DNA from: Octopus bimaculoides | Lineage: Eukaryota | NCBI RefSeq assembly: GCF_001194135.2 | Contig: NC_069003.1 | Location: 17,569,991 to 17,633,990, forward strand | Reading direction: 5' to 3' | DNA: 64,000 nucleotides | Shown: in pieces, positions 1-64,000 of the stretch | How positions within the stretch are numbered: position 1 is the stretch's first letter | Layout of the letters: each line of letters starts with the position of its first letter | The notes under the pieces: model-generated | Seen by the model: only the letters and a program-made list of their open reading frames with translations | What the model was told of the DNA's origin: nothing | The model's database searches: none | Translations under genes and position numbers: made by a program

Positions 1-182
1 TGCCTGCATATAGTAAATATGTTTAATAAAGAAAAAATTTACTTAAAACTCATGAAATTAGGTAAGTTTTTGTGATTTAAACTAATATACTAAAAATATA
101 AACATTCTGATATAGCAAAACTTTAAGAACAGTCACTATAGAGTTTGTTTAATTAGAATATGTAAGCTGAAGTATCTAATTG

Positions 183-2830
183 CTATTGGCTAAAAATTGG
201 TGGGTGATAGAGAAAATATGACTGTAGATTTTGTAAAGGTAGCAGTGATTTTAGTTTGTGTAATAATAAAAAAAAATTTGTTGTACAGTGTAATCGCTTT
301 TGTAGTGTGGTTGGCACAATGGCTCTTTGTGCATACATCAACACATTGTCACACATTGAGAAATGGTTTGCATTTGAGTTGCACATATTTTTATCTCTTT
401 TAGCTTTCAATATTTCTGTAATCTTTTTAATGAATTTATTATTTTCTGATTTTAATTTTATGTCTTGTAAAGTAATTGGCAGCTCATGTTTGATGTTACA
501 CAAAACATTTTAAATTTTATTTTTTGCTCACAAAGCAGCAATCATGGTATCTTTAAATGGTTCAGCATTTTATGAAATCAGTCTTGATAAACAATCAGCA
601 TGACCTAATTTCTTGGATGGTATATACTACATCTTAAAATCATAATTTAATAATAACGTACCCTAGCATTGCAACTTATTAGCAGTACAGATAGAAATTC
701 CTTTCTTCAACCCATATATCGATAATAATGGATGATAATCAGTCTGTAGTAGGAAATTTTTACCATGTAAAAATCTGTGAAATTTTCATGGCAAAGCCTC
801 TTTTTTGATTTTGCTGTAATTTTTTTCAGCTGATATCAGAGAATGTGAGGCATGAACCACTGCCTTCATGTCATCACCTTTATATTTATGTAGCATAACT
901 GCTCCTATACTGTACTCACGTATTCAGAAGCATCTGAAGCTACAACAATCTCCGTTGCAGGGTTGAAGTGTGCTAATGACAAAACAGATATTAATATTTT
1001 TTTAATTTTATCAAATGCCTTTTGACAATTTTCTGACCAATTCCACTTCACATCTTTTAGAAGACTATTCAGTGGAACCCTCACCTTATGCATATTTGGA
1101 ATATAATTTTGGTAATAACTTGCCAGCCCCAAAAAAAGTGTGTACGGTTACAGTATTTGTCGGAGGCGGCAAATTTTTTATTGCGTCTGCAATTGAAGGA
1201 TCTGGTTGGTGTCCATTTCTGTTGATAATTTGTCCTAAATTTGTCCTAATTTTGGTGAGAAAAATACACACTTTTTTTCAATTTTCTCGAACATATTTTA
1301 CATGTTCTACTTGTTGGTCACCGGATTTGCTTTTAATGAGTGTATCATCCAGATATGGAATTGCGAATACACAGTCTGCTAACATTGCATCCATAATCTG
1401 TTAAAAAATCACCAGTGTGATTTTTTAGCCAAATGGTAACCTGTTGTATTTATACAGTCCTTTATGTGTGTTAATTGTTAGGTATTTAGAGCATTCATAA
1501 TCTCCTCTAATTTGTAGGTTTGCATCACAAAGATCCAATTTAGAAAATATCTTGCCACTGTTTAATTTTGTGAAAATATCCTCTGGAGTAGGTAGTGGAT
1601 AGTGGTATGTTTTAAGACATTCATTTAAACCAGTGGGAAAATCAGCACACAGTCTGATTTTATTATTCTTTTTCTTAACATACACAGTGGGTGCTGCCCA
1701 TTGACTATAGTCCACTTTTTGGATAACTCCAATTTTTCCTAGTTTCTCTATTTATCTGTTCTAATGCTGTGAACGGTACAGTTCGTTTTTGTTTAAATGT
1801 CAGTATGGTGTTTTCTTTTATTTGAAACTTTGCCTTCATTTTGGTGCACAGATCTAATTTATCAGACAGAACCTCAGGAAAAATCTATTTTAATTTTTTA
1901 AAATTTGTCTGACTGGCAGAAAAACCATTTACATTTTTACAGAAAAGATTTAAGGGGATGGTTCCATAAGTTAAATAATTCCATCCAGTCAATTCCAAAT
2001 AAATTTGTCATACTATTCGACACAAAAACTTTGGCTTTTAAAGGTTTTTTCATGAAATGTAATGTCATTTATCAATTTGTCCTTAAAATATTTTTTTCCT
2101 GAAACACCACGAGCAATTTTTGAAGTTTCTTTTAATCTAGGTCTCCTGATTTTTTCCATGTAACTATTGAGATATCACTACCCATATCCAATTGTAACTT
2201 TATGTTTGTGTTATTAATTCTTACATACACAGTTTTCCTTTCAGTTCCTATTTCTTGTCAGCGATAACCTACTTACATGATTTTTTCTGTTGAACTGTTT
2301 TTTAGGTTTTGTTTTACAGTGTGATTTTTTATGACCTATCTTACCACACTTGAAGCATTTTATATTTTTAAACAGACAGTTGCTTTTAAAATGTAGACCA
2401 CTGCACCCATAGCATGGATTTGGTCTTGACAGTTTTTTTCTAATCTGATACCAATTGACATGCATGAATATGAGAGCAATCTTTCTCTTTAATTCTATCT
2501 GCGTCTTGTCGTAGATTTATAATCCTGACATTCTTCTGCTACTGCCTGTAGAGTTAAATTTCAGTCCTGTTCTGCATCTTTGCTTGCAGTAAGCCCTTGA
2601 ACAAAAATTAAACACGGGATCAACTCATTCAATTTGAATTTCTCACACTCTCTGTTAACTGCTTTGGCATAGGTGACAAAATTTTTTTTCACCAAATTTA
2701 AATATTGCCAGTGAGTATTGAACAGGGAACTTCTTTCACTGAAAATTTTCTATAAAATAGTGTTTCATCGAAACAAATTTCACCTGGTTTCTTTGGCAGA
2801 ATATAGCTACAATATTTTTTGTGTTCGGCA
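183..2830 (-). mobile_element. Decayed Ty3/Gypsy LTR retrotransposon internal region (gag-pol)
   Basis: Gag with CX2CX3HX4C and CX2CX4HX4C knuckles (2241-2465), RT (WAAPTVYVKKKNNKIRLCAD...YNRLPFG, 1425-1715), RNase H entry (VASDASEY, 905-1132) and pre-integrase segment (183-503). Many frameshifts. Confidence 0.85.
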
Positions 2831-2832
2831 GG

Positions 2833-3078
2833 GAATAGGAGTGGCTGTGTGGTAAGTAGCTTGCTTACCAACCACATGGTTCTTGGTTCAGTCCCACTGC
2901 GTGGCACCTTGGGCAAGTGTCTTCTACTATAACCTCAGGCCGACCAAAGCCTTGTGAGTGGATTTGGTAGAGGGAAACTGAAAGAAGCCCGTCGTATATA
3001 TGTATGTTTGTTTGTCCCCCCAACATCGCTTGACAACCAATGCTGATGTGTTTACATCCCTGTAACTTAGTGGTCAAC
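2833..3078 (+). mobile_element. tRNA-derived SINE, family A
   Basis: Head GGCTGTGTGGTAAG..GGTTCAGTCC, then CCTTGGGCAAGTGTC and GGAAACTGAAAGAAGCC. More than 10 copies in the window. Confidence 0.75.
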
Positions 3079-3079
3079 T

Positions 3080-3566
3080 CAAGTGAAATAATAGTTGTGG
3101 CCAATGCCAGTATCATGTAACTGGCACTTGTGTTGGTGGCACATAAAAAGTACTCTTCAAATGTTGGGTGATATGCCTGTCAAGCGAAGTGAATCGTAGT
3201 TATGACTGATGCCAGTATTGCATAACGGGCACCGGTGCTGGTGGCATGTAAAAAGCACTGTTCGAATGTTGAGCCTCACATAGGCAGTGACAAGTGACCG
3301 AGATCTTTAGCAATATACTCTGCTTGAGAAGACCTGTAAAGCCAAGTGGGGTTGTAGTTATGGCCAACGCCAGTGTTTCGTAACTGGCACCCATGCTGGT
3401 GGCACATAAAAAGCACCCACTACACTGTTGGAGTGGTTGGCATTAGGAAGGGCAGCCAACTGTAGAAACCATGCCAAATCAGACTGAAGTATGGTGCAGC
3501 TCCCAGGCTGTTAAACTGACCAACCCATGCCAGCATGGAAAATAGATGTTAAATGATGATGATGAC
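3080..3566 (+). mobile_element. RTE LINE 3' UTR fragment ending in (GAT)n
   Basis: Same tandem units and AACCCATGCCAGCATGGAA...(GAT)n tail as the RTE at 26040-27890. Confidence 0.7.
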
Positions 3567-3599
3567 TCTGCAAATGAACAATCTGGTGTCTTTATTTCA

Positions 3600-4470
3600 A
3601 TGGCCTAGCAATGTATGCAATGAATTTCTTTGTCTTGGGTGTGTGGAAGACACTTGGCAAGAAATGGAAACAAAATTGAAAAAAGAGGATGATGATGATA
3701 ATAGAAGAGTGGCCATGGACTTTTACAACTTGAATTAACAATGATGAATGCAACAATTGGCCTAAACACTTAACCTGAAAAATTCTGATGACTGGATGCT
3801 AAAACTTGTCTTAGAGCATGAAAACAAGAAAGTCTCATACTCAATAACAAAACAGGCAAGGAAATATCTAAGTGAATTCCAAATACAAGCAAGTCCTAGA
3901 ATTAGATGTACTGGAAACAAGCACAGAAAAAGCTAAGCATATGAAAACCCTTGCTAAAACTGCTGCCTTAGTTATTCACACTGATAAAAGGCAAGAAAAA
4001 CCTCTCAGTGGCAAATACCCAAAAAGAGCTAACAATGCTGATGTTGACAAAGCCCTTACCCATCAATGGTTAGCATTTTCTGGCTTAAAATCAGAGACAG
4101 AAGGGTTTATCATAGCTGCCCAGGATCAATGCCTACCTACAAGAAGCTACCAGGCCAACATCTTAAAGAACAGTTTCTAGTACATGTTGTGTATGTAAAT
4201 AGCAAAATGAAACTATTGATCAGTCTCCATGTGCAGCCTTCTTGCACCTACAGAGTATCTCAACAGGCATTATAGCACAGTACAGTAAATTGACTGGGTA
4301 ATTTGCAAAGACCTGGACCTGGTGGAAACACATCTCACTCCTTTGGAACTTCACAGTTCGAACTGACACAAAGATAGATTCAAATAGGCCAGGCATTATA
4401 TTGAAGGATTTCAAACAAAAATCATGCCTCCCCATCACTATTACTGTCCCAATGGAAATAAATGTATCTG
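3600..4470 (+). mobile_element. R4/Dong-like RLE non-LTR retrotransposon fragment
   Basis: ORF 3872..4180 contains HQWLAFSGLKSETEGFIIAAQDQCLPTRSY, the post-RT motif of R4-type elements. Decayed. Confidence 0.7.
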
Positions 4471-4489
4471 TCGCTGAGTACTCCACAGG

Positions 4490-4712
4490 CATGCATACCA
4501 TAATGTAGTTCTCAGGGAGATTCAGATTCACACAGAATGTGACAAAGCTGGTCCCTTTGAATTACAGCTACAACTCATTTTGGCCAGCTGAGTGGACTGC
4601 AGCAAGGTGAAGTAGAGTACCTTGCTCAAGAACACAGCGCGCCACAGGGAATCGTACTCATGACTTTATGGTCATGGACTGAATACTCCTAACCACTGAG
4701 CCACGCACCTTC
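4490..4712 (-). mobile_element. tRNA-derived SINE, family B
   Basis: Head GGTGCGTGGCTCAGTGGTTAGG...GTGTTCTTGAGCAAG. Related copy at 59400-59645. Confidence 0.6.
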
Positions 4713-5199
4713 AGTCTCTTAACCGTAGAGAAAAGGAGTGAATCGATAGAGACAGAAAAAGGAAAGCCTAAGTCATTTACAATGACAATTAGACTGAAAT
4801 ACGCTCAATCTTTTCTAGCTTCTTTACTTTTCACAATGAAGAAGCGGTAAAGACATTTAGCAATGAATAGAGGGAAAGTCTTTCAGGTGTTTACGTTTTT
4901 ATTCTGGGAGTTCTAGAATAATCGAGTGTTAGTTCTCTCTTCATTGCCCCATCACCGGTACTTATTCACCTTCTTTCATAGTTCTTTATGTCTTTTAGTT
5001 GTGAGGGGGGAGACCATGTTTGTTTTTCAGGCATGTTTAATGCTTTCTCTACAAACTACAAACAAGCCTGCCTCCCTAATGCAAATTCCAAATGGGGTAC
5101 AGCTGTGAAAAGAACCCAGAAACATGGGTAATACCCCCTACAAAATAATAATAATGATGATGATGATGATGATGATGATAATAATAATCCTTTCTACTA

Positions 5200-5358
5200 T
5201 AGAAACTGGGGGAAAGGGAGCTGGTACTTATTTCACAAATTCTGAAAAGATGAAAAGCAATGTCAACCTTAGCGGAATTTGAACTCAGAACGTAGAGATG
5301 GACAAGTTGCTGCTAAGCATTTTGTCCAGCAAGCTAATGATTCTGACAGCTTGCTGCC
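5200..5358 (-). mobile_element. tRNA-derived SINE, family C (partial)
   Basis: Matches 56194-56414 (GTTCTGAGTTCAAATTCCGC...TTTCATC). Confidence 0.6.
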
Positions 5359-6357
5359 ATGATGATGATGATGATGATGATTCCTTTTCTTCAGAAGTTC
5401 AGACAAAATTTATTTATCTTACTACAACATCAACATGGTTAACAATAGTTAAGTTAATCCTTTTGATACCATGCCTCCTCAGACCATTCCCCTTGGTTCC
5501 AGAATACAAGTTCCTGGTTTTAAAGTGATCTAAATTAAAACTTCTTTCATCAAAATTTCATGTTAATTTATGTTACAAACATCAGCTTAATAATTGTTTC
5601 AAATTTTGGCACAAGACCAGCAACTTTAGGGATTACATTCACTCAGGTAATAGACTGATACCTTACTATATTAATCACAAAAGGATGAAAGGACATTTGT
5701 AACAAGAATGTAAGGAGCTGGAAGAAATGCTGCTAAGCATTTTGTCCAATGTGCTAATACCTTTTCCAGCTTGTTATCTTAAATAATAACAAAGTTATTT
5801 TACTAAAGTTTTCATTATTTTCAAAATTCATTTTCCAGCACTAGGCTGGAACTGATTTACTGCTGTGTACACTAGAGTCACATGAAATCAAGTCTAAACA
5901 ATTGAACTTGCAACCTTGTGATCATAAACCCAACATCTGAACCACTAGGTATGCACCTTCACATCCTACATACATATATAACTAAATAGAGAGATATACA
6001 AAATTATACACACAAACATAAAAGAACTATATATATACATCCATACATATATATTTAGGTAGTAAAGAAAGAAGTACTCAATACCATAAAGTAGAGTCTT
6101 AACTTTTACTCCAGCAATTACCAACAGTTTTGTTGTGTAACAGCCACACAGTTCTTCAGGCTGTTATGTTGGAATAAAGTCTAAAACTCTATTCCAGCAC
6201 AGACACACAAATATGTATACACACGCACACATACATTGGCACTTACACAAATATGTATATACCCATATATAAATATATGTCTACATACACACAAAAACAC
6301 ACTCTCCGCACATACATATAGATGGATAGACAGATATATATATATATATATATATAT

Positions 6358-7313
6358 NNNNNNNNNNNNNNNNNNNNNNNNNNNNNNNNNNNNNNNNNNN
6401 NNNNNNNNNNNNNNNNNNNNNNNNNNNNNNNNNNNNNNNNNNNNNNNNNNNNNNNNNNNNNNNNNNNNNNNNNNNNNNNNNNNNNNNNNNNNNNNNNNNN
6501 NNNNNNNNNNNNNNNNNNNNNNNNNNNNNNNNNNNNNNNNNNNNNNNNNNNNNNNNNNNNNNNNNNNNNNNNNNNNNNNNNNNNNNNNNNNNNNNNNNNN
6601 NNNNNNNNNNNNNNNNNNNNNNNNNNNNNNNNNNNNNNNNNNNNNNNNNNNNNNNNNNNNNNNNNNNNNNNNNNNNNNNNNNNNNNNNNNNNNNNNNNNN
6701 NNNNNNNNNNNNNNNNNNNNNNNNNNNNNNNNNNNNNNNNNNNNNNNNNNNNNNNNNNNNNNNNNNNNNNNNNNNNNNNNNNNNNNNNNNNNNNNNNNNN
6801 NNNNNNNNNNNNNNNNNNNNNNNNNNNNNNNNNNNNNNNNNNNNNNNNNNNNNNNNNNNNNNNNNNNNNNNNNNNNNNNNNNNNNNNNNNNNNNNNNNNN
6901 NNNNNNNNNNNNNNNNNNNNNNNNNNNNNNNNNNNNNNNNNNNNNNNNNNNNNNNNNNNNNNNNNNNNNNNNNNNNNNNNNNNNNNNNNNNNNNNNNNNN
7001 NNNNNNNNNNNNNNNNNNNNNNNNNNNNNNNNNNNNNNNNNNNNNNNNNNNNNNNNNNNNNNNNNNNNNNNNNNNNNNNNNNNNNNNNNNNNNNNNNNNN
7101 NNNNNNNNNNNNNNNNNNNNNNNNNNNNNNNNNNNNNNNNNNNNNNNNNNNNNNNNNNNNNNNNNNNNNNNNNNNNNNNNNNNNNNNNNNNNNNNNNNNN
7201 NNNNNNNNNNNNNNNNNNNNNNNNNNNNNNNNNNNNNNNNNNNNNNNNNNNNNNNNNNNNNNNNNNNNNNNNNNNNNNNNNNNNNNNNNNNNNNNNNNNN
7301 NNNNNNNNNNNNN
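6358..7313. other. Assembly gap (N run); others at 10145-10177, 36480-37263, 41885-41930, 51379-51388 and 61033-61340
   Basis: N runs, mostly flanked by (AT)n microsatellites. Confidence 0.99.
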
Positions 7314-7354
7314 AAACACACTATTTCTTTCTTTCTTTCTCTCTCTCTCTCTCT

Positions 7355-7592
7355 CCTTCATGCGCGTACGCACAGATTTGACTTCGCCATGTCAACAAAC
7401 TTCAAAATTGGTAAAAGTTTATCGATTTTTACAGGTATATGCGGGTACCTCTGAGAGAGAAAGTTGATGAAAATGCACATAGGGTCATTCCGAATCTTCT
7501 CCTAAAATTGGAGCGACATGCGTGCTAATTTGTGGACGAGCATAAACTACATTCACGTACACACACACATCCTCTCTTTTATATATATTGAT
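7355..7592 (+). mobile_element. Non-autonomous Helitron/HINE-like repeat (tentative)
   Basis: Ends in (CA)n then TTTTATATATATTGAT, resembling Helitron-derived 3' ends. No coding evidence. Confidence 0.3.
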
Positions 7593-7859
7593 ACATACAT
7601 CCACACACACATATATATATACAGATTGACAGATAAATATGTAGGTAGATAGATAGGTAGATAAATAGGGATAGATAGATATAGAGATAAATGAATACAG
7701 AGATAGGTAGATAGAGAGATAGATAGATAGATATATAGATATTTGGATTATTCCCTGGAATTAATTGATTCGTTTTGAAAAGCTGAAGAACTGGATGTAA
7801 AAAATTCAGAGAGCTACTATCTCTGCTCACAACAAAGGAATTCCCTCTGTTAGTAAAGG

Positions 7860-8260
7860 ACAAATTGTATGATGCCTATATGTCAAGTGCAATGCTGCAT
7901 GTTAGCATAACATGGATTTAGAAAGTGGAAGAAGAGTGAGAGTTGACAAGAAAGAAAGCAAGAATGCTCAACTATATGTTAGTATACAAGGATGACAGCG
8001 CATAAATAAGCCGAGAGAAAAACTAGGTATGAAAGGATTAAGACATGGGGTGCAAGAGAGGAAACTGAGCTGGCACAGACAGGTATATCATGTATAAGAA
8101 GGATGGTAGTTGGGTAAGAAGTGGCAAGCAACCACAGTAAAAGGAATTTGCAGAAGAGGAAGACCAAAGCAGGCACAAAAGAAAGAAGTTTAAGCTGACC
8201 TCTGTCGGCAGAACGTCAAGAAGATGACAAAGGATTATGACAAGTGGCAAGATGGTAAGC
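7860..8260 (+). mobile_element. RTE LINE C-terminal fragment
   Basis: Decayed LYDAY..AML and RGRPK motifs, homologous to 26980-27290. Confidence 0.5.
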
Positions 8261-8656
8261 AGGAGAAAACCCATTAAAGCATAGGAAAACAGACAAGAAA
8301 AATGGTGATGATGATGATGGCAGTGGTGAGGTATATACTGAGATTATATATATACACATGATTGTATAAAAGATGCATGAGCATATTAGATGTATTTCAA
8401 TTTCAGAGTATTCAAACATAGGGCTTGGGGTGACCTTTTGAGACATTGGGGGGGGGGGGAGTCCGCACACACACACACACATACTCTCTCTCTCACACAC
8501 ACACATTTGTTCAGTGCAGTTTAAACATTAAATAACATGACAACCAGTATTTAGAACTTCATGTGCCTTCCTATTCATGAAATTGTAGTTCTCTTGTTTG
8601 TTATGAATCCTGTATTTGAGAGTTACACAGAGTGTATGTAGAAAGTACAATGAAGC

Positions 8657-9024
8657 ATGAGAGATTGTTTAAAAGATATTTAGTTGCACCATCTTATGTA
8701 TGTTCCATTAATATAAGGTAACTATTAGTTACATAATGTAAATTACATAATCAACACTTATCATCAAATTGTCAGAGATATGTAACTATTATATGTAACA
8801 TTGGATTGAAAAGATCTTGACATAATTAACAGTTACTCACCATCTCCATGATGGTTGATTTGTCAACATCTTTTCAATCCACTTATGTTACATTTAAAAG
8901 TTACACATCTCTGATGATTTGACAATAAGTCTTGATTGTGTAATTTACATTATGTAATTGATAAACACCTTATGTTAATGAAACCTAAGTAATGTGGTGT
9001 AAATATATATCATAAACAATCTCT
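8657..9024. repeat. Imperfect fold-back (MITE-like) with arms of about 165 bp
   Basis: 8657-8825 is the reverse complement of about 8857-9024 (e.g. TTACATAATGTAAATTAC / GTAATTTACATTATGTAA; GGATTGAAAAGAT / ATCTTTTCAATCC). Confidence 0.8.
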
Positions 9025-9942
9025 TTCATATATATATATATATATATATGGTAAATGATTTCTACTACATCCTTAAATTGACCAATGCCTTGCAAGTGAA
9101 ATCTGGTAGGTGGAAACTGTACAGAAACCTGTTGTGTGTGTGTGTGTATTTATGTGTCTTCACAATGTGATCCTGTGAACAAAAACCAGTGACATTGTTT
9201 AAGCCATTTGTACACAATGTCCAATAGCTCAGTGGTTTTGCAAAAAAAAGAAAGCTGGTAACAGGAAGTACAACCAGCCATAAAATACTGTCTCAATAAT
9301 CCCATCCAACCCATGCCAACATGATAAAAAAAAAAGATGAATGTGAAAATAATGAAATATATAGCACGTTTCATCACAAGGTCCAGTACCTTGTTGGGCT
9401 AACTTGTGTGTCTCAATGACTGTCAGAGCTATGCCATTGGAGTGCAAACTACTGGTAAGGTCTCTTGTGCAGGACAGGTCAAAGGATACAGGCCAGACAA
9501 ATATGGATCACCTCTTCTTAGATGTGAAAATGGGTTTGCATAGGGCCAACACACCTACCTAGACAAAGCAAAGTTATAGAAGAATTGATGATAATAACAA
9601 GACCTGAGAGGAAAGAAAGTCCAGAGTTGGGAAGAGTTGTTAGTGGTCAATGCTCCATAGGGAGAGAAGGGAATCATGTAAATACAAATCACATTATAAA
9701 TGTGCATGACCATCGTCATCATAATTTTAAAAGGGAAATATGATATATTCATAATGTGGTGTAAATAAGCGTCCAAGGCATATTTTTTCTTTCCAATATA
9801 CCACAAAGACCTACCTGAACTGAGTTTATATTCATGAAAGAGTTAACTAGACTCCCCACATTTATAGATTAATTTCACCATCAGCTATGATGATTAATAT
9901 TTCTGTTTTATCAAAGATAGCATATTGTAAAGCAGCATTTAC

Positions 9943-10111
9943 CTTGACAAGGACACGTCCCTTGAAGAATTCAGGTGAGGGTAAACACTGCCTGATGACA
10001 TCAACAGGCTCCACATATAATCTATCTCCAAAAACTGATGTAATATACTGAGACATTTTCTGTTGCTGCTTTAAGCTACAATGGTTCTCAAGGCAGACTA
10101 TCACAGGATAG
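9943..10111 (-). CDS. PLCL: PLC-like exon I (169 nt: YPVIVCLENHCS...LPSPEFFKGRVLVK)
   Basis: ttctttcag|C ... AAG|gtaaat. End of the X box. Confidence 0.95.
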
Positions 10112-10769
10112 CTGAAAGAAGATATGTATATATATTTATATAAANNNNNNNNNNNNNNNNNNNNNNNNNNNNNNNNNTATATATATAAGGTCGTTTGTGT
10201 GTGTGTGTAAGTGTTTCTGTGTCTTCATGCTGCGATCATGTGAACAAGAACAGTGACATTATTTTAAGCCATCAATTCGTACACAATGTCCAATAGCTCA
10301 GTGGTTTTGTGAAAAAGGTTGATGGCAGGAAGTGCATCCAGCCATAAAATACTGTCTCAATAATCCCATCCAATAGATGTACAAAGGTTCACACACAAAT
10401 ATACATGCAGGTGTGGCAGGGTGATTAAGAAATTTGCTTCTCAGCCACATGGTTTTAAGTTCAGTTCCATGGTACAATGTCTCGAGCAAATGTCTTCTGC
10501 TATACCCACAAATCAATCAAAGCTTTGTCAGTGGATCTGGTAGACAACAACTGAATGAAGCCCATTGTGTATGTGTATACATACACACACACAGTTTTAT
10601 GCCTCCTTGTCTTGATATCTTACAAAATGTACTATAGTATTAAGACCATCACCATTATACAATGGAATATAGAATAGCAGTAATGTACTAAAGCATTTAC
10701 ACCATCAAAGTCACACTATGGTATATAGATGGCAGTCTATCAAGTCTGAGAAAGATGGTTCTGCAATTT

Positions 10770-11020
10770 TTTGTTGAACAACCTGTACAAATGATTTGCT
10801 TTATAGTGATCAAATGTATGTGCTGCACATTAGCTCATTTGCTCCATCAAATTGACGTTGCCTGAACAGATGCATGGTGTGCCACATGTCAGGTGTCAAA
10901 GTGATCAGAGAGCAACACAAGATGAAGTTTTTTGCTCAAGAACACATTGATTCCCGGATTGGTCAGTGCAAACTCATCTCGTGATCATGGATACAACACC
11001 TTAACTAGTAGGTCATGAAC
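10770..11020 (-). mobile_element. tRNA-derived SINE, family B
   Basis: Reverse complement of the 23030-23290 type. Confidence 0.55.
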
Positions 11021-11079
11021 CCTTACAATATGGTATATAGAACAGCAATAATGTACTGAATTTGAGAATAATTTCTTAC

Positions 11080-11200
11080 CTTGATAATTCAAAGCCATAT
11101 TTGTTGATGGTCTCAATGACACTTTTAAATGGTAACTTAGAAGAAAGGGTTCGTCCATGGTAAACTAGGGGCTCATCATCCGGTCCATCCCAACAGTCCA
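11080..11200 (-). CDS. PLCL: PLC-like exon H (121 nt: [22 protein letters not shown]...GFELS)
   Basis: ctctctctag|TG ... CAAG|gtaaga. X-box motif DCWDG...YHG. Confidence 0.95.
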
Positions 11201-11521
11201 CTAGAGAGAGAGAAACAGTTTGAGAATTCTTTCAGGTCATTTAAGTGATTTTCTTGTGACCAAATTTTTAACAAAATGTGTTTCAATTCATTTTGAAAAT
11301 AATCAAGAGTTTGCAGGAATTTAATAGCATACCTGGTGCTATCATTTATTAGGATAATCATCCCAGGGTTTGTAAAAGAACTTAGATGGTTCACATATAC
11401 AACAACGGAAGACTTTAATTTGAATATTAAAGTCAATGAAACTACCAGCTTTATGTCACAGAATCAGAAAATGTCTTTGCTAAGTTGGAATCAAAAGGAT
11501 TAGAGGATTAATTAAAGAACT

Positions 11522-11716
11522 GAGTAGGCAAGGCTTTGTGGTAAGAAGCATGCTTCCCAACCACATGGTTCCAGGTTGTCCTACTGCATGGCACCATTTC
11601 CACTTTAGCCTCAAGCTGACCAGAGCCTTGCGAGTAGATTTGGTAGAGAGAAACTGAAAGAAGCTAGTCATAAGATCATCATCAACATCTAACACCTGTT
11701 TTCCATGCTGGCATAG

Positions 11717-11756
<40 letters not shown>

Positions 11757-12822
11757 TCTGATCAATAAGTATCCGGACTATTGCCATAGTAATGAAGCTA
11801 AAACATGCAGGATGAAACCTCTTGGCACAGATTGACCTTGAACTCTGCTGTGCATGCACAGTAAGTTTTAACGTTGTAGCTCACTTCCACTGTCTACAGC
11901 AATGCTTGGAATGAAGGTGTCTAGCGTGTGATCGTCACAATGACCATGACAGGGAAAGTTGAGCAGAGAATCTGTGTCAAATTTTACCAAAAGCTTGGCA
12001 ACAACTGCTCAGAGGCCTATGCATAGTTTTCAAAACGTTTTCATCGTTCTCGACACAATCAAGGAGATCTTGTGCAACTGAAACCCGAGTGTTTTTTTGG
12101 TCAGCTGAAAGCAGTTTTGGCACAACTTAGCAGACACGCATCTCATACCCCAAATCTTCAGTGATAATGGACTGAACTTAAACCATAACTAATCTGCACA
12201 TCCTCTGATAACTCACGGATGGTGATTTGATAATTTCCCCTCACAGCTGCAAGCACATCTGTGATGTTTTTCTCAGTTCTGTCAATATCAACATTTTTTT
12301 GGTCATCTTAGAAACATCTGAACCACTCATACACTTGTGTGCAGCCTCTGAGCAGGAATTGCCATGACAACTTTCTTTGTTGTGGTCAATGCGACAATCA
12401 CACACTACATACCTTCCTTCCAAGCACTGCTGTAAACAGCAGAAGTAAGCTAGAATGTTAAAACTTCATGTGCATGCACAGTGGAGACCAAGGTCACTCT
12501 TTGCCAAGCAGCTTTACTCTGCATGCATTAGCTTCGTTACTATGGCAACAGTCCAGATACTTATTGATCAGACAACATAGATATATATCTGAGTGTGTCT
12601 TTGTGTTTGTATTTGTCCCACCTCCACCAGTTGACAATCAGTGTTGTTGTATTTACATCCCTGTAACTTAGCAGTTCAGCAAAAGACACCAATGCAATAA
12701 GTACCAGGCTTAAAAAAAAAAGTACTGGGGTCGATTCATTCAACTAAAAGTTCTTCAAGGCAGTGCCCCAGTATGGCCGTAGTCTAATGACTGAAAGAAG
12801 TAAAAGATAAAGGATAAGATAG
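11522..12822 (+). mobile_element. SINE family A copy split by an RTE tail and a mariner-derived fold-back element
   Basis: Head 11522-11670; body and tail resume at about 12590-12822. Confidence 0.65.
11751..12579. mobile_element. Non-autonomous mariner derivative with about 155-bp inverted ends
   Basis: GTCTGATCAATAAGTATCCGGAC at 11756 and its complement ending at 12573. Transposase N-terminus (MTGKVEQRICVKF) begins at about 11938. Confidence 0.75.
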
Positions 12823-13452
12823 TTTAGTATTGTGATGTTAGAATTAGGGGCTGATATTTATCTCAACAAGCAATCACACTTATTTAGAAAATTGATTACT
12901 ACAACTTTGAAGCATAGGGTATAATCAACCTCAGGACTTGACTGATAATAATGGGAATGAGAGATAAAATTGACAACAGCAGAATTTGAATTTGGATTGA
13001 GAAGAGCCATAATAACTATGAAAGGCATTTTGTCTGACACACTAAAAATTTTGCAAGTTTATTGCCCTACAAAAATATTAACAAAGAAACAAAAAAAAAA
13101 AAGACGTTCTTGCTGAAGGGTGATAGGCAAAGTAACAATTCTGCCAGCTCCCCTCCTTCAGTATTTGAAAATATTGGTTTCAGCAATATCAGGGAAGTGG
13201 TAGATCAACTACATGAACCCCAGCATTCAACTGGTATTTATCTTATCAACTCTGAAAGAAAGGATGAAAAGTAAAGTCGACCTCGGAGAAATTTGAACAC
13301 AGAATGTAAAGACGGATGAAATATCGCTAGCATTTTGCCCAGTGTGCTAACAATTCTGCCAGCTTGCCATCTTAGTATTTGAAAATATCGATTCTTTGTA
13401 AGAAGTGCAGGACCATTTTTTTGTAGGGGGAACAGACTGTTGATAGGATTAA

Positions 13453-14370
13453 CTCTTTTGTTAACCATATTTCTACTGTAAAACATTGACTTTGTTTCAA
13501 GTAATTTTGAAATTAATGCAGAATTTAGTAAAATACCTCAGTCATTAAAACCCTTCTGATACTAAATCACCCTGGTTCTTTGACACAAATTTCCTGTTTT
13601 AAAGTGATCTAAATTAAACCTCCATCCATTCAAATTTCATGTTAACCCGTTAGCATTCAGATCACTCTGTCAAATGTAATACTTATTTTTTTTCTTTAAC
13701 TTGTTTCACTCATTTGATTGTGGCCATGCTGGAGCACTGCCTTTAGATGAACAAATTGACCTGAGGACTTATTCTTTGTAAGCCTAGTACTTATTCTATC
13801 AGTGTCTTTTGCTGAACTACTAAGTTACAGGGACATAAACACATCAGCATCAGTTGTCAAGCAATGGTGAGGGACAAACACAGACACACAAATGCATACA
13901 TATATATATATAATGGGTTTCTTTCAGTTTCTGTCTTCCAAATCCACTCAAAAGGCTTTGGTCAGCCTGATGCTATAGAAGGAGACACTTGCCCAAAGTG
14001 TCACACAGTGGAACTGAACCCAGAACCATGTAGTTGGGAAGCAAACGTCTTACTGTACAGCCACTCCTGCACCTATTCATATTGTTTTAACTTAATCATG
14101 TATTATCTCATAGCTTTGAGATTTCAATGATATGACTTTATAGTTTAATTTCAGAATAATAATGTAGGGTAGGTGTGAGAAGCCAGAAGGGGTTAATTTG
14201 AACAAAAAACACAATAGAATATTTGGGCCAGATATGGCTGATTTGAATATTAAAGGGTTAATTGATGCTCTGAATACAAGCTTAATAATGGCAAAATAAT
14301 TTTACTAATCTTCATTATTTTAGAATTAATCAAAACAAAGGTAGTGTGTCTCAAAAGAAATGCGGTAACA
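13453..14370. mobile_element. Nested TTAA-type (piggyBac-like) MITEs with an internal SINE
   Basis: Outer MITE 13453-14370. Inner TTAA-CCC...GGG-TTAA MITE 13646-14257. SINE A (minus) at about 13690-14075 inside the inner MITE. Confidence 0.6.
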
Positions 14371-15800
14371 TCATCATCATCATTTAATGTCTATTGTCCA
14401 TGCTGGCAAGCTACACCAGATTCTAGTTTGATTTAGTGTGGTTTCTACGGCTGGATGCTCTTCCTAAACCCAACCACTTTACAGAGTGTGCTGGGTGCTT
14501 TTACATGGCACCGCAATGGATGCTTTTACATGTCACCACATGGGTGCTTTTACACGGCATCGCACGGGTGCTTCTACATGGCACCACCACGAGTACTTTA
14601 CACCACCAGGAGGATCAGTTCTAATGCTTCTGCTGTGAAGTGTGGGTCTTCTTGAGTATGGCAAGATGCTAGATATCTCAGTCCTTTGTCATCTTGCCTG
14701 AAAGGTTCAGCATCCAAAGGTTGTTCTTGAGTACTTGATCCTAAGTCTTCCATCCAGTTTGAGAGATCAGCACTTCTTTACGGAGCTATCGGCATCCATC
14801 CGCATCTCATGACCAAACCAGCACAGTCTTCTCTCTTGCACACAGCAACCAATTCCTCTTACACTTAACTTCTCTCTCAGAACACTGGCACTCTGTCAAA
14901 CATGTACACTTACATTACATATCCAGTGGAGCATACTAACCTCGTTCCTTTCTAACCTTTGCATGTCCTCTGCATTCAAGGCTCATGTCTCACTACCATA
15001 TAGAATTGCTGTCCGTATACATGCATTATGCAATCTTCCTTTTACTTGGAGAGGGGAACCTTTCATGATCAACAGAGGTAACAGCTCTCTGAATTTCCTC
15101 CATCCTATTTTTATTTGAGCTATCATATCCTCCGTGCATCCTCTCCCACTACTAATTTGGTCCCCTAGTATTATATCCTTATGGATAAACAAATACACTG
15201 CAACAGTGTAATAACAATATATAATTGAAACAGATGGAAGTAACCAGATGGAATGTAACAACAATCTTTTAAGAACTAACAATCCAACATGCTAGCTTGA
15301 ATTGTAAATATTGAACTTCGGCTTTGAACTATCAACACACAAACTGAGGAACTAGCACAAACTAGCTCACCTACTCAGATTGCTATTATTTACATGTAGT
15401 GGTCTAGTCCATTTTCACCAGGGGGCATTGTACTCTCGCACAATACCTAGGTAGCAGAAATTATCTACTACTTCTAATGAGCCACCAGGGTATTTGAGAG
15501 AATCAATTTCCCGAGTCTAAAGTTTTTATGAATCATGAAACTACCTTCTTTGATAACCTTCCAATTAACTCACTGCACCTCTTGTGTGTCTATAGCTTAC
15601 ACTGGGTACACCATACAGAGTTCATGCCTACACTTTTACTACAAATTGAACAGGTCCACCTACCTGAGGTGGGTAGGGTCCTCCTGTCAGTTTTCTTGTT
15701 TACTAGATCCTTAGTTTTTGCTAATTTAACCTTGAGGCCCTTAGATTCCAAGTTTTGCTCCACACCTGGAATTTTTCATCTAGCTCTGATAGGGAATCCA
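14370..15800 (-). mobile_element. RTE LINE, 5'-truncated, interrupted at about 15175-15400
   Basis: QIKIGWRKFRELLPLL...LYGSET (14983-15282), PHD-like segment at about 15560-15680, (GAT)n tail at 14370. Confidence 0.75.
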
Positions 15801-16237
15801 CTATGAGGATAACAAAATGGTAAATTAAGCTGATGTTTGGAACATGAATTAGCATGAAATTTTAATGGAAGATATTAAACCAGGTCATTTTAAAAAAGAA
15901 GGTTTGTATCATAGAACCGAGAGGGATTTCAGAAAGGTTAAACATAACTGAATAGTCAGCACTATTGATTGTTCAAGAATGTAATGAAATGACCACTGGT
16001 TGATGACAGTTGCACATTTTTTTCATTTGAGATACTTTCAAATAAAACAGATTATGTGAGGACAGAGGCCTTCCTAAGCAAGATTTTAGAAAAACTACTT
16101 GGATGTACAGTAAAGCATAAATATAATACCTTCATATCTATGCCAGCTTTAGGAGGTGGAATCTCTGTCAATCAATGTTGACTGTGTATGTGCAAGTGAG
16201 GAAAACATGTTTTGAAGAAGACTGGCAGTTGCTCATA

Positions 16238-17725
16238 CACTGCTGAAACGAACTCCTTGCAGACTGATATATTTGACTATTTTTCATTATAGATTCATAA
16301 TTTGCAAATAGAAAAGGATATACAAAAACTTAAAGAAAAGTTTAACATTTAATGCAGAAAATATGCATTGTATGAAAATGAACAATATTCTGCCTGGTCA
16401 AAAATTTAAGACCATGACAAATAAAAAGTTTAAATCTAGTATAAACTATAAAAATTCTGGTATTTATGTCCAAGCTTTCTGGGTCAACAACTGCCAGTCA
16501 CTCCCTGTCTATTTCATAACAACAACAATGGGAAAAGCTAAAATGTTGGTAGATTTTGAACATGGTAGAATTGTAGAGCTCCAGAAGTAAGGTCTTTCTC
16601 AATATGCCATCTCCAGTGAAACTGGCTGGAGTAAAACTGCCATAATAAACTTCTTAATAGACCCTGAGGCATACAGATTTTAAAAAAATCGACAGGCTGG
16701 CTGAAGAAAATTTCACCAGCATTGAGTAGAAGGATTCGACGGGAAGTTAGGGAAGACACTAGTTGATCATCAAAACCAGATTAAGGCACTTATGAATGCA
16801 GAATGCAGCTCAAGGATGATAAGACAACATTTGAGAGAGAGAGGCTTTAAAAATCTTAAACATCTTCAGAGATCTTGTCTTCTTTCATGCCACAAAACTA
16901 CTTGTTTAGAATTTGCTCAGAATCATCAGACCTGTGATGTTCACAACTAGAAGAAAGTTTTGTTCTCAGATAAGAAGAAATTCAACCTTGATGGTCCTGA
17001 TGGTTTCCAACAATATTGGCATATAATAGATATTCTACCAGAGACTTTTTCATCGAGGCATAATGGTGGAGGCTCTATCATGTGTGGGGTACTTTCTCGT
17101 ACAGAGGAACTATGGAGCTTCATGTTGTGCGGGGACATCAAACAGCAGCTCTTGACTGAAGGCCCTCATTTGTGTGGAGAAGACTGGATTTATCAACAGG
17201 ATAATGCTACAATCCATAATGCTCACAGCAAAAGGATTTCTTCATAGTAAATAACATTCATCTTTTGAATCATCCTCCATGTTTTCCTGACTTAAATCCC
17301 ATAAAAAATCTTTGGGGATGGATGGCAAGAGACATTTACAAAAATGGAATACAGTTTGTGGATGCTCTTTGCCAGGCATTCTTCACCTCAAAGCATAACA
17401 TTTATGTTGAGTATACCACAGCAAATTTTTGAAGTTATTCGCAGGAATGGTGGAGCTACTAACAATTGAGTCCCCTTGTTTACTATTTATTCATTGTTTT
17501 CATCTGTTATTTGTCATGGTCTTAAAGTTTTGATCAGGCAAAATATTGTAAGTTTTCATACAATGCATATTTTCTGTATTAAATGTTAAACATTTCTTTA
17601 GGTTTTCATATATCTTTTTCTAATTGCCAATAATGAATCTTTAATGAAAAATAGTCAAATATATCAGTCTGCAAGGAGTCCATTGTGACAGTTTTTCACT
17701 GGTCTTAACATTTTGTCCAGCAGCA
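16238..17725 (+). mobile_element. Tc3-like DD34E transposon with long (about 200 bp) TIRs, decayed
   Basis: MGKAKMLVDFEHGRI, FSDKKKFNLDGPDG, QQDNATIH and PDLNPI motifs. Left 16238-16420 and right 17515-17725 are inverted repeats with TA flanks. Confidence 0.85.
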
Positions 17726-17984
17726 TATATACAAGTCTTGCCTCCACTATGTGCACCCAAATCAGATCCTGATAACACTGTGTAACAAAATTTTAATTTT
17801 TTTTTGGTCTTTGGTCAGTAAGTGTTATTTCCTATTTGCTTCTATCTAGAAATCAAAGGAAATGACCACTATTCCCTTCAAACTTTGCTTTGTGACCTGG
17901 ACATCAATGTTTTGAAACTGACCTATTTTCCATTACATTTCAGACAGATTCAGTGCTGAGTTGCTGAAGCAGAAATATCATTAT

Positions 17985-18160
17985 AATAAATTTTCTGCTC
18001 AGAACCACAGATTTGCTTGTCAATTGCTTCACCTTAACCAGTTGAGCATGACCCTTAGTGGCTGACAATATGTACTTCTCTAATCATGAGCAAGAGTAGT
18101 GGGGGAACATCATAGCCATGTGTTGAGAGGGATTCTTTGGGGTTTGAATTAGTATAACAA
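17985..18160. repeat. Partial copy of an unclassified interspersed repeat
   Basis: Matches 54405-54570. Confidence 0.6.
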
Positions 18161-18360
18161 TAGCAAAGTTTGAAGGAAATATTAGCCCTTTTTCTTATTT
18201 TCTAGGGAAATAACAGTTGCTACTCAAGGACAAAAACTGTGTTACACAGTGCAATTGGCATGTTACCAAATGAAAATAAAGTGCAGACAGATGTTGTGTA
18301 TCCAAATCGATGAAATGAAATAACATGCTGAATGGATAAGAGAGGAAGGAGATATCTCAC

Positions 18361-18446
18361 ATTCAACACATCTGCATCCTTTCTTCAAAACTTTGATATA
18401 ACCTTCTATGCTTGCTGGTCCCTTCAACTGGTCATCCATAAGATAT
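18361..18446 (-). CDS. PLCL: PLC-like exon G (86 nt: [28 protein letters not shown])
   Basis: tgttgtttcag|A ... GAAT|gtgaga. X-box motif GCRCVE. Confidence 0.95.
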
Positions 18447-18544
18447 CTGAAACAACAGAAATTACATTAAAACAACAAAACATTATAACATCCTAGTTTA
18501 GTGGGGGGGGGTTGTCATAAATGAAATATTGGTTTAAAATTTTG

Positions 18545-18890
18545 GTGGAATTTGAACTCAAGGCATAAAGATAGACAAAATGCGGCAAAAAGCATTTTGC
18601 CTGGTGTGCTAATGATTCTGCCAGCTCACTGCCTTAATAATAATAATAATAATAATAATAATATATACTAATGATAATCTTTTCTATTATAGGCATAAGG
18701 CCTGAAATTTGGGGGAGGGGTCTAGTTGATTACATTGACCCCAATGTTCAACTAGCACTTATATAATTGACCCTGAAAGGATGAAAGGCAAAGTCGACTT
18801 TGGTGGAATTTGAACTAAGACCTTAGAGATGGATGAAATGCTGCTAAGCATTTTGCCCAGTGCACTAACAATTCTGCCTGCTTGCTGCCT
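18545..18890 (-). mobile_element. Two SINE family C copies (one partial) about 100 bp from exon G
   Basis: GAGTTCAAATTCCACC head seen twice, with (AAT)n. Confidence 0.6.
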
Positions 18891-19059
18891 ATGTCATAAA
18901 TGAAATATTGATAGCAGGATGCTTTTGATTTTGTTGGTAGTATGGCACCAAAAACTGCTCTACAACAAGAAAGTTCTCTTCACAACCATGTGGATTTTGA
19001 GTTCAATCACACTGCATGGCACCTTGGGCAAGTGTCCTCTACTGTAGTCCTGGTCCAAC

Positions 19060-19319
19060 CAAATGCAGGATAATGCTAATAATAGCCTGAACAGGATAAG
19101 CTACCCCTATTTTGCAGGAAAAAGCGAGATTTCTATACATCTTAAATTTGCAGAAGAATGTGGGGTGTGGGCAGTGTAGCTTAATCGGTCTAGAGCACTG
19201 CGACGTATAATCACAGAGGTGTGAGTTCGAGTCTCATAGCTGGCCGCCAACACTTTTTTCTGAAAAATAGGGGTAGCTTATCCTGTTCAGGCTATATTAT
19301 TAGCATTACCCTGTGTTTG
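19060..19319. mobile_element. MITE with about 60-bp TIRs enclosing a tRNA-like unit
   Basis: 19060-19122 (CAGGATAATGCTAATAATAGCCTGAACAGGATAAGCTACCCCTATTTT) is the complement of 19253-19319. Confidence 0.8.
19169..19249 (+). pseudogene. tRNA-like sequence (Ile-UAU/Met-like) ending in CCA and followed by T6
   Basis: A box TAGCTTAATCGG, D stem GCTT/GAGC, anticodon arm CTGCGA-CGTATAA-TCACAG, T arm GTGAG-TTCGAGT-CTCAT, imperfect acceptor stem, GCCA at 19246-19249. Confidence 0.65.
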
Positions 19320-19344
19320 CAAATATATATATATGTATACATTC

Positions 19345-20830
19345 TCAAGATTCACTGGTCCCACTCCGGAACTATACAGTCATTATATTGACGACTGTAT
19401 TGGTGTGACCTTGCTCTCCCATGAACATCTAGACTCCTTCCTCTCTTTTGTTCAATCCTTCCATCCTGCCCTCGAATTCTCCTGCACTATTTCCAACACT
19501 TCCATCGCCTTTCTCGACATTTCGGTCAGCATTCATCACTCCACTCTCACCACCTCCGTCCACTACAAACACACTGACTCACACTCATACCTCAACTTCT
19601 CCTCCTCCTCCCACCCTAAACACACCAAGTTCTCCATCCCCTATTCCACAGGCTCTGCAGTGACAACCATGACTTTGAGACTCAGTCTCAACTCATGGTT
19701 TGCCACTTCATCCTTCGTGGATATCCCCTCACCCTTGCCAGAGCATGTTCCGTGGACCGTGAACCTGCTCTCTTCCCTGCCTCTCCAACACAACATTCTC
19801 TGAGCCTTCCGGCAACTCCAGTCTGACCCTTCCACTTTGCACATCTTCCCTAACCTACCCCTCCCCTCCTTCAAATGAGCCCACAACTTACGTGACCTGC
19901 TGGTCCACAGTTTCTTCACTAACTCCACCTCCCAATCCGGCTCATTCCCCTGCCCCTGCCCACGCTGCCACACTTGCCTCTACCTCTCCAGCACCACCAT
20001 CCTCACATGCACCAATCGTCGACCCTATCATATCACTGACTCCTTCACCTGTACTTTTAGCAATGTCATTTACTGCATCTCCTGCTATCTCAGTCCTTCT
20101 CTGTACATCGGTCAAATAGGACGCTGCTTGGCTGACCAGTTCGCAGAACACCTCCGAGACATCAAACTCGGCAATGACACCCCTGTCTTGTGCCATTTCT
20201 GCTCTACCGGTCATTCTTTACAGCACCTGTCTGTGTTTGGATTGTCCTTGTACAGGGGCCATCTGGACTCCCATCTTTGCTGTGAACAGGAATTAATCTT
20301 CTCTCTTCGCTCCTTTGCACCACATGGGCTCAACTCCTTTCCCCTCCTCTTACACCCACCTCTCCTCTCTTGCTCTGACACCTACTTCCTCTCTTCACTC
20401 CTACCTACCCCTCTCCCTTCATAGTCATCCCCTCCATCGTTACCCCACCTCCACCATGCCTGTATATCCCATCCCACCCCCACATCATGCCACACCACAT
20501 TGCACCACCCTAGCACTGACCACTTCCCAGCACCTACACCATCATCCACACACCCACACATTAAGGTCACCAGCCCCTATCCACACGCGCACCTTCGTTT
20601 TGGGATCACCACTACTTTATTATCTCCCCTTCTTCCTAACTCTGTCTGGCCATCACCATGACTGACTGCCAGCCACTAAAGCTTTTATTATTCTCTCTCT
20701 GTTTATTTTCTCGTGTTCCTTTCTGTTGAAGAGCGTAGGCTTGAAACATAAAAGACTTTCTCACCTTCCTGAGCATTAAACTAATACACCTGCTTGTTGT
20801 TTACACACCTGTCTTCGTCTTTTGCTTTGT
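19345..20830 (+). mobile_element. Penelope-like element (Neptune-type), RT C-terminus + GIY-YIG + 3' region
   Basis: YIDD...SVHYKHTDSHSYL..SSHP (19333-19640); C-rich linker, YIGQ and FAEHLRDI GIY-YIG motifs (about 19940-20340). Confidence 0.85.
20719..20754 (+). ncRNA. Degenerate minimal hammerhead ribozyme in the PLE 3' region
   Basis: CTTT-CTGTTGA-A-GAGC-gtag-GCTT-GAAA-CATA-AAAG; core A6 and the stem III CpG are mutated. Confidence 0.5.
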
Positions 20831-21844
20831 TTGTAAATTCCAACTATATATATATGTAGATAGATAGATAGATAGACAGGTGGGTAGGTAGTTAGATAGA
20901 GATAGACAGACAGACACACACAAACATACATACATATGTGTTTGCTTCTCCAAAAATCCCTTAACCATAGATGATGATATTGCTATTTCCCCTGTCAATG
21001 GTTCATTTGCAGGCTTCATAGCTTCCAAGACATTAAATAAGAGATCCCCATTTCAAAAACAAGAAAGTGTTAGTGACAAGAAGGGTATCCAACTAAAACA
21101 ATGCTTCAGTAATACATTTGTCTAACCAATGCTAGTATGGAAAAATAGATGTAAAAAAAAAACCAAACAAACAAACAATAAAAAACAAAGAAACTTTTGA
21201 GTTGGAAATGTACTGACCAGGCCCTTCTTTTAGAGTCTCCAAGACTGGTTAGCAGAATGGAAAAAGGGAAGTTAACCTTCAACAGGAAATATGGTTCAAA
21301 TGCTTACAAAAAAATGGACTCCATTAATGACAGATAGTCAAAGACAAGGTAGTGGTGATAGATTAAGCCAACCCACCAAGTCCAGAAACAGCACTTCCAA
21401 TGTATTTCCATAGTTTTTGTCTACAAATTTTCCTCCGAAAGTTTTGGTCTATTCATCACTGTGGTAGAAGACACATGCCCAAGTTTCTGCCCAGTGGGAA
21501 CCAAACAGAATTCTGTGGCTACAAAATAAACCATAACCACCTAGCCATATCTTCATTCCTTTAAAGAGCAGAATTATCTGACAGACCTTCTGATGGGATT
21601 CATTTGTTTCAGTTTGTTTTTACATCTGTTTTCCTATGCTAGCATGAGTTAACATGAGACATTGTTTTACAACTGGATGCTCTTGCTGTCACTCATCCTT
21701 ATCTGTTTTTCAGCTACAGAATTTCTTGTCCCACACATCTATGAAGATGTGAAGCCAGGGGATGATTTGTGGACAGAATTGTAAACATTATCTCTTGTTT
21801 GCAATTTAAAGAGGATTGCAAATTTAAACAAGGACACACACATA

Positions 21845-22540
21845 CCTTTTATCTTTTACTATTTCAGTCATTAGACTGTGGCCAGGCTGGAGCACTGCCT
21901 TGAAGAATTTTCAGATGAATGAATCAACTTCAGTACTTCTTTTTAAGTCTAGTACTTATTCTATTGGTCTTTTTGCTGAACTGCTAAGTTACTGGGACAT
22001 AAACACAGAAATACACATACACGCACACACATATGATGAGCTTCTTTCAGTTTCCGTCTACCAAATTCACTCACAGGGCTTTGGTCGGCCCAAGGCTATA
22101 GTAAAAACATTTGCCCAAGGTGCCATACAGTGGAACTGACCATGAAGCCATATAGTTCAAAAGCGAACTTTACCACACAGTCATGATATTCTAAGTCGCT
22201 TTTATCTAAGAAGTGAAAAATGTATGGTTGGTCTGTTGGTCTGTTCTGTCTTACATTTGGCATGGCTATGTCATAAGAAGTTTGCTTCCCAACTACATGG
22301 TTCCAGGTTCACTCACACTGCATGGCACCTTCCACAAGTGTCTTTAAAAGGCCACCAAAGCCTTGCAAGTGGATTTGGTAGACAGAAACTGAAAGAAGCA
22401 GTTCAGTAAGAGAAACTGATAGAATAAATACCAGGCTTAGCAAAAAAATTAACTACTGGGATTGATTCATTTGAATAAAACTTCTTCAAGGCAGTGCCCC
22501 AGCATGGTTGCAGTCTAATGACTGAAACAAGTAAAAAAAA
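21845..22540. mobile_element. Two SINE family A copies head-to-head (21845-22200 minus, 22255-22540 plus)
   Basis: Family A body and tail motifs in opposite orientations, ending about 35 bp from exon F. Confidence 0.65.
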
Positions 22541-22573
22541 AGGGGGAAATGTTGGTGAAGGAGCCTTACTTAC

Positions 22574-22691
22574 GTGTTATGAGAACTAGCTATGAAATAG
22601 TGACACAGGGGTTGAGACATATCTTGACAAATATTTTTGTGTTCTGGGCTGAAGATTTCACAATCATCTGACAAGAGATAAGCTGTAAAAC
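22574..22691 (-). CDS. PLCL: PLC-like exon F (118 nt: GFTAYLL...[17 protein letters not shown])
   Basis: cttttccag|GT ... AACAC|gtaagt. Start of the X box with the catalytic SSHN. Confidence 0.95.
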
Positions 22692-22763
22692 CTGGAAAAG
22701 TGAAACAGATTAGCAGGAGATTAATTGAGAAAATAAAGAGAACAGTCATTGAGGTATGGATTT

Positions 22764-22977
22764 TACCCTTTTCTTACCATATTTCTGCTGAAACACACTG
22801 CCTTTGTTTTGAAAATACTGAAGAATTTAATAAAATAACTTGGCTGGTATTAAGCAGGTTTGATATAAGAAAGTTTCACTTTAAAGCAAGAGTTTTTTTT
22901 ATACTAAATTATTATTTTGAAAATTAACTGAAACAAAAAGCAGTGTATTTCTACTGAAATATGGTAACAAAAAGGTT
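22764..22977. mobile_element. TTAA-type MITE with about 45-bp TIRs
   Basis: ACCCTTTTCTTACCATATTTCTGCTGAAACACACTGC pairs with GCAGTGTATTTCTACTGAAATATGGTAACAAAAAGGT. Confidence 0.65.
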
Positions 22978-23029
22978 TAAAAGTAAGGAAAGAACACATA
23001 ACTCAATGTAGTAGAAGTAGTAGTAGTGT

Positions 23030-23290
23030 GGGTGCATAGCCTAGTGGTTAGGATGTTGCATTCATGATCACGAGATTGTGGTTTCAATTCCAAGACCAGA
23101 TGATATGTTGTGTTCTTGAGCAAAACACTTCATTTCACGTTGCTCTGTGATCACTCCAACACCTGACATGTGGTACATCGTACACCTGTTCAAGCAATGT
23201 TGATCTGGTGAACATACATTTGATCACTATAAACAAACCATTTGTGCAGGTCGTTCAGCAAAAGTTGAACACTCATACATCATCTTCAAC
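23030..23290 (+). mobile_element. tRNA-derived SINE, family B
   Basis: Head TAGCCTAGTGGTTAGG...GGTTTCAATTCC. Confidence 0.65.
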
Positions 23291-23393
23291 AGGAGGATCC
23301 TGCAGTAGTAACAGTAACAACATCACACTGTCATACAACTATTTACCATTGTCTTAACTGCTGAACAGTAAACTAAACTAAAAGACAACTTAC

Positions 23394-23487
23394 CATCAAT
23401 ACCTAGGTGGCCTTTGGTTCGACCTTCACTGGAAGGTTCATATTTGTTTATTAATTCCCAACATCGTTCTTTTGTAACTCTAGGTTC
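23394..23487 (-). CDS. PLCL: PLC-like exon E (94 nt: [31 protein letters not shown])
   Basis: ttttatcag|GAA ... GATG|gtaagt. Lies within ORF 23323..23541. Confidence 0.94.
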
Positions 23488-23604
23488 CTGATAAAAGAAG
23501 AAACATTCAAGAATGGTTTGACTGTTGCCGTAAAAACTCAAAAATATTAGAGTGGTTTTGAAGAATTTACAGAATTACATGAAAAGGTTATGGAAATTTT
23601 TGCA

Positions 23605-23762
23605 GGCATGGCAGTGTGCAAAGAAGCTTGCTTCCCAACCACATGGTTCTGGGTTGAGTTCCATTGTGTGGCACCTTGGGCAAGTGTCTTCTACTATAGC
23701 CGCAGGCTGATCAAAGCCTTGTGAGTGGATTTATTAGATGGAAACTGAAAGAAGCCCATCAT

Positions 23763-23799
<37 letters not shown>

Positions 23800-24003
23800 T
23801 TTGTGTCTAAACTTGTCCCCCACTACCAATTGACATCCAGTGCTGGTGTATTTACATCTGTTACTTAGCAGTTCAGCAGAAGGGACTGATAGAATAAGGC
23901 TTAACAAAAAATAAGGTCGATTCATTTGACTAAACATTCTTGATGGTCATGCTCCAACATGGCTGCAATCTAATGACTAAAACAAGTAAAAGATAAAAGA
24001 TAA
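23605..24003 (+). mobile_element. SINE family A, near full length
   Basis: Head, (TG)n spacer and tail GACTAAAACAAGTAAAAGA. Confidence 0.75.
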
Positions 24004-24238
24004 ACAGAATTTGCAGAATTTCAAGTAACTTTTATTAAATTATATGTAAATGTAGCAGAATTTGCTTCAATTAAATCTAATCTATATAGCAGATATATAA
24101 ACAGGGATAATCTTTAGCTATTTCTCTGTAGATTGGAAAAATGATGAACAACCTGAATCAATTTTCAAATCTTATTGGATTCTCATTAGGGGCACCTACA
24201 ACAACTTGACCAATCTCAATAAATAAGCACACAATCTA

Positions 24239-24845
24239 TCAGGTCATACCATAAGTTCTGTCTGAATTTTGAATAAAGAAAACAAGTGATCAAATGTTAT
24301 ATTTAATTGAAATTTAATCATCAATGTACTTTCCCTGATTATCTATGACTTCCTTCCATCTATTTAGAAGCTTTTTAATCCCATCAATGCAAAACTCTTT
24401 TGGTTTCAAAGCGAAGAACTCTGAAATGTCAGTTGTGACCTCCTCCTGGCTTGCGAAAGTTATGTCCCCCAAATGATTCTGTAAACTATGAAACAAATGG
24501 TAGTTTGAAGGAGCAAGGTCGGGAGAATATGGTGGATGAGGAATTTTTTCCCAACCAAGCTCTTCGATCGTCTGTGATGTGAACTTTGCAGTGTGGGATC
24601 GTGCATTGTCCTGATAAAACATCACTCCTTTTTAATTCACTAAAGCAGGTCTTTTTTTTCTTCAAAGCTTGGTTCAAACGCTCTAATTGCTGACAGTAGA
24701 CTTGAGCATTGATTGTTGCATTAGGTGGTAACAATTCAAAGTGAATTACTCCTTTGCAATCCCACCAGATAGAGAGAAGAACCTTTTTTCCATGAAGTTC
24801 CCTTCTCGGTTGTGGTTGAGCTTTTACCAAGCCACTGTTTACGAC
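24239..24845 (-). mobile_element. Mariner (DD34D) transposon, 3' half
   Basis: KVLLSIWWDCKGVIHFELL, YQDNARSH, HPPYSPDLAPSNYHLF, stop at 24314, TIR TATCAGGTCATACCATAAG. Confidence 0.9.
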
Positions 24846-24849
24846 ATTT

Positions 24850-26020
24850 ATCTACAGAATTATCAGAGTAATAAGCATTCAAAAAAGTATGTATGTATAG
24901 AAATGTATGAATGAAGTCTTTAAGGTTTAAGATTCAAATCAAGGAAATGTAATAATAATTTTAAGCAGTTCAAAACTGAGTAGTGAAATGCAGAATTAGG
25001 TTGGCTGATTGTGAGAAACACATATTGATCGCTTCGCTAAAAACTGCAGGTGGTATGGGTTATTTCCCTTGGGTTGTTTAAATAAAATATTAGTAATATG
25101 TAGTAGAAGATAGAAGGATCCATTGGAGGGGCCCTGTTATTGATTTTTTTTTTCAACAATCTAAGTATGTCACGAGGTTTCCAGACATGAGTTCTACTCA
25201 TGTGTCAAATAAAGTATAAAAGTGATATTGTCTGCAAAAATTAGAAATTGGACACACAAAAAAGCAATATTCAAAGTAATTGAACATAAACAATGAAACC
25301 TGTAAAATATTTCTAAATTTGATAGCTCAATTAGTTTCATGAAAATGTTGTATGAACTGTAAAGAAGCAATAAATATGATTTGTAAAATAAGTGTAAGTG
25401 ATACAGGGTGTCCAAACTGAATGTGGTGTGGAAGTTTGGTTTCATTGTTTAAGAATTTTAAGCATTCAAAATATGAGTTCATTGTATGGGGACACACTTA
25501 TTAAATACGTTCTGGAACCAAAAATTTATGTACTGTCATCAGAAACGTTTAACTGGAAAAATGCAGAATTATTGGAGTTATGGGCATTGAAAGTGTACAT
25601 GCATCAAGAAAGTGCAATAATAAGGTTTAGCAGTTCAAAACTGTGAGTAGTGAAATGCAGAATTAGGTCCGCTGATTGTGAGAATCAAATATTGACGGCT
25701 TCGCTAAAAACTAACAAATGTAAATGCAGCTGCTATGGGTTATTTCCCTTGAGTGTTTAAAAAAAATATTGTGCAGATGCTAGGAGTTATTTCCCTTGGG
25801 TGTTTTTTAAAAAAATAGTTATATGAGGCAGATATAAGGATCCCTTCCAGGGGCCGTATTATCGGTTTTTTTCAACAATCTAAATATGTCAGGACATTTC
25901 CAGACACAAGTTCTACTCATGTGTCAAGTTTCATCAAAATCAATAAAACGATGTAGGAGGAGTTAGCTAACAATGCCACAAACAAACATACACTGATTTT
26001 CTACATATGTAGTAGATATA
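24850..26020 (+). mobile_element. Non-autonomous Helitron-like repeat with an internal duplication of about 260 bp
   Basis: 24960-25210 resembles 25625-25925. 3' end AAGTTTCATCAAAATC...ACAAACAAACATAC...GTAGTAGAT. Second copy (minus) at 52185-52845. Confidence 0.45.
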
Positions 26021-26039
26021 TATATATATACCAAATTGC

Positions 26040-27890
26040 TGAATCAAGTGATGAAAGTAATGGATAGGGTCATAATCCAATTAATTAGGGAGAGAGCTAG
26101 CCTAGATGAGATGCAGTTTGGTTTTGTGCCAGGGAGAAGCACCACTGATGCTATATTTCTGGTAAGGTAACTGCAGGAGAAATATCTAGCCAAAGATAAA
26201 GCTCTGTACTTGGCTTTTGTTGACTTGGAGAATGTCTTTGACAGCGTCCCCCAATATCTTATCTGGTGGTCAATGCAGAAACTTGGGATAAATGAGAGGT
26301 TGGTAAGAGCTGTACAAGCCCTGTACAGGGATACTGTCAGTAAGATGAGGGTTGACAACAAATATAGCGAAGAATTCCAGGTAGAAGGGTTCACCAAGGA
26401 TCAGTCCTCAGCTCCCTCTTATTCATCATAGTCTTCTAAGCAATAACAAAGGAATTCAAGACAGGCTGCCCCTGGGAGCTCCTCTTTTAGCTGAATTGCT
26501 ACCAGAACTAGAGATGAAGTTTCAGGTGTGGAAGCAAGGTCTAAAATCAAAGGGCCTTAGAGTCAATGTAGCAAAAACCAAAGTCCTAATAAGCAGGAAA
26601 GAAAACAAATCACAAACCCCTTGAAGTAGATGGCCGTGCTTGCTCTGTAGAAAAGGCGTGGGTAGAAACTCCATAAGATGTACCCAGTGTAAGCTATGGA
26701 CACATAATAGGTGCAGCAATATCAAAGAAAGTTTAACTTGGAAGATAGCTTTTGTGTGGCAGATGCACAGGGGCAATAAACACTGAAGATGTACAGAAAA
26801 CAGATTCCATCACATGTCAAGGGGGAAAACTAGAAGTAGCTGATAGCTTCCACTACCTAGGCGACCAAGTCTGTAGTGGCAGCCCTGAGAGCATAGCTGC
26901 TAGAATAAGGATAGCCTGGGCAAAACTCAGAAAGCTCCTACCTCTGCTGGCAACTAAGAGCCTCTTGCTCAGAGCGAAAGGTAGACTGTATGATGCATGT
27001 GTGCAAACTGCCATGCTACATGGCAGTGAAACATGGACCATGACTGCTGAGGATATGCATAGGCTTGAAAGGAATGAAGCTAGTATGATCTGCTGGATGT
27101 GTAATGTCAGTGTGCATGCACGACAGAGTGTAAGTGTCCTGAGAAGCATCAGATGTGGTATGCAAGAGAGATGACTGCGCTGGTTTGGTCATATGTTGCG
27201 TATGGATGAGGACAGTTGTGTGAAGGAGTGTCACACCCTAATAGTGGAAGGAACCTGCAGAAGAGGTAGACCCAGGAAGACATGGGATGAGGTGGTGAAG
27301 CATGACCTTCGAATATTGGGTCTCACAGAGGCAATGACAAGAGACCGAGACCTTTGGAAATATGCTATGATTGAGAGGACCCCGCAAGTAAAGTGAGATC
27401 GCAGCCATAGCTGAAGCCAATGTTGCATAATTGGCCCATTTAATAGCACTCTTGAAGCAGTGGGCGATATGATGTGCTTGAGAAGACCTGTTGAGTCAAG
27501 TGAAATCGTAGTCGTGGCTAGTGCCGCCTGACTGGCACCCATGCTGGTGGTATATAAAAAGCACCATTCAAGCGTGGGTTGATGTTAGTGCTACCTGACT
27601 GGCTCCCTGTGCCAGTGGCATGTAAAAAGTACCATCTGAACATGGTCGCTGCCAGTGCCCCCTAACTGGCTTCCGTGCTGGTGGCATGTAAAAAACAACA
27701 GCTGAACATGGTCAATGCCAGTTCCTCCTGACTGGCTCCCATGCTGGTAGCACATAAAAAGCACCCGCTACACTCTCAGAGTGGTTGGTTAGGAAGGGCA
27801 TCCAACTGTAGAAACCTTTCCAGTCCTCTGTCAAACCTCCCAACCCATGCCAGCATGGAAAACAGACATTAAACGGTGATGATGATGATG
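26040..27890 (+). mobile_element. RTE-clade LINE, 5'-truncated: RT, PHD-like finger, C-terminus, tandem-repeat 3' UTR, (GAT)n
   Basis: QFGFVPGRSTTDAIF, AFVDLE..FDSVP, YLG, RIRIAWAK, LHGSETW, RGRPRKTW motifs. Several frameshifts. Confidence 0.9.
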
Positions 27891-28599
27891 ACTGCTGTAT
27901 TTTGGGATGGTCATTTTCTTTTTTTTTTTGGTGAAATAAACACACACATTATATAGTCATTCTTCACTCATGTTCATTGTCTGGACATTTTTCATTCTGA
28001 GAATGAAATAAGTAGGGCAAGAGCACACATGGAGATGGAAAGTGTCACTGAAGAGGTCACAGATATGGGACAAAAGATTATGCATTTCCTCATACTTATT
28101 GAGGTCTTTGGTAAAAAAATACTTTCTGCAAAGAAATATTTTTGTTATTTCTGCATGATATTTCTAATGTGTGTGTGTGTGTGTGCGCGTGCTTTCATGG
28201 TTTCACATTTGATAAAGTAGAATTCCAATTAAAATGCTGTTACCATAGGAAAAAGTATCTGGGGAGCCAATCTGAGAACCACTGATACATGTTTCCATGT
28301 CAACCACATTAATAAACAGGAATTGATTAAAAAAAAAAACACAACACAAAAAAGACACAACTGGTTCCCAGGCCCAACAGTGGATCTGTCCACTTTGAAG
28401 GTCAGAAAAACTGAGAAATAAGTAATAAATGAATTATATTCTGATATGGTAACAAGGTTAGTGAATAGGTCAGATATATATCAATATGCCAATGATAATG
28501 TCGTTAGTATTACTAACATTAACAAAGCCACCATTAATGAAGCCATTGAAAGTTTTGGCAGCCATTTGTGTGTATGTGTGAGGTGAGATAAGTTTGCTA

Positions 28600-29050
28600 T
28601 GTTCTCTCTCTCTCTCTCCCTCCAATTGTCTCTTATAAGAGCAAACACTTTGCATGTCTCCTACATCTCTCATACCAAACTTTCTCTTCTTCTAATCAAT
28701 CCCTGACACATAACAGCACTATGTTCTTTCTCATACACTCCACTACACAACACCTTTTTCTCTTTCTCTCTGGCCCACCCACTCACTAATTCCACTCTCC
28801 CTCTCTCTTTCTCTCTCATTCAACCTTCACTCTCCCTCACTCACCCACTCATTCATTCAACCCTCATCTCTCAATCTCAATCATTCCACCCTATCTCTCA
28901 CTTAATCAACTCACTCTCTCTTGTTTGATCACCTTTTTTCTCATTCACACATTCACTCAACTCCATCTTTCTCTTTCTCTCGCTCTCTCTCTCCCTCCCT
29001 CCCTCCCTCAATCACTTCTTCTTTCTCTCACTTACTCAGTCTCTACCTCA
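28600..29050. repeat. CT-rich low-complexity tract downstream of exon D
   Basis: Degenerate (CT)n/(CACT)n composition. Confidence 0.8.
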
Positions 29051-29154
29051 GAGCAAAGTTTCACTTTGATTCAAGAGAAACACAAATAAGAATGAAAAGA
29101 TTAAAAACAAAACAAAAAAACAAAAAAAAAAACTCAAAATGACATGCCACTCAC

Positions 29155-29221
29155 CCCTTGCTCAGCTTCCACAAACATTTGTAAGTCCTCGAGTGACATA
29201 AACTCAGAATTTGTTGCATAC
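29155..29221 (-). CDS. PLCL: PLC-like exon D (67 nt: YATNSEFMSLEDLQMFVEAEQG)
   Basis: ttgcttcag|G ... GGG|gtgagt. Phases fit exons C and E. Confidence 0.92.
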
Positions 29222-30367
29222 CTGAAGCAATAATGAAAAGCAGAGGCCATTAACATGTTATTTTAGTTATGAAAGTAGAAAGGTGTCCTTGCTGGTTTTT
29301 AACTTAAACTCAAGCCAACTAGACTAGCATTTAGACATGGCAGACTAAGACTTGTAGCTTTGAAAAAAAGAAAAGAATCAAACTAATGTGAAAAAAACAT
29401 ACATAAGAAAACAAATAAATATAGGCATGGGTATGGCTGTGTGGTTTAAGGGGCGTGCTTCTCAACTATGTGGTCTTAGGTTCAGTTCCAGTATAGGTAA
29501 AAGTTTTCTAATGTATCCCAATGCAGACAAAATGAGTAATATAAATGTATGGAAGCTGAATGAAATCTGCTGTATAATGTGTGTGTGTGCATGCATCTGG
29601 GTCAATGTCTACATTATGCCTTTCACATAAGAAATGCACTGAGCAACAGCTTATTGATAGAAGAGGTGACAGGGATAGAGAGATAGAGAGATGGATAGAT
29701 GGATGTTTGTGTGTGTATGTGTAAGTGTGTATGTGTATATACCATATAAGTCAGTGTACAGGACAGAAATTGAACCTTAAGAAAATAGCCCCCAAACCAG
29801 AGGTCATAATAAACATTGAGTATAAAATTCACACCTTAACATACTGTAGTTTATAGTGTCACCAACAGTAATGGAGAACAGCATAAAACACTTGCACAAC
29901 TCATATGGTCCTACAGTTAAATATTTTCCACTGAAACTGAACAGATATGTTTGGGAAGCTGGATTAATGTAAAGTTATATAAAAATTAAAAAATATTTTA
30001 TAACCTTTTAGATAACAGCAACAAGACAAGTTTGCTGACATAGACCAGTCACCAGTTGCAAAAGTGACAATGATGAGCAGTAAACAATTAGTTAATGCAT
30101 CAAGGGTGAAAAACTGATTTCAAATTTTAGCATAAGGCCAGAATTTTGGGGGAAATTTTGTATTACATTGACCACACTGCTCAACTGTTACTGCCCAGCA
30201 TGGCAATGATTCTGCCATCTTGCCACCTTATCATGAATGAAATATTGCTAGTAGACTTATACAGTGAGTAAAGCTTAAAGCCTACATTTTAAAAAGAAAT
30301 TCTGGGGCTTTCTTAGTTACCCATTTGGCTTGTACACCAGCAGACATGTGCATGTGTGTATATACAT

Positions 30368-30414
<47 letters not shown>

Positions 30415-30899
30415 TTGTAAACTGGTCTGCTAGTAGTGAAAACCCCGCAACCTATAATAGTGTGTCACTAAAACCAAAAGAATTTTTATAACCATATCTA
30501 TGTATATTGTTTACTCCTTCCCTTTCCTTATGAGGAAAGGGCAGGTGCCCTCTTAAGCTTTGAATCACTAGGTCTGATAAGATGAAACAAAAAAAATAAT
30601 AAAATCAGTTAAAATCTGCTTGGAATTAATTACTAGCCTGTATGGTCTGGCTAAGTCAAAATGGTTTTTTGTATTCTTCCTTTCTACTTGAAGTGTTTAA
30701 ATGTAGTTACAATAATATGTCCTTCTGTTGAAATGAAATTTCAGTAAATTTCTATATCTTTGAGGATTGCTCTGCATTTTACATTTAATGTAATGCTCAC
30801 ATTGCTTAAATAAATGGAGTCGCATGAAACAATCGTACTGCATTAACTTTGAATATCCTTGTTGCTTATTTTGATTATATATATACACGGCAAATAAGA

Positions 30900-31680
30900 A
30901 AGTTGAGAGGATATAAAATCAACAGACATCAACTGCTAAACATTCCAGTATGTTTATTTATTCAAATGTATTGGATGAATACACACACATATATTAATGG
31001 TACAGATTATCAAGTAGAAAAAGTTGGTAGTTGCATAAACAAGGGTGTGGGAGCATATAAGCATATAGGAACAAGGGAGCAATTGAGCAAATGAACAGAT
31101 TGTCAAAAAACTGAATGGGTGGGCAGGTGCTAGTTCCTTACGGCCGTTTCTGCCAAGAGGCAACGATACCTTCCAGGTTATCTCCATCTCTTCAGTGTTA
31201 TGTAGGGATGACCAGATAAGGCTTAGATAATGAATGTGCCCCTAGGCTTCTTCAGAGGGTCTAAGTGGTGGGGCTAACACATATAAATGCCAGTTAATAA
31301 TAGCAACAGTGTGTTTGTCTTTTTAAAATAGAGTAGAAGAAGAAGAATGGTAAGAATAAGAACAAGCATGAGAATACAAGCGAAGTACATCATAATATAA
31401 TGATTTGGGCATAGCAAGGGGAAATAAGATATAGACTTCCTGTGATGTATTATAAGATCCATGTTATTTCATCCAGTGGTGGATAGGTGAATATAGTTGT
31501 TCTCAGGAGGAGTTTTTACAGGAAAGGTAATTTTAGGCAGTAGTTCACATTATGTTTCCATAGAACTTCAGTGGTGAATTTGATGGTATGGTCCATGTTA
31601 TGGAGGTGAAAATTTAGTAGGTGTAACGTTGCAGAGGGTATGGCATAAGTAGCTTATGATGAACCTATCTTAGGAAATTT
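30900..31680 (-). mobile_element. Penelope-like fragment (RT thumb relic + terminal repeat region)
   Basis: FHLHNMDHTIKFTTE...LPFL relic at about 31500-31620, followed by a hammerhead motif. Confidence 0.5.
31130..31264 (-). ncRNA. Type I hammerhead ribozyme with intact core and long loop II
   Basis: TTAG-AC-CCT | CTGAAGA | A-GCCTAGGGG ...78 nt... CCTCTTGGC-A | GAAA-CGGCCG-TA | AGG-AA-CTAG. Predicted GUA cleavage after 31139. Confidence 0.7.
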
Positions 31681-32189
31681 GGTACATGAGTCCAACCCAT
31701 GCTAGCATGGAAAGCGGACATTAAACAATGATGATGATGATGATGATGAGTGTATCAATGAGGGAAAGGAACCAGGAGAGGTCAAAGTGCGATGTTAGTG
31801 TTTGATACTTGTTTGCCGATCAACAAGTCTCGAAATCCCTATGTGTAGTGGGGTGGGATCATGGTCAGTCCTACAACCTAATTGGTCAGGTCATTATTTG
31901 AAAACAATGGCATGGTTCTGGTTCATTGATGTTTAACAAATAAAACAATGGCCAGCAGGGGTAAGTGAACAAGCGAAATAAAACTAATAAAACAAATAAA
32001 TAAGATAACTAAAGCAACTAAAACGATGGAAAGAGAATCCTATAGGATAGCATAAGAAAAGAATATAAACATATAAAAATATAAAACATATATCTATCTA
32101 TCGGGGGAATCTGCTGTAAATGGTTAAACATCCAGTATATTGGATAGGTACTATCCCTTAGTTGGTTTCTCAGCCTCTAACTCACAGAG

Positions 32190-32234
<45 letters not shown>

Positions 32235-32619
32235 CACACACACACTTTATTTGTGGAGTAACCAGACTACACCACAAATAAAGAATATTTATCAACTCAT
32301 TCTCACTTCCCTTGGTGAAGAGGATTGGCCTGCAAGAACCCTGTGCCAGTGCCATGTTAAAAGCATCCAGCACACACTTTAAAGTGGTTGGTGTTAGGAA
32401 GCCCATCCAGCCATAGCAACCAAGCCAAATCAGACTGGAACCTGGTGCAGCTCTCCACCTTGTCAGCTCGGGACAAACCATCCAATCCAGACGTTCAAGG
32501 ATGATGATGACAATGATATATGTATAAAGGTCGTTTGCGAAAGGTCGAGGTAGGGGACCTATGGTTGCAGTCATGGTGGGTTGCGTAGGTATGATAGAAT
32601 GTACTTTATTTCGTGCAGA

Positions 32620-32960
32620 CAAGGATTAAACACCTCACTCCTGCTACTGAGGTAAATATCTGGGCATTGAGTGTCTTTTAAAATCGCCCTCTTCTCAGCC
32701 AGGCATAATCTGCACTTCCTACTACAGCTTGCATCTTTCTATGATCTTCCACTTTATGCTGTACTCTGTGGTACTTTCTTTTAAAGCCCAGACATGCTTG
32801 GCTAGGGTTGTGGCGTTATGTCTCTCTGGGATGTTGAATGAAAACTTGTGGTTATTAAAGCGGGTTCTGAAGGAGCCTTCCGTTGTGCCCACATATTTCC
32901 ACATGCTCGGTTGTCCATTGGGTCCTGTTGCTGTTACAAAGATTTTAGAACTAGCTTTTT
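32620..32960 (-). mobile_element. Penelope-like GIY-YIG fragment
   Basis: KYVGTTEGSFRTRFNNHKFSF...LAKHVWALK...IKWKII, then CRLCLAEK. Confidence 0.8.
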
Positions 32961-33150
32961 TGCTTGTTATATATATATATATCTCTATGTAAACAAGCGT
33001 TCTTATTCCTAAAGCCCATGGAATAATATCATTGACCCCTTTATATCTCTATGTAAACAAACCTTCTAACGGTCACTGACCATGTAACATCTCTGCTCGT
33101 AAGTTACCTCATCATTTCGTTTTTGTCTTGCTATTATATGTTTTATTATG

Positions 33151-33241
33151 AACTCCCTGAAGAGAAATATATGAGGAACCCCAACAGCTCTTTCTTCTTT
33201 GTGAAAGAGCTCTCATTTATTTTGAAACATGTGTAGGAATT
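33151..33241 (+). ncRNA. Type I hammerhead ribozyme with intact core and branched stem II
   Basis: AACTCC | CTGAAGA | GAAATA-T-ATGAG..GCTCTTT/AAAGAGC..CTCAT-T-TATTTT | GAAA-C-ATGT-GTA | GGAATT. Predicted cleavage after 33235. Confidence 0.75.
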
Positions 33242-33479
33242 AAAGGAACTTTTATTGACATGCGTTTTGCTCCATTTATTATTATTATCCATATCTTCTC
33301 AAAATGTATCACTTTAACTTGGTATCTCTACCTGTAAAACGGCTGTGATATCTTGGTTTTTAGTGTAATTTTGCTACCTCTGGTAACTATTAACATATTT
33401 AAATTATCAAAGGTTTTAATAACTGAGATAATATTAATATATGCATAAACTAATATATATATATATATATATATATATT

Positions 33480-34300
33480 ACAACAAAATTTTATATAGAG
33501 TTACCCAAGGTTTCGCACCCACAAAACCAAAGCCTTGGGGACAGCTCACAAGACTCTTTATGAATACAAAATTTTAAAATATCTATGTCGCAGAGGTGAG
33601 GAAATGCTCAGAACTCAAGGAATACGTACAAATGTTAATGAGTATGGGTTATTTCCCCTTAATCACAAAGGCAAAAAACCCTTTATAGACTCGGAGAGGC
33701 CTAACGAGCAAACGAGGAGATCCAAATGGGCCTGGATGATCAATTAATTTCCACCTGACATCATACAGGGTCCCTTGATCTTTGAGGTGCCACACATGGC
33801 AGGCCAGGGAAGTGACAAACCATCTTTCTGGGATTCTGAAGGATAACTGGTGGTTAAGAAAACATTTCTTGAACGAAGTACTCGCTGGACCAATATATTT
33901 ATAAACATGGGATGGGGCCCTATTCACACTTCTGGTAACATATGGCTCGGAGTTGGTCATCCCATCGGTGTCGAAGATGAATGTTAGCGGAACTGGGAAT
34001 GGCAGATACTCCCTCCAAGTAGTTGGTCCTGGATAGGTCATTATTTCTAGGTGCAGCGTTTGTACTGGTCAGGCTATCTGCATCTATGGTTTGCTCATTA
34101 TCTGTAGTGGTGGTACTGGGATCTTCAGTGATGCTCTCTGTGATGGTCCTGGCTTGGTTACTATCTACGGGCGTGGCAACTGTATTGGTGTCAGACCTGA
34201 TTAATCTGCTAATAATATTGCTGTTTGATGTTACATAAAAAACATTTTATCAAGTACCGACAATACAAGGGAGGAGGCAGGTTGCTCTTGCAGGGTATAT
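33480..34300 (-). mobile_element. Penelope-like GIY-YIG fragment with 3' region
   Basis: YKYIGPASTSFKKCFLNHQLSF...LACHVWHLK...VRWKLI (33649-34041). Confidence 0.75.
33497..33557 (-). ncRNA. Degenerate hammerhead motif
   Basis: AGAGT | CTTGTGA | GC..CCC/GGG..GC | GAAA-CC-ttg-GG-TA | ACTCT; two core substitutions. Confidence 0.45.
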
Positions 34301-34349
34301 AATAACTGTCCAGTAGGAGGCCAATGTGAGGCTGAAGGGGTCATCTAGA

Positions 34350-35830
34350 TCTAATATCCGTAATAACAGTAATGTCACATCTTTCGTCACACATCTGTGA
34401 CCTCTTCAGTGACACTTTTCATTTTCATGTGTGCTCTTGCTCCACTTACTCCATTCTGTCCTTCTAAGATGTGAATACTTATGTGCGCATGCGTTTGCGT
34501 CCGTGTTTGCATGTGTGTATGTGTAAGTCCTTGATCTTAGCAGCAGTATGGCCCTCTCCTCAGCCCCATCCTCTCACCCCATTGTGCTGCTGCTGTCCTA
34601 AGACCCGAAAATTTGGTACAATTCCTGTATCCCTTTGCGTTTGCGTGTTCACTCTCTGTGTCTGTGTGTTTGCCCACGGTGTGGCCAACGTGGTAGTTGT
34701 TGTTATTGCCATCATTGTCACTGCCACTGCTGCTGTCATTATCAGTCGTGTTGCTGATATTATTGTGTGTGTGTGTGTATGGGTTCGCTTCTTACGTTGT
34801 ATGTATCCATGCCCTTTATGTAAACTTGTTTATCTATTTATTTTATCTATCTCTATTTCTTATATTTATCAGAGGTATGTGACAAATATATTTATCTATT
34901 TATATATTTATTTATTTATCTATCTCTATTTCTCATATGTATCACAGGTAAGTGCGTACATATCTATTGTATTTGTATTTCCCTGTATATATCTGTGTAT
35001 TATTTACGAATTTTTTTCTTTTTTTCCCTCTCTCTTCTCTTCCATTCTGTCTTTAGTCATGTGGTATGGTGGTGGGTGTTACTGTTCCATTTGTGTTTTC
35101 TATTGAGGTGCGGTCTGTCTACTGCTATGTGTGTAACCTCTGTGATCTAAGTGTCATGTCAGTTCTATGCGTTGATAATACTTTAACCTCTATGCTATAA
35201 AATGAGCCTCCATGTTCTGCCTGAGCATGTTGGTAGAGAACTGATGAGCTTTTCTCTTCTTTGAGCTCTTGCCAATATTCACCTATACGCTCTCCTATGC
35301 TGTGTGCAGTCTCTCCAGTGTAGGTAGTTGTCATGTTTCTGCATCATCCCTCAATACATTGTAAGCTATAAACTACATTCCTAACCTTCCAGTTAACTCA
35401 TGGGTTCATCCTACATACAACACAACTGTACTCCATACACGGGGACTTATCAAAGGGACAGGTTCTACAGATCAGGGATTTTATAGGGGCACCAGGCCTC
35501 TCTACTACTTTAATCTGTAGATTAACCTTAATGTTTTTATAAAAAGGTATGCTAGTTCGCAGTCAGGGGTAACATCAATGAACATGACACTCTGGTGATT
35601 TTGTTGCCATAACAGGTGTTGGCCTTATTTATGTTATTACTGGTCCTTTCTGTGCTGTTCCAGGACTTACTCCTGTACAGCAGGTAGGATCCCCTTAGTA
35701 TCACTCTCTATGATGGCTTTGTACTTAGTCCTGGCTCCTTTGTACACTCTAATCCTGTCCCTTTGATTGTAGCCAAAGAACTGCATGCGATGGATGAAGT
35801 GCTGCATATGTCTTTCTAATTCCATAGGAT
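34350..35830 (-). mobile_element. Penelope-like element of another family (Cys-rich linker + GIY-YIG + long 3' region)
   Basis: KVVERPG..I...CPF...C..C..C relic, then YTGETAHSIGERIGEY...LYQHAQAEH (35125-35334). Confidence 0.7.
34371..34416 (-). ncRNA. Minimal hammerhead motif with a damaged cleavage site
   Basis: AGTGTCA | CTGAAGA | G-GTCAC-agatgt-GTGAC | GAAA-GATG | TGACATT. Confidence 0.55.
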
Positions 35831-35844
35831 CGCAACACAAATTG

Positions 35845-35875
<31 letters not shown>

Positions 35876-36286
35876 TATAAAACCAAATTCGATGACTGGC
35901 ACCCGTGCCTGTGGAGCGCTAACAGCACCATCCGAGCGTGATCATTGCCAGAGCAGTTATCTGGCTTTCGTGCCGGTGGAACTTAAAAGGCACCATTTGA
36001 CCATGATTGTTACCAGCGATGCCTTACTGGCACTTGTGCCGGTGGCATGTGAAAAAACATTCAAGTGAGGTCGATGAGGCATGTTACCACTAGACTGAAA
36101 CAGCTGTAAGACATTGTCCCATCTTTGGTCACAAGATGTCCTTTTTAATTACTGAAATGACATATGTCACATGTATTTGTATATTGCTTTTATTGTACTC
36201 TTAGTTGAAAAATAAACAGGTAAATTGACATAATACAATGTCTGCAAGTTGATGAATACCACACATTCCCCTCCATTTTCTTATTG

Positions 36287-36479
36287 CTATATACATATAT
36301 ATATATATACATACATATATATATATACATATATACATATATATATACATATATACATATACACATATACATATATATACATACATATACATATATATAT
36401 ACATATACATATATATACATATATATACATATACATATATATACATATATATACATATACATATATATACATATATATA
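36287..36479. repeat. (ATATAC)n/(AT)n microsatellite running into a gap
   Basis: Direct reading. Another long (AT)n at about 39415-39486. Confidence 0.95.
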
Positions 36480-37263
36480 NNNNNNNNNNNNNNNNNNNNN
36501 NNNNNNNNNNNNNNNNNNNNNNNNNNNNNNNNNNNNNNNNNNNNNNNNNNNNNNNNNNNNNNNNNNNNNNNNNNNNNNNNNNNNNNNNNNNNNNNNNNNN
36601 NNNNNNNNNNNNNNNNNNNNNNNNNNNNNNNNNNNNNNNNNNNNNNNNNNNNNNNNNNNNNNNNNNNNNNNNNNNNNNNNNNNNNNNNNNNNNNNNNNNN
36701 NNNNNNNNNNNNNNNNNNNNNNNNNNNNNNNNNNNNNNNNNNNNNNNNNNNNNNNNNNNNNNNNNNNNNNNNNNNNNNNNNNNNNNNNNNNNNNNNNNNN
36801 NNNNNNNNNNNNNNNNNNNNNNNNNNNNNNNNNNNNNNNNNNNNNNNNNNNNNNNNNNNNNNNNNNNNNNNNNNNNNNNNNNNNNNNNNNNNNNNNNNNN
36901 NNNNNNNNNNNNNNNNNNNNNNNNNNNNNNNNNNNNNNNNNNNNNNNNNNNNNNNNNNNNNNNNNNNNNNNNNNNNNNNNNNNNNNNNNNNNNNNNNNNN
37001 NNNNNNNNNNNNNNNNNNNNNNNNNNNNNNNNNNNNNNNNNNNNNNNNNNNNNNNNNNNNNNNNNNNNNNNNNNNNNNNNNNNNNNNNNNNNNNNNNNNN
37101 NNNNNNNNNNNNNNNNNNNNNNNNNNNNNNNNNNNNNNNNNNNNNNNNNNNNNNNNNNNNNNNNNNNNNNNNNNNNNNNNNNNNNNNNNNNNNNNNNNNN
37201 NNNNNNNNNNNNNNNNNNNNNNNNNNNNNNNNNNNNNNNNNNNNNNNNNNNNNNNNNNNNNNN

Positions 37264-37550
37264 CCGTAGGATTTTTGAGTGAGATCGTTGCCAGTGCCCC
37301 TGGACTGGCTTGTGCGGGTGGCACATAAAAGACACCATTTCGAGCGTGGCTGTTTTCGTGCGGGTGACACGTAAAAGCACCCACTACACTCTCTGAGTGG
37401 TTGGCGTTAAGAAGGGCATCCAGCTGTAGAAATTCTGCCAAATTAGATTGGAGCCTGGTGTTGCCATCCGGTTTCACCAGTCCTCAGTCAAATCGTCCAA
37501 CCCATGCTAGCATGGAAAGCGGACGTCAAACGATGATGATGATGATGATG
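37264..37550 (+). mobile_element. Young RTE 3' tail copy
   Basis: Nearly identical to the reverse complement of 63779-64000; ends in (GAT)n. Confidence 0.8.
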
Positions 37551-38150
37551 ATATATATATATATATATGAATGAGGAATTACACTGTTTATATTGTATTA
37601 AGTGTTTTGAGTCATGGTCTACTCAACATCAGATTTATAATATTCATCATAATCATCATTTAATGATCACTTTTCTATACTTGCATGGGTCAGACAGAGT
37701 TTATTGACACAGATTATCTATGGCCAGATGCCCTCCCTGTTGCTAACCCTTACCTGTTTCGAAGCAAGGTAATATTTTCCCGTGGGCAGACATGTTCTTG
37801 CAGAATATTGGAAATGAATGAAACTGTTTGGATGACAAAAATTATCATTTACAACTATCAAGTGATGTGAAGACAAGGATACACAAACATACACACACTC
37901 TCTCTCTCTCACACACACACTGTCTCTCTCTCACACACACTCTCTCTCTCACACACACTCACATATATATGAACATGTGCTTCTTTCATTTTCCATCTAA
38001 CAAATCCACACGAGACAGGAGCTATTGTAGAAGATACTTGCCCAAGGTATCATGCAGTGGGACTGAACCTGAAACCATGCAATTGGGAAATGAATATCTT
38101 TATCACATACATGCACAAAAGTAAGAGTTCCAACAGTTTTTCCAACTCAC

Positions 38151-38263
38151 CTCACAAGAAGGAAGTAAATTTCAGGTCTTGTGGAGATTTCCTTAAATAA
38201 CATGATGAATTCTTCCCGATTTAAACGTCCCCGCATTCGTTCACCACGGTTCATTTGTAATTC
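38151..38263 (-). CDS. PLCL: PLC-like exon C (113 nt: ELQMNRG...STRPEIYFLLV)
   Basis: tttttcag|GAA ... GTGAG|gtgagt. Contains the PLCL-type TRPEIYFLLV motif. Confidence 0.93.
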
Positions 38264-38619
38264 CTGAAAAATAGACATATCATCATCATCATCATCATCA
38301 TCATCACGACCACCACCATCACCATCACTATCATCACCGTTGCCAATGACAACACCTCATTTTTTAGTTTTATACTTTTTCTGAGTGTCAATCTAATACA
38401 ATTACTGTGTCCTTTTGGCTTTTGTTGTTTTTCCTGTTTTTGGTTTTATTTTTGATTTGCCTGTGTGTGTGTGTCCCCGTGTCCCCATGTCCCCGTTTCA
38501 GAAATAAAGCATCTAACACTGATCACTGAAGATAAAACTGACTGAAATGTATTGTAGATATAAAAATTATAGATACATTCGATATAGATATCTATATTAC
38601 AAATAAATATTCTATCCCT

Positions 38620-39080
38620 TATCCACACATCCACCCTTCAACCCTACCCAATCTTAATAGTTTTTGCCTCCCATCCCGCTGACATTCCCCCAGCATTTGC
38701 TTATGCAAAAGCCATGTACTCTTGCAAACCCCTACCCACCCACACTCCTCATTTCTCTGTCTCCACTCACTTCTATTCACCTCATACATTTGAGGGGCCA
38801 CATGGACATTTCACCACCAATATTTATCTCTTTGCAGCTCCCACTGATCATTCCCACACCCCTTTCTCTTCTAAATGTATGTACCCATGTAACTCCTCTA
38901 CAACAAGAAGCCGCCGTCTCACTCCACTTCTCTCATACTATAATCCTTGCCTTCTAGCATAAAGCCGACCCCACCTCCCTTCAAATAACCAATCGATGGT
39001 CTGTATCCAGTAATCCAACTTATTGCCAATTTGCAATAGATTTCCTCAATCAGAGTTGACCAGAGCTAAAAGATAACAAC
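38620..39080 (-). mobile_element. Decayed LINE AP-endonuclease fragment (tentative, RTE-like)
   Basis: GGVG and (V)xAPQ-like relics only. Confidence 0.35.
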
Positions 39081-39412
39081 AACAAACTAAACCTACACAC
39101 ACACACCAATCCTGTGCTGTTAATAAACAAACCAGAAAAATAACTGAATACTCAACAATGCTAATCTATGGACAGACACCAGCCATTTCCATTTGACCTC
39201 AAAGTAGAGTGTCACTGCAGGTCATTGAGGAATGTCCCCACTTCACACCTTCACAGGTACAAGAACAAAGAGAGGGAGGGAGGGGAAGAGATAGATCGAT
39301 AGAGACACACATACATATATAAATGCAAATACATAGAGAGATATATACACACATATATGCATAAATACACACAGAAATATATGTTTATATATATACTCTT
39401 TACTTGTTTATA

Positions 39413-39486
<74 letters not shown>

Positions 39487-39489
<3 letters not shown>

Positions 39490-40754
39490 GGGTTGGACAA
39501 AATAATGGAAACACCTGGCATCATAATTTTGAAATATCTATAAAACCGTCAAAAGCTTGTATATTTTTGTTTTTTGGTTTATTATTAGTGTTGCTTAATA
39601 TGTATTGCTAAAATTGCTGTTTATTTTCAGATATCATCAGAATAAGATAATTAAAATTCATTAAAATGACAGATCTATCGGACTTTCAAAGAGGTCAAAT
39701 TCTTGGTGCTCATATGGCAGGTGCTAGCGTAATGAAAACAGCCGAAATATTTGGTGTATCAAGAAGTACTGTCTTGAAAGTAATGACAGCCTTTGAGAAA
39801 GAGGGAAAAACCTCTTTGCCGAAACAAAACTCTGGAAGAAAACCAAAACTTTCAGATAGGGACTGTTGGACTGTTACGCGAATTGTTAGAAAGGATCACA
39901 AAAGTACAGCTCCCAAAATTATTGCAGATCTTAATGACCATCTCGAGAACGCAGTTTCCACAAAAACTATTCACCGGGAGCTGCACAAAGCTGGATTTCA
40001 CAGGAGGGTTGCAATCAGAAAACCACTACTTTCAAAAACAAACATTGCAAAGCGTTTAGAGTGGAGTAAAAACCTACAGAATTGGTCCCTAGAGCAGTGG
40101 ACAAATGTTATTTTCTCAAACGAGTCATCCTTTACCTTATTTCCGACCACCAGCCGAGTATACATGTGGAGACAGCCAAAAGAAGCAATTAAACCAGACT
40201 GCCTTCTTCCAACTGTTAAACATGGTGGAGGATCTGTGATGATCTGGAGGGGAGGGCTACATCTTGGAAATATGCAGGCCCAATGGCTTCCCTTCATGGC
40301 AGAAATAATAGTAAAGACTATTTAAGCATTTTATCTGACCAAATTCATCCTATTGTTGTGGAACTGTTTCCGGAGAGAAACGCAATCTTTCAGGATGATA
40401 ATGCACCAATTCACACAGCTAAAGTTGTTATTGAATGGCACGAGGAACATTCTAGTAAAGTTGAACATCTTATCTGGCCACCACAGTCCCCAGATCTCAA
40501 TATTATTGAACATTTATGGTGCATTTTAGAAAAACAAGTAAGGAGTCGATATCCTCCACCATCATCACTACAAGAACAGGAGACTGTTTTAGCTGAAGAA
40601 TGTACAAAAATTCCTTTGGAAACAATTCAAACTTTGTATGAATCCATACCTTGTAGAATTCCAGCTGTAATTACTGCCAAAGGCGGTCCTACCCCATATT
40701 AAAATATATTTGTTTGAAATTTTAAGGTGTTTCCATTATTTTGTCCAACCCCTG
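39487..40754 (+). mobile_element. Full-length Tc1 transposon, DD36E spacing, inactivated
   Basis: Perfect 30-bp TIRs CAGGGGTTGGACAAAATAATGGAAACACCT (39487-39516, 40725-40754). Transposase 39666-40702 has a frameshift near 40250 and the first D changed to N (FSNES). 36 residues lie between D(NAP) and (II)E. Confidence 0.93.
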
Positions 40755-40759
40755 CATAT

Positions 40760-41095
40760 CACAAAACCCTTCAGGTAGATGGCCCTGTTCGATCTGTAGA
40801 AAAGGTGTAGGTAGAAACTGCTGGGTGTAGATGCACTCAGTGTAAGCTTTGGACACATAAAAAGTGCAGCAATATCAGAGGAAGGTTAACAGGGAAAATG
40901 GCTTGTGTGTACAATAAACACCGAAAATGTACAGAAAACAGACTTCAGTGGGGTAAGCTAGAGGTAGTAGATAGTTTCCATTACCTAGGTGACCAAATTA
41001 GTAGTGGAGGTGGATGCTCTGAGAGAATAGCTGTGAGAATAAGAATAGGTTGGGCAAAGTTCAAAGAGCTCCTGCCTCTGCTGGCAATTTCTGTA
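40760..41095 (+). mobile_element. RTE fragment (PHD-like finger + YLG/RIRIGWAKF)
   Basis: Homologous to 26610-26950. Confidence 0.75.
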
Positions 41096-41439
41096 GACAG
41101 TTAGAGAGGGCACTTAGTCATTGATGAAATCCCAATGCAGGACTGAAACTAGTCCAGCTGATCCCTCTTTTCCTGTCCACAAAGGCATTGTCTACTTTTC
41201 CCTTGCTGGCATCTGTTGACTAAACTTTTTCTGAGATAGACTTTTACAACTAGTTGACCTTCATGTCACTAACCTTTAGCTACCTGACAGCATGCAAAAA
41301 TGCAGTATAGTTATTTTGCTAAAACCAGTAAATATTCTGCAGTTCAATAAAGCATTAAAAGAAAACAATACTGATATACCAGGGATTTATATAAACATTT
41401 AATTAACTATTCTTAATTAACTGTTAGTACCAGTCTGAT

Positions 41440-41765
41440 ACTATCAAGTGGCTGCAAAGAGTCTGAAATGAAACAATTGAAATGACAATGGGCATCAACA
41501 AGATCAGTGATGAAATAAAGATGCAGATCCTGGAACTAGATTGGATGCATCGACAAAGTGTGGTGGCAGTAAAGTGGCAGCCTGGGGCGGAAAGAGCAGC
41601 AGGGTGCCCTAAAACTACAGGATGAAGGACCATGGATAGGGAAAGGAGACAAGAAAAGTGGAGAAGCTGGAATGAGACCGACCAGAACAGTGGCAGAAAA
41701 TAGAACTGGTTGGAGAGATCATATTGCAGCCTTATATGCCTCATGGTACTGAGAACTAAGTAACT
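41440..41765 (+). mobile_element. RTE-type LINE 3' end fragment
   Basis: KWQP...G.PKTT..RT...AENR..WR..IAAL motif. Confidence 0.55.
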
Positions 41766-42949
41766 GAACAACATGATATTATGTAGACACCTGATGATAT
41801 TTAGATCAAACTGATTGAAACTCAGTGTCCTCATCATCATCATAAGAACTTAATATTGTAATATATATATATATATGTGCATATNNNNNNNNNNNNNNNN
41901 NNNNNNNNNNNNNNNNNNNNNNNNNNNNNNATATATATATATATACATATACACACACACACACACACACACATGAAATGTCTCCAAAACTGTTGTCCTG
42001 TGTATTACATTTAGATTTGATTTAATTAATTTTTCGACAGAAACTTTTCCCCATCCTCACATATCCATATCGGAGACGCCACCCACCTTCCCCCTATCTG
42101 TCACCAGCAGCTTCCTCTTCACCAACCAAACAGCTATTTGAAAAAGGAACCAAGTAGCCTGAATGGTCATGAGAATAACATTCCAGTGCACATACATGGC
42201 TAGACGACCAAACCTGAATCCCACGTAGTACCCTCATCCCCACCACACAGAATATCACCCACAAATAGGTAAGAAGGCCAAAGAAAGTGCTCCGAATGGC
42301 TATCTCACCAACACAGTTAACTACAAGAATGAAAACAAACACAAAAGCAACGATGACAAAAAAGCTGCCACAACTTCAGGAAATAGTAAAAAAGAACAGC
42401 TTACAACAGTGCCACCACCACCATAAATGGTAACAATACAAGCAAAGGATAACATTACTAATAATAAGGCATGAAACTGCATCCGGTTGTGGTGTCATGA
42501 TGCAGGAAGAACAAAGTTAACCTTAACCATAAGTACCTGCAGGTCACTGTTGGACAAAGTGTAGCACCTGTAAGCCATCCCAAGACCTAGAAATACCAGG
42601 ATGCTGTCTGGTGGGGTAAAGCCTGTCTCATGGGAGGAGGGGTCCCTTTAACCTTGGTCAGCAACCCTGCTAGAGAAGGTGTCTCAATAAAAATACCGAT
42701 GGTTGTGTCACCTCAACACCAAAATTCTCAGGAGTGAAAATTTCAAATACAAAAATATAAAACAATGGATTGAACGAGGCTAGCACTAAAAACAGTGTAC
42801 ATGGAGACTTCGCTAGCAACTCACCTAATGATGGTATCATGATAAAAATACTGGTGATTGTACAACCTTACAAATACTACCTCTAAATGAGCATTGTCAC
42901 AATTAAATAAGCACAACTGTGCTAACGGGACTGGAACTGTTAACAGGGA

Positions 42950-45900
42950 AGGTGTCATGCACAGCAGGCCAGGAAGTATCTGATTAAGCTCCAGCAGTCA
43001 TCAGGACCAAAATCACAGTCAGAATTGCAAAAGAAAAAGAGAGAAATGGGAAAAAGATGTAAACAAAATAGTAATAGAATGCTGGCTGTGAAGTGAGCCA
43101 ACTAAAAGAGGTTTCTTGAATTGAATGAAGAGAATATGGGATGAAAAAGGAGGAAGCATTCACCCAGTGACTGATAGACCAAGCCAGAATAACCCATAGG
43201 AACAACTGGATTGCAGGAGTAGAGATTGAAGGAATTCAGAGAAATATAAAAAAAGAGAAGAAGAGTGAAATAGCAGTAGCAGAAAGCGGTAATGAAGGGG
43301 TAAGAGATGAAGAACATGAAACAGATGGAAACCACAGAGTAGCAGAGAATACTGATAAAGTAACTAATGAAGACGATCTAGATGGATTAAGTGACAGTAA
43401 GTACTGCACAAGACTTAAATGACGAAGAGGAGGAGATTTCAGAAAAGTTGTAAGATAAAATGTCTGATGGAAACAATGAAGTACCATCAGATGTAAGATA
43501 TATGGATAGAAAAAAGTGAGGAGAGCCACAGGCAAAGTAAATAATGTTTTAAGCTTGATTAGAACGGAAATCATCAATGAAACAAATCAGAGAATCATAG
43601 CTGCTGCTAATGTCGTAGCTTACATAGTAGGCTACAAGTGAAAAACTGAAGATATAAATGCAAATGAAAAGAAAAAAACCAAACTGGAGGAAGAGAATAT
43701 GAATGAAGTCACGGAAAAAACTGGGGCAATTGAATAGGATAATGAGAGGAGAGCTCAGAAATAAGGCAGCAATCAGAAAACTGAATGAACAGTACAGATC
43801 AGAAGAAAGGGGAAACAAACAGTAGATGAAAAATTGACACAAAAGTTGACAACATCAAAAGCCAAATTGAAAAGATATGCTCAATGCAAAGCTTTCGAAC
43901 AGAATAGATTGTTCCAATCAAATAGAAGACGTCTTTTTGAGGAAATAGGAGGCCAACACCAGGAACTGATTCTAGATGTGGAAGAAGGTAAAGAATTTTG
44001 GGGAGGGCTGAGGAAGAGGCTGATGAGACATAAAGAAAGTATGGATTGGCTAACAAAGTATGGATTGGAAAGACAACTTGCAACTGTACCAAGACAAAAA
44101 GATGTCAGAATTAATCTATATACAGTGAGACAGAAGTTGAAAAAATAGCAAATTAGAAAGGACAAGGCCTGGATGGAATATAAGACTATTGGCTGAAGAA
44201 CTTTACACAGCGACAAGAAAGGATCACTGTGCAACAAGATGACTGCCTGCAGCAAGGTCACGTCCCTGCCTGGATGACATGTGGATGAATGCTGCTATGC
44301 CTCAAGGATCCCTTGAAGGGGAATTTGGCATCAAACTTTTGACCTGTTTACCACTTATGTGGAAGCTTATGACTGGTGTATTGGCAGAAGAGTTATACAA
44401 CCATCTGGTAAGATACAATCTATTACCAGAAGAACAGAAAGGATGCGATGCAAGAAACAAAGTAGGGTAACTTTGATAAAATGATAATTAGAAATTGTAG
44501 ATGCAGATTGACAGGACTAAATGTAGCATGGCTAGATTACAAGGAAGCATATGACATGGTACCACACTGTTGGATAAATAAAACAATGAGCATGTTTTTG
44601 GAATAGCAAAAAACATGAGGAAAATGCTTAATGAAGGTATGAAACATTGGAATACTGAATTGATCAGAAGAAAACAACAACTTGGAAAAGTAAACATCAG
44701 ACATGGAATATTCCAAGGTGATAACTTATCTCCATTACTATTCGTATTGGCCATGACACCGCTTACTATGATACTAAGGAAAGTTAAAATAGCTTACAAT
44801 TTGGGAAAAGGAAATGGTCAGATAAATCATCCCCTTTTCATCAATGATATAAAGGTTTATGCGAAAGATGAGAAACAGCTTGAAATTCTTGTACATACTA
44901 TCCGCATTTTCTAAAATGACGTAGGTATGGAATTTGGGATACAAAAGTATGCTATATTGAAAATGAAACGAGCAAGATTTGAAAGACGGCAGAGAATTGA
45001 AATGCCAAATGGACAAACAATGAGAGTGATTAAGAAAAGACAGTAGTATAAGTACTTGGGAATACTGGAAGCAAACAAAATAAAAAGTGAAGAAATGAAA
45101 CAAATGACCAGTAGGGAGTACACAAGGAGAGTGAGAAAATTATTGCAGTCAAAGCTGAATCCAAAAAATCTCATTGAAGCAATAAATTCAAGAGTAGTAC
45201 CCCTTAATCAGATATGGATTTGGAATTACAGACTGGACCAAAAACTATATAAAGAAAGTTGACAGAAAAACTAGAAAGTTGCTGACAATATATGGAGCCC
45301 ACCATCTGAAGGCTGATACCAACCAGCTGTACTTGAGGAGAGACTTGGGTGGAAGGGGATTAATAGCAGTAAAAAAATGTGTACAGATGGAAAGAAAAAG
45401 CCTAGTAGAGTATTTACAGAGCAGCACAGGAAATACACTAAAGACAGTAAATAAAAAACAGATGATCAAGCATGTAATAGGAGAAAAGGACAAGAATGAA
45501 ATAGAAAGACAGCATGTCAGACAGAGCGAAGAGAAACCACTGCAAGGCCAATTTTGGAGAGCCACTGAAGATGTATGTGGAAGAAAACCCTGAGTTTGGT
45601 TAAAAAAGGGGCAATTAAAAAAAAGAAAGAGAAATAGAGAGCTTAATTGTAGCAGCCTAAGATAAAGCGATAAAAACAAACAATTTGAGAAAAATATATA
45701 TGGAGAGAATGTGTCAGTAAAATGTAGAGCCTGTAGAACTTGGAATGAGACAGTGACACACATTGTGGAAGAATGCCCCAAGTTGGCAAAAGAAATATAA
45801 GAAATGGAGGCACGAATAGGTTGTATAAGTTTTACACTGGAAACTGCCAAAGATGGGGATTTGAAGCTGGAAACACATGATACAATCACCGAGTTGAAAA

Positions 45901-46870
45901 AGTACTGGAGTCAGAGAAATGTAAGATTTTGTGGGACTTTCCTATTCAAACAGACAAGAAGTTAGAAAATAATAGACTGGACACTTATGCATACCTTTCT
46001 TCCATTGGACACTAAAACTCTGCTTGCGAAGACCTGTTGAGGCAAGTGAAATCGAAATCGAACTAAATTCAATGACTGGCCCCCATGCCAACGAATCCTC
46101 CATTGGACACTAAACTCTGCTTGCGAAGACCTGTTGGGGCAAGCGAAAGCAAAAGCGAAAGCAAAAGCGTGATGGCACCACCGTTCGAGCATGATCGTTA
46201 CCAGCATCGCCTTCCTGGCACTTGTGCCGCAGCTTTGCATTTCTGGCACGTGAAAAGTCATTCGAGCAAGATCATTGCCAGTGCCGCTGGACTGGCGCCT
46301 GTGCAGGTGGCACATGAAATACACCATTTTGAGCATGGCCATTGCCAGTACTGCCTGACTGGCCTTCGTGCCAGTGGCACGTAAAAGCACCCACTACACT
46401 CTCGGAGTAGTTGGCGTTAGGAAGGGCATCCAGCTGTAGAAACTCTGCCAGATCAGATTGGAGCCTGGTATAGCCATCTGGTTCACCAGTCATCAGTCAA
46501 ATCGTCCAACCCATGCTAGCATAGAAAGTGGACATTAAATGATGATGATGATGATGACATAACAACTATATATAAGGAAAAGCGAAGTTGCTGACTGATC
46601 AGTCCATCATGCCTGTTCGATTCCAGGGTCATAAAAAAAGGGGACGAAAAACAAAAAAAAAATACAATCTCTTAAAATTTGAAATAGGAAGAATTTGGAG
46701 CATGAAAACAGCAAAGGTTGTGCCTATAATAATTGGTGCATTAAGAGCAGCAAGCAAAGATATAGACAAATGGCTGAAGGAGATTGGAGTAGAATACATG
46801 GTAGAGCTTCAACAGAAAGTTTGTCACTTAGGGACAGCAAAGATTATCAGGAGGGTTCTAAGCACTTGAA
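42950..46870 (+). mobile_element. R4/Dong-like RLE non-LTR retrotransposon, near full length, decayed
   Basis: RT (LPEEQKG, AWLDYKEAYDMVPH, GIFQGDNLSPLLF), CRAC..ETVTHIVEEC knuckle, KILWDFPIQTD..NRLD and VVPIIIGAL...LGTAKIIRRVL RLE motifs. Confidence 0.85.
45984..46555 (+). mobile_element. RTE 3' tail inserted in the R4 RLE domain
   Basis: Splits NRLD|ITTI. GACA is duplicated on both sides (45980-45983, 46556-46559). Confidence 0.75.
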
Positions 46871-47469
46871 AGACAGCTGAAAACTTGTGGATACATAAGG
46901 TTACAAGTAGTAATCTGCTACCTACATAAATTCTACCAGGAAAAAGACTGAACCTGAGCCGAACCAAAATAATAATATAATGTCCATGTTACATGCTGGT
47001 AAGGGTTTGACAGCCTGACAGGATGTGACAGGTCAAAGAATTGCAACATGCTCAACTGTTTGATTTGGCATGATATTTACAGCTGGTCGTCCTTTCTAAT
47101 GTCAACCACTTTTTCATTGCATCAACACTAGTGAGTGAGGTCACTATGCAGCCTGCAAGACTAAGATCCCCTTTGAATGGGGCTACATTAGAGACAGGAA
47201 TGGCTTTATGCTTTGAGATTACATAATATAAGAGAGGGTGGGAATGACCAAGGTGAAGTTGGGAAGAGAAATAAAAATAATGGTGATAATGTTGGCATTA
47301 GGAAGGGCATCCAGCAGTAAAAACCATGCCAAAATAAACAGTGAAACCTAATATAGTCTTCTGGCTTGCCAGCTCTTGTCAAACTGTCCAACTCATGCCA
47401 GCATGGAAAAATGGATGTTAAATGACAATGATGATGATGAGGTGTCAGTGAAGGGAAGTAAATATTTAA

Positions 47470-47689
47470 CCCTTTAACATTTGAACTGGCCATATCCAAC
47501 CCAAATATCCTACCTGTTTTATGCTCAAATTGGCTAGATCCAGCTTCTCACACCTAACCTACAACATCATTCTAAAAATAAATAGTCACATCACTGAAAT
47601 CTGAAAGCTATAAGATAATACATGATTAATTCAAAACAATATGAATAAATAAGCATTACATTTGACAAAATAATCCAAATGTTAAAGCA
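47470..47689. mobile_element. TTAA-flanked piggyBac-like MITE
   Basis: TTAA at both ends; reverse-orientation relative of 13646-14257. Confidence 0.6.
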
Positions 47690-47791
47690 TTAAAACCATC
47701 TTTTATCTTGGAAGATGAGATTAATAGTCAATTAATTAAATTCACAGGTAATTTATCGACAAAATTTATTTTTTTGTGTTTTTTTTTTTAC

Positions 47792-47921
47792 CTTGAGCTT
47801 TTGTTGAATTTTCTCTGTATGGATGTTGCAGTTTAACTTCTTCATCAGCTGGATGACAGCATTTTCTGTGATAACTCCACTTTTGTCCGAATCTGCTGAT
47901 TCAAACATTTCCTGCAGCCAT
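47792..47921 (-). CDS. PLCL: PLC-like exon B (130 nt, EF-hand: WLQEMFESADSDKSG...KIQQKLK)
   Basis: AC acceptor; donor AAG|gtaaaa. Contains the PLC EF-hand motif WLxxMFxxADxDxSG. Confidence 0.93.
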
Positions 47922-47940
47922 GTTTGAACAGTTAAGGAGA
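47922..47940 (-). promoter_or_regulatory. U12 branch point and AC acceptor (TCTCCTTAAC-TGTTCAA-AC)
   Basis: TCCTTAAC consensus 9 nt before the exon start, with no AG between it and the exon. Confidence 0.88.
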
Positions 47941-48169
47941 AATAAGCACAAAAAACTGGAGTGTCATTGAATGTGGCACACCCCTAAACACAAAAATATT
48001 CATATACATCAGTATCAGCAGAAATAAGGAATTCCAACACATACAGGGTCACTAATATTTAGAAGAAAAGAAGGAAGATTAGGGTAGTGTTGCTTAAATC
48101 AACCTAAATTTTTGTAAACAAGTACACCAGGAGGGTGGTCTGCAAAATTTAAATCTACTGTATTAATAA

Positions 48170-48385
48170 TAGTTTCAAATTTTGGCACAAGGCCAGCAAT
48201 TTCGGAGAAGGGAGTAAGTTGATTACACCAATCCCAGTGCCCAACTGGTATTTATTCTGTCTACTCTGAAAGGATGAAATGCAAAAGTCAACTATAGCAG
48301 AATTTGAACTCAGGACGTAAAAACAGATGAAATGCTGCTAAGCATTTTGCCCAGTGTGTTAATTATTTTGTCAGCTTGCCACCCT
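48170..48385 (-). mobile_element. SINE family C
   Basis: Matches 56194-56414. Confidence 0.65.
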
Positions 48386-48539
48386 ATCTTTTGTATTAAT
48401 GATGGGTTGAAACACAGACCTGGGAATAAAAGAATGACCCAGGTTCAAATCCTGCTAGAGGCATGATTTTTGAAAGCAATAGGAGGACATCTAATGCAAC
48501 ATTTGTGTGTCTGTGTTTGTCCCCATCACCATCGCTATC

Positions 48540-51000
48540 AACCAAGAATGAATATTTGAAGGAACTCATACGTAGAATAAGATGGAAGACATACCATTTC
48601 GACAAAAAAACTTGAAGAATATAATGAAAAAATGAATTTAGAAACAATGAAACAGAACTGATAAAGAAATATTTTAAAATGAGAAGATACCCACCACCTA
48701 ATAGACATCTAAATGGTTTTGAAGAAGATATATGGGATACAGTAAAGAACATTAAATTCATTAGACACCCTCTTAAGAATGAACATTTGAGGAAATTAAG
48801 ATCCATAATCTTGGATTTAAAATCCAAAGAAGGTATTTTAGTTCACTAGGATAAAACTGGAAACATTTGCCACTTAAATATTAATTTATATCATGAGGCG
48901 ATTGATTTAACAAAATTGAGAACAAAGATAAATGCAAATTTTTGCAGGTCAACATCAATGATTACTACTCATCCATTAACCCAATGATTCTAAACAATGT
49001 ACTATTGACTATGAAAACAATAAAAGTTACATTAACAGCCAGAAAAGCAATTATAAATTTTGATAACAAATCATGAGCTAGAAAGGACACACCAGACTGT
49101 TTTGATATAGCTATGGGAGCTATTGATTCTGCCCAGGAGACTATTTTGGTTGGAATATACATTTTACATAAGTTTAATAGTGAATTTCCAGAAACAGGGG
49201 TGGTTTATATAGGGATGATGCACTGTTTATCATAAAAAATCCATCCAATAAAAAATTAGTTATATAAGAAAAAATTGCATCAGTTCTTCAAAAGATTTGG
49301 CCTAAATATTTCAATTGAAAGGAAGCACAATTCTGTAAATTTTTCGAATGTGAATTTTAACCTAAATACAGGTAAATATGTGCCTTACCAGAAACCGAAT
49401 TCTAAAATAAAATATTAATATTAAAAGTGATCATCCAAAGTCCATTACTAAATGTTTAGTTAAAAATATAGAAAAAAGAATTAATTACCTCTCTTATGAG
49501 ATTTTTGATGAAAATAAAGAATTATACAATTAAAAAAAATTTTTTTTTACTCTAGGCACAAGGCCCAAAATTTTGGAGGAAGGGCCAGTCGATTAGATCA
49601 ACCCCAGTATGAAACTGGTACTTAATTTAACAACTCCGAAAGGATGAAAGGCAAAGTCGATCTTGGCAGGATTTGAACTCAGAATGTAAAGACATGAAAT
49701 ACCGCTAAGCATTCCGCCTGGCGTGCTAACATTTCTGCCAGCTCACTGCCAAGAGTTATAAAATATTGCATTGGAAAAGGCAGGATATAAACAGAAAATT
49801 AAATACAATATACATATTGTTAATAACATGAGTATAGACCAAAGAGAAGAAAATCTACTAATGTTAATATAAAAAAAACCCTAGGATTAAGGGTAAAATA
49901 AATAATAAGAATAAAGAAGAAATAGATTATGGAAGACACAGTAGAAATAGAGTGAGTAAAAATAACCCAAATCAAAACAGAGTAGTAAACATAAATAAAA
50001 CAGGCCAAAATACTAATGTTTATCAATATAACAATAATAAAAATGTAAACCTAGATATATTACACATCAAACCTAATAAAAGAAGCGCTAATAATGATAT
50101 ACATGGGAAAGATAAAAATAATGTAAAGATCAATATCTTGAAATCTAATGTTAATAATCATAATAAAAATGGAAATTATAGTACTAAAAAGAATAAAAAC
50201 AGAAAATATATACCCTGTATAGAATCCACCAAAACAAAAACTTGGAATTACCATACTAATAATGAAATAAATGAAAATATTATTTGGCTAATCTTACCCT
50301 TTGCTAAACAAATTAAGACTAAGTTAATCAAACATATACGTAGACTGATAAACAGGCACTTCACTTGTAATAAATATAGTGAAATTATTTATCATTAATT
50401 TTTAAGATATGGTTTTTCAGTAACTAGAAACATATTTAGATATATATCTTTTATTAATAATGCAAAATTTGATCATTTAGCATGCATTATATATCTACCA
50501 CGAGTAATTCTCATAATTTTAGCTTGAACTATCAAGGGGAAATAACTACCAAAAATCCACCTACTTTAGTGAATTCCAAAGATAATCTTAATAAATTTTG
50601 CGATTGTAAGATTAAAGAAAAATGCAAATTTAATAATCTGGTATACAAAGCTATTGTTGAAGCAGAAGAGTCACTACTATATTGGTTCGACAGAATGTTT
50701 TGTGAAAACCAGAATTTCAAACCATGAGAATTCTTTTAGAAATGGAATAAAATGGAATACTACAAGCTTTAGCAAATTCATTTGGAAATTAAAAGATAGC
50801 AATATTAGTTTCAAAATAAGGTGGAAAATATTAACTGCTGCAAAATCTTACCATTCTCCAGACAGAATATGTTCCTTATGTGCAACAGAAAGCCATAATA
50901 TTCTATTCTCCAAAAAAACAATTATTGAATGAGAGGACTGAGGTTTTGGCCTGTCTACATGCACCAAAATACCTATTTTCCAAATATCAGTAATCGATTC
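48540..51000 (+). mobile_element. Penelope-like element (RT, Asn-rich linker, GIY-YIG), decayed, inside the U12 intron
   Basis: PP...L.GFEED, DKTGN, YIGDD, IIW..LPF, YYIGSTE..VKTRISNH.NSF...SKFIWKLKD...IRWKIL and CSLC motifs. Confidence 0.8.
49531..49750 (-). mobile_element. SINE family C inserted in the PLE
   Basis: 14-bp TSD-like flanks AAGAATTATACAAT / AAGAGTTATAAAAT. Confidence 0.75.
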
Positions 51001-51388
51001 CTAAATTATTATTATTAAATAGTAGATTGGATAAGTTCTATAATAACAATAAAAATTTTTGTTTTATTTTATAGTATTGTTAAATTATAAACTAAATATA
51101 TTGGTAAATATCTGAATTACATATATCCTCTGAGAATTATTAAATATTCCGTTAAATTATTATTATAAAATATAAATAGATATACTGATATATATCTGAT
51201 TAGGTTAATGCATTGTTATATTATAGATATTATGATGTAATATATTCAATTATTAGACATTTTGGCATATTAATACCTTAATATTTAATATGTCTTTCTG
51301 GATACACACGCAACACATACATTAGATATTTTACCTTAATACACAAAACTATAACTTAAACATAACACACACATATATNNNNNNNNNN

Positions 51389-51422
<34 letters not shown>

Positions 51423-52184
51423 CATAAATAATCATTCATTTCATTTTATATGACTTTCTACCTTTATATACATATATTGTAACTTTACCATATTACTGCT
51501 TATAAACATTTAATATATATAAGTTAGATTAACTTATTTTATTTTACTTAATTGTATCCAGTTGTATTACAGAACAGATATATTTATTATAAATAAATAA
51601 TATAAGTAAATATTAAACCTTTAACAGTTATATAAATAATTTTTATATTAACTCCAATAAGATATTTGAAGGAACAGGTCTATAAAATATTCTGTTGGCC
51701 TTTTTCTTTAACTAAACATGAATCAATGATGTAATACACATTGTACTTAGCAGATAGATACATAATACACATTTTCTAGGTATATAAATAAATGAACTGA
51801 TAGATATGTAATCTAAGATTTCTATATATTCTATTATAATATAAAATAAAGATTATTATTTTATCTTAATTTTTAATTTATTCTGTTTATCCCATTTTAC
51901 TTTATTTTGTTTTCGTTTTTACCCCCTTTTAGGACAAATACTGAATTATATACTTAGTATATTTAACTGATGCTTAAACATAAATATATGTATATAAGAA
52001 AATATATACACTTACTGTATACATGTGTATATATATTAACTTGAATAATATATCTATTAATGGATAGAATATTCAAATTTGAGTAGATACTAACACATAT
52101 ACAAACAATTAAATTTGATTAAATATGATTTGATGAACATGTATACATGGATATTTACTAGTACCCACTAGCAAGCCAATGAAA

Positions 52185-52845
52185 ATTATATATAAGCAAT
52201 CAATATTTGATTCTCACGATCAGCCGACCTGATTCTGCATTTCCCTACTCACAGTTTTGAACTGCTAAACATTATTATTGCACTTCCTTAATTTGAATCT
52301 TAAACATTAAGGACTTCATTCATACATTTCTATACATACATACTCTTTTGAATGCCCATTACTCCGATAATTCTGCATTTTTACAGTTACACTTTTTCCA
52401 TGACAGTAGATAAATTTTTTTTATTCCACAACGTATTTGTAGTGGCTTCATGCAGGCAGAGCGTGGATTCAATCCTCGATTGCCAAATTTCATTTAACAC
52501 TTCAACAGCGCTTTTCTCACAGTAAAACAATAGTTTTTCTGTGAATCACAGCAGTTATACATTTCCCAGATGCCTACGCTTAGCAGAATGCCTTTGCCAC
52601 TTGACCCTTCTAACCTCTTCTCGGCTATCAAGGGCTGGAATAGAGATAACAGACCTCCAACGAAATCATTTGTTCTCAACAATATGTCTATCCTTCTGGC
52701 TGCTTTTCGATAGTTGTAAAAACAAGAACTCCGTAAGCTAAAGGCAGTTACTGAGAGCAACCATCAGTGAGTGTGTACGTTATTGTTGCACTTTCTTCAT
52801 TTCATTCTTAAACATTAAACACTTCATTCATATACTTATATACAT
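52185..52845 (-). mobile_element. Second copy of the Helitron-like repeat
   Basis: 52200-52380 is the reverse complement of 24850-25030 / 25600-25700. Confidence 0.5.
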
Positions 52846-54296
52846 GTATATATTACCTTTAATAAATTAGCCTCCATAAAATTCACCTTCAAAATGCCAC
52901 GCTGAGTCAGAGTACTTTCTCACCAACTTAAGAAAACCTCCCTCGCCAACCTCCAACAATCTCTCCCTCCTCCAGCTGAGAGTTTTTTGTACTTTTTCAT
53001 GACGGAAAATACACCTTTTGTGGCAGTTATAATGAAATTGCTTTCTTATATCAGAGTAATAAGGCGTTTCAATAGAACATCTTTACCTTCAGGAATTACT
53101 GGGTACACCAGCTAGTATATATATTGTTTGTTTTTATGTTCAATTATAATAACAATAATTCACATTTATCTGATGGGTTACTTACTCTATATTTTTGTAG
53201 AGTACAAATTTATTATTCTTATGCAGGGATGTTGTTGACAGGGACTTCAAAGTTTTGTCCAACGAAGCTATCATCAGACTGCAGTCTGACAATTACTTAG
53301 CTGGCTGAAACTTTGAAGTTACTGCCAACAACTTATATATATATAAATACACACACAAGCACTTGCATTCATGCTGGTGCCACATAAAAAGCACCCAGTA
53401 CACTCTGTGGAGTGGTTGGCATTAGGAAGGGCATCATCATCATCATCATCGTCGTTTAACATCTGCCTTCTATGCTGACATGGGTTGGACAGTTTGACAG
53501 AAGCTGGCTAGGCAGGGGCTTGCACCAGACCTGTGTCTATTTTGGCAGTTGCTACAGTTGGATGCTCTTCCAAATGCTAACCACTTTATAGTGTGGACTG
53601 GATGCTTTTTGCATGGCACCAACACTGGCAGGGTCACCAAGTAACTTGCAAAACAATGATCCTTTGGGAGGAGAGGGGCTTTGGAGGAGGTAATCTTGTG
53701 TCAGATGATGAAAGGTTCAAATGTAACAGAGAGGCAGAAACAAGTGTCTTGCTGTAGCAGAGAGTGAATGAGAGTGAGAGAGAGAGAGAGAGTGAGTGAG
53801 TGAATGATCAAGAATAAGGACAGAAACAGGTGTGCTGCTGTAAAGGAGATACAGGGCAATCCAGTCTGAGGGAAGAGAAAGAGAGAGAGTGGGAGACAGA
53901 GTGCAGAGTCTGGCCTTACCATTTCCAGTTAAATCGTCCAACTCATGCCAGCATGGAAAATGGACATTAAATGACGATGATTCACATGTGTGTGTGTGAT
54001 ACGTGCATACACACACACAAAGCTATTTATCTGAACAGGATAATAACATGCAGCAGGTTATCTTCCCCTATCCCCACAACCACCTCCAGACAAATGCAGA
54101 ATTAAAATATTTTACTTTTACCAATGAACTAGTAAAGCAAGCAATTACCTGCAGCAGGATGTGAACCTACAACCATCTATTTCCCCAGGAATCCAACACC
54201 ATTCCAACAGTAGCTTCCCAGTCGAGGTAACAGAAACATGGAAGACTTGGTGATGATGATGATGATGATAATAATAATAACAACAATAATAATAAT

Positions 54297-54870
54297 AAAA
54301 TGCCCTGATGCAGTACCAGGCAGTTGTTCTCATGGTTTCTGATCTTAACTGATTAGAAGTGTTATCATGTACATGTTTTGTCTTGGTATAAAAGATGGGC
54401 TTCAGCAAATATTCTGCTCAATACCACAGATTTGCTTGTCCGTTGCTTGACCGTAACCAGTTGAGCATGTCCCTTAGTGGCTGACGATATTGGCATCTCT
54501 GATCATGGGCAGAAGTAATGGGGGAGCATCATAGCCATGTGTTGAGAGGAATTCTTTGGGGTTTAGATAATTCACTTTTGGAAATATGGGTGTTTTGTTC
54601 AACATCCTTAAACAACCCTTCTTCAGAGACCTTTTGAGCAGGATGGGCTACTTGACCTGAAGAAAATTCAAATTGGGCCCCACCTGCAAGGTCATGCACT
54701 GTTTATCTTGATATGAGATTACCATCTTGCACACATATAGTTGTGATGCATGCACCTGGTGTACCCTTATCAGAGGGGTAGTCATGATAGGTATACTGGG
54801 CTTCGTATATTTTATCCCAGTGTCACATTGATGGCATGCACTGCTCTCTCACTCAATAGTAATAATAGTT
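54297..54870. repeat. Unclassified interspersed repeat of about 570 bp bounded by (AAT)n
   Basis: Partial second copy at 17985-18160; no ORF. Confidence 0.55.
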
Positions 54871-55839
54871 TCTATTGAAAGGTACTACTATAAAACAGAC
54901 ACAATTCTTAAACACCACCACCCCTACCTCTGCTGCCACTACTACCACTACATCCTTCGCCACTGCCACTTGCCTGTTCTTTTCAAGATGATTCAGTCTC
55001 ACTTTTATACCTTTTAGTGTCTCAGGTTGTCGAGTGATCAATAACAAAGAATATGAGAACAAAATGTAGGAGGAAGTAGTTCTTGGTAGCAGCAGTGAGG
55101 ATAGCAGAGAGAAACCAAAATACAAAAAAAAAAAGAAAAGAAAAGAAAAAAAAATAGAAAAAAATATCAAATGATGTTATCAGATAGACCGAAATTCTGC
55201 AGGTGGAGAATACAAGAACCACCATCAAAAGTTAACACTAACAGTAAACTTCTTACAGAAACGTTTCTTATCTGTGAAGCAAGTTACTTGCCTCCACCAC
55301 ACCCACCACCCCACATGATATTAACATTCTCTTGCTGAAGGTACTAAAGTACACCAAAACATAGAATATTATGAGGATTTGGAATCAGTCCAGGATTCCA
55401 GCTAAAGATTTTAGATTTGAACAAAAAAATGCGTAACTGCTGAGATTTTATTCTAATCTTGTTTACAGGTGGTCAGTTGGTCAATCAGTCAGTTGATTGG
55501 TCAATTGCTTGTTGGTTGGTCAGTCAGCAGATTGGTTGTTTAAGGCAAGTCAGCTCAGGCCAAGAAGCAAACCAATGATCATAAACATTCCAGCCACAAC
55601 CAACCAATCCATTCATTCAGCTGTGTGTATGTGTGTGCGTGCATATGTGCATGTGTTTTCTAAGACAGTAGGAAGAGATTTCAGGGTGGTTTGTCTGCAA
55701 TTTCTTACAGGTCGTCTGACTTTATAGACTTCTTTGCTTGTCATGCACACTACTATATTCATAAATTACCAAAGCACACTTATCAAATTTTTAAGGAATT
55801 TGATCAATTGAAGAAACATTTTTTATTAATGTATAAATA

Positions 55840-56450
55840 CTTGAAATTATTCAGTGAATTGAGTTGAAAAAGTTGAGTCAAACAAATCAACTCCAGTACT
55901 TATTTTTAAAGGCTAGTAGTTATTCTAACAGTCTCTTTTGCCTAATGGCTAGGTTATGAGGGGGTGTAAACAAACCAACACTGCTGTCAAACAGTGATGG
56001 GGGGACAAACACATACATAAAGACACATACACATAGACATATACATATATATACACAAGAAGCTTCTTTCAATTTCCATCTACCAAATCCATTCGCAATG
56101 CTTTTGTTGCCTAAAGTTACAGAAGATACTTGCTCATGGTGTCATGCAATGAGACTGAATCAGGAACCATTTGGTTACAAAGCAAGCTTCTTATTTCTTT
56201 ATTGCCCACAAGGGGCTAAACATAGAGGGGACAAACAAGGACAGACAAAGGGATTACGTACATTACATTGACCCCAGTGTGTAACTGGTACTTAATTTAT
56301 CGACCCTGAAAGGATGAAAGGCAAAGTTGACCTCGGCGGAATTTGAACTCAGAACGTAACGGCAGATGAAATACCACTAAGTATTTCGTCCAGCGTGCTA
56401 ACGTTTCTGCCAGCTTACAAAGCAAGCTTCTTACCACACAGCTGCACCTT
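55840..56450 (-). mobile_element. SINE family A containing a SINE family C insertion (56194-56414)
   Basis: Perfect 19-bp TSD TTACAAAGCAAGCTTCTTA at 56175-56193 and 56415-56433. Confidence 0.85.
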
Positions 56451-56461
56451 TATATATAATT

Positions 56462-58400
56462 TATCTCTTGGTGCTGAACCGCATCTGAAACCCCGAGATG
56501 TAGGAATCAAGCATTTCACATATTGCTCCTGGTACATGATACATCTGGAGTGCTAGTTGAATCATCTGATAAGGCACAGAACCATACTCGTTTGCTAAAT
56601 CTAACCAGACTACATCAAGGTCAGTCTTATTCTCTCTTGCCTTCTGAATAGCTTTCCAGATCATGCTCCATGTTCAAGGCATCCAGCTATCCCTAGCACA
56701 CCGCCCTTCTGAAACCCCGAGATACACAATTACCTGGGCTAGATTGGAGGTTAGAACAGGGATCGGTTGTGCAGTGTCACTAATACTCTTCATGATGGCG
56801 ATGCAGGTACTTCTCAGGGCAGTAAAAAAACAAAGCAAGTGCAGCAGACCTTGGTGGTGGATGTAAGATGCCACCTCTGAAAACCTACATTTATGGCACT
56901 ACTATCATTGCATCAAAAGAGTTATAAACCTGGAATCTGCTCAACCAACCAGACGAGATGATGGTCTGGTGCAGAATGACTTTCAAACCCCCAAAATTTA
57001 GGAGCCTCTTCCTAAGGAAAGGGAAAATGAAAGAAGATATTAGCTTTGAAGTTGGTGGCCAAATGATTCCCACTGTATCAGAGTAGTCAGTGAAAAGTCT
57101 TGAAAGATGGTATGACAAGACCTTGAAAGATGCCAACCAGGTGAAGGAAACCGCCATGACAGTAGATGAGGGTCTACTCAAGATTGACAAGCATCCTATA
57201 CCCATCAAATACAAGGTCTGGTCTCTTCAACATACGCTGATACCAATGTTGCTATGGCTCCTGCTAGTGTATGAAATTCCAACTTCAACAGTGGAAGCAA
57301 TGGAGGCAAAAATAGGTACATTAGCAAGTGACTTGGTGTACACCTGAGTCTGAATGATGTTGGTCTCTACTGCAAGAGGGCAAAACTGAGACTGCCTCTC
57401 AAGCCTTTAGTTAAAGAGATCATGGCGGGGAAAGCAAAACTGGCATGGTTAGATCGGTTTGGCCAAGCCTGAAGACAGGAAGGAAGTGGAAAGTCATGGA
57501 TGCAATTGATGATGCTGAAAAGAATCTCAAAACCAAAGAGATGATGGGAGCTACCCAGACAAGAAGGCAAGGATTGGGCACTACCAATGTGCAGAGGTGG
57601 TCAAAAGCAACAGGCAAAGTCCAAAGGGATCTTGTTATTCATGAGGTTAGAAGTGAAGAGGAAAGAAACAGGTATGTGAAAGATAACCAACAATCTCAGC
57701 AGGGACGATAGACAACCTGGGATGCTGCAATGCAGAAATCTCTCACATGGAACGATGTGTGGCACATTGTGGCGATTGAGTTTCATAATAAGAGCAACAT
57801 ACAACCTGCTTCCATTAAAAACCAATAAGTCCCCTGTGCAAGGAAAACCCCAGTCAATGGACCATGTCCTAAGTTCCTGCAAGACAGCTCTTGCTGACAG
57901 CAGATACACATGGAGGCACAACAGAGTGCTGAAAGAATTGACCTCTTCAATCTGGGACCAAATGCAGTGCGACACAGCCAAATCAAAAGAGGCCTTAGTA
58001 ACCAAAGAAGGAAAAAAGTGGGCTGGAGCGAAGATAACTGGATATGAATTTGTGGCAGGAGGGAACCTACTTGGATGTGAGAGTTCCTGGAAAATAGCTG
58101 CAGACATCGGTGAGAAGCGCAAGAACTACCCAGAGTTCATCACCAAGAAAGGCTTGCGACCAGGCATTGCCTTATTGTCTGAACAGAGTGCCAAAGTGAA
58201 TTGAATTGTCAGTACCATACAAGAGCCGCATAGAAGAGCAACACTAAGATGAGCAAATATGGTGAGCTGGCAAAACAGATAAGGAGAGCAGGTTACCATT
58301 GTACTGTGATGCCAGTTGAAGTTGGAGACAGGATTTTGGAAAGCAGCCGGAGGACACCTAGGAGTCATGACTTGGGTGGGCCTGGCTCCCATAAAGTGTC
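56462..58400 (+). mobile_element. HERO-like RLE non-LTR retrotransposon with an inverted 5' segment
   Basis: VVWLDLANEYGSVP on the minus strand (56462-56692); GCAVSLILF, HVLSSCKTAL..RYTWRHNRVL, RPGI and PVEVG on the plus strand. Confidence 0.8.
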
Positions 58401-58504
58401 AGGAATAAGGGCTGAAACACTTGTTGGATGGGAGTTCTTCCTCTGAAGATCTCTCCTGCTGTGCGCTCGCCTTGCAGCAAGTTTCTGTTATACACACCAA
58501 CACA

Positions 58505-58715
58505 TAAGGTGGTGAACTGGCAGAGTCATTAGGACACCAGACAAAGTGTTTAGCATCATTTCATCTGTCTTAATGTTGAGTTTAAAGTCTGGCAAGGCTG
58601 GCCTTGCCTTTCATCTTTTTGATGTCAATAAAATAAGTAGCAGATGAGCACTGGGGATGATGTAATCATCTTACTCCTGCTCCAAAATTGCTGACCTTCT
58701 TCCAAAAATTGAAAC
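58505..58715 (+). mobile_element. SINE family C
   Basis: Head GGTGGTGAACTGGCAGAGTCATTAG. Confidence 0.6.
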
Positions 58716-58814
58716 CAATATCATACCAACACATGTTACCCACCAACTAAACCAAATTAAATTCAACAACTAAAAGTCTGAAAACAAGCATAGATGCTGA
58801 GGAAATTTTCTTGG

Positions 58815-59195
58815 CACAGGCATGGCTGTGTGGTAAGAAGTTAGCTTCCCAACCACATAGTTCCAGGTTCGGTCCCACTGCATGAATCTTGGGCAAGTGT
58901 CTTTTACTATAGCCTTAGGCCAACCAAAGCCTTGCAAGTAGATTTGGTAGGTGGTAACTGAAATATGCTCATCGTGTGTGTGTGTGTGTGTGTTTGTCCC
59001 CCACCATTGCTTGACAACCAGTGTTGGTGTGTTTATGTTCCTATAATTTAGTGGTTCAGCACAAGAAACTGACAAAATAAGTACCAGGCTTTAAAAAAAT
59101 AAGTACTGGGGTTGATTCATTCAGCTAAAATTCTTCAAGATAATGCCCCAGCATGGTCACAGTAAAATGACTGAAGTAGGAGAAAAGGATGAACA
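58815..59195 (+). mobile_element. SINE family A ending about 25 nt from the U12 donor
   Basis: Complete head, body and tail. Confidence 0.75.
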
Positions 59196-59212
59196 AATAA
59201 ATAAAACAATAA

Positions 59213-59221
59213 AAAGGATAT
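59213..59221 (-). promoter_or_regulatory. U12 5' splice site ATATCCTTT
   Basis: Exact match to the RTATCCTTT consensus directly after exon A. Confidence 0.9.
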
Positions 59222-59261
59222 GAATCTCTCATTTGGTGAAGTTCATCAAGGGCTTCAGGTG
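59222..59261 (-). CDS. PLCL: PLC-like exon A (40 nt, PH-EF linker: (A)PEALDELHQMRD(S))
   Basis: Acceptor tatttatag|CA. Ends GATTC|ATATCCTTT, a U12 donor. Phase 1 in, phase 2 out; completes a TC|A Ser codon with exon B. Confidence 0.85.
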
Positions 59262-59399
59262 CTATAAATATAAATGGAAAACAAAAAAAAAACATAGAAG
59301 ACATTTTCATGTTCAAAGACAATGACTACAAAGATGGAAATTTGAGATGTTAGAAGAATAACAACAGAATCAACAATAACAACAACAATAATAATGTGC

Positions 59400-59645
59400 A
59401 ATTGGCACTCCATTGGTTACAACAAAGAGTGTTTCAGTTGACCTGATCAACAGAACAACCAGCTCGTGAAATTAACATGCAAGTGGCTGAGTATTCCATA
59501 GACATGTGTACCCTTAATGTAGTTCTCAGAGAGATTCAACATGAAACAGAATGTGACAAGGCTGGCCCTTTGAAATACAGATACTGCTCATTTTTGCCAG
59601 CTTAGTGGACTGGAGCAACATAAAATAGTGTCTTGCTCAAGGTAC
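59400..59645 (-). mobile_element. SINE family B (body)
   Basis: Matches 4490-4630. Confidence 0.55.
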
Positions 59646-59845
59646 TCATGCCAATGATACACAAAAGGTACCTGTATCAGTGACATGTAAAAGACACTCA
59701 TACTGGTGACATGTAAAAGACACCCAGTACACTCTCAGGAATGGTTGACATTAGGAAGAGCATCCAGACTTAGAAACCAAGCTAAAACAGACTAGACCCT
59801 GGTGCAGCTCTCTGGTTTACCAGTTCCAGTCAAACTGTCTAACCC

Positions 59846-60093
59846 AGTTGAGAAACTCTCAACCATTTTTTGCCTATGGACCCATTTGATTCCTATTTTG
59901 CTCAGTTGGACCTTTCAAGACATTCAATGTTTAAAAAATCCAATTATATTTTCTTAATTAAATATCATTAGGAATTGTCTTATGGAAGTTGTTAAAATAT
60001 TTAGTGTATTGTAGAAGGATAAGCAGTTTGTTGCTTAACAAAATCTGATACGGATCCCCAAGGACCATATGGACTCCGGTTGAGAAATAATGG
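59846..60093. mobile_element. hAT-type MITE inserted in an RTE tail
   Basis: 8-bp TSD TCTAACCC (59838-59845, 60094-60101); CTCAACC / GGTTGAG subterminal inverted motifs. Confidence 0.7.
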
Positions 60094-60465
60094 TCTAACC
60101 CATGCCAACATGGAAAATGGACACTAAATGATGATGATGATGATGAATTCCTTCCCACTTCATGTTCCTTTTTGCATTATCTTTGAATCTCAGTCTAGGT
60201 CTTTCAGTTTCTTTTTCCCTTGCATAGTTGGGAGTAAAAGGTTTGTCTGGAGAGTCTGTTGTCCATCCTATGCACAATCAATGTAAATTTCTATCAATGA
60301 GGATTTCTATCAGGAGACAGACCAACATACCACAGGATCTATTTGTTCCTGATCTTGTCTAATAGAGTGATATTCATAATTGATTGCAGCTGTCTCAGCT
60401 GTAAAATGTGTATAATGTGCAAAATGTGACTGGTGAATATTAATTATATCAAACCCTAAACCTAC

Positions 60466-60510
60466 CAATGAAACGATGGAAAAGTACACTCAACATCAGT
60501 GTGACTGAAG
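60466..60510 (-). CDS. Candidate additional or alternative PLC-like exon (45 nt, phase 1-1; SVTLMLSVLFHRFI)
   Basis: tatttttcacatccttag acceptor and TTG|gtaggt donor, stop-free and in frame with exon A. No recognisable PLC homology. Confidence 0.25.
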
Positions 60511-61340
60511 CTAAGGATGTGAAAAATAGTGTAATGCCTTAACCAGTATTTAATTAAGTATTTGAATAAATTAGCTTGGATACATTTCTAACAATGTTCA
60601 CTGTACACCCTCCAACACCACCACCATCACTGTCAGAATTAATTTTGCCTTTCATTCTGGAAGGACGAAAGACAAGATTGATTCTGGCAGGGTTTGAACT
60701 TGTGAAATAAAATACAAAATTCAAATGAAAAATACAAAATTAATAAACAAATCAAAATCAAAAAGACAGAAAGAAAGAAAGCAAGATAGCAAGGCTGATA
60801 TATATATATATATATATAATTTTGCTTAAAAGAGTTCCAACACTGTCTGTTTTTTATGTTTTATTTATATTCCTGCAGAACTAATGTGGGGTATAGAATA
60901 TGGAATATACAATATATAATATGATATACAATATACAATATAAAATAAAATAAAATAAAATAAAAAAAATAAAAATGGATGGCACTATGAAAGAAAGTAT
61001 TGAATGTAGATGAAATATTGAGTGTTCAATATNNNNNNNNNNNNNNNNNNNNNNNNNNNNNNNNNNNNNNNNNNNNNNNNNNNNNNNNNNNNNNNNNNNN
61101 NNNNNNNNNNNNNNNNNNNNNNNNNNNNNNNNNNNNNNNNNNNNNNNNNNNNNNNNNNNNNNNNNNNNNNNNNNNNNNNNNNNNNNNNNNNNNNNNNNNN
61201 NNNNNNNNNNNNNNNNNNNNNNNNNNNNNNNNNNNNNNNNNNNNNNNNNNNNNNNNNNNNNNNNNNNNNNNNNNNNNNNNNNNNNNNNNNNNNNNNNNNN
61301 NNNNNNNNNNNNNNNNNNNNNNNNNNNNNNNNNNNNNNNN

Positions 61341-62607
61341 ATCCCACGAAAATTCAGTTTTTTGCAATAGCATGAACTAAAAGTCAGAGGGGGACAGGAT
61401 AAACTACCTGCATCAACTTGCTATAAAAGCAGGTAGTAATTTTACCTTGTCCTTATTCTTAGTGCAAGTTTTGAAGAGAGCAGTTCGATTGTAACAGTTA
61501 TTTTTTCAAAGCTATAATGCAACTGACAAAGGAGAATATTCGGCATATTTTGCGTTATGAGTTCAATAAAAGCAACAACCCAACAGAAAGTGTGAGGAAT
61601 ATTAATGCAGTATACAGAAATCGGACAATAAGCGTAAGCCAGGGTCAACGGTGATTCCAGACATTCCAAACCAGAAACTACAGCCTCAGCTTGGAAGATC
61701 TGTAGAGCTCAACGAGGATGTCCTGCAAACCCTGGTGGAACAAAATCCCAATGTAACTGTTGAGGAACCAGCAGAGAAGCTTGGATTTGGTTATTCAATC
61801 ATTCATCAACACCTGCGTGCTATAGAAAAAGTCAGCAAATAGGATCAGTGGATTCCTTGCAATCTTTCCAAGTCTAATTGCATTCAGAGAGTGAATGTAT
61901 GCTCTTCTTGCTGTCATGTCTCACAAATGAACCTTTTTTGGACCAAATAGTGACTGGTGACAAGAAATGAGTTCTCTATAAAAATATCAAGCACCAAAGA
62001 CAGTGGGTAGGGAAATGAGAAACACTGGCACCCCAGGCTAAAGAAGGTCTTCACCCACACAAGGTGTTGCTATCTGATTGGTGGGATATGAAAAGGTTAG
62101 TCCACTTAGAACTTTTAAACCCAAAACAAACGATAACAAAGGGGATCTACTGCAAGCAGCGTCAGTGGCGTAAGTCAGTGCTAGAACAAAAACAACCATC
62201 TTTGGTTTCAAGATGAAAGGTGTTCTTCCATCAGGATAATGCTCATCCACATACAGTGAGGATGACATCCCAAAAGCTGGAGCAGTTTGAATGGGAAATG
62301 ATGCCCTACCCACTTCATTCAGTGGACATTGCCCCATCTGATTATCATTTATTTCGCTGTTTTCAAAATCATTTGGATGGAAAAAATATGAATTCTGTAG
62401 ATGAGGTCAGAACAATATTGTAGAAGTATTTTTCATCATAGACAAGTGAATTTTGGAAAAAGGGCCTTGCAAGTCTACCAGATAGATGGAAGAGCATTGT
62501 AGAAAATGAAGAAGAGTATATTTTAGATTAAAAAAGAACTTTGTTTATCTTAATTTTGAAAAATAAAGAAGCATAATAAAACTGCATTATTTATGGGATG
62601 ACCCAAT
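61341..62607 (+). mobile_element. Mariner (DD34D) transposon, near full length, decayed
   Basis: MQLTKENIRHILRYEF start at about 61517; HQDNAHPH and DIAPSDYHLF motifs. Right TIR TTATGGGATGACCCAA-TA; left TIR partly in the gap. Confidence 0.85.
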
Positions 62608-63778
62608 ATATATATATGTGTGTGAGTCAGCCTTGGTAGATTATATATATATATATACATACATGATTAATGTAATTTAATTTAAATTTTTCTCTTTTCT
62701 TATTGCACATATAAATATCTGAAATAATTGAAACTGATATTGCATTTTGATGAAACTATATTTTCCCCCTTTTATTTATGATTTCTTACACACACAACAC
62801 ACACACAGAGGAAACGATGTATTCACCTCTTCAGTAAGGTGCCCGCTCTTGTCACTCTAACATACTTTGATATCCCTCAATATTATAGCCAATTCAGTTG
62901 AGGAATCTTGTCTTGTGGGTACTTGATGATTTCACTAGTGCTGGTGCCATGAACAGAAAAAAAGGACCCAGTATACTCTGTGAAGTGATTGGTATTTGGA
63001 AGGACATCCAGCTGTAGAAACCATGCCAAAGCAGACAGCAGAGCCTGACACAGCCTTCTGACTCATCAGTTCATGTTAAATCATTCAGCACAGGCCAGCA
63101 TGAGAAGAGGATGTTAAATAACTGACAGATGGATGGATGGACAGATAGCTAGATGCCAAGGTGAGTAGCCTAGAGTTTAGAGCATTAGGCTCACAATCAT
63201 AAGGCCAGAAATCCAACTCCTGGACAAGGCAAGATGCTTTATTTCACATTGCTGTAGTCTATACAGTTGTAAATGTTTAGTTGCTAAGTATTAGTGTAGC
63301 TCTCTCTCCCTCCAACTGTCACACCCTTGATATCCCAGCAATTCAAGAGGTGGAAGAGTTAAATGAGTGTCTATGCCTATCAGTAACTATACAGGAACCT
63401 AAGACAATTAGTGAAAGCATGGTGCATATATGTATGCATGTATGTCAGGTCATTCATAGTGCAACTGGTAACATGTAATCCAGTATAACCTGTCACATGA
63501 CTGGGTCATTGGCAACAAAACCAGCAGCCCTACTAAGGTTGCTTGGTGTGAAGAGTGATTTTCATTGGACATCTTGCAGGACAGGAAACAAAGCCTGTCA
63601 CAGATGGGGCAGCTATTAACAGCCATCCAACAGTTGGGAGTGAGAAATTCCTAGTTTTTGTTCAGACATCCTACAAGAAGGAAATTCTGATAAATAAAGT
63701 ATAAAGCCAGAGATCTTGCTCTCGCTTGTTACTGGACTTTAGAGGTAAGAGTCTTAGAAATGTGCAAGCTGTTATTCA

Positions 63779-64000
63779 TCATCATCATCATCATCGTTTA
63801 ACGTCCGCTTTCCATGCTAGCATGGGTTGGACGATTTGACTGAGGACTGGTGAAACCGGATGGCAACACCAGGCTCCAGTCTAATTTGGCAGAGTTTCTA
63901 CAGCTGGATGCCCTTCCTAACGCCAACCACTCAGAGAGTGTAGTGGGTGCTTTTACGTGTCACCCGCACGAAAACGGCCACCCTCGAAATGGTGTCTTTT
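63779..64000 (-). mobile_element. Young RTE 3' tail copy, cut by the window end
   Basis: Near-identical reverse complement of 37325-37550. Confidence 0.8.

Follow-up and report, generated by a model that had tools for sequence, protein, structure and literature searches.

The 64,000-nucleotide stretch of Octopus bimaculoides DNA analysed here (hereafter the window) includes the central portion of an ordinary protein-coding gene on the minus strand, which is partial, intact and intron-rich. Sequence comparisons support the assignment of this gene to the PLCL/PRIP family as an ortholog, and the claim on its lineage holds. It is a member of the PLCL clade by descent without the feature that functionally defines the vertebrate proteins, since the catalytic His356 (residue numbers follow PLC-delta1), the loss of which characterizes PLCL/PRIP proteins, is still in place. 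Judged from its residues, the encoded protein is probably an active Ca2+-dependent PI-PLC, and the loss of activity in vertebrates looks like a later, lineage-specific event.

Structure of the gene

The part of the gene in the window consists of nine exons that run from 59261 down to 9943 on the minus strand and together encode 312 aa, comprising the linker that follows the PH domain, EF-hands 1 to 4 and the PI-PLC X domain as far as Lys438. Exon 1 in the window (59222-59261; PEALDELHQMRDS) encodes linker that joins the PH domain to EF-hand 1; its peptide matches ...QQMRD(S)W... of Mya and Nucella, its acceptor is tttatag/CA, and its donor, TC/ATATCCTTT, is the consensus of a U12 5' splice site. 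The U12-type (AT-AC) intron that follows (47922-59221, approximately 11.3 kb) was read directly from the sequence, with the 5' splice site starting at 59221, a branch site, TCCTTAAC, at 47931-47938 and the 3' AC at 47922-47923; an intron of the same U12 type occurs at the same position in the ortholog of the annelid Ridgeia (locus L002). Exon 2 (47792-47921; (S)WLQEMFESADSDKSGVITENAVIQLMKKLNCNIHTEKIQQKLK) encodes EF-hand 1 and was recognized by tblastn with orthologs, its reading frame, a gtaaaa donor and a Pfam EF-hand_1 match. Exon 3 (38151-38263; ELQMNRGERMRGRLNREEFIMLFKEISTRPEIYFLLV(R)), which carries the PLCL-type TRPEIYFLLV motif between the splice sites cag/ and /gtgagt, matched Dreissena at 70% and Nucella at 64% identity in tblastn. 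It is followed by exon 4 (29155-29221; YATNSEFMSLEDLQMFVEAEQG) and by exon 5 (23394-23487), whose 31 aa plus (G) are 73% identical to Dreissena and Mya.

The remaining four exons, also on the minus strand, encode the catalytic residues. Exon 6 (22574-22691; 38 aa plus (T)) contains His311 (22579-22581) and Asn312 (22576-22578), while exon 7 (18361-18446; 28 aa), which has the same boundary in Lottia, contains Glu341 (18362-18364). Exon 8 (11080-11200; 40 aa plus (S)) encodes Asp343 (11196-11198) and His356 (codon CAT, 11157-11159), and exon 9, the last one found in the window (9943-10111; YPVIVCLENHCSLKQQQKMSQYITSVFGDRLYVEPVDVIRQCLPSPEFFKGRVLVK), encodes Glu390 (10087-10089) and Lys438 (9943-9945). 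The span given in the preliminary description of this DNA, 9943-22691, is exactly that of exons 6 to 9.

The window contains six N gaps, its introns are full of transposon fragments, and the gene is only partly visible, all of which would fit a pseudogene in decay, or an artefact of the assembly with exons mis-joined across gaps. Nevertheless, the frame is uninterrupted through all nine exons, which are in phase and bounded by canonical splice sites (GT-AG at eight introns, AT-AC at one). The exons are collinear with those of the orthologs, without indels and at 61-69% identity; their boundaries coincide with those in the Lottia ortholog, and the conserved U12 intron has a perfect 5' splice site and branch site. 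The sole gap near an exon, 33 N at 10145-10177, is non-coding: it falls within intron 8 (10112-11079), and the acceptor of exon 9 comes 34 nt downstream of it. The end of exon 8 (TCA AG/gtaaga) and the start of exon 9 (C TAT CCT, acceptor ttcag/C) join in frame to give ...FELS-S-YPVIVCLENHC, and Lottia possesses equivalents of exons 8 and 9 without any exon between them. The gap is intronic, the joined exons stay in frame and line up with the orthologs, and the reading frame is left undisturbed. We regard a pseudogene or an artefact as highly improbable.

The Y box, the C2 domain, the C-terminal extension and the PH domain of the gene lie beyond the limits of the window. Exons for the Y box, the linker or C2 were not detectable in 1-9942, where a 956-N gap (6358-7313) could conceal one, in agreement with the earlier placement of the Y-box residues outside this DNA, and no PH-domain or KTVSF-type exon was found in 59262-64000. 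The K(K)TVSF motif, which we take to be a PP1-binding site, was found in the lamprey, amphioxus, Ciona, leech and C. elegans members of the family.

Phylogenetic position

If the gene were an ortholog of PLC-delta (or of eta or zeta), its retention of catalytic residues would be trivial. The best PDB sequence matches of the protein were PLC-zeta1 and PLC-delta1, with no PLCL chain among the matches, and in the EF-X region alone the vertebrate-PLCL profile scored slightly below the vertebrate-delta profile (372 vs 383 bits). However, a profile of non-mollusc invertebrate PLCL proteins scored 497 bits, far above delta, while zeta and eta scored 302 and 272 bits, respectively. On these scores, the PLCL link of the window protein passes through the invertebrate orthologs. 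The closest relatives of the 312-aa product were gastropod and bivalve proteins, with identities of 61-69%; identity was 61% to the sea-urchin 'inactive PLC-like protein 2' and 50% to a vertebrate PLCL1-like protein, compared with 41-45% to PLC-delta, eta and zeta (delta 41-43%).

The neighbour-joining (NJ) trees also spoke against the delta, eta or zeta alternative. First, in bootstrap analyses of the EF-X region, the smallest clade containing the window protein and fish PLCL was free of delta, eta, zeta, cnidarian and outgroup sequences in 92 of 100 replicates, and in just one of the 100 did the most recent common ancestor of the window protein and PLCD1 exclude vertebrate PLCL. Second, in the X-Y-C2 tree the mollusc orthologs fell within a PLCL clade together with sea-urchin, Ciona, lamprey and fish PLCL with 98% bootstrap support, in a phylogeny that is distance-based NJ only and in which support for the whole PLCL clade falls to 56% once its long-branch degenerate members are included. 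Third, zeta and eta formed clades of their own. The window protein grouped with PLCL and apart from delta, eta and zeta.

Features outside the trees pointed the same way. The PLCL-type C-terminal extension, of approximately 240 aa, is present in the mollusc orthologs, and the C terminus of the Bradybaena protein matched lamprey PLCL2 (E=1e-76) and mammalian PLCL1 (2e-65) but nothing in delta or zeta. Moreover, lophotrochozoans possess separate delta-like genes, such as P0175 of Ridgeia and P0209 of Helobdella. The preliminary description had also reported PLCL-type motifs in the EF region, and TRPEIYFLLV, F(L/V)EAEQG, KYEPS.EG and GFT.YL were indeed common to the window protein and vertebrate PLCL. 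The PLCL affiliation first proposed from exons 6 to 9 was upheld by the identities, the profile score, both bootstrap values and the C-terminal extension of the orthologs, and the already disfavoured origin from delta, eta or zeta is very unlikely.

The vertebrate PLCL1 and PLCL2 proteins (also known as PRIP-1/PRIP-2, p130) belong to the same clade as the window protein, and the mollusc orthologs are approximately 58-60% identical to them in Y-C2 and 44-48% identical in the C-terminal extension. By contrast, the EF-X region of the window gene is interrupted by many introns. Proteins named 'inactive phospholipase C-like protein 1/2' in databases (from Bulinus, Argopecten/Pecten, Lytechinus, Priapulus, Branchiostoma, Oratosquilla and Ornithodoros), as well as PLL-1 of C. 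elegans, are direct orthologs or co-orthologs of the window gene, the gastropod and bivalve members being those with 61-69% identity.

Conservation of the catalytic residues

Residues were mapped by alignment to rat PLC-delta1 (PDB 1djg, E=1.8e-65) and PLC-zeta1 (E=1.8e-69) and in an alignment of 77 sequences. All seven residues of the X-box set (His311, Asn312, Glu341, Asp343, His356, Glu390 and Lys438) are present in the pairwise and multiple alignments, as the preliminary description had claimed, and each falls at the catalytic position in the phmmer alignments to PDB chains. The five motifs that it had listed were located on the minus strand: SSHN at 22576-22587 in exon 6, CVE/LDC divided between the end of exon 7 (18361) and the start of exon 8 (11200), YHG in exon 8, CLENH at 10081-10095 in exon 9, and LVK at 9943-9951, followed by gtaaat. 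Pfam searches recovered the PI-PLC-X domain (PF00388, 208.2 bits, residues 172-312) preceded by an EF-hand_like domain (PF09279, 66.1 bits), the arrangement that marks PI-PLC membership. These motif and domain matches are far beyond chance.

The full catalytic set comprises 11 residues, namely the seven of the X box plus Lys440, Ser522, Arg549 and Tyr551. All 11 are conserved in Bradybaena, Candidula, Elysia and Nucella, whose proteins share 61-68% identity with that of the window, and in a divergent scallop paralog; in Lottia, 10 of the 11 were seen (seven in the public model, and Glu390, Lys438 and Ser522 in DNA), and Lys440, in the following exon, was unread. The set, including His356, is kept in molluscs, sea urchin and Ciona, although the lophotrochozoans Bulinus and Ridgeia show E341D. 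In the vertebrate PLCLs sampled, 10 of the 11 residues have been conserved since the origin of vertebrates. Of the two vertebrate substitutions given in the preliminary description, that of His356 was confirmed as consistent (Asn in lamprey, Thr or Ala in jawed fishes), whereas Glu390 is kept in almost all of the sequences sampled.

Elsewhere in the clade, other residues are broken. E341K occurs in arthropods and, along with other changes, in the badly degenerate leech protein; D343H occurs in priapulid and rotifer; several catalytic residues are lost in amphioxus; and nematodes have lost H311, H356 and others (H311R, N312K, H356N and E390S in C. elegans PLL-1). By comparison, sea urchin, scallop, most gastropods and the window gene have the full set in the part read. 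At the six core positions of the X box, from His311 to Glu390, approximately 40 PLCs of the delta, eta, zeta and epsilon classes and of cnidarians and protists showed no substitution, and their departures at Lys438 were confined to partial or badly aligned models. Because the breaks within the PLCL clade occur at varied positions, the intact sets there are not simply the result of inertia. Retention of the full set in gastropods, bivalves and the window species is an argument that, within Mollusca, the catalytic residues as a whole have been under purifying selection.

Predicted activity

Rat PLC-delta1 (PDB 1djg/1djx), the reference active enzyme, shares with the window protein the X-domain fold signature and the catalytic and Ca2+-binding residues, and is likely to be its mechanistic model, although it is only 41-43% identical, belongs to another clade and is devoid of the PLCL C-terminal extension. 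By analogy with the mollusc orthologs, the Y box of the window gene is presumed to be intact. The full protein would then have the architecture PH-EF-X-Y-C2 followed by a PLCL-type C-terminal extension and would act as a Ca2+-dependent phosphatidylinositol-4,5-bisphosphate phosphodiesterase that generates IP3 and diacylglycerol. In such an enzyme, His311 and His356 would form the general acid/base pair, Asn312, Glu341, Asp343 and Glu390 would be the Ca2+ ligands, and Lys438 would bind the 4-phosphate.

A different possibility is that the gene is a true PLCL ortholog whose product is a non-enzymatic scaffold binding phosphoinositides or IP3, with His356 kept for binding or structure. Domain-swap work on p130 by Kanematsu et al. 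in 2000 reportedly indicated inter-domain differences beyond single residues, which would fit such a scaffold. The recurrent loss of residues in arthropods, priapulid, rotifer, nematodes, amphioxus and leech also fits a selected function that is non-catalytic, and suggests that catalysis may not be the core function of the clade. In addition, experiments show vertebrate PLCLs to be inactive (PMC12998161; PMC2266627), although 10 of the 11 residues are conserved in them; therefore, conservation of the active site may reflect ligand binding or fold stability. Nevertheless, His356, which is changed in all sampled vertebrates, is retained here with all the others, and this retention extends over several mollusc classes, sea urchin and Ciona. 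Furthermore, no shared substitution marks an ancestral inactive state; a different residue is broken in each lineage, which is the pattern expected if the ancestor was active. Thus, we consider a scaffold without catalysis possible but rather unlikely, and an active enzyme remains our preferred reading.

Evolution of the PLCL/PRIP clade

A broader scenario, to which we give an even chance of being correct, is that the founding member of the PLCL/PRIP clade was an active PLC with a C-terminal extension, that catalysis was lost independently at least five or six times via different residues, and that molluscs (including the window gene), sea urchin and tunicate still make an active enzyme. Similarity to the extension is still detectable in sponges. 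The proposed independent losses would involve His356 in the vertebrate stem, several residues in amphioxus, His311 and others in nematodes, E341K in arthropods, E341K and others in leech, and D343H in priapulid and rotifer. Our search of the literature on activity or residue retention in invertebrate PLCL proteins, whose coverage left out most subscription journals, found no paper. One report notes a histidine mutation common to PLL-1 and mammalian PLC-L and makes only that point (PMC2266627). The label 'inactive' on the invertebrate PLCL proteins is carried over by homology.

PRIP/PLCL has been studied almost exclusively in mammals, as a pseudoenzyme. If the broader scenario is correct, it was on a functional enzyme that the scaffold roles of PRIP arose, and 'inactive' as a database label would be incorrect for much of the animal kingdom. 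If the invertebrate orthologs are active, the automated name 'inactive phospholipase C-like protein' would need correction in molluscs, echinoderms and tunicates, and the switch could be dated to after the divergence of tunicates and before that of lampreys. PLCL would then offer a clean natural series from signalling enzyme to scaffold, with many independent losses through different residues.

Gene structure and assembly gap

The window DNA is rich in AT and repeats and contains six N gaps. A gene model based on splice junctions read from the sequence and on tblastn with relatives revealed nine exons, all on the minus strand: exon 1 (59222-59261), exon 2 (47792-47921), exon 3 (38151-38263), exon 4 (29155-29221), exon 5 (23394-23487), exon 6 (22574-22691), exon 7 (18361-18446), exon 8 (11080-11200) and exon 9 (9943-10111). 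The span of the preliminary description, 9943-22691, coincides exactly with exons 6-9. The nine exons are joined in phase to encode 312 aa, starting with PEALDELHQMRDSWLQEMFESAD and ending with PSPEFFKGRVLVK, and Pfam identified an EF-hand, a PLC EF-hand-like domain (66 bits) and a PI-PLC-X domain (208 bits) in this product. Of the eight introns that separate the exons, the first has AT-AC boundaries and the other seven have GT-AG boundaries; a GT donor follows the 3' end of exon 9. Searches of 1-9942 with tblastn and regular expressions (targets GKKL, the acidic linker, SFSE, R[IV]YP, DSSN, NYQT and others) found no exon for Lys440 in PLC-delta1 numbering, the X-Y linker, the Y box, C2 or the C terminus; a GKK at 9786-9794 was rejected as the next exon because its phase is wrong. 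No PH-domain or KTVSF exon was found in 59262-64000.

An assembly gap of 33 N (10145-10177) falls within intron 8, at a distance of 34 nt upstream from the acceptor of exon 9. At the exon 8/9 junction, TCA AG before the gt donor is joined to C TAT CCT and reads in frame as FELS-S-YPVIVCLENHC, with zero indels relative to orthologs in this region. In the DNA of the Lottia gigantea ortholog, the counterparts of exons 8 and 9 adjoin with nothing in between. The in-frame junction without indels and the adjoining Lottia exons indicated that the gap leaves the finding untouched, and it is highly improbable that the gene, for all its repeat-rich and gapped surroundings, is a pseudogene or an artefact.

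The Lottia locus (L001) showed features of its own. Just upstream of the real exon 6 (18726-18851), within 17800-18760, the opening 15 or so codons of this exon are repeated in about ten partial tandem copies. The ENH exon carrying Glu390 is present in the DNA at 22235-22402 and is omitted by the public protein model, which is itself split from the upstream PH-domain model.

The first intron of the window gene (47922-59221, minus strand) is a textbook U12-type AT-AC intron, with the 5' splice site ATATCCTTT and the branch site TCCTTAAC at 47931-47938, 9 nt before the 3' AC (47922-47923). The ortholog of the annelid Ridgeia piscesae (locus L002, 1798-2955) is interrupted at the same codon by an AT-AC intron: CGAGACAG precedes the 5' splice site ATATCCTTT, the branch site is TTCCTTGAC, and the terminal CAC is followed by ATGGCTGGAGG. 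The shared position therefore reveals a minor-spliceosome intron conserved between octopus and annelid.

The introns also harbor Tc1/mariner and reverse-transcriptase fragments. Mobile-element pieces were located at 39666-40325 and 26752-27174 on the plus strand and at 24317-24851, 11980-12465, 186-2500, 56464-56673 and 14770-15291 on the minus strand; they include a 219-aa Tc1-like transposase ORF, mariner-like transposase fragments and several LINE-type reverse-transcriptase fragments, and a retrotransposon reverse-transcriptase region with a YLDD motif was seen among the intron elements. Many CA/TA microsatellites and a recurring SINE-like repeat occur throughout the window. In intron 6, on the strand opposite the gene, a tRNA-Ile(TAT)-like element (19169-19249, plus strand) is followed by a T run and has a partial inverted copy at 19060-19124. 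Its Rfam tRNA score of 31.2 bits is weak, the threshold being 29, and ARAGORN calls it too; the element may represent a decayed tRNA gene or else a repeat of tRNA origin.

Retention of catalytic residues

The window protein was aligned to rat PLC-delta1 (1djg, E=1.8e-65) and to PLC-zeta1 (E=1.8e-69). In both alignments, SSHN corresponds to His311 and Asn312, CVELDC to Glu341 and Asp343, YHG to His356, LENH to Glu390 and LVK to Lys438, and the mapping was identical in a 77-sequence alignment. The five motifs reported in the preliminary description were thus all recovered, on the minus strand and at catalytic positions, and every observable catalytic residue (7/7) is kept.

PLCL ancestry of the gene

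Since the searches listed only matches no longer than about 1.75 times the query, short queries return short proteins, and a first search of this kind yielded a misleading mixture of delta, eta, zeta and PLCL fragments, all short, which longer queries cleared up. With a 296-aa model as the query, the top matches were a Bulinus 'Inactive phospholipase C-like protein 2' (64% identity), a vertebrate PLCL1-like protein (full-length identity 50%), a rotifer protein, a Priapulus 'inactive PLC-like protein 2' and fish sequences bearing the PLCL hallmark IYTGHT, whose clusters carry no more than generic names. A gastropod ortholog covering X-Y-C2 was used as a further query, and the gastropod ortholog P0215 stood in for the window protein in searches of protein representatives. 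The X-Y-C2 query matched lophotrochozoan orthologs at 783-997 bits, a sea-urchin 'inactive PLC-like protein 2' at 742 bits (68% identity), fish PLCL at about 570-640 bits (55-60%) and PLC-delta4 and delta1 at about 500 bits (47-51%). Pairwise identity to the window protein was 61-69% for gastropods and bivalves, 61% for sea urchin, 50% for vertebrate PLCL1-like, 46-49% for cnidarian PLCs, 42-45% for PLC-zeta, 41-43% for PLC-delta and 41% for PLC-eta.

In a neighbor-joining bootstrap of 312 EF-X columns, the least inclusive clade uniting the window protein with a fish PLCL was free of all delta, eta, zeta, cnidarian and outgroup sequences in 92 of 100 replicates. With 452 X-Y-C2 columns, mollusc, annelid, sea-urchin, ecdysozoan and vertebrate PLCL formed a clade with 98% support, apart from delta (81%), zeta (100%) and a cnidarian/sponge group (96%). 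Support for the whole PLCL clade fell to 56% after degenerate long-branch members and choanoflagellate PLCs were added, and we therefore relied on the cleaner 98% set and on the C-terminal extension. This extension, a tree-independent character, agrees with the grouping: the stretch of roughly 240 aa beyond C2 in the gastropod protein has its counterpart in lamprey PLCL2 (48% identity, E=1e-76) and mammalian PLCL1 (44%, E=2e-65), is also matched in amphioxus, sea urchin and C. elegans PLL-1, and has no match in delta or zeta. Three sponge proteins match more weakly, P0386 from Sycon (7e-19), P0347 from Oscarella (2e-12) and P0264 from Geodia (1e-10), and the extension may be older than Bilateria. 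The choanoflagellate PLCs P0352, P0389, P0400 and P0404 have long C-terminal tails without significant similarity to it, and their catalytic residues are intact.

On the window protein, EF-X profiles scored 497 bits for non-mollusc invertebrate PLCL, 383 for vertebrate delta and 372 for vertebrate PLCL. Since the vertebrate PLCL profile does no better than delta, the assignment rests on a chain from the window protein through its mollusc orthologs to the PLCL clade; this chain is solid for the orthologs, although the window gene's own C terminus lies beyond the window. The lineage proposed in the preliminary description was thus upheld by both trees and by the extension of the gastropod ortholog, and there is very little chance that the gene is a PLC-delta. 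Molluscs also appear to possess a second, more divergent PLCL-clade paralog (P0335 from Argopecten, P0239, P0235), 45% identical to the window protein, with all catalytic residues kept and the C-terminal extension present.

Repeated loss of catalytic residues

For comparison, roughly 40 PLCs were sampled from the delta, eta, zeta and epsilon classes and from cnidarians, fungi and protists. None of them deviated at the six core X-box residues (His311-Glu390), and the few changes seen at the remaining five sites came from partial or badly aligned models. Residue states differed within the PLCL clade (P0331-P0342, P0217, P0124 and P0123 among the proteins read). Of the two substitutions given for vertebrate PLCL in the preliminary description, the one at His356 held, with T or A in jawed fishes and N in lamprey, but not the one at Glu390, which jawed fishes retain with all the rest; one gar paralog and one vertebrate sequence are heavily degenerate. 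Mammalian PLC-L and PLL-1 are both stated to carry a mutation of a critical histidine (PMC2266627), in agreement with our residue states, although PLL-1 is altered at more than one site (H311R, N312K, H356N, E390S). Amphioxus shows N312D, D343V, E390D and others; insects, a crustacean, a mite and a tick show E341K; the leech shows E341K and others; the priapulid and rotifer show D343H; and Ridgeia and Bulinus show E341D. All 11 residues are retained in sea urchin, in the gastropods Bradybaena, Candidula, Elysia and Nucella, and in a scallop paralog. Ten were seen in Lottia, partly read from DNA, with Lys440 outside the part read, and Ciona savignyi retains the six core residues with Lys438 changed to Arg. 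RefSeq labels all of these PLCL-clade proteins 'inactive', intact sets included.

The main rival explanation is that the window protein, whatever its residues suggest, acts as a non-catalytic scaffold. In vertebrate PLCLs, 10 of 11 active-site residues have persisted over hundreds of millions of years in proteins that show no turnover, and the repeated losses in the clade suggest that catalysis is dispensable; we regard this explanation as possible, if rather doubtful. The best explanation, and one we favor with some reserve, is that the gene encodes an active Ca2+-dependent PI(4,5)P2 phosphodiesterase of PLCL ancestry. Judged by its residues, it would resemble PLC-delta1 mechanistically; by descent it falls within the PLCL clade, but it lacks the feature that gave vertebrate PLCL its name, the loss of His356. 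Public databases already contain orthologs with the intact set, named 'inactive phospholipase C-like protein' on the strength of homology. The literature searched did not discuss invertebrate PLCLs that are catalytically intact, which is not proof of absence. Different residues are broken in different lineages, while molluscs, an echinoderm and a tunicate are intact, the pattern expected from an active bilaterian ancestor followed by many losses. The bilaterian PLCL ancestor would then have been an active enzyme whose catalysis was lost many times, and the loss of His356 would be placed on the vertebrate stem, after the tunicate split.

Follow-up and report, generated by a model that had tools for sequence, protein, structure and literature searches.

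A U12-type AT-AC intron predicted in a PLC-like gene of Octopus bimaculoides, and its ancient counterparts in the PLC family

Introduction

On the minus strand of a stretch of 64,000 nucleotides from Octopus bimaculoides, which we call the window, lies a PLC-like gene whose exons can be joined, nine of them, into a single open frame in which only one junction, that between exons A and B, is not GT-AG. The question that this locus raises is how that junction is made. A first-pass annotation, drawn from the letters alone, had proposed a U12-type AT-AC intron, and every string that it quoted is found where it had placed it. Here we ask whether such an intron is real, how far its assembled length can be trusted, and whether it is new to the PLC family.

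Results

The positions of the exons, signals and repeats are collected in Table 1. Exons C to I (9943..38263) span the EF-hand-like region and the PI-PLC X-box, and the gene runs past the window start, so that the EF-hand region and the beginning of the X-box are in view and the Y and C2 parts lie beyond it. The best matches in a protein search were the 'inactive PLC-like protein 2' of Bulinus and of Priapulus, with 62-63% identity, and the closest full-length representatives were RefSeq entries called 'inactive PLC-like protein 1/2' from Oratosquilla, Ornithodoros and Branchiostoma, the names being automated. Judged by these best matches and their automated names, the octopus gene appears closest to the invertebrate PLCL/PRIP-like proteins. 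All the catalytic X-box residues are nevertheless retained, in the motifs SSHNT, VELDCW, VYHG and LENH, which we take to correspond to His311/Asn312, Glu341/Asp343, His356 and Glu390 of PLC-delta1, and the label 'inactive' has for that reason no support from the visible sequence, the Y-box being outside the window.

Table 1. Positions in the window of the exons, splice signals, assembly gap and repeats
Feature	Position	Strand	Remarks
Exon A	59261-59222	minus	40 nt; encodes (x)PEALDELHQMRD+S(TC|)
AT-AC intron	47922..59221	minus	11,300 nt as assembled, 10 N included; length an estimate
U12-type 5' splice site ATATCCTTT	59213..59221	minus	intron +1 to +9; perfect match to the AT-AC consensus
U12 branch-point sequence TCCTTAAC	47931..47938	minus	context ttcTCCTTAACt; near-perfect
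Terminal AC of intron	47922..47923	minus	intron ends ...tttcTCCTTAACtgttcaaAC at 47922
Exon B	47921-47792	minus	130 nt; encodes (S)WLQEMFESADSDKSGVITENAVIQLMKKLNCNIHTEKIQQKLK, first EF-hand; 3' end AAG|gtaaaaa
Exon C	38263-38151	minus	GT-AG introns
Exon D	29221-29155	minus	GT-AG introns
Exon E	23487-23394	minus	GT-AG introns; acceptor tatcAG|GAACCT
Exon F	22691-22574	minus	GT-AG introns
Exon G	18446-18361	minus	GT-AG introns
Exon H	11200-11080	minus	GT-AG introns
Exon I	10111-9943	minus	GT-AG intron
Assembly gap, 10 N	51379..51388	.	intronic; between ...CACACATATAT and (TA)15.5 at 51389-51419
ORFs with GIY-YIG-like motif (YYIGST...R...H)	50473..50929	plus	possible Penelope-like element endonuclease remnant
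RT-like ORF fragments, head-to-head	56464-56673; 56648-56863	minus; plus	first contains ..VVWLDLANEYGSVP..; own motif reading; no Pfam match
Degenerate non-LTR retrotransposon, 3' part	57087..58443	plus	antisense to gene; zinc-knuckle-like H..SSC...RY.WRHN.VL and restriction-like-endonuclease-like region (own motif reading)
Dispersed SINE-sized repeat, ~160-210 nt	48163..48381; 49543-49750; 56248-56416; 58542-58721 (inverted)		four intronic copies
Second dispersed repeat, ~360 nt	58817..59179	.	at least 7 copies in window; ends 43 nt downstream of 5' splice site

Read directly on the minus strand, exon A is flanked by ...tttccatttatatttatAG on its 5' side and ATATCCTTTTTA on its 3' side, that is, by a U2-type acceptor (tatttatAG) and a U12-type donor, and its residues align to SPDNMDERQRMRE / LRD of full-length PLCL-like proteins. 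Exon B opens at 47921 with A|TGG CTG CAG. Translating the AT-AC join of the two reproduces the in-frame peptide that had been reported, ...HQMRDS|WLQEMFESAD, or PEALDELHQMRDS|WLQEMFESAD in full, which matches the family consensus RDxWLK..FE.ADK..DG. The predicted nucleotide junction is ...AATGAGAGATTC|ATGGCTGCAGGAA, which can also be written CACCAAATGAGAGATTC|ATGGCTGCAGGAAATG, and the intron is in phase 2, in the codon preceding the conserved Trp with which the first EF-hand begins. Both exons and the U12 signals are unique sequence in the window and not copies of a repeat. Two protein searches returned no cephalopod protein or transcript across this junction. A PH-domain exon 5' of exon A was not found in 59262-64000, either by regular expression or by sensitive tblastn, the one candidate (WISGL at 63215) being a single chance match; since the preceding exon lies outside the window, the case for exon A being used is built on its acceptor and on homology. 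Another peptide, 'RDSWM' at 56694 in a transposon-like ORF, was dismissed, as it is followed by a stop and has no splice context.

The branch A lies 10 nt from the 3' end of the intron, and TCCTTAAC itself ends about 9 nt upstream of the boundary; in U12-type introns the branch A is placed about 8-20 nt from the 3' splice site, without need for a long polypyrimidine tract. Neither signal is rare. The 8-mer ATATCCTT, the core of the donor, occurs 4 times in the window where 3.65 are expected, and TCCTTAAC a single time, counting either strand, where 2.26 are expected, both near chance frequency, so that the significance is in their placement and not in their rarity. The only TCCTTAAC of the window has its branch A 10 nt from the boundary predicted by homology, and ATATCCTT abuts an exon of 40 nt, a length which is the same in the orthologous exons of the snail and the tick. 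From the window counts, the chance of such a placement is about 3e-4 for TCCTTAAC and 3e-5 for ATATCCTT per specified site. It had been stated that exon B has no AG acceptor, and this is so at the homologous boundary, but AG dinucleotides do lie nearby, at -62, -34 and +10, which are positions 47983, 47955 and 47911.

No minor snRNA gene was found in the window. The sole Rfam match in the intron, to snoU25 (E=0.075, 25.7 bits against a cut-off of 50 bits), was taken as chance, and ATATCTCC just 3' of exon G was rejected as a second U12 donor, since the donor T|GTGAGA gives a GT-AG intron that restores VELDCWDG.

The first-pass annotation had also proposed an alignment of intron positions among PLC orthologues, and a comparison of these positions shows a U12-type intron shared by PLCL-like genes (snail, tick), eta-like and delta4-like genes. 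In the snail Bulinus truncatus an AT-AC intron of 205 nt is found at the same codon and in the same phase after a micro-exon of 40 nt, and in the tick Ixodes persulcatus, again with a 40-nt micro-exon, codon and phase are the same and the intron is of the U12-type GT-AG subtype (GTATCCTT...CCCTTGAC...AG) with 1,327 nt. AT-AC introns at this codon and phase are likewise present in a teleost PLC-eta-like gene (260 nt) and in a shark PLC-delta4-like gene (926 nt). The priapulid has U12-type signals at the same codon and phase on the 3' side only, and no convincing donor [AG]TATCC[TC] turned up in the 21.9 kb that lie upstream of it. Exons A and B are direct neighbours in the snail, the tick, the fish and the shark as well, with order and orientation unchanged and no residue missing between them. 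The amphioxus PLCL1 has lost the intron, residues 67-482 being encoded in one exon, and the minor-intron lists examined do not contain PLCL1/2 of human or mouse (PMC6717393 supplement).

The first-pass annotation had suspected that existing gene models are wrong here, and in three other animals they demonstrably are. That of the fish Zoarces is split in two, that of Bulinus is without its 5' exons, and the RefSeq model of Priapulus translates 24 codons of the intron. Among vertebrates, several further predictions are interrupted at this very residue. The models that use upstream AGs, in Priapulus and in fish, carry junk residues.

A Pfam scan of the intron covered ten ORFs. The transposon labels that had been given to the intron (PLE, HERO, Helitron-like and SINE) fared unevenly: SINE-like repeats and a LINE fragment with, by its motifs, a restriction-like endonuclease are present, the latter a putative candidate for the HERO label, whereas the GIY-YIG match is below threshold (PF01541, E=0.0087, 16.8 bits, under the 22.6-bit cut-off) with no reverse transcriptase identified alongside it, and no ORF supporting a Helitron was found among the ten. 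The ORFs of 57087-58443 gave no informative Pfam match, and the only close database match there, from the ORF at 57680-58201, is 100% identity to the uncharacterised octopus protein A0A0L8HH18_OCTBM in UniProt. Further copies of the SINE-sized repeat of about 160-210 nt lie at approximately 5.2, 13.2 and 18.7 kb.

Discussion

The sequence evidence taken together, i.e. the consensus signals, the branch spacing, the homology of the joined protein, the conservation in five animals and the published lists, upholds the reading of a U12-type AT-AC intron that GT-AG-only predictors miss, and we consider it very probable that the 11.3-kb intron is a genuine U12-dependent AT-AC intron of the minor spliceosome in an O. 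bimaculoides PLCL/PRIP-like gene. It is orthologous to an ancient intron that occupies this site in the PLCL-like genes of protostomes and, among vertebrates, in the genes for PLC-eta, PLC-delta and probably PLC-zeta. From what is established for minor splicing, U11 and then U6atac would pair with ATATCCTTT and U12 with TCCTTAAC; the bulged branch A would attack the donor, the AC 10 nt downstream would be chosen by its distance, and the 40-nt micro-exon would be defined jointly by its U2-type acceptor and its U12-type donor. That the intron has a rate-limiting role, as had been suggested, is pure inference.

The size of the intron needs no special explanation. The seven other introns of the gene in the window are all GT-AG and reach 0.7-9.5 kb, which makes 11.3 kb an ordinary size for this genome, and the length would reflect a genome-wide inflation of octopus introns by repeats and not the class of the intron. 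The lengths of minor and major introns co-vary (rho = 0.903; PMC10639083). Nor does 11.3 kb stand out among octopus introns or among minor introns at large, the minor intron of human PTEN, for example, being listed at 29 kb (PMC6717393 supplement). Minor introns are comparatively frequent in molluscs, in a survey that took in Octopus sinensis (PMC10639083).

Among the other explanations, the one that survives best accepts the intron and holds that its size and contiguity are an artefact of the assembly, the run of 10 N hiding a mis-join or a good deal of further sequence. The gap sits in a (TA)n tract, as several of the six gaps of the window do, and 10 N need not be its true length. No other copy of a repeat in the window spans it, so that continuity across it is not provable from the window alone. 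We nevertheless find this explanation unlikely, as the two exons follow one another on one strand in the collinear order that every orthologue shows, the neighbouring introns are similar in size, and a gap at a microsatellite is typical of a sequencing failure within a scaffold. The gap is 3.4 kb from exon B and 7.8 kb from exon A, and being intronic it leaves the reading frame unaffected. With exons A and B adjacent and collinear in the orthologues and no residue missing, the scaffold join is consistent, and the length of the intron is to be read as an estimate.

It is also conceivable that exon B mainly serves as the first coding exon of an isoform without a PH domain, transcribed from a promoter within the intron and started at the Met of WLQEM, with the AT-AC join minor or unused. 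PLC-zeta is an example of a PLC without a PH domain, and a large intron full of repeats could carry promoters, but the frame of the W upstream of exon B is without an ATG, and both U12 signals are maintained in the octopus together with a 40-nt exon that keeps its length, its frame and its MRD motif, which implies purifying selection on the join and makes such an isoform very improbable as the main product. That the major spliceosome instead joins exon B, through one of the three AGs within 62 nt of the boundary, to another GT donor and that the AT and AC strings are coincidental can hardly be credited: the frame is indeed open upstream to 47983 and each 8-mer is at about chance frequency, but the AGs at -62 and -34 would add residues without homology (..FCAYFSLTVQT), as the junk-bearing Priapulus and fish models do, the AG at +10 would delete the conserved W-L-Q, of which W-L is near-invariant, and has no counterpart in the snail, where the sequence is TGGTTATTGGAA, there is no GT dinucleotide anywhere in exon A, and the U12 signals recur at the exact site in five other species.

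With the AT-AC intron as the preferred reading, the comparisons show that the minor intron of the PLC delta, eta and L genes is probably older than the split of protostomes and deuterostomes, that the length of the 40-nt micro-exon appears frozen in octopus, snail and tick, and that the chordate PLCL seems to have lost the intron en bloc. The cephalopod, the gastropod and the tick are added evolutionary data points for this intron. A bolder hypothesis, which we hold to be doubtful though worth stating, is that the protostome PLCL/PRIP-like genes keep an ancestral bilaterian module, composed of the 40-nt micro-exon with its U2-type acceptor and U12-type donor and the phase-2 minor intron ahead of the EF-hand Trp, that was erased in the chordate PLCL. 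The module is seen in the cephalopod, the gastropod and the tick with switching between the AT-AC and GT-AG subtypes, and in the chordate PLCL it would have been lost with the neighbouring introns. Skipping an exon of 40 nt shifts the frame; if the conserved length reflects an obligatory exon definition across the two spliceosomes, or a regulated skipping, the activity of the minor spliceosome would gate the output of PLCL, and the octopus copy would show that the module tolerates a 55-fold expansion of its intron. On the practical side, AT-AC introns are still mis-modelled, and the octopus PLC-like gene needs a non-canonical junction between exons A and B, which is a correction to its annotation.

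The octopus case is a real copy of a known, ancient minor intron of the PLC family and involves no new mechanism. Minor introns are present in 60% of human PLC genes (PMC6865273), and the human and mouse lists of minor-intron genes include PLCH1, PLCH2, PLCZ1, PLCD1, PLCD3 and PLCD4 (PMC6717393 supplement), so the novelty first attached to the octopus intron was overstated, those of vertebrate PLCH, PLCZ and PLCD having already been catalogued. The octopus signals resemble those of the eta genes: the donors of PLCH are CCA|ATATCCTT (PMC6717393 supplement), that of human and mouse PLCH1, CCA|ATATCCTTT, has a score of 100 (Olthof et al. 2019, PMC6717393), and vertebrate PLCH1/PLCH2 (MIDB, Olthof et al. 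2019) have the donor core ATATCCTT after the ..RD-x codon in common with the octopus. The teleost PLC-eta-like gene shares the codon and phase before the EF-hand Trp, the TCCTTAAC branch site and the terminal AC, but the octopus gene falls among the PLCL/PRIP-like proteins and not with eta, its upstream exon is a micro-exon of 40 nt where the fish has a long PH-domain exon, and its intron of 11.3 kb compares with 260 nt in the fish and with 7.7 kb and 205 nt in human PLCH1 and PLCH2 (PMC6717393 supplement for the human values).

The PLCL-like genes of the snail and the tick are of the same family as that of the octopus, with the same phase, U12 signals and micro-exon end, ..ATGAGAGA(T/A). The branch site of the snail is weaker (TTCTTAAT), and the octopus intron exceeds that of the snail about 55-fold in length and is filled with repeats; the tick differs in the subtype of its intron (GTATCCTT...AG) and in its length of 1,327 nt. 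Vertebrate PLCD4 and PLCZ1 are listed minor-intron genes as well (PLCD4 with TCA|GTATC.., PLCZ1 with AAG|ATATCCAT..; PMC6717393 supplement), yet they belong to different paralogous subfamilies, and the human and mouse PLCD4 is of the GT subtype with a degenerate donor, whereas the PLCD4-like gene of the shark has an AT-AC intron at the octopus codon. The chordate PLCL1/PLCL2 (PRIP) genes are the closest named family to the octopus gene, and the amphioxus PLCL1 is without the intron at this site that the octopus has kept.

Results

Homologues searched by tblastn placed nine exons of the octopus PLC-like gene, A to I, all on the minus strand. They form a single open frame that spans the EF-hand region and the beginning of the PI-PLC X-box, and all junctions are GT-AG except the one between exon A, a micro-exon, and exon B, the EF-hand exon. 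A PH-domain exon was searched for from exon A to the edge of the window and is absent there. The A-B intron is the largest of the gene, yet its size is comparable with that of the other introns (in order 9,528, 8,929, about 5,667, 702, 4,127, 7,160 and 968 nt), which fits the published observation that lengths of minor and major introns scale together across species (PMC10639083).

Features of the PLC-like gene and of the sequence around it
Feature	Positions	Strand	Remark
Exon A	59261-59222	-	40 nt
Intron A-B	59221-47922	-	11,300 nt
Exon B	47921-47792	-	
Exon C	38263-38151	-	
Exon D	29221-29155	-	
Exon E	23487-23394	-	
Exon F	22691-22574	-	
Exon G	18446-18361	-	
Exon H	11200-11080	-	
Exon I	10111-9943	-	
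X-box (exons F-I)	22691-9943	-	
Retrotransposon ORF, degenerate	57680-58201	+	in intron A-B
RT-like ORF fragment	56464-56673	-	
RT-like ORF fragment	56648-56863	+	
10-N gap	51379-51388		(TA)n at 51389-51419
Gap	36480-37263		(TA)n at 36295-36476
Gap	6358-7313		(TA)n at 6334-6357
33-N gap	10145-10177		34 nt upstream of exon I acceptor (10111)
(TGA)8 microsatellite	~38280-38303	-	~16 nt upstream of exon C acceptor (tgatgatgatgatgatgatgatgatatgtctatttttcAG/GAATTA)
tRNA-Ile(TAT)-like sequence	19169-19249	+	in intron F-G, antisense to the gene
ORF run	186-2516	-	at window edge, within the gene span

Read in the sense orientation, with splice boundaries marked by a slash, the upstream site is ...tttccatttatatttatAG/CACCTGAAGCCCTTGATGAACTTCACCAAATGAGAGATTC/ATATCCTTTTTATTG and the downstream site ...ttgtgcttatttcTCCTTAACtgttcaaAC/A TGG CTG CAG GAA ATG TTT GAA TCA GCA GAT. 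Exon A has a good pyrimidine-rich U2-type acceptor on its 5' side and contains no GT dinucleotide, and the donor directly after it matches the AT-AC donor consensus at nine of nine positions. The branch-site octamer TCCTTAAC occurs a single time in the 64-kb window, both strands counted, with its adenosine at a distance of 10 nt from the final base of the intron. The first-pass annotation had claimed an AT-AC intron with these U12-type signals and an in-frame join, and we recovered both, the joined exons being translated as PEALDELHQMRD-S(TC/A)-WLQEMFESAD. It went too far in saying that exon B lacks an AG acceptor, since AGs are present at -62, -34 and +10. Use of the first two would bring in non-homologous residues, while the third would remove the near-invariant W-L, and the snail has no conserved AG there. 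Both ATATCCTT (4 observed, 3.65 expected) and TCCTTAAC (1 observed, 2.26 expected) are about as frequent in the window as chance predicts, so the argument is the position of the signals and not their presence. Exons A and B with their signals are single-copy sequence in the window, not fragments of a repeat.

The alignment of full-length PLC proteins has the consensus ...RDxWLKxxFExADKxxDG over the junction, where octopus R-D comes from exon A, x from the split codon and W-L from exon B. Sea-urchin (LRDSWL..VFESADKSGDG) and tick proteins (SPDNMDERQRMREKWLQEMFE.AD) agree with it, and the 13 residues of exon A are thus homologous coding sequence.

The equivalent codon was inspected in the window and at six genomic loci of homologues, and a U12-type intron before the EF-hand Trp is also found in snail, tick, teleost, shark and, on the 3' side, priapulid; the priapulid donor and the exon before it were not found at that locus.

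The intron site before the EF-hand Trp in seven animals (L numbers are the genomic loci of the homologues; in brackets, distance from branch A to the 3' end)
Species	Gene	Exon before	Donor	Branch site	Intron end	Length
Octopus bimaculoides (window)	PLCL-like	40 nt	TTC/ATATCCTTTTT	TCCTTAAC (10)	AC/A TGG	11,300 nt
Bulinus truncatus, snail (L002)	PLCL2-like	40 nt	TGC/ATATCCTTAAA	TTCTTAAT (9)	AC/A TGG	205 nt
Ixodes persulcatus, tick (L006)	PLCL-like	40 nt	AAA/GTATCCTTAGC	CCCTTGAC (16)	AG/A TGG	1,327 nt
Zoarces viviparus, teleost (L001)	PLC-eta-like	long PH-domain exon	CCA/ATATCCTTCAG	TCCTTAAC (16)	AC/A TGG	260 nt
Chiloscyllium, shark (L004)	PLC-delta4-like		CCA/ATATCCTTCTT	TCCCTAAC (9)	AC/G TGG	926 nt
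Priapulus caudatus (L003)	PLCL2-like			TTTCTTAAC (24)	AC/C TGG	
Branchiostoma lanceolatum, amphioxus (L005)	PLCL1				no intron	0

The first-pass annotation expected existing gene models to be wrong here. Protein searches turned up no O. bimaculoides model of this gene; in other animals, several gene models are broken at this intron. The Zoarces gene has been modelled as two, a PH gene and an EF-X gene (L001 1-30057), the "partial" Bulinus PLCL2 model begins only at exon C and omits the 40-nt exon and exon B upstream (L002 5836-6207), and 24 codons from the 3' end of the intron have been taken into the translation of the Priapulus RefSeq PLCL2 model (L003 21836-21908). Several other vertebrate predictions switch from junk to PLC sequence exactly at the Trp. 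The tick model, with a GT-AG intron, is correct. One use of the present result is to correct annotation at this junction.

About 20% of the A-B intron matches dispersed repeats found elsewhere in the window, among them four copies of a SINE-sized family, and a second family, some 360 nt long, reaches to within 43 nt of the donor. Judged by their motifs, the ORFs on the plus strand at 57.1-58.4 kb resemble the end of a non-LTR element that carries the zinc knuckle and the restriction-like endonuclease. The degenerate ORF there matches UniProt A0A0L8HH18_OCTBM ("Uncharacterized protein", Octopus bimaculoides) with 100% identity, so that a transposable element fragment has been annotated as a host gene. 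Two RT-like fragments lie head-to-head, as might result from an inverted rearrangement or from two insertions in opposite orientation, and a GIY-YIG-like ORF at 50.5-50.9 kb scores under the Pfam threshold. Of the nested insertions claimed earlier, the SINE-sized repeats and retroelement-like ORFs are present, the HERO and PLE labels are plausible but unproven, and a Pfam scan of ten ORFs found nothing for the Helitron. Compared with the 205 nt of the snail the intron has grown about 55-fold, and its GT-AG neighbours have likewise grown. Outside it, the tRNA-like sequence (ARAGORN; Rfam 31.2 bits against a cut-off of 29) may be either a genuine tRNA gene or the head of a SINE. The ORF run at the window edge resembles an LTR (Ty3/gypsy-like) retroelement: it contains RT motifs of retroviral type (..YVKKKNNKIRLCADF..), a CCHC zinc knuckle (CFKCGKIGHKKSHC) and stretches similar to RNase H/integrase.

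The 10-N gap of the A-B intron is flanked by ...CACACATATAT and a perfect (TA)15.5 tract; its distance to exon B is 3.4 kb, that to exon A 7.8 kb, and being intronic it makes the reading frame across it irrelevant. No repeat copy that would prove continuity by spanning both flanks was found elsewhere in the window. Other gaps in the window likewise abut (TA)n tracts, exon B directly follows exon A in collinear order on one strand, and the two are direct neighbours in every orthologue with no residue missing between them, all of which argue for a within-scaffold sequencing failure and not a mis-join. The length of 11.3 kb is an estimate. Three of the six gaps in the window directly abut (TA)n, which suggests that the assembly breaks systematically at TA repeats. 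Part of the branch-site region of intron H-I may be hidden in the 33-N gap.

Discussion

The core interpretation, a U12-type AT-AC intron, is supported, and we consider it very probable that the intron is functional. From what is established for the minor spliceosome, U11 would recognise ATATCCTTT and U12 TCCTTAAC as a di-snRNP, after which U4atac/U6atac.U5 would join and U6atac take the place of U11 at the donor; the branch A would then attack, and the 3' AC be selected because it is close to the branch. Definition of the micro-exon would have to bridge a U2-type acceptor and a U12-type donor, and such exon-bridging interactions of the two spliceosomes have been reported for vertebrate minor-intron genes (PMC8034651). 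That the intron is rate-limiting for this octopus PLC is speculation.

The proteins most similar to that of the octopus are models from invertebrates, named automatically as "inactive phospholipase C-like protein 1/2". The octopus X-box retains SSHNT, VELDCW, VYHG and LENH, which we take to be the residues catalytic in PLC-delta1. As all catalytic X-box residues visible in the window are intact, "inactive" should not be assumed, and the protein, judged by its sequence, may be catalytically competent despite the naming of its relatives.

In amphioxus PLCL1, residues 67-482 (PH, EF-hands and start of X) are in one exon of 1.25 kb (L005 49918-51165), and the equivalent octopus region is spread over at least seven exons and about 41 kb. 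The single exon indicates that introns were lost en bloc in the chordate PLCL lineage, consistent with a cDNA-mediated mode. The 40-nt micro-exon and the minor intron are of value as a conserved module of protostome PLCL-like genes, and as one lost in chordate PLCL.

We found no description of this intron in cephalopods in the literature. Molluscs are relatively enriched in minor introns according to a pan-eukaryotic survey that includes Octopus sinensis (PMC10639083), and a review gives 60% of human PLC genes as having them (PMC6865273). The human and mouse minor-intron genes of Olthof et al. 2019 (PMC6717393 supplements) include PLCH1 (donor CCA/ATATCCTTT), PLCH2 (CCA/ATATCCTTA), PLCZ1 (AAG/ATATCCATC), PLCD4 (TCA/GTATC..), PLCD1 and PLCD3, and PLCL1 and PLCL2 are absent from these lists. 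Since PLC minor introns are already in the vertebrate lists, the octopus intron is the cephalopod member of a known and ancient minor intron of the PLC family.
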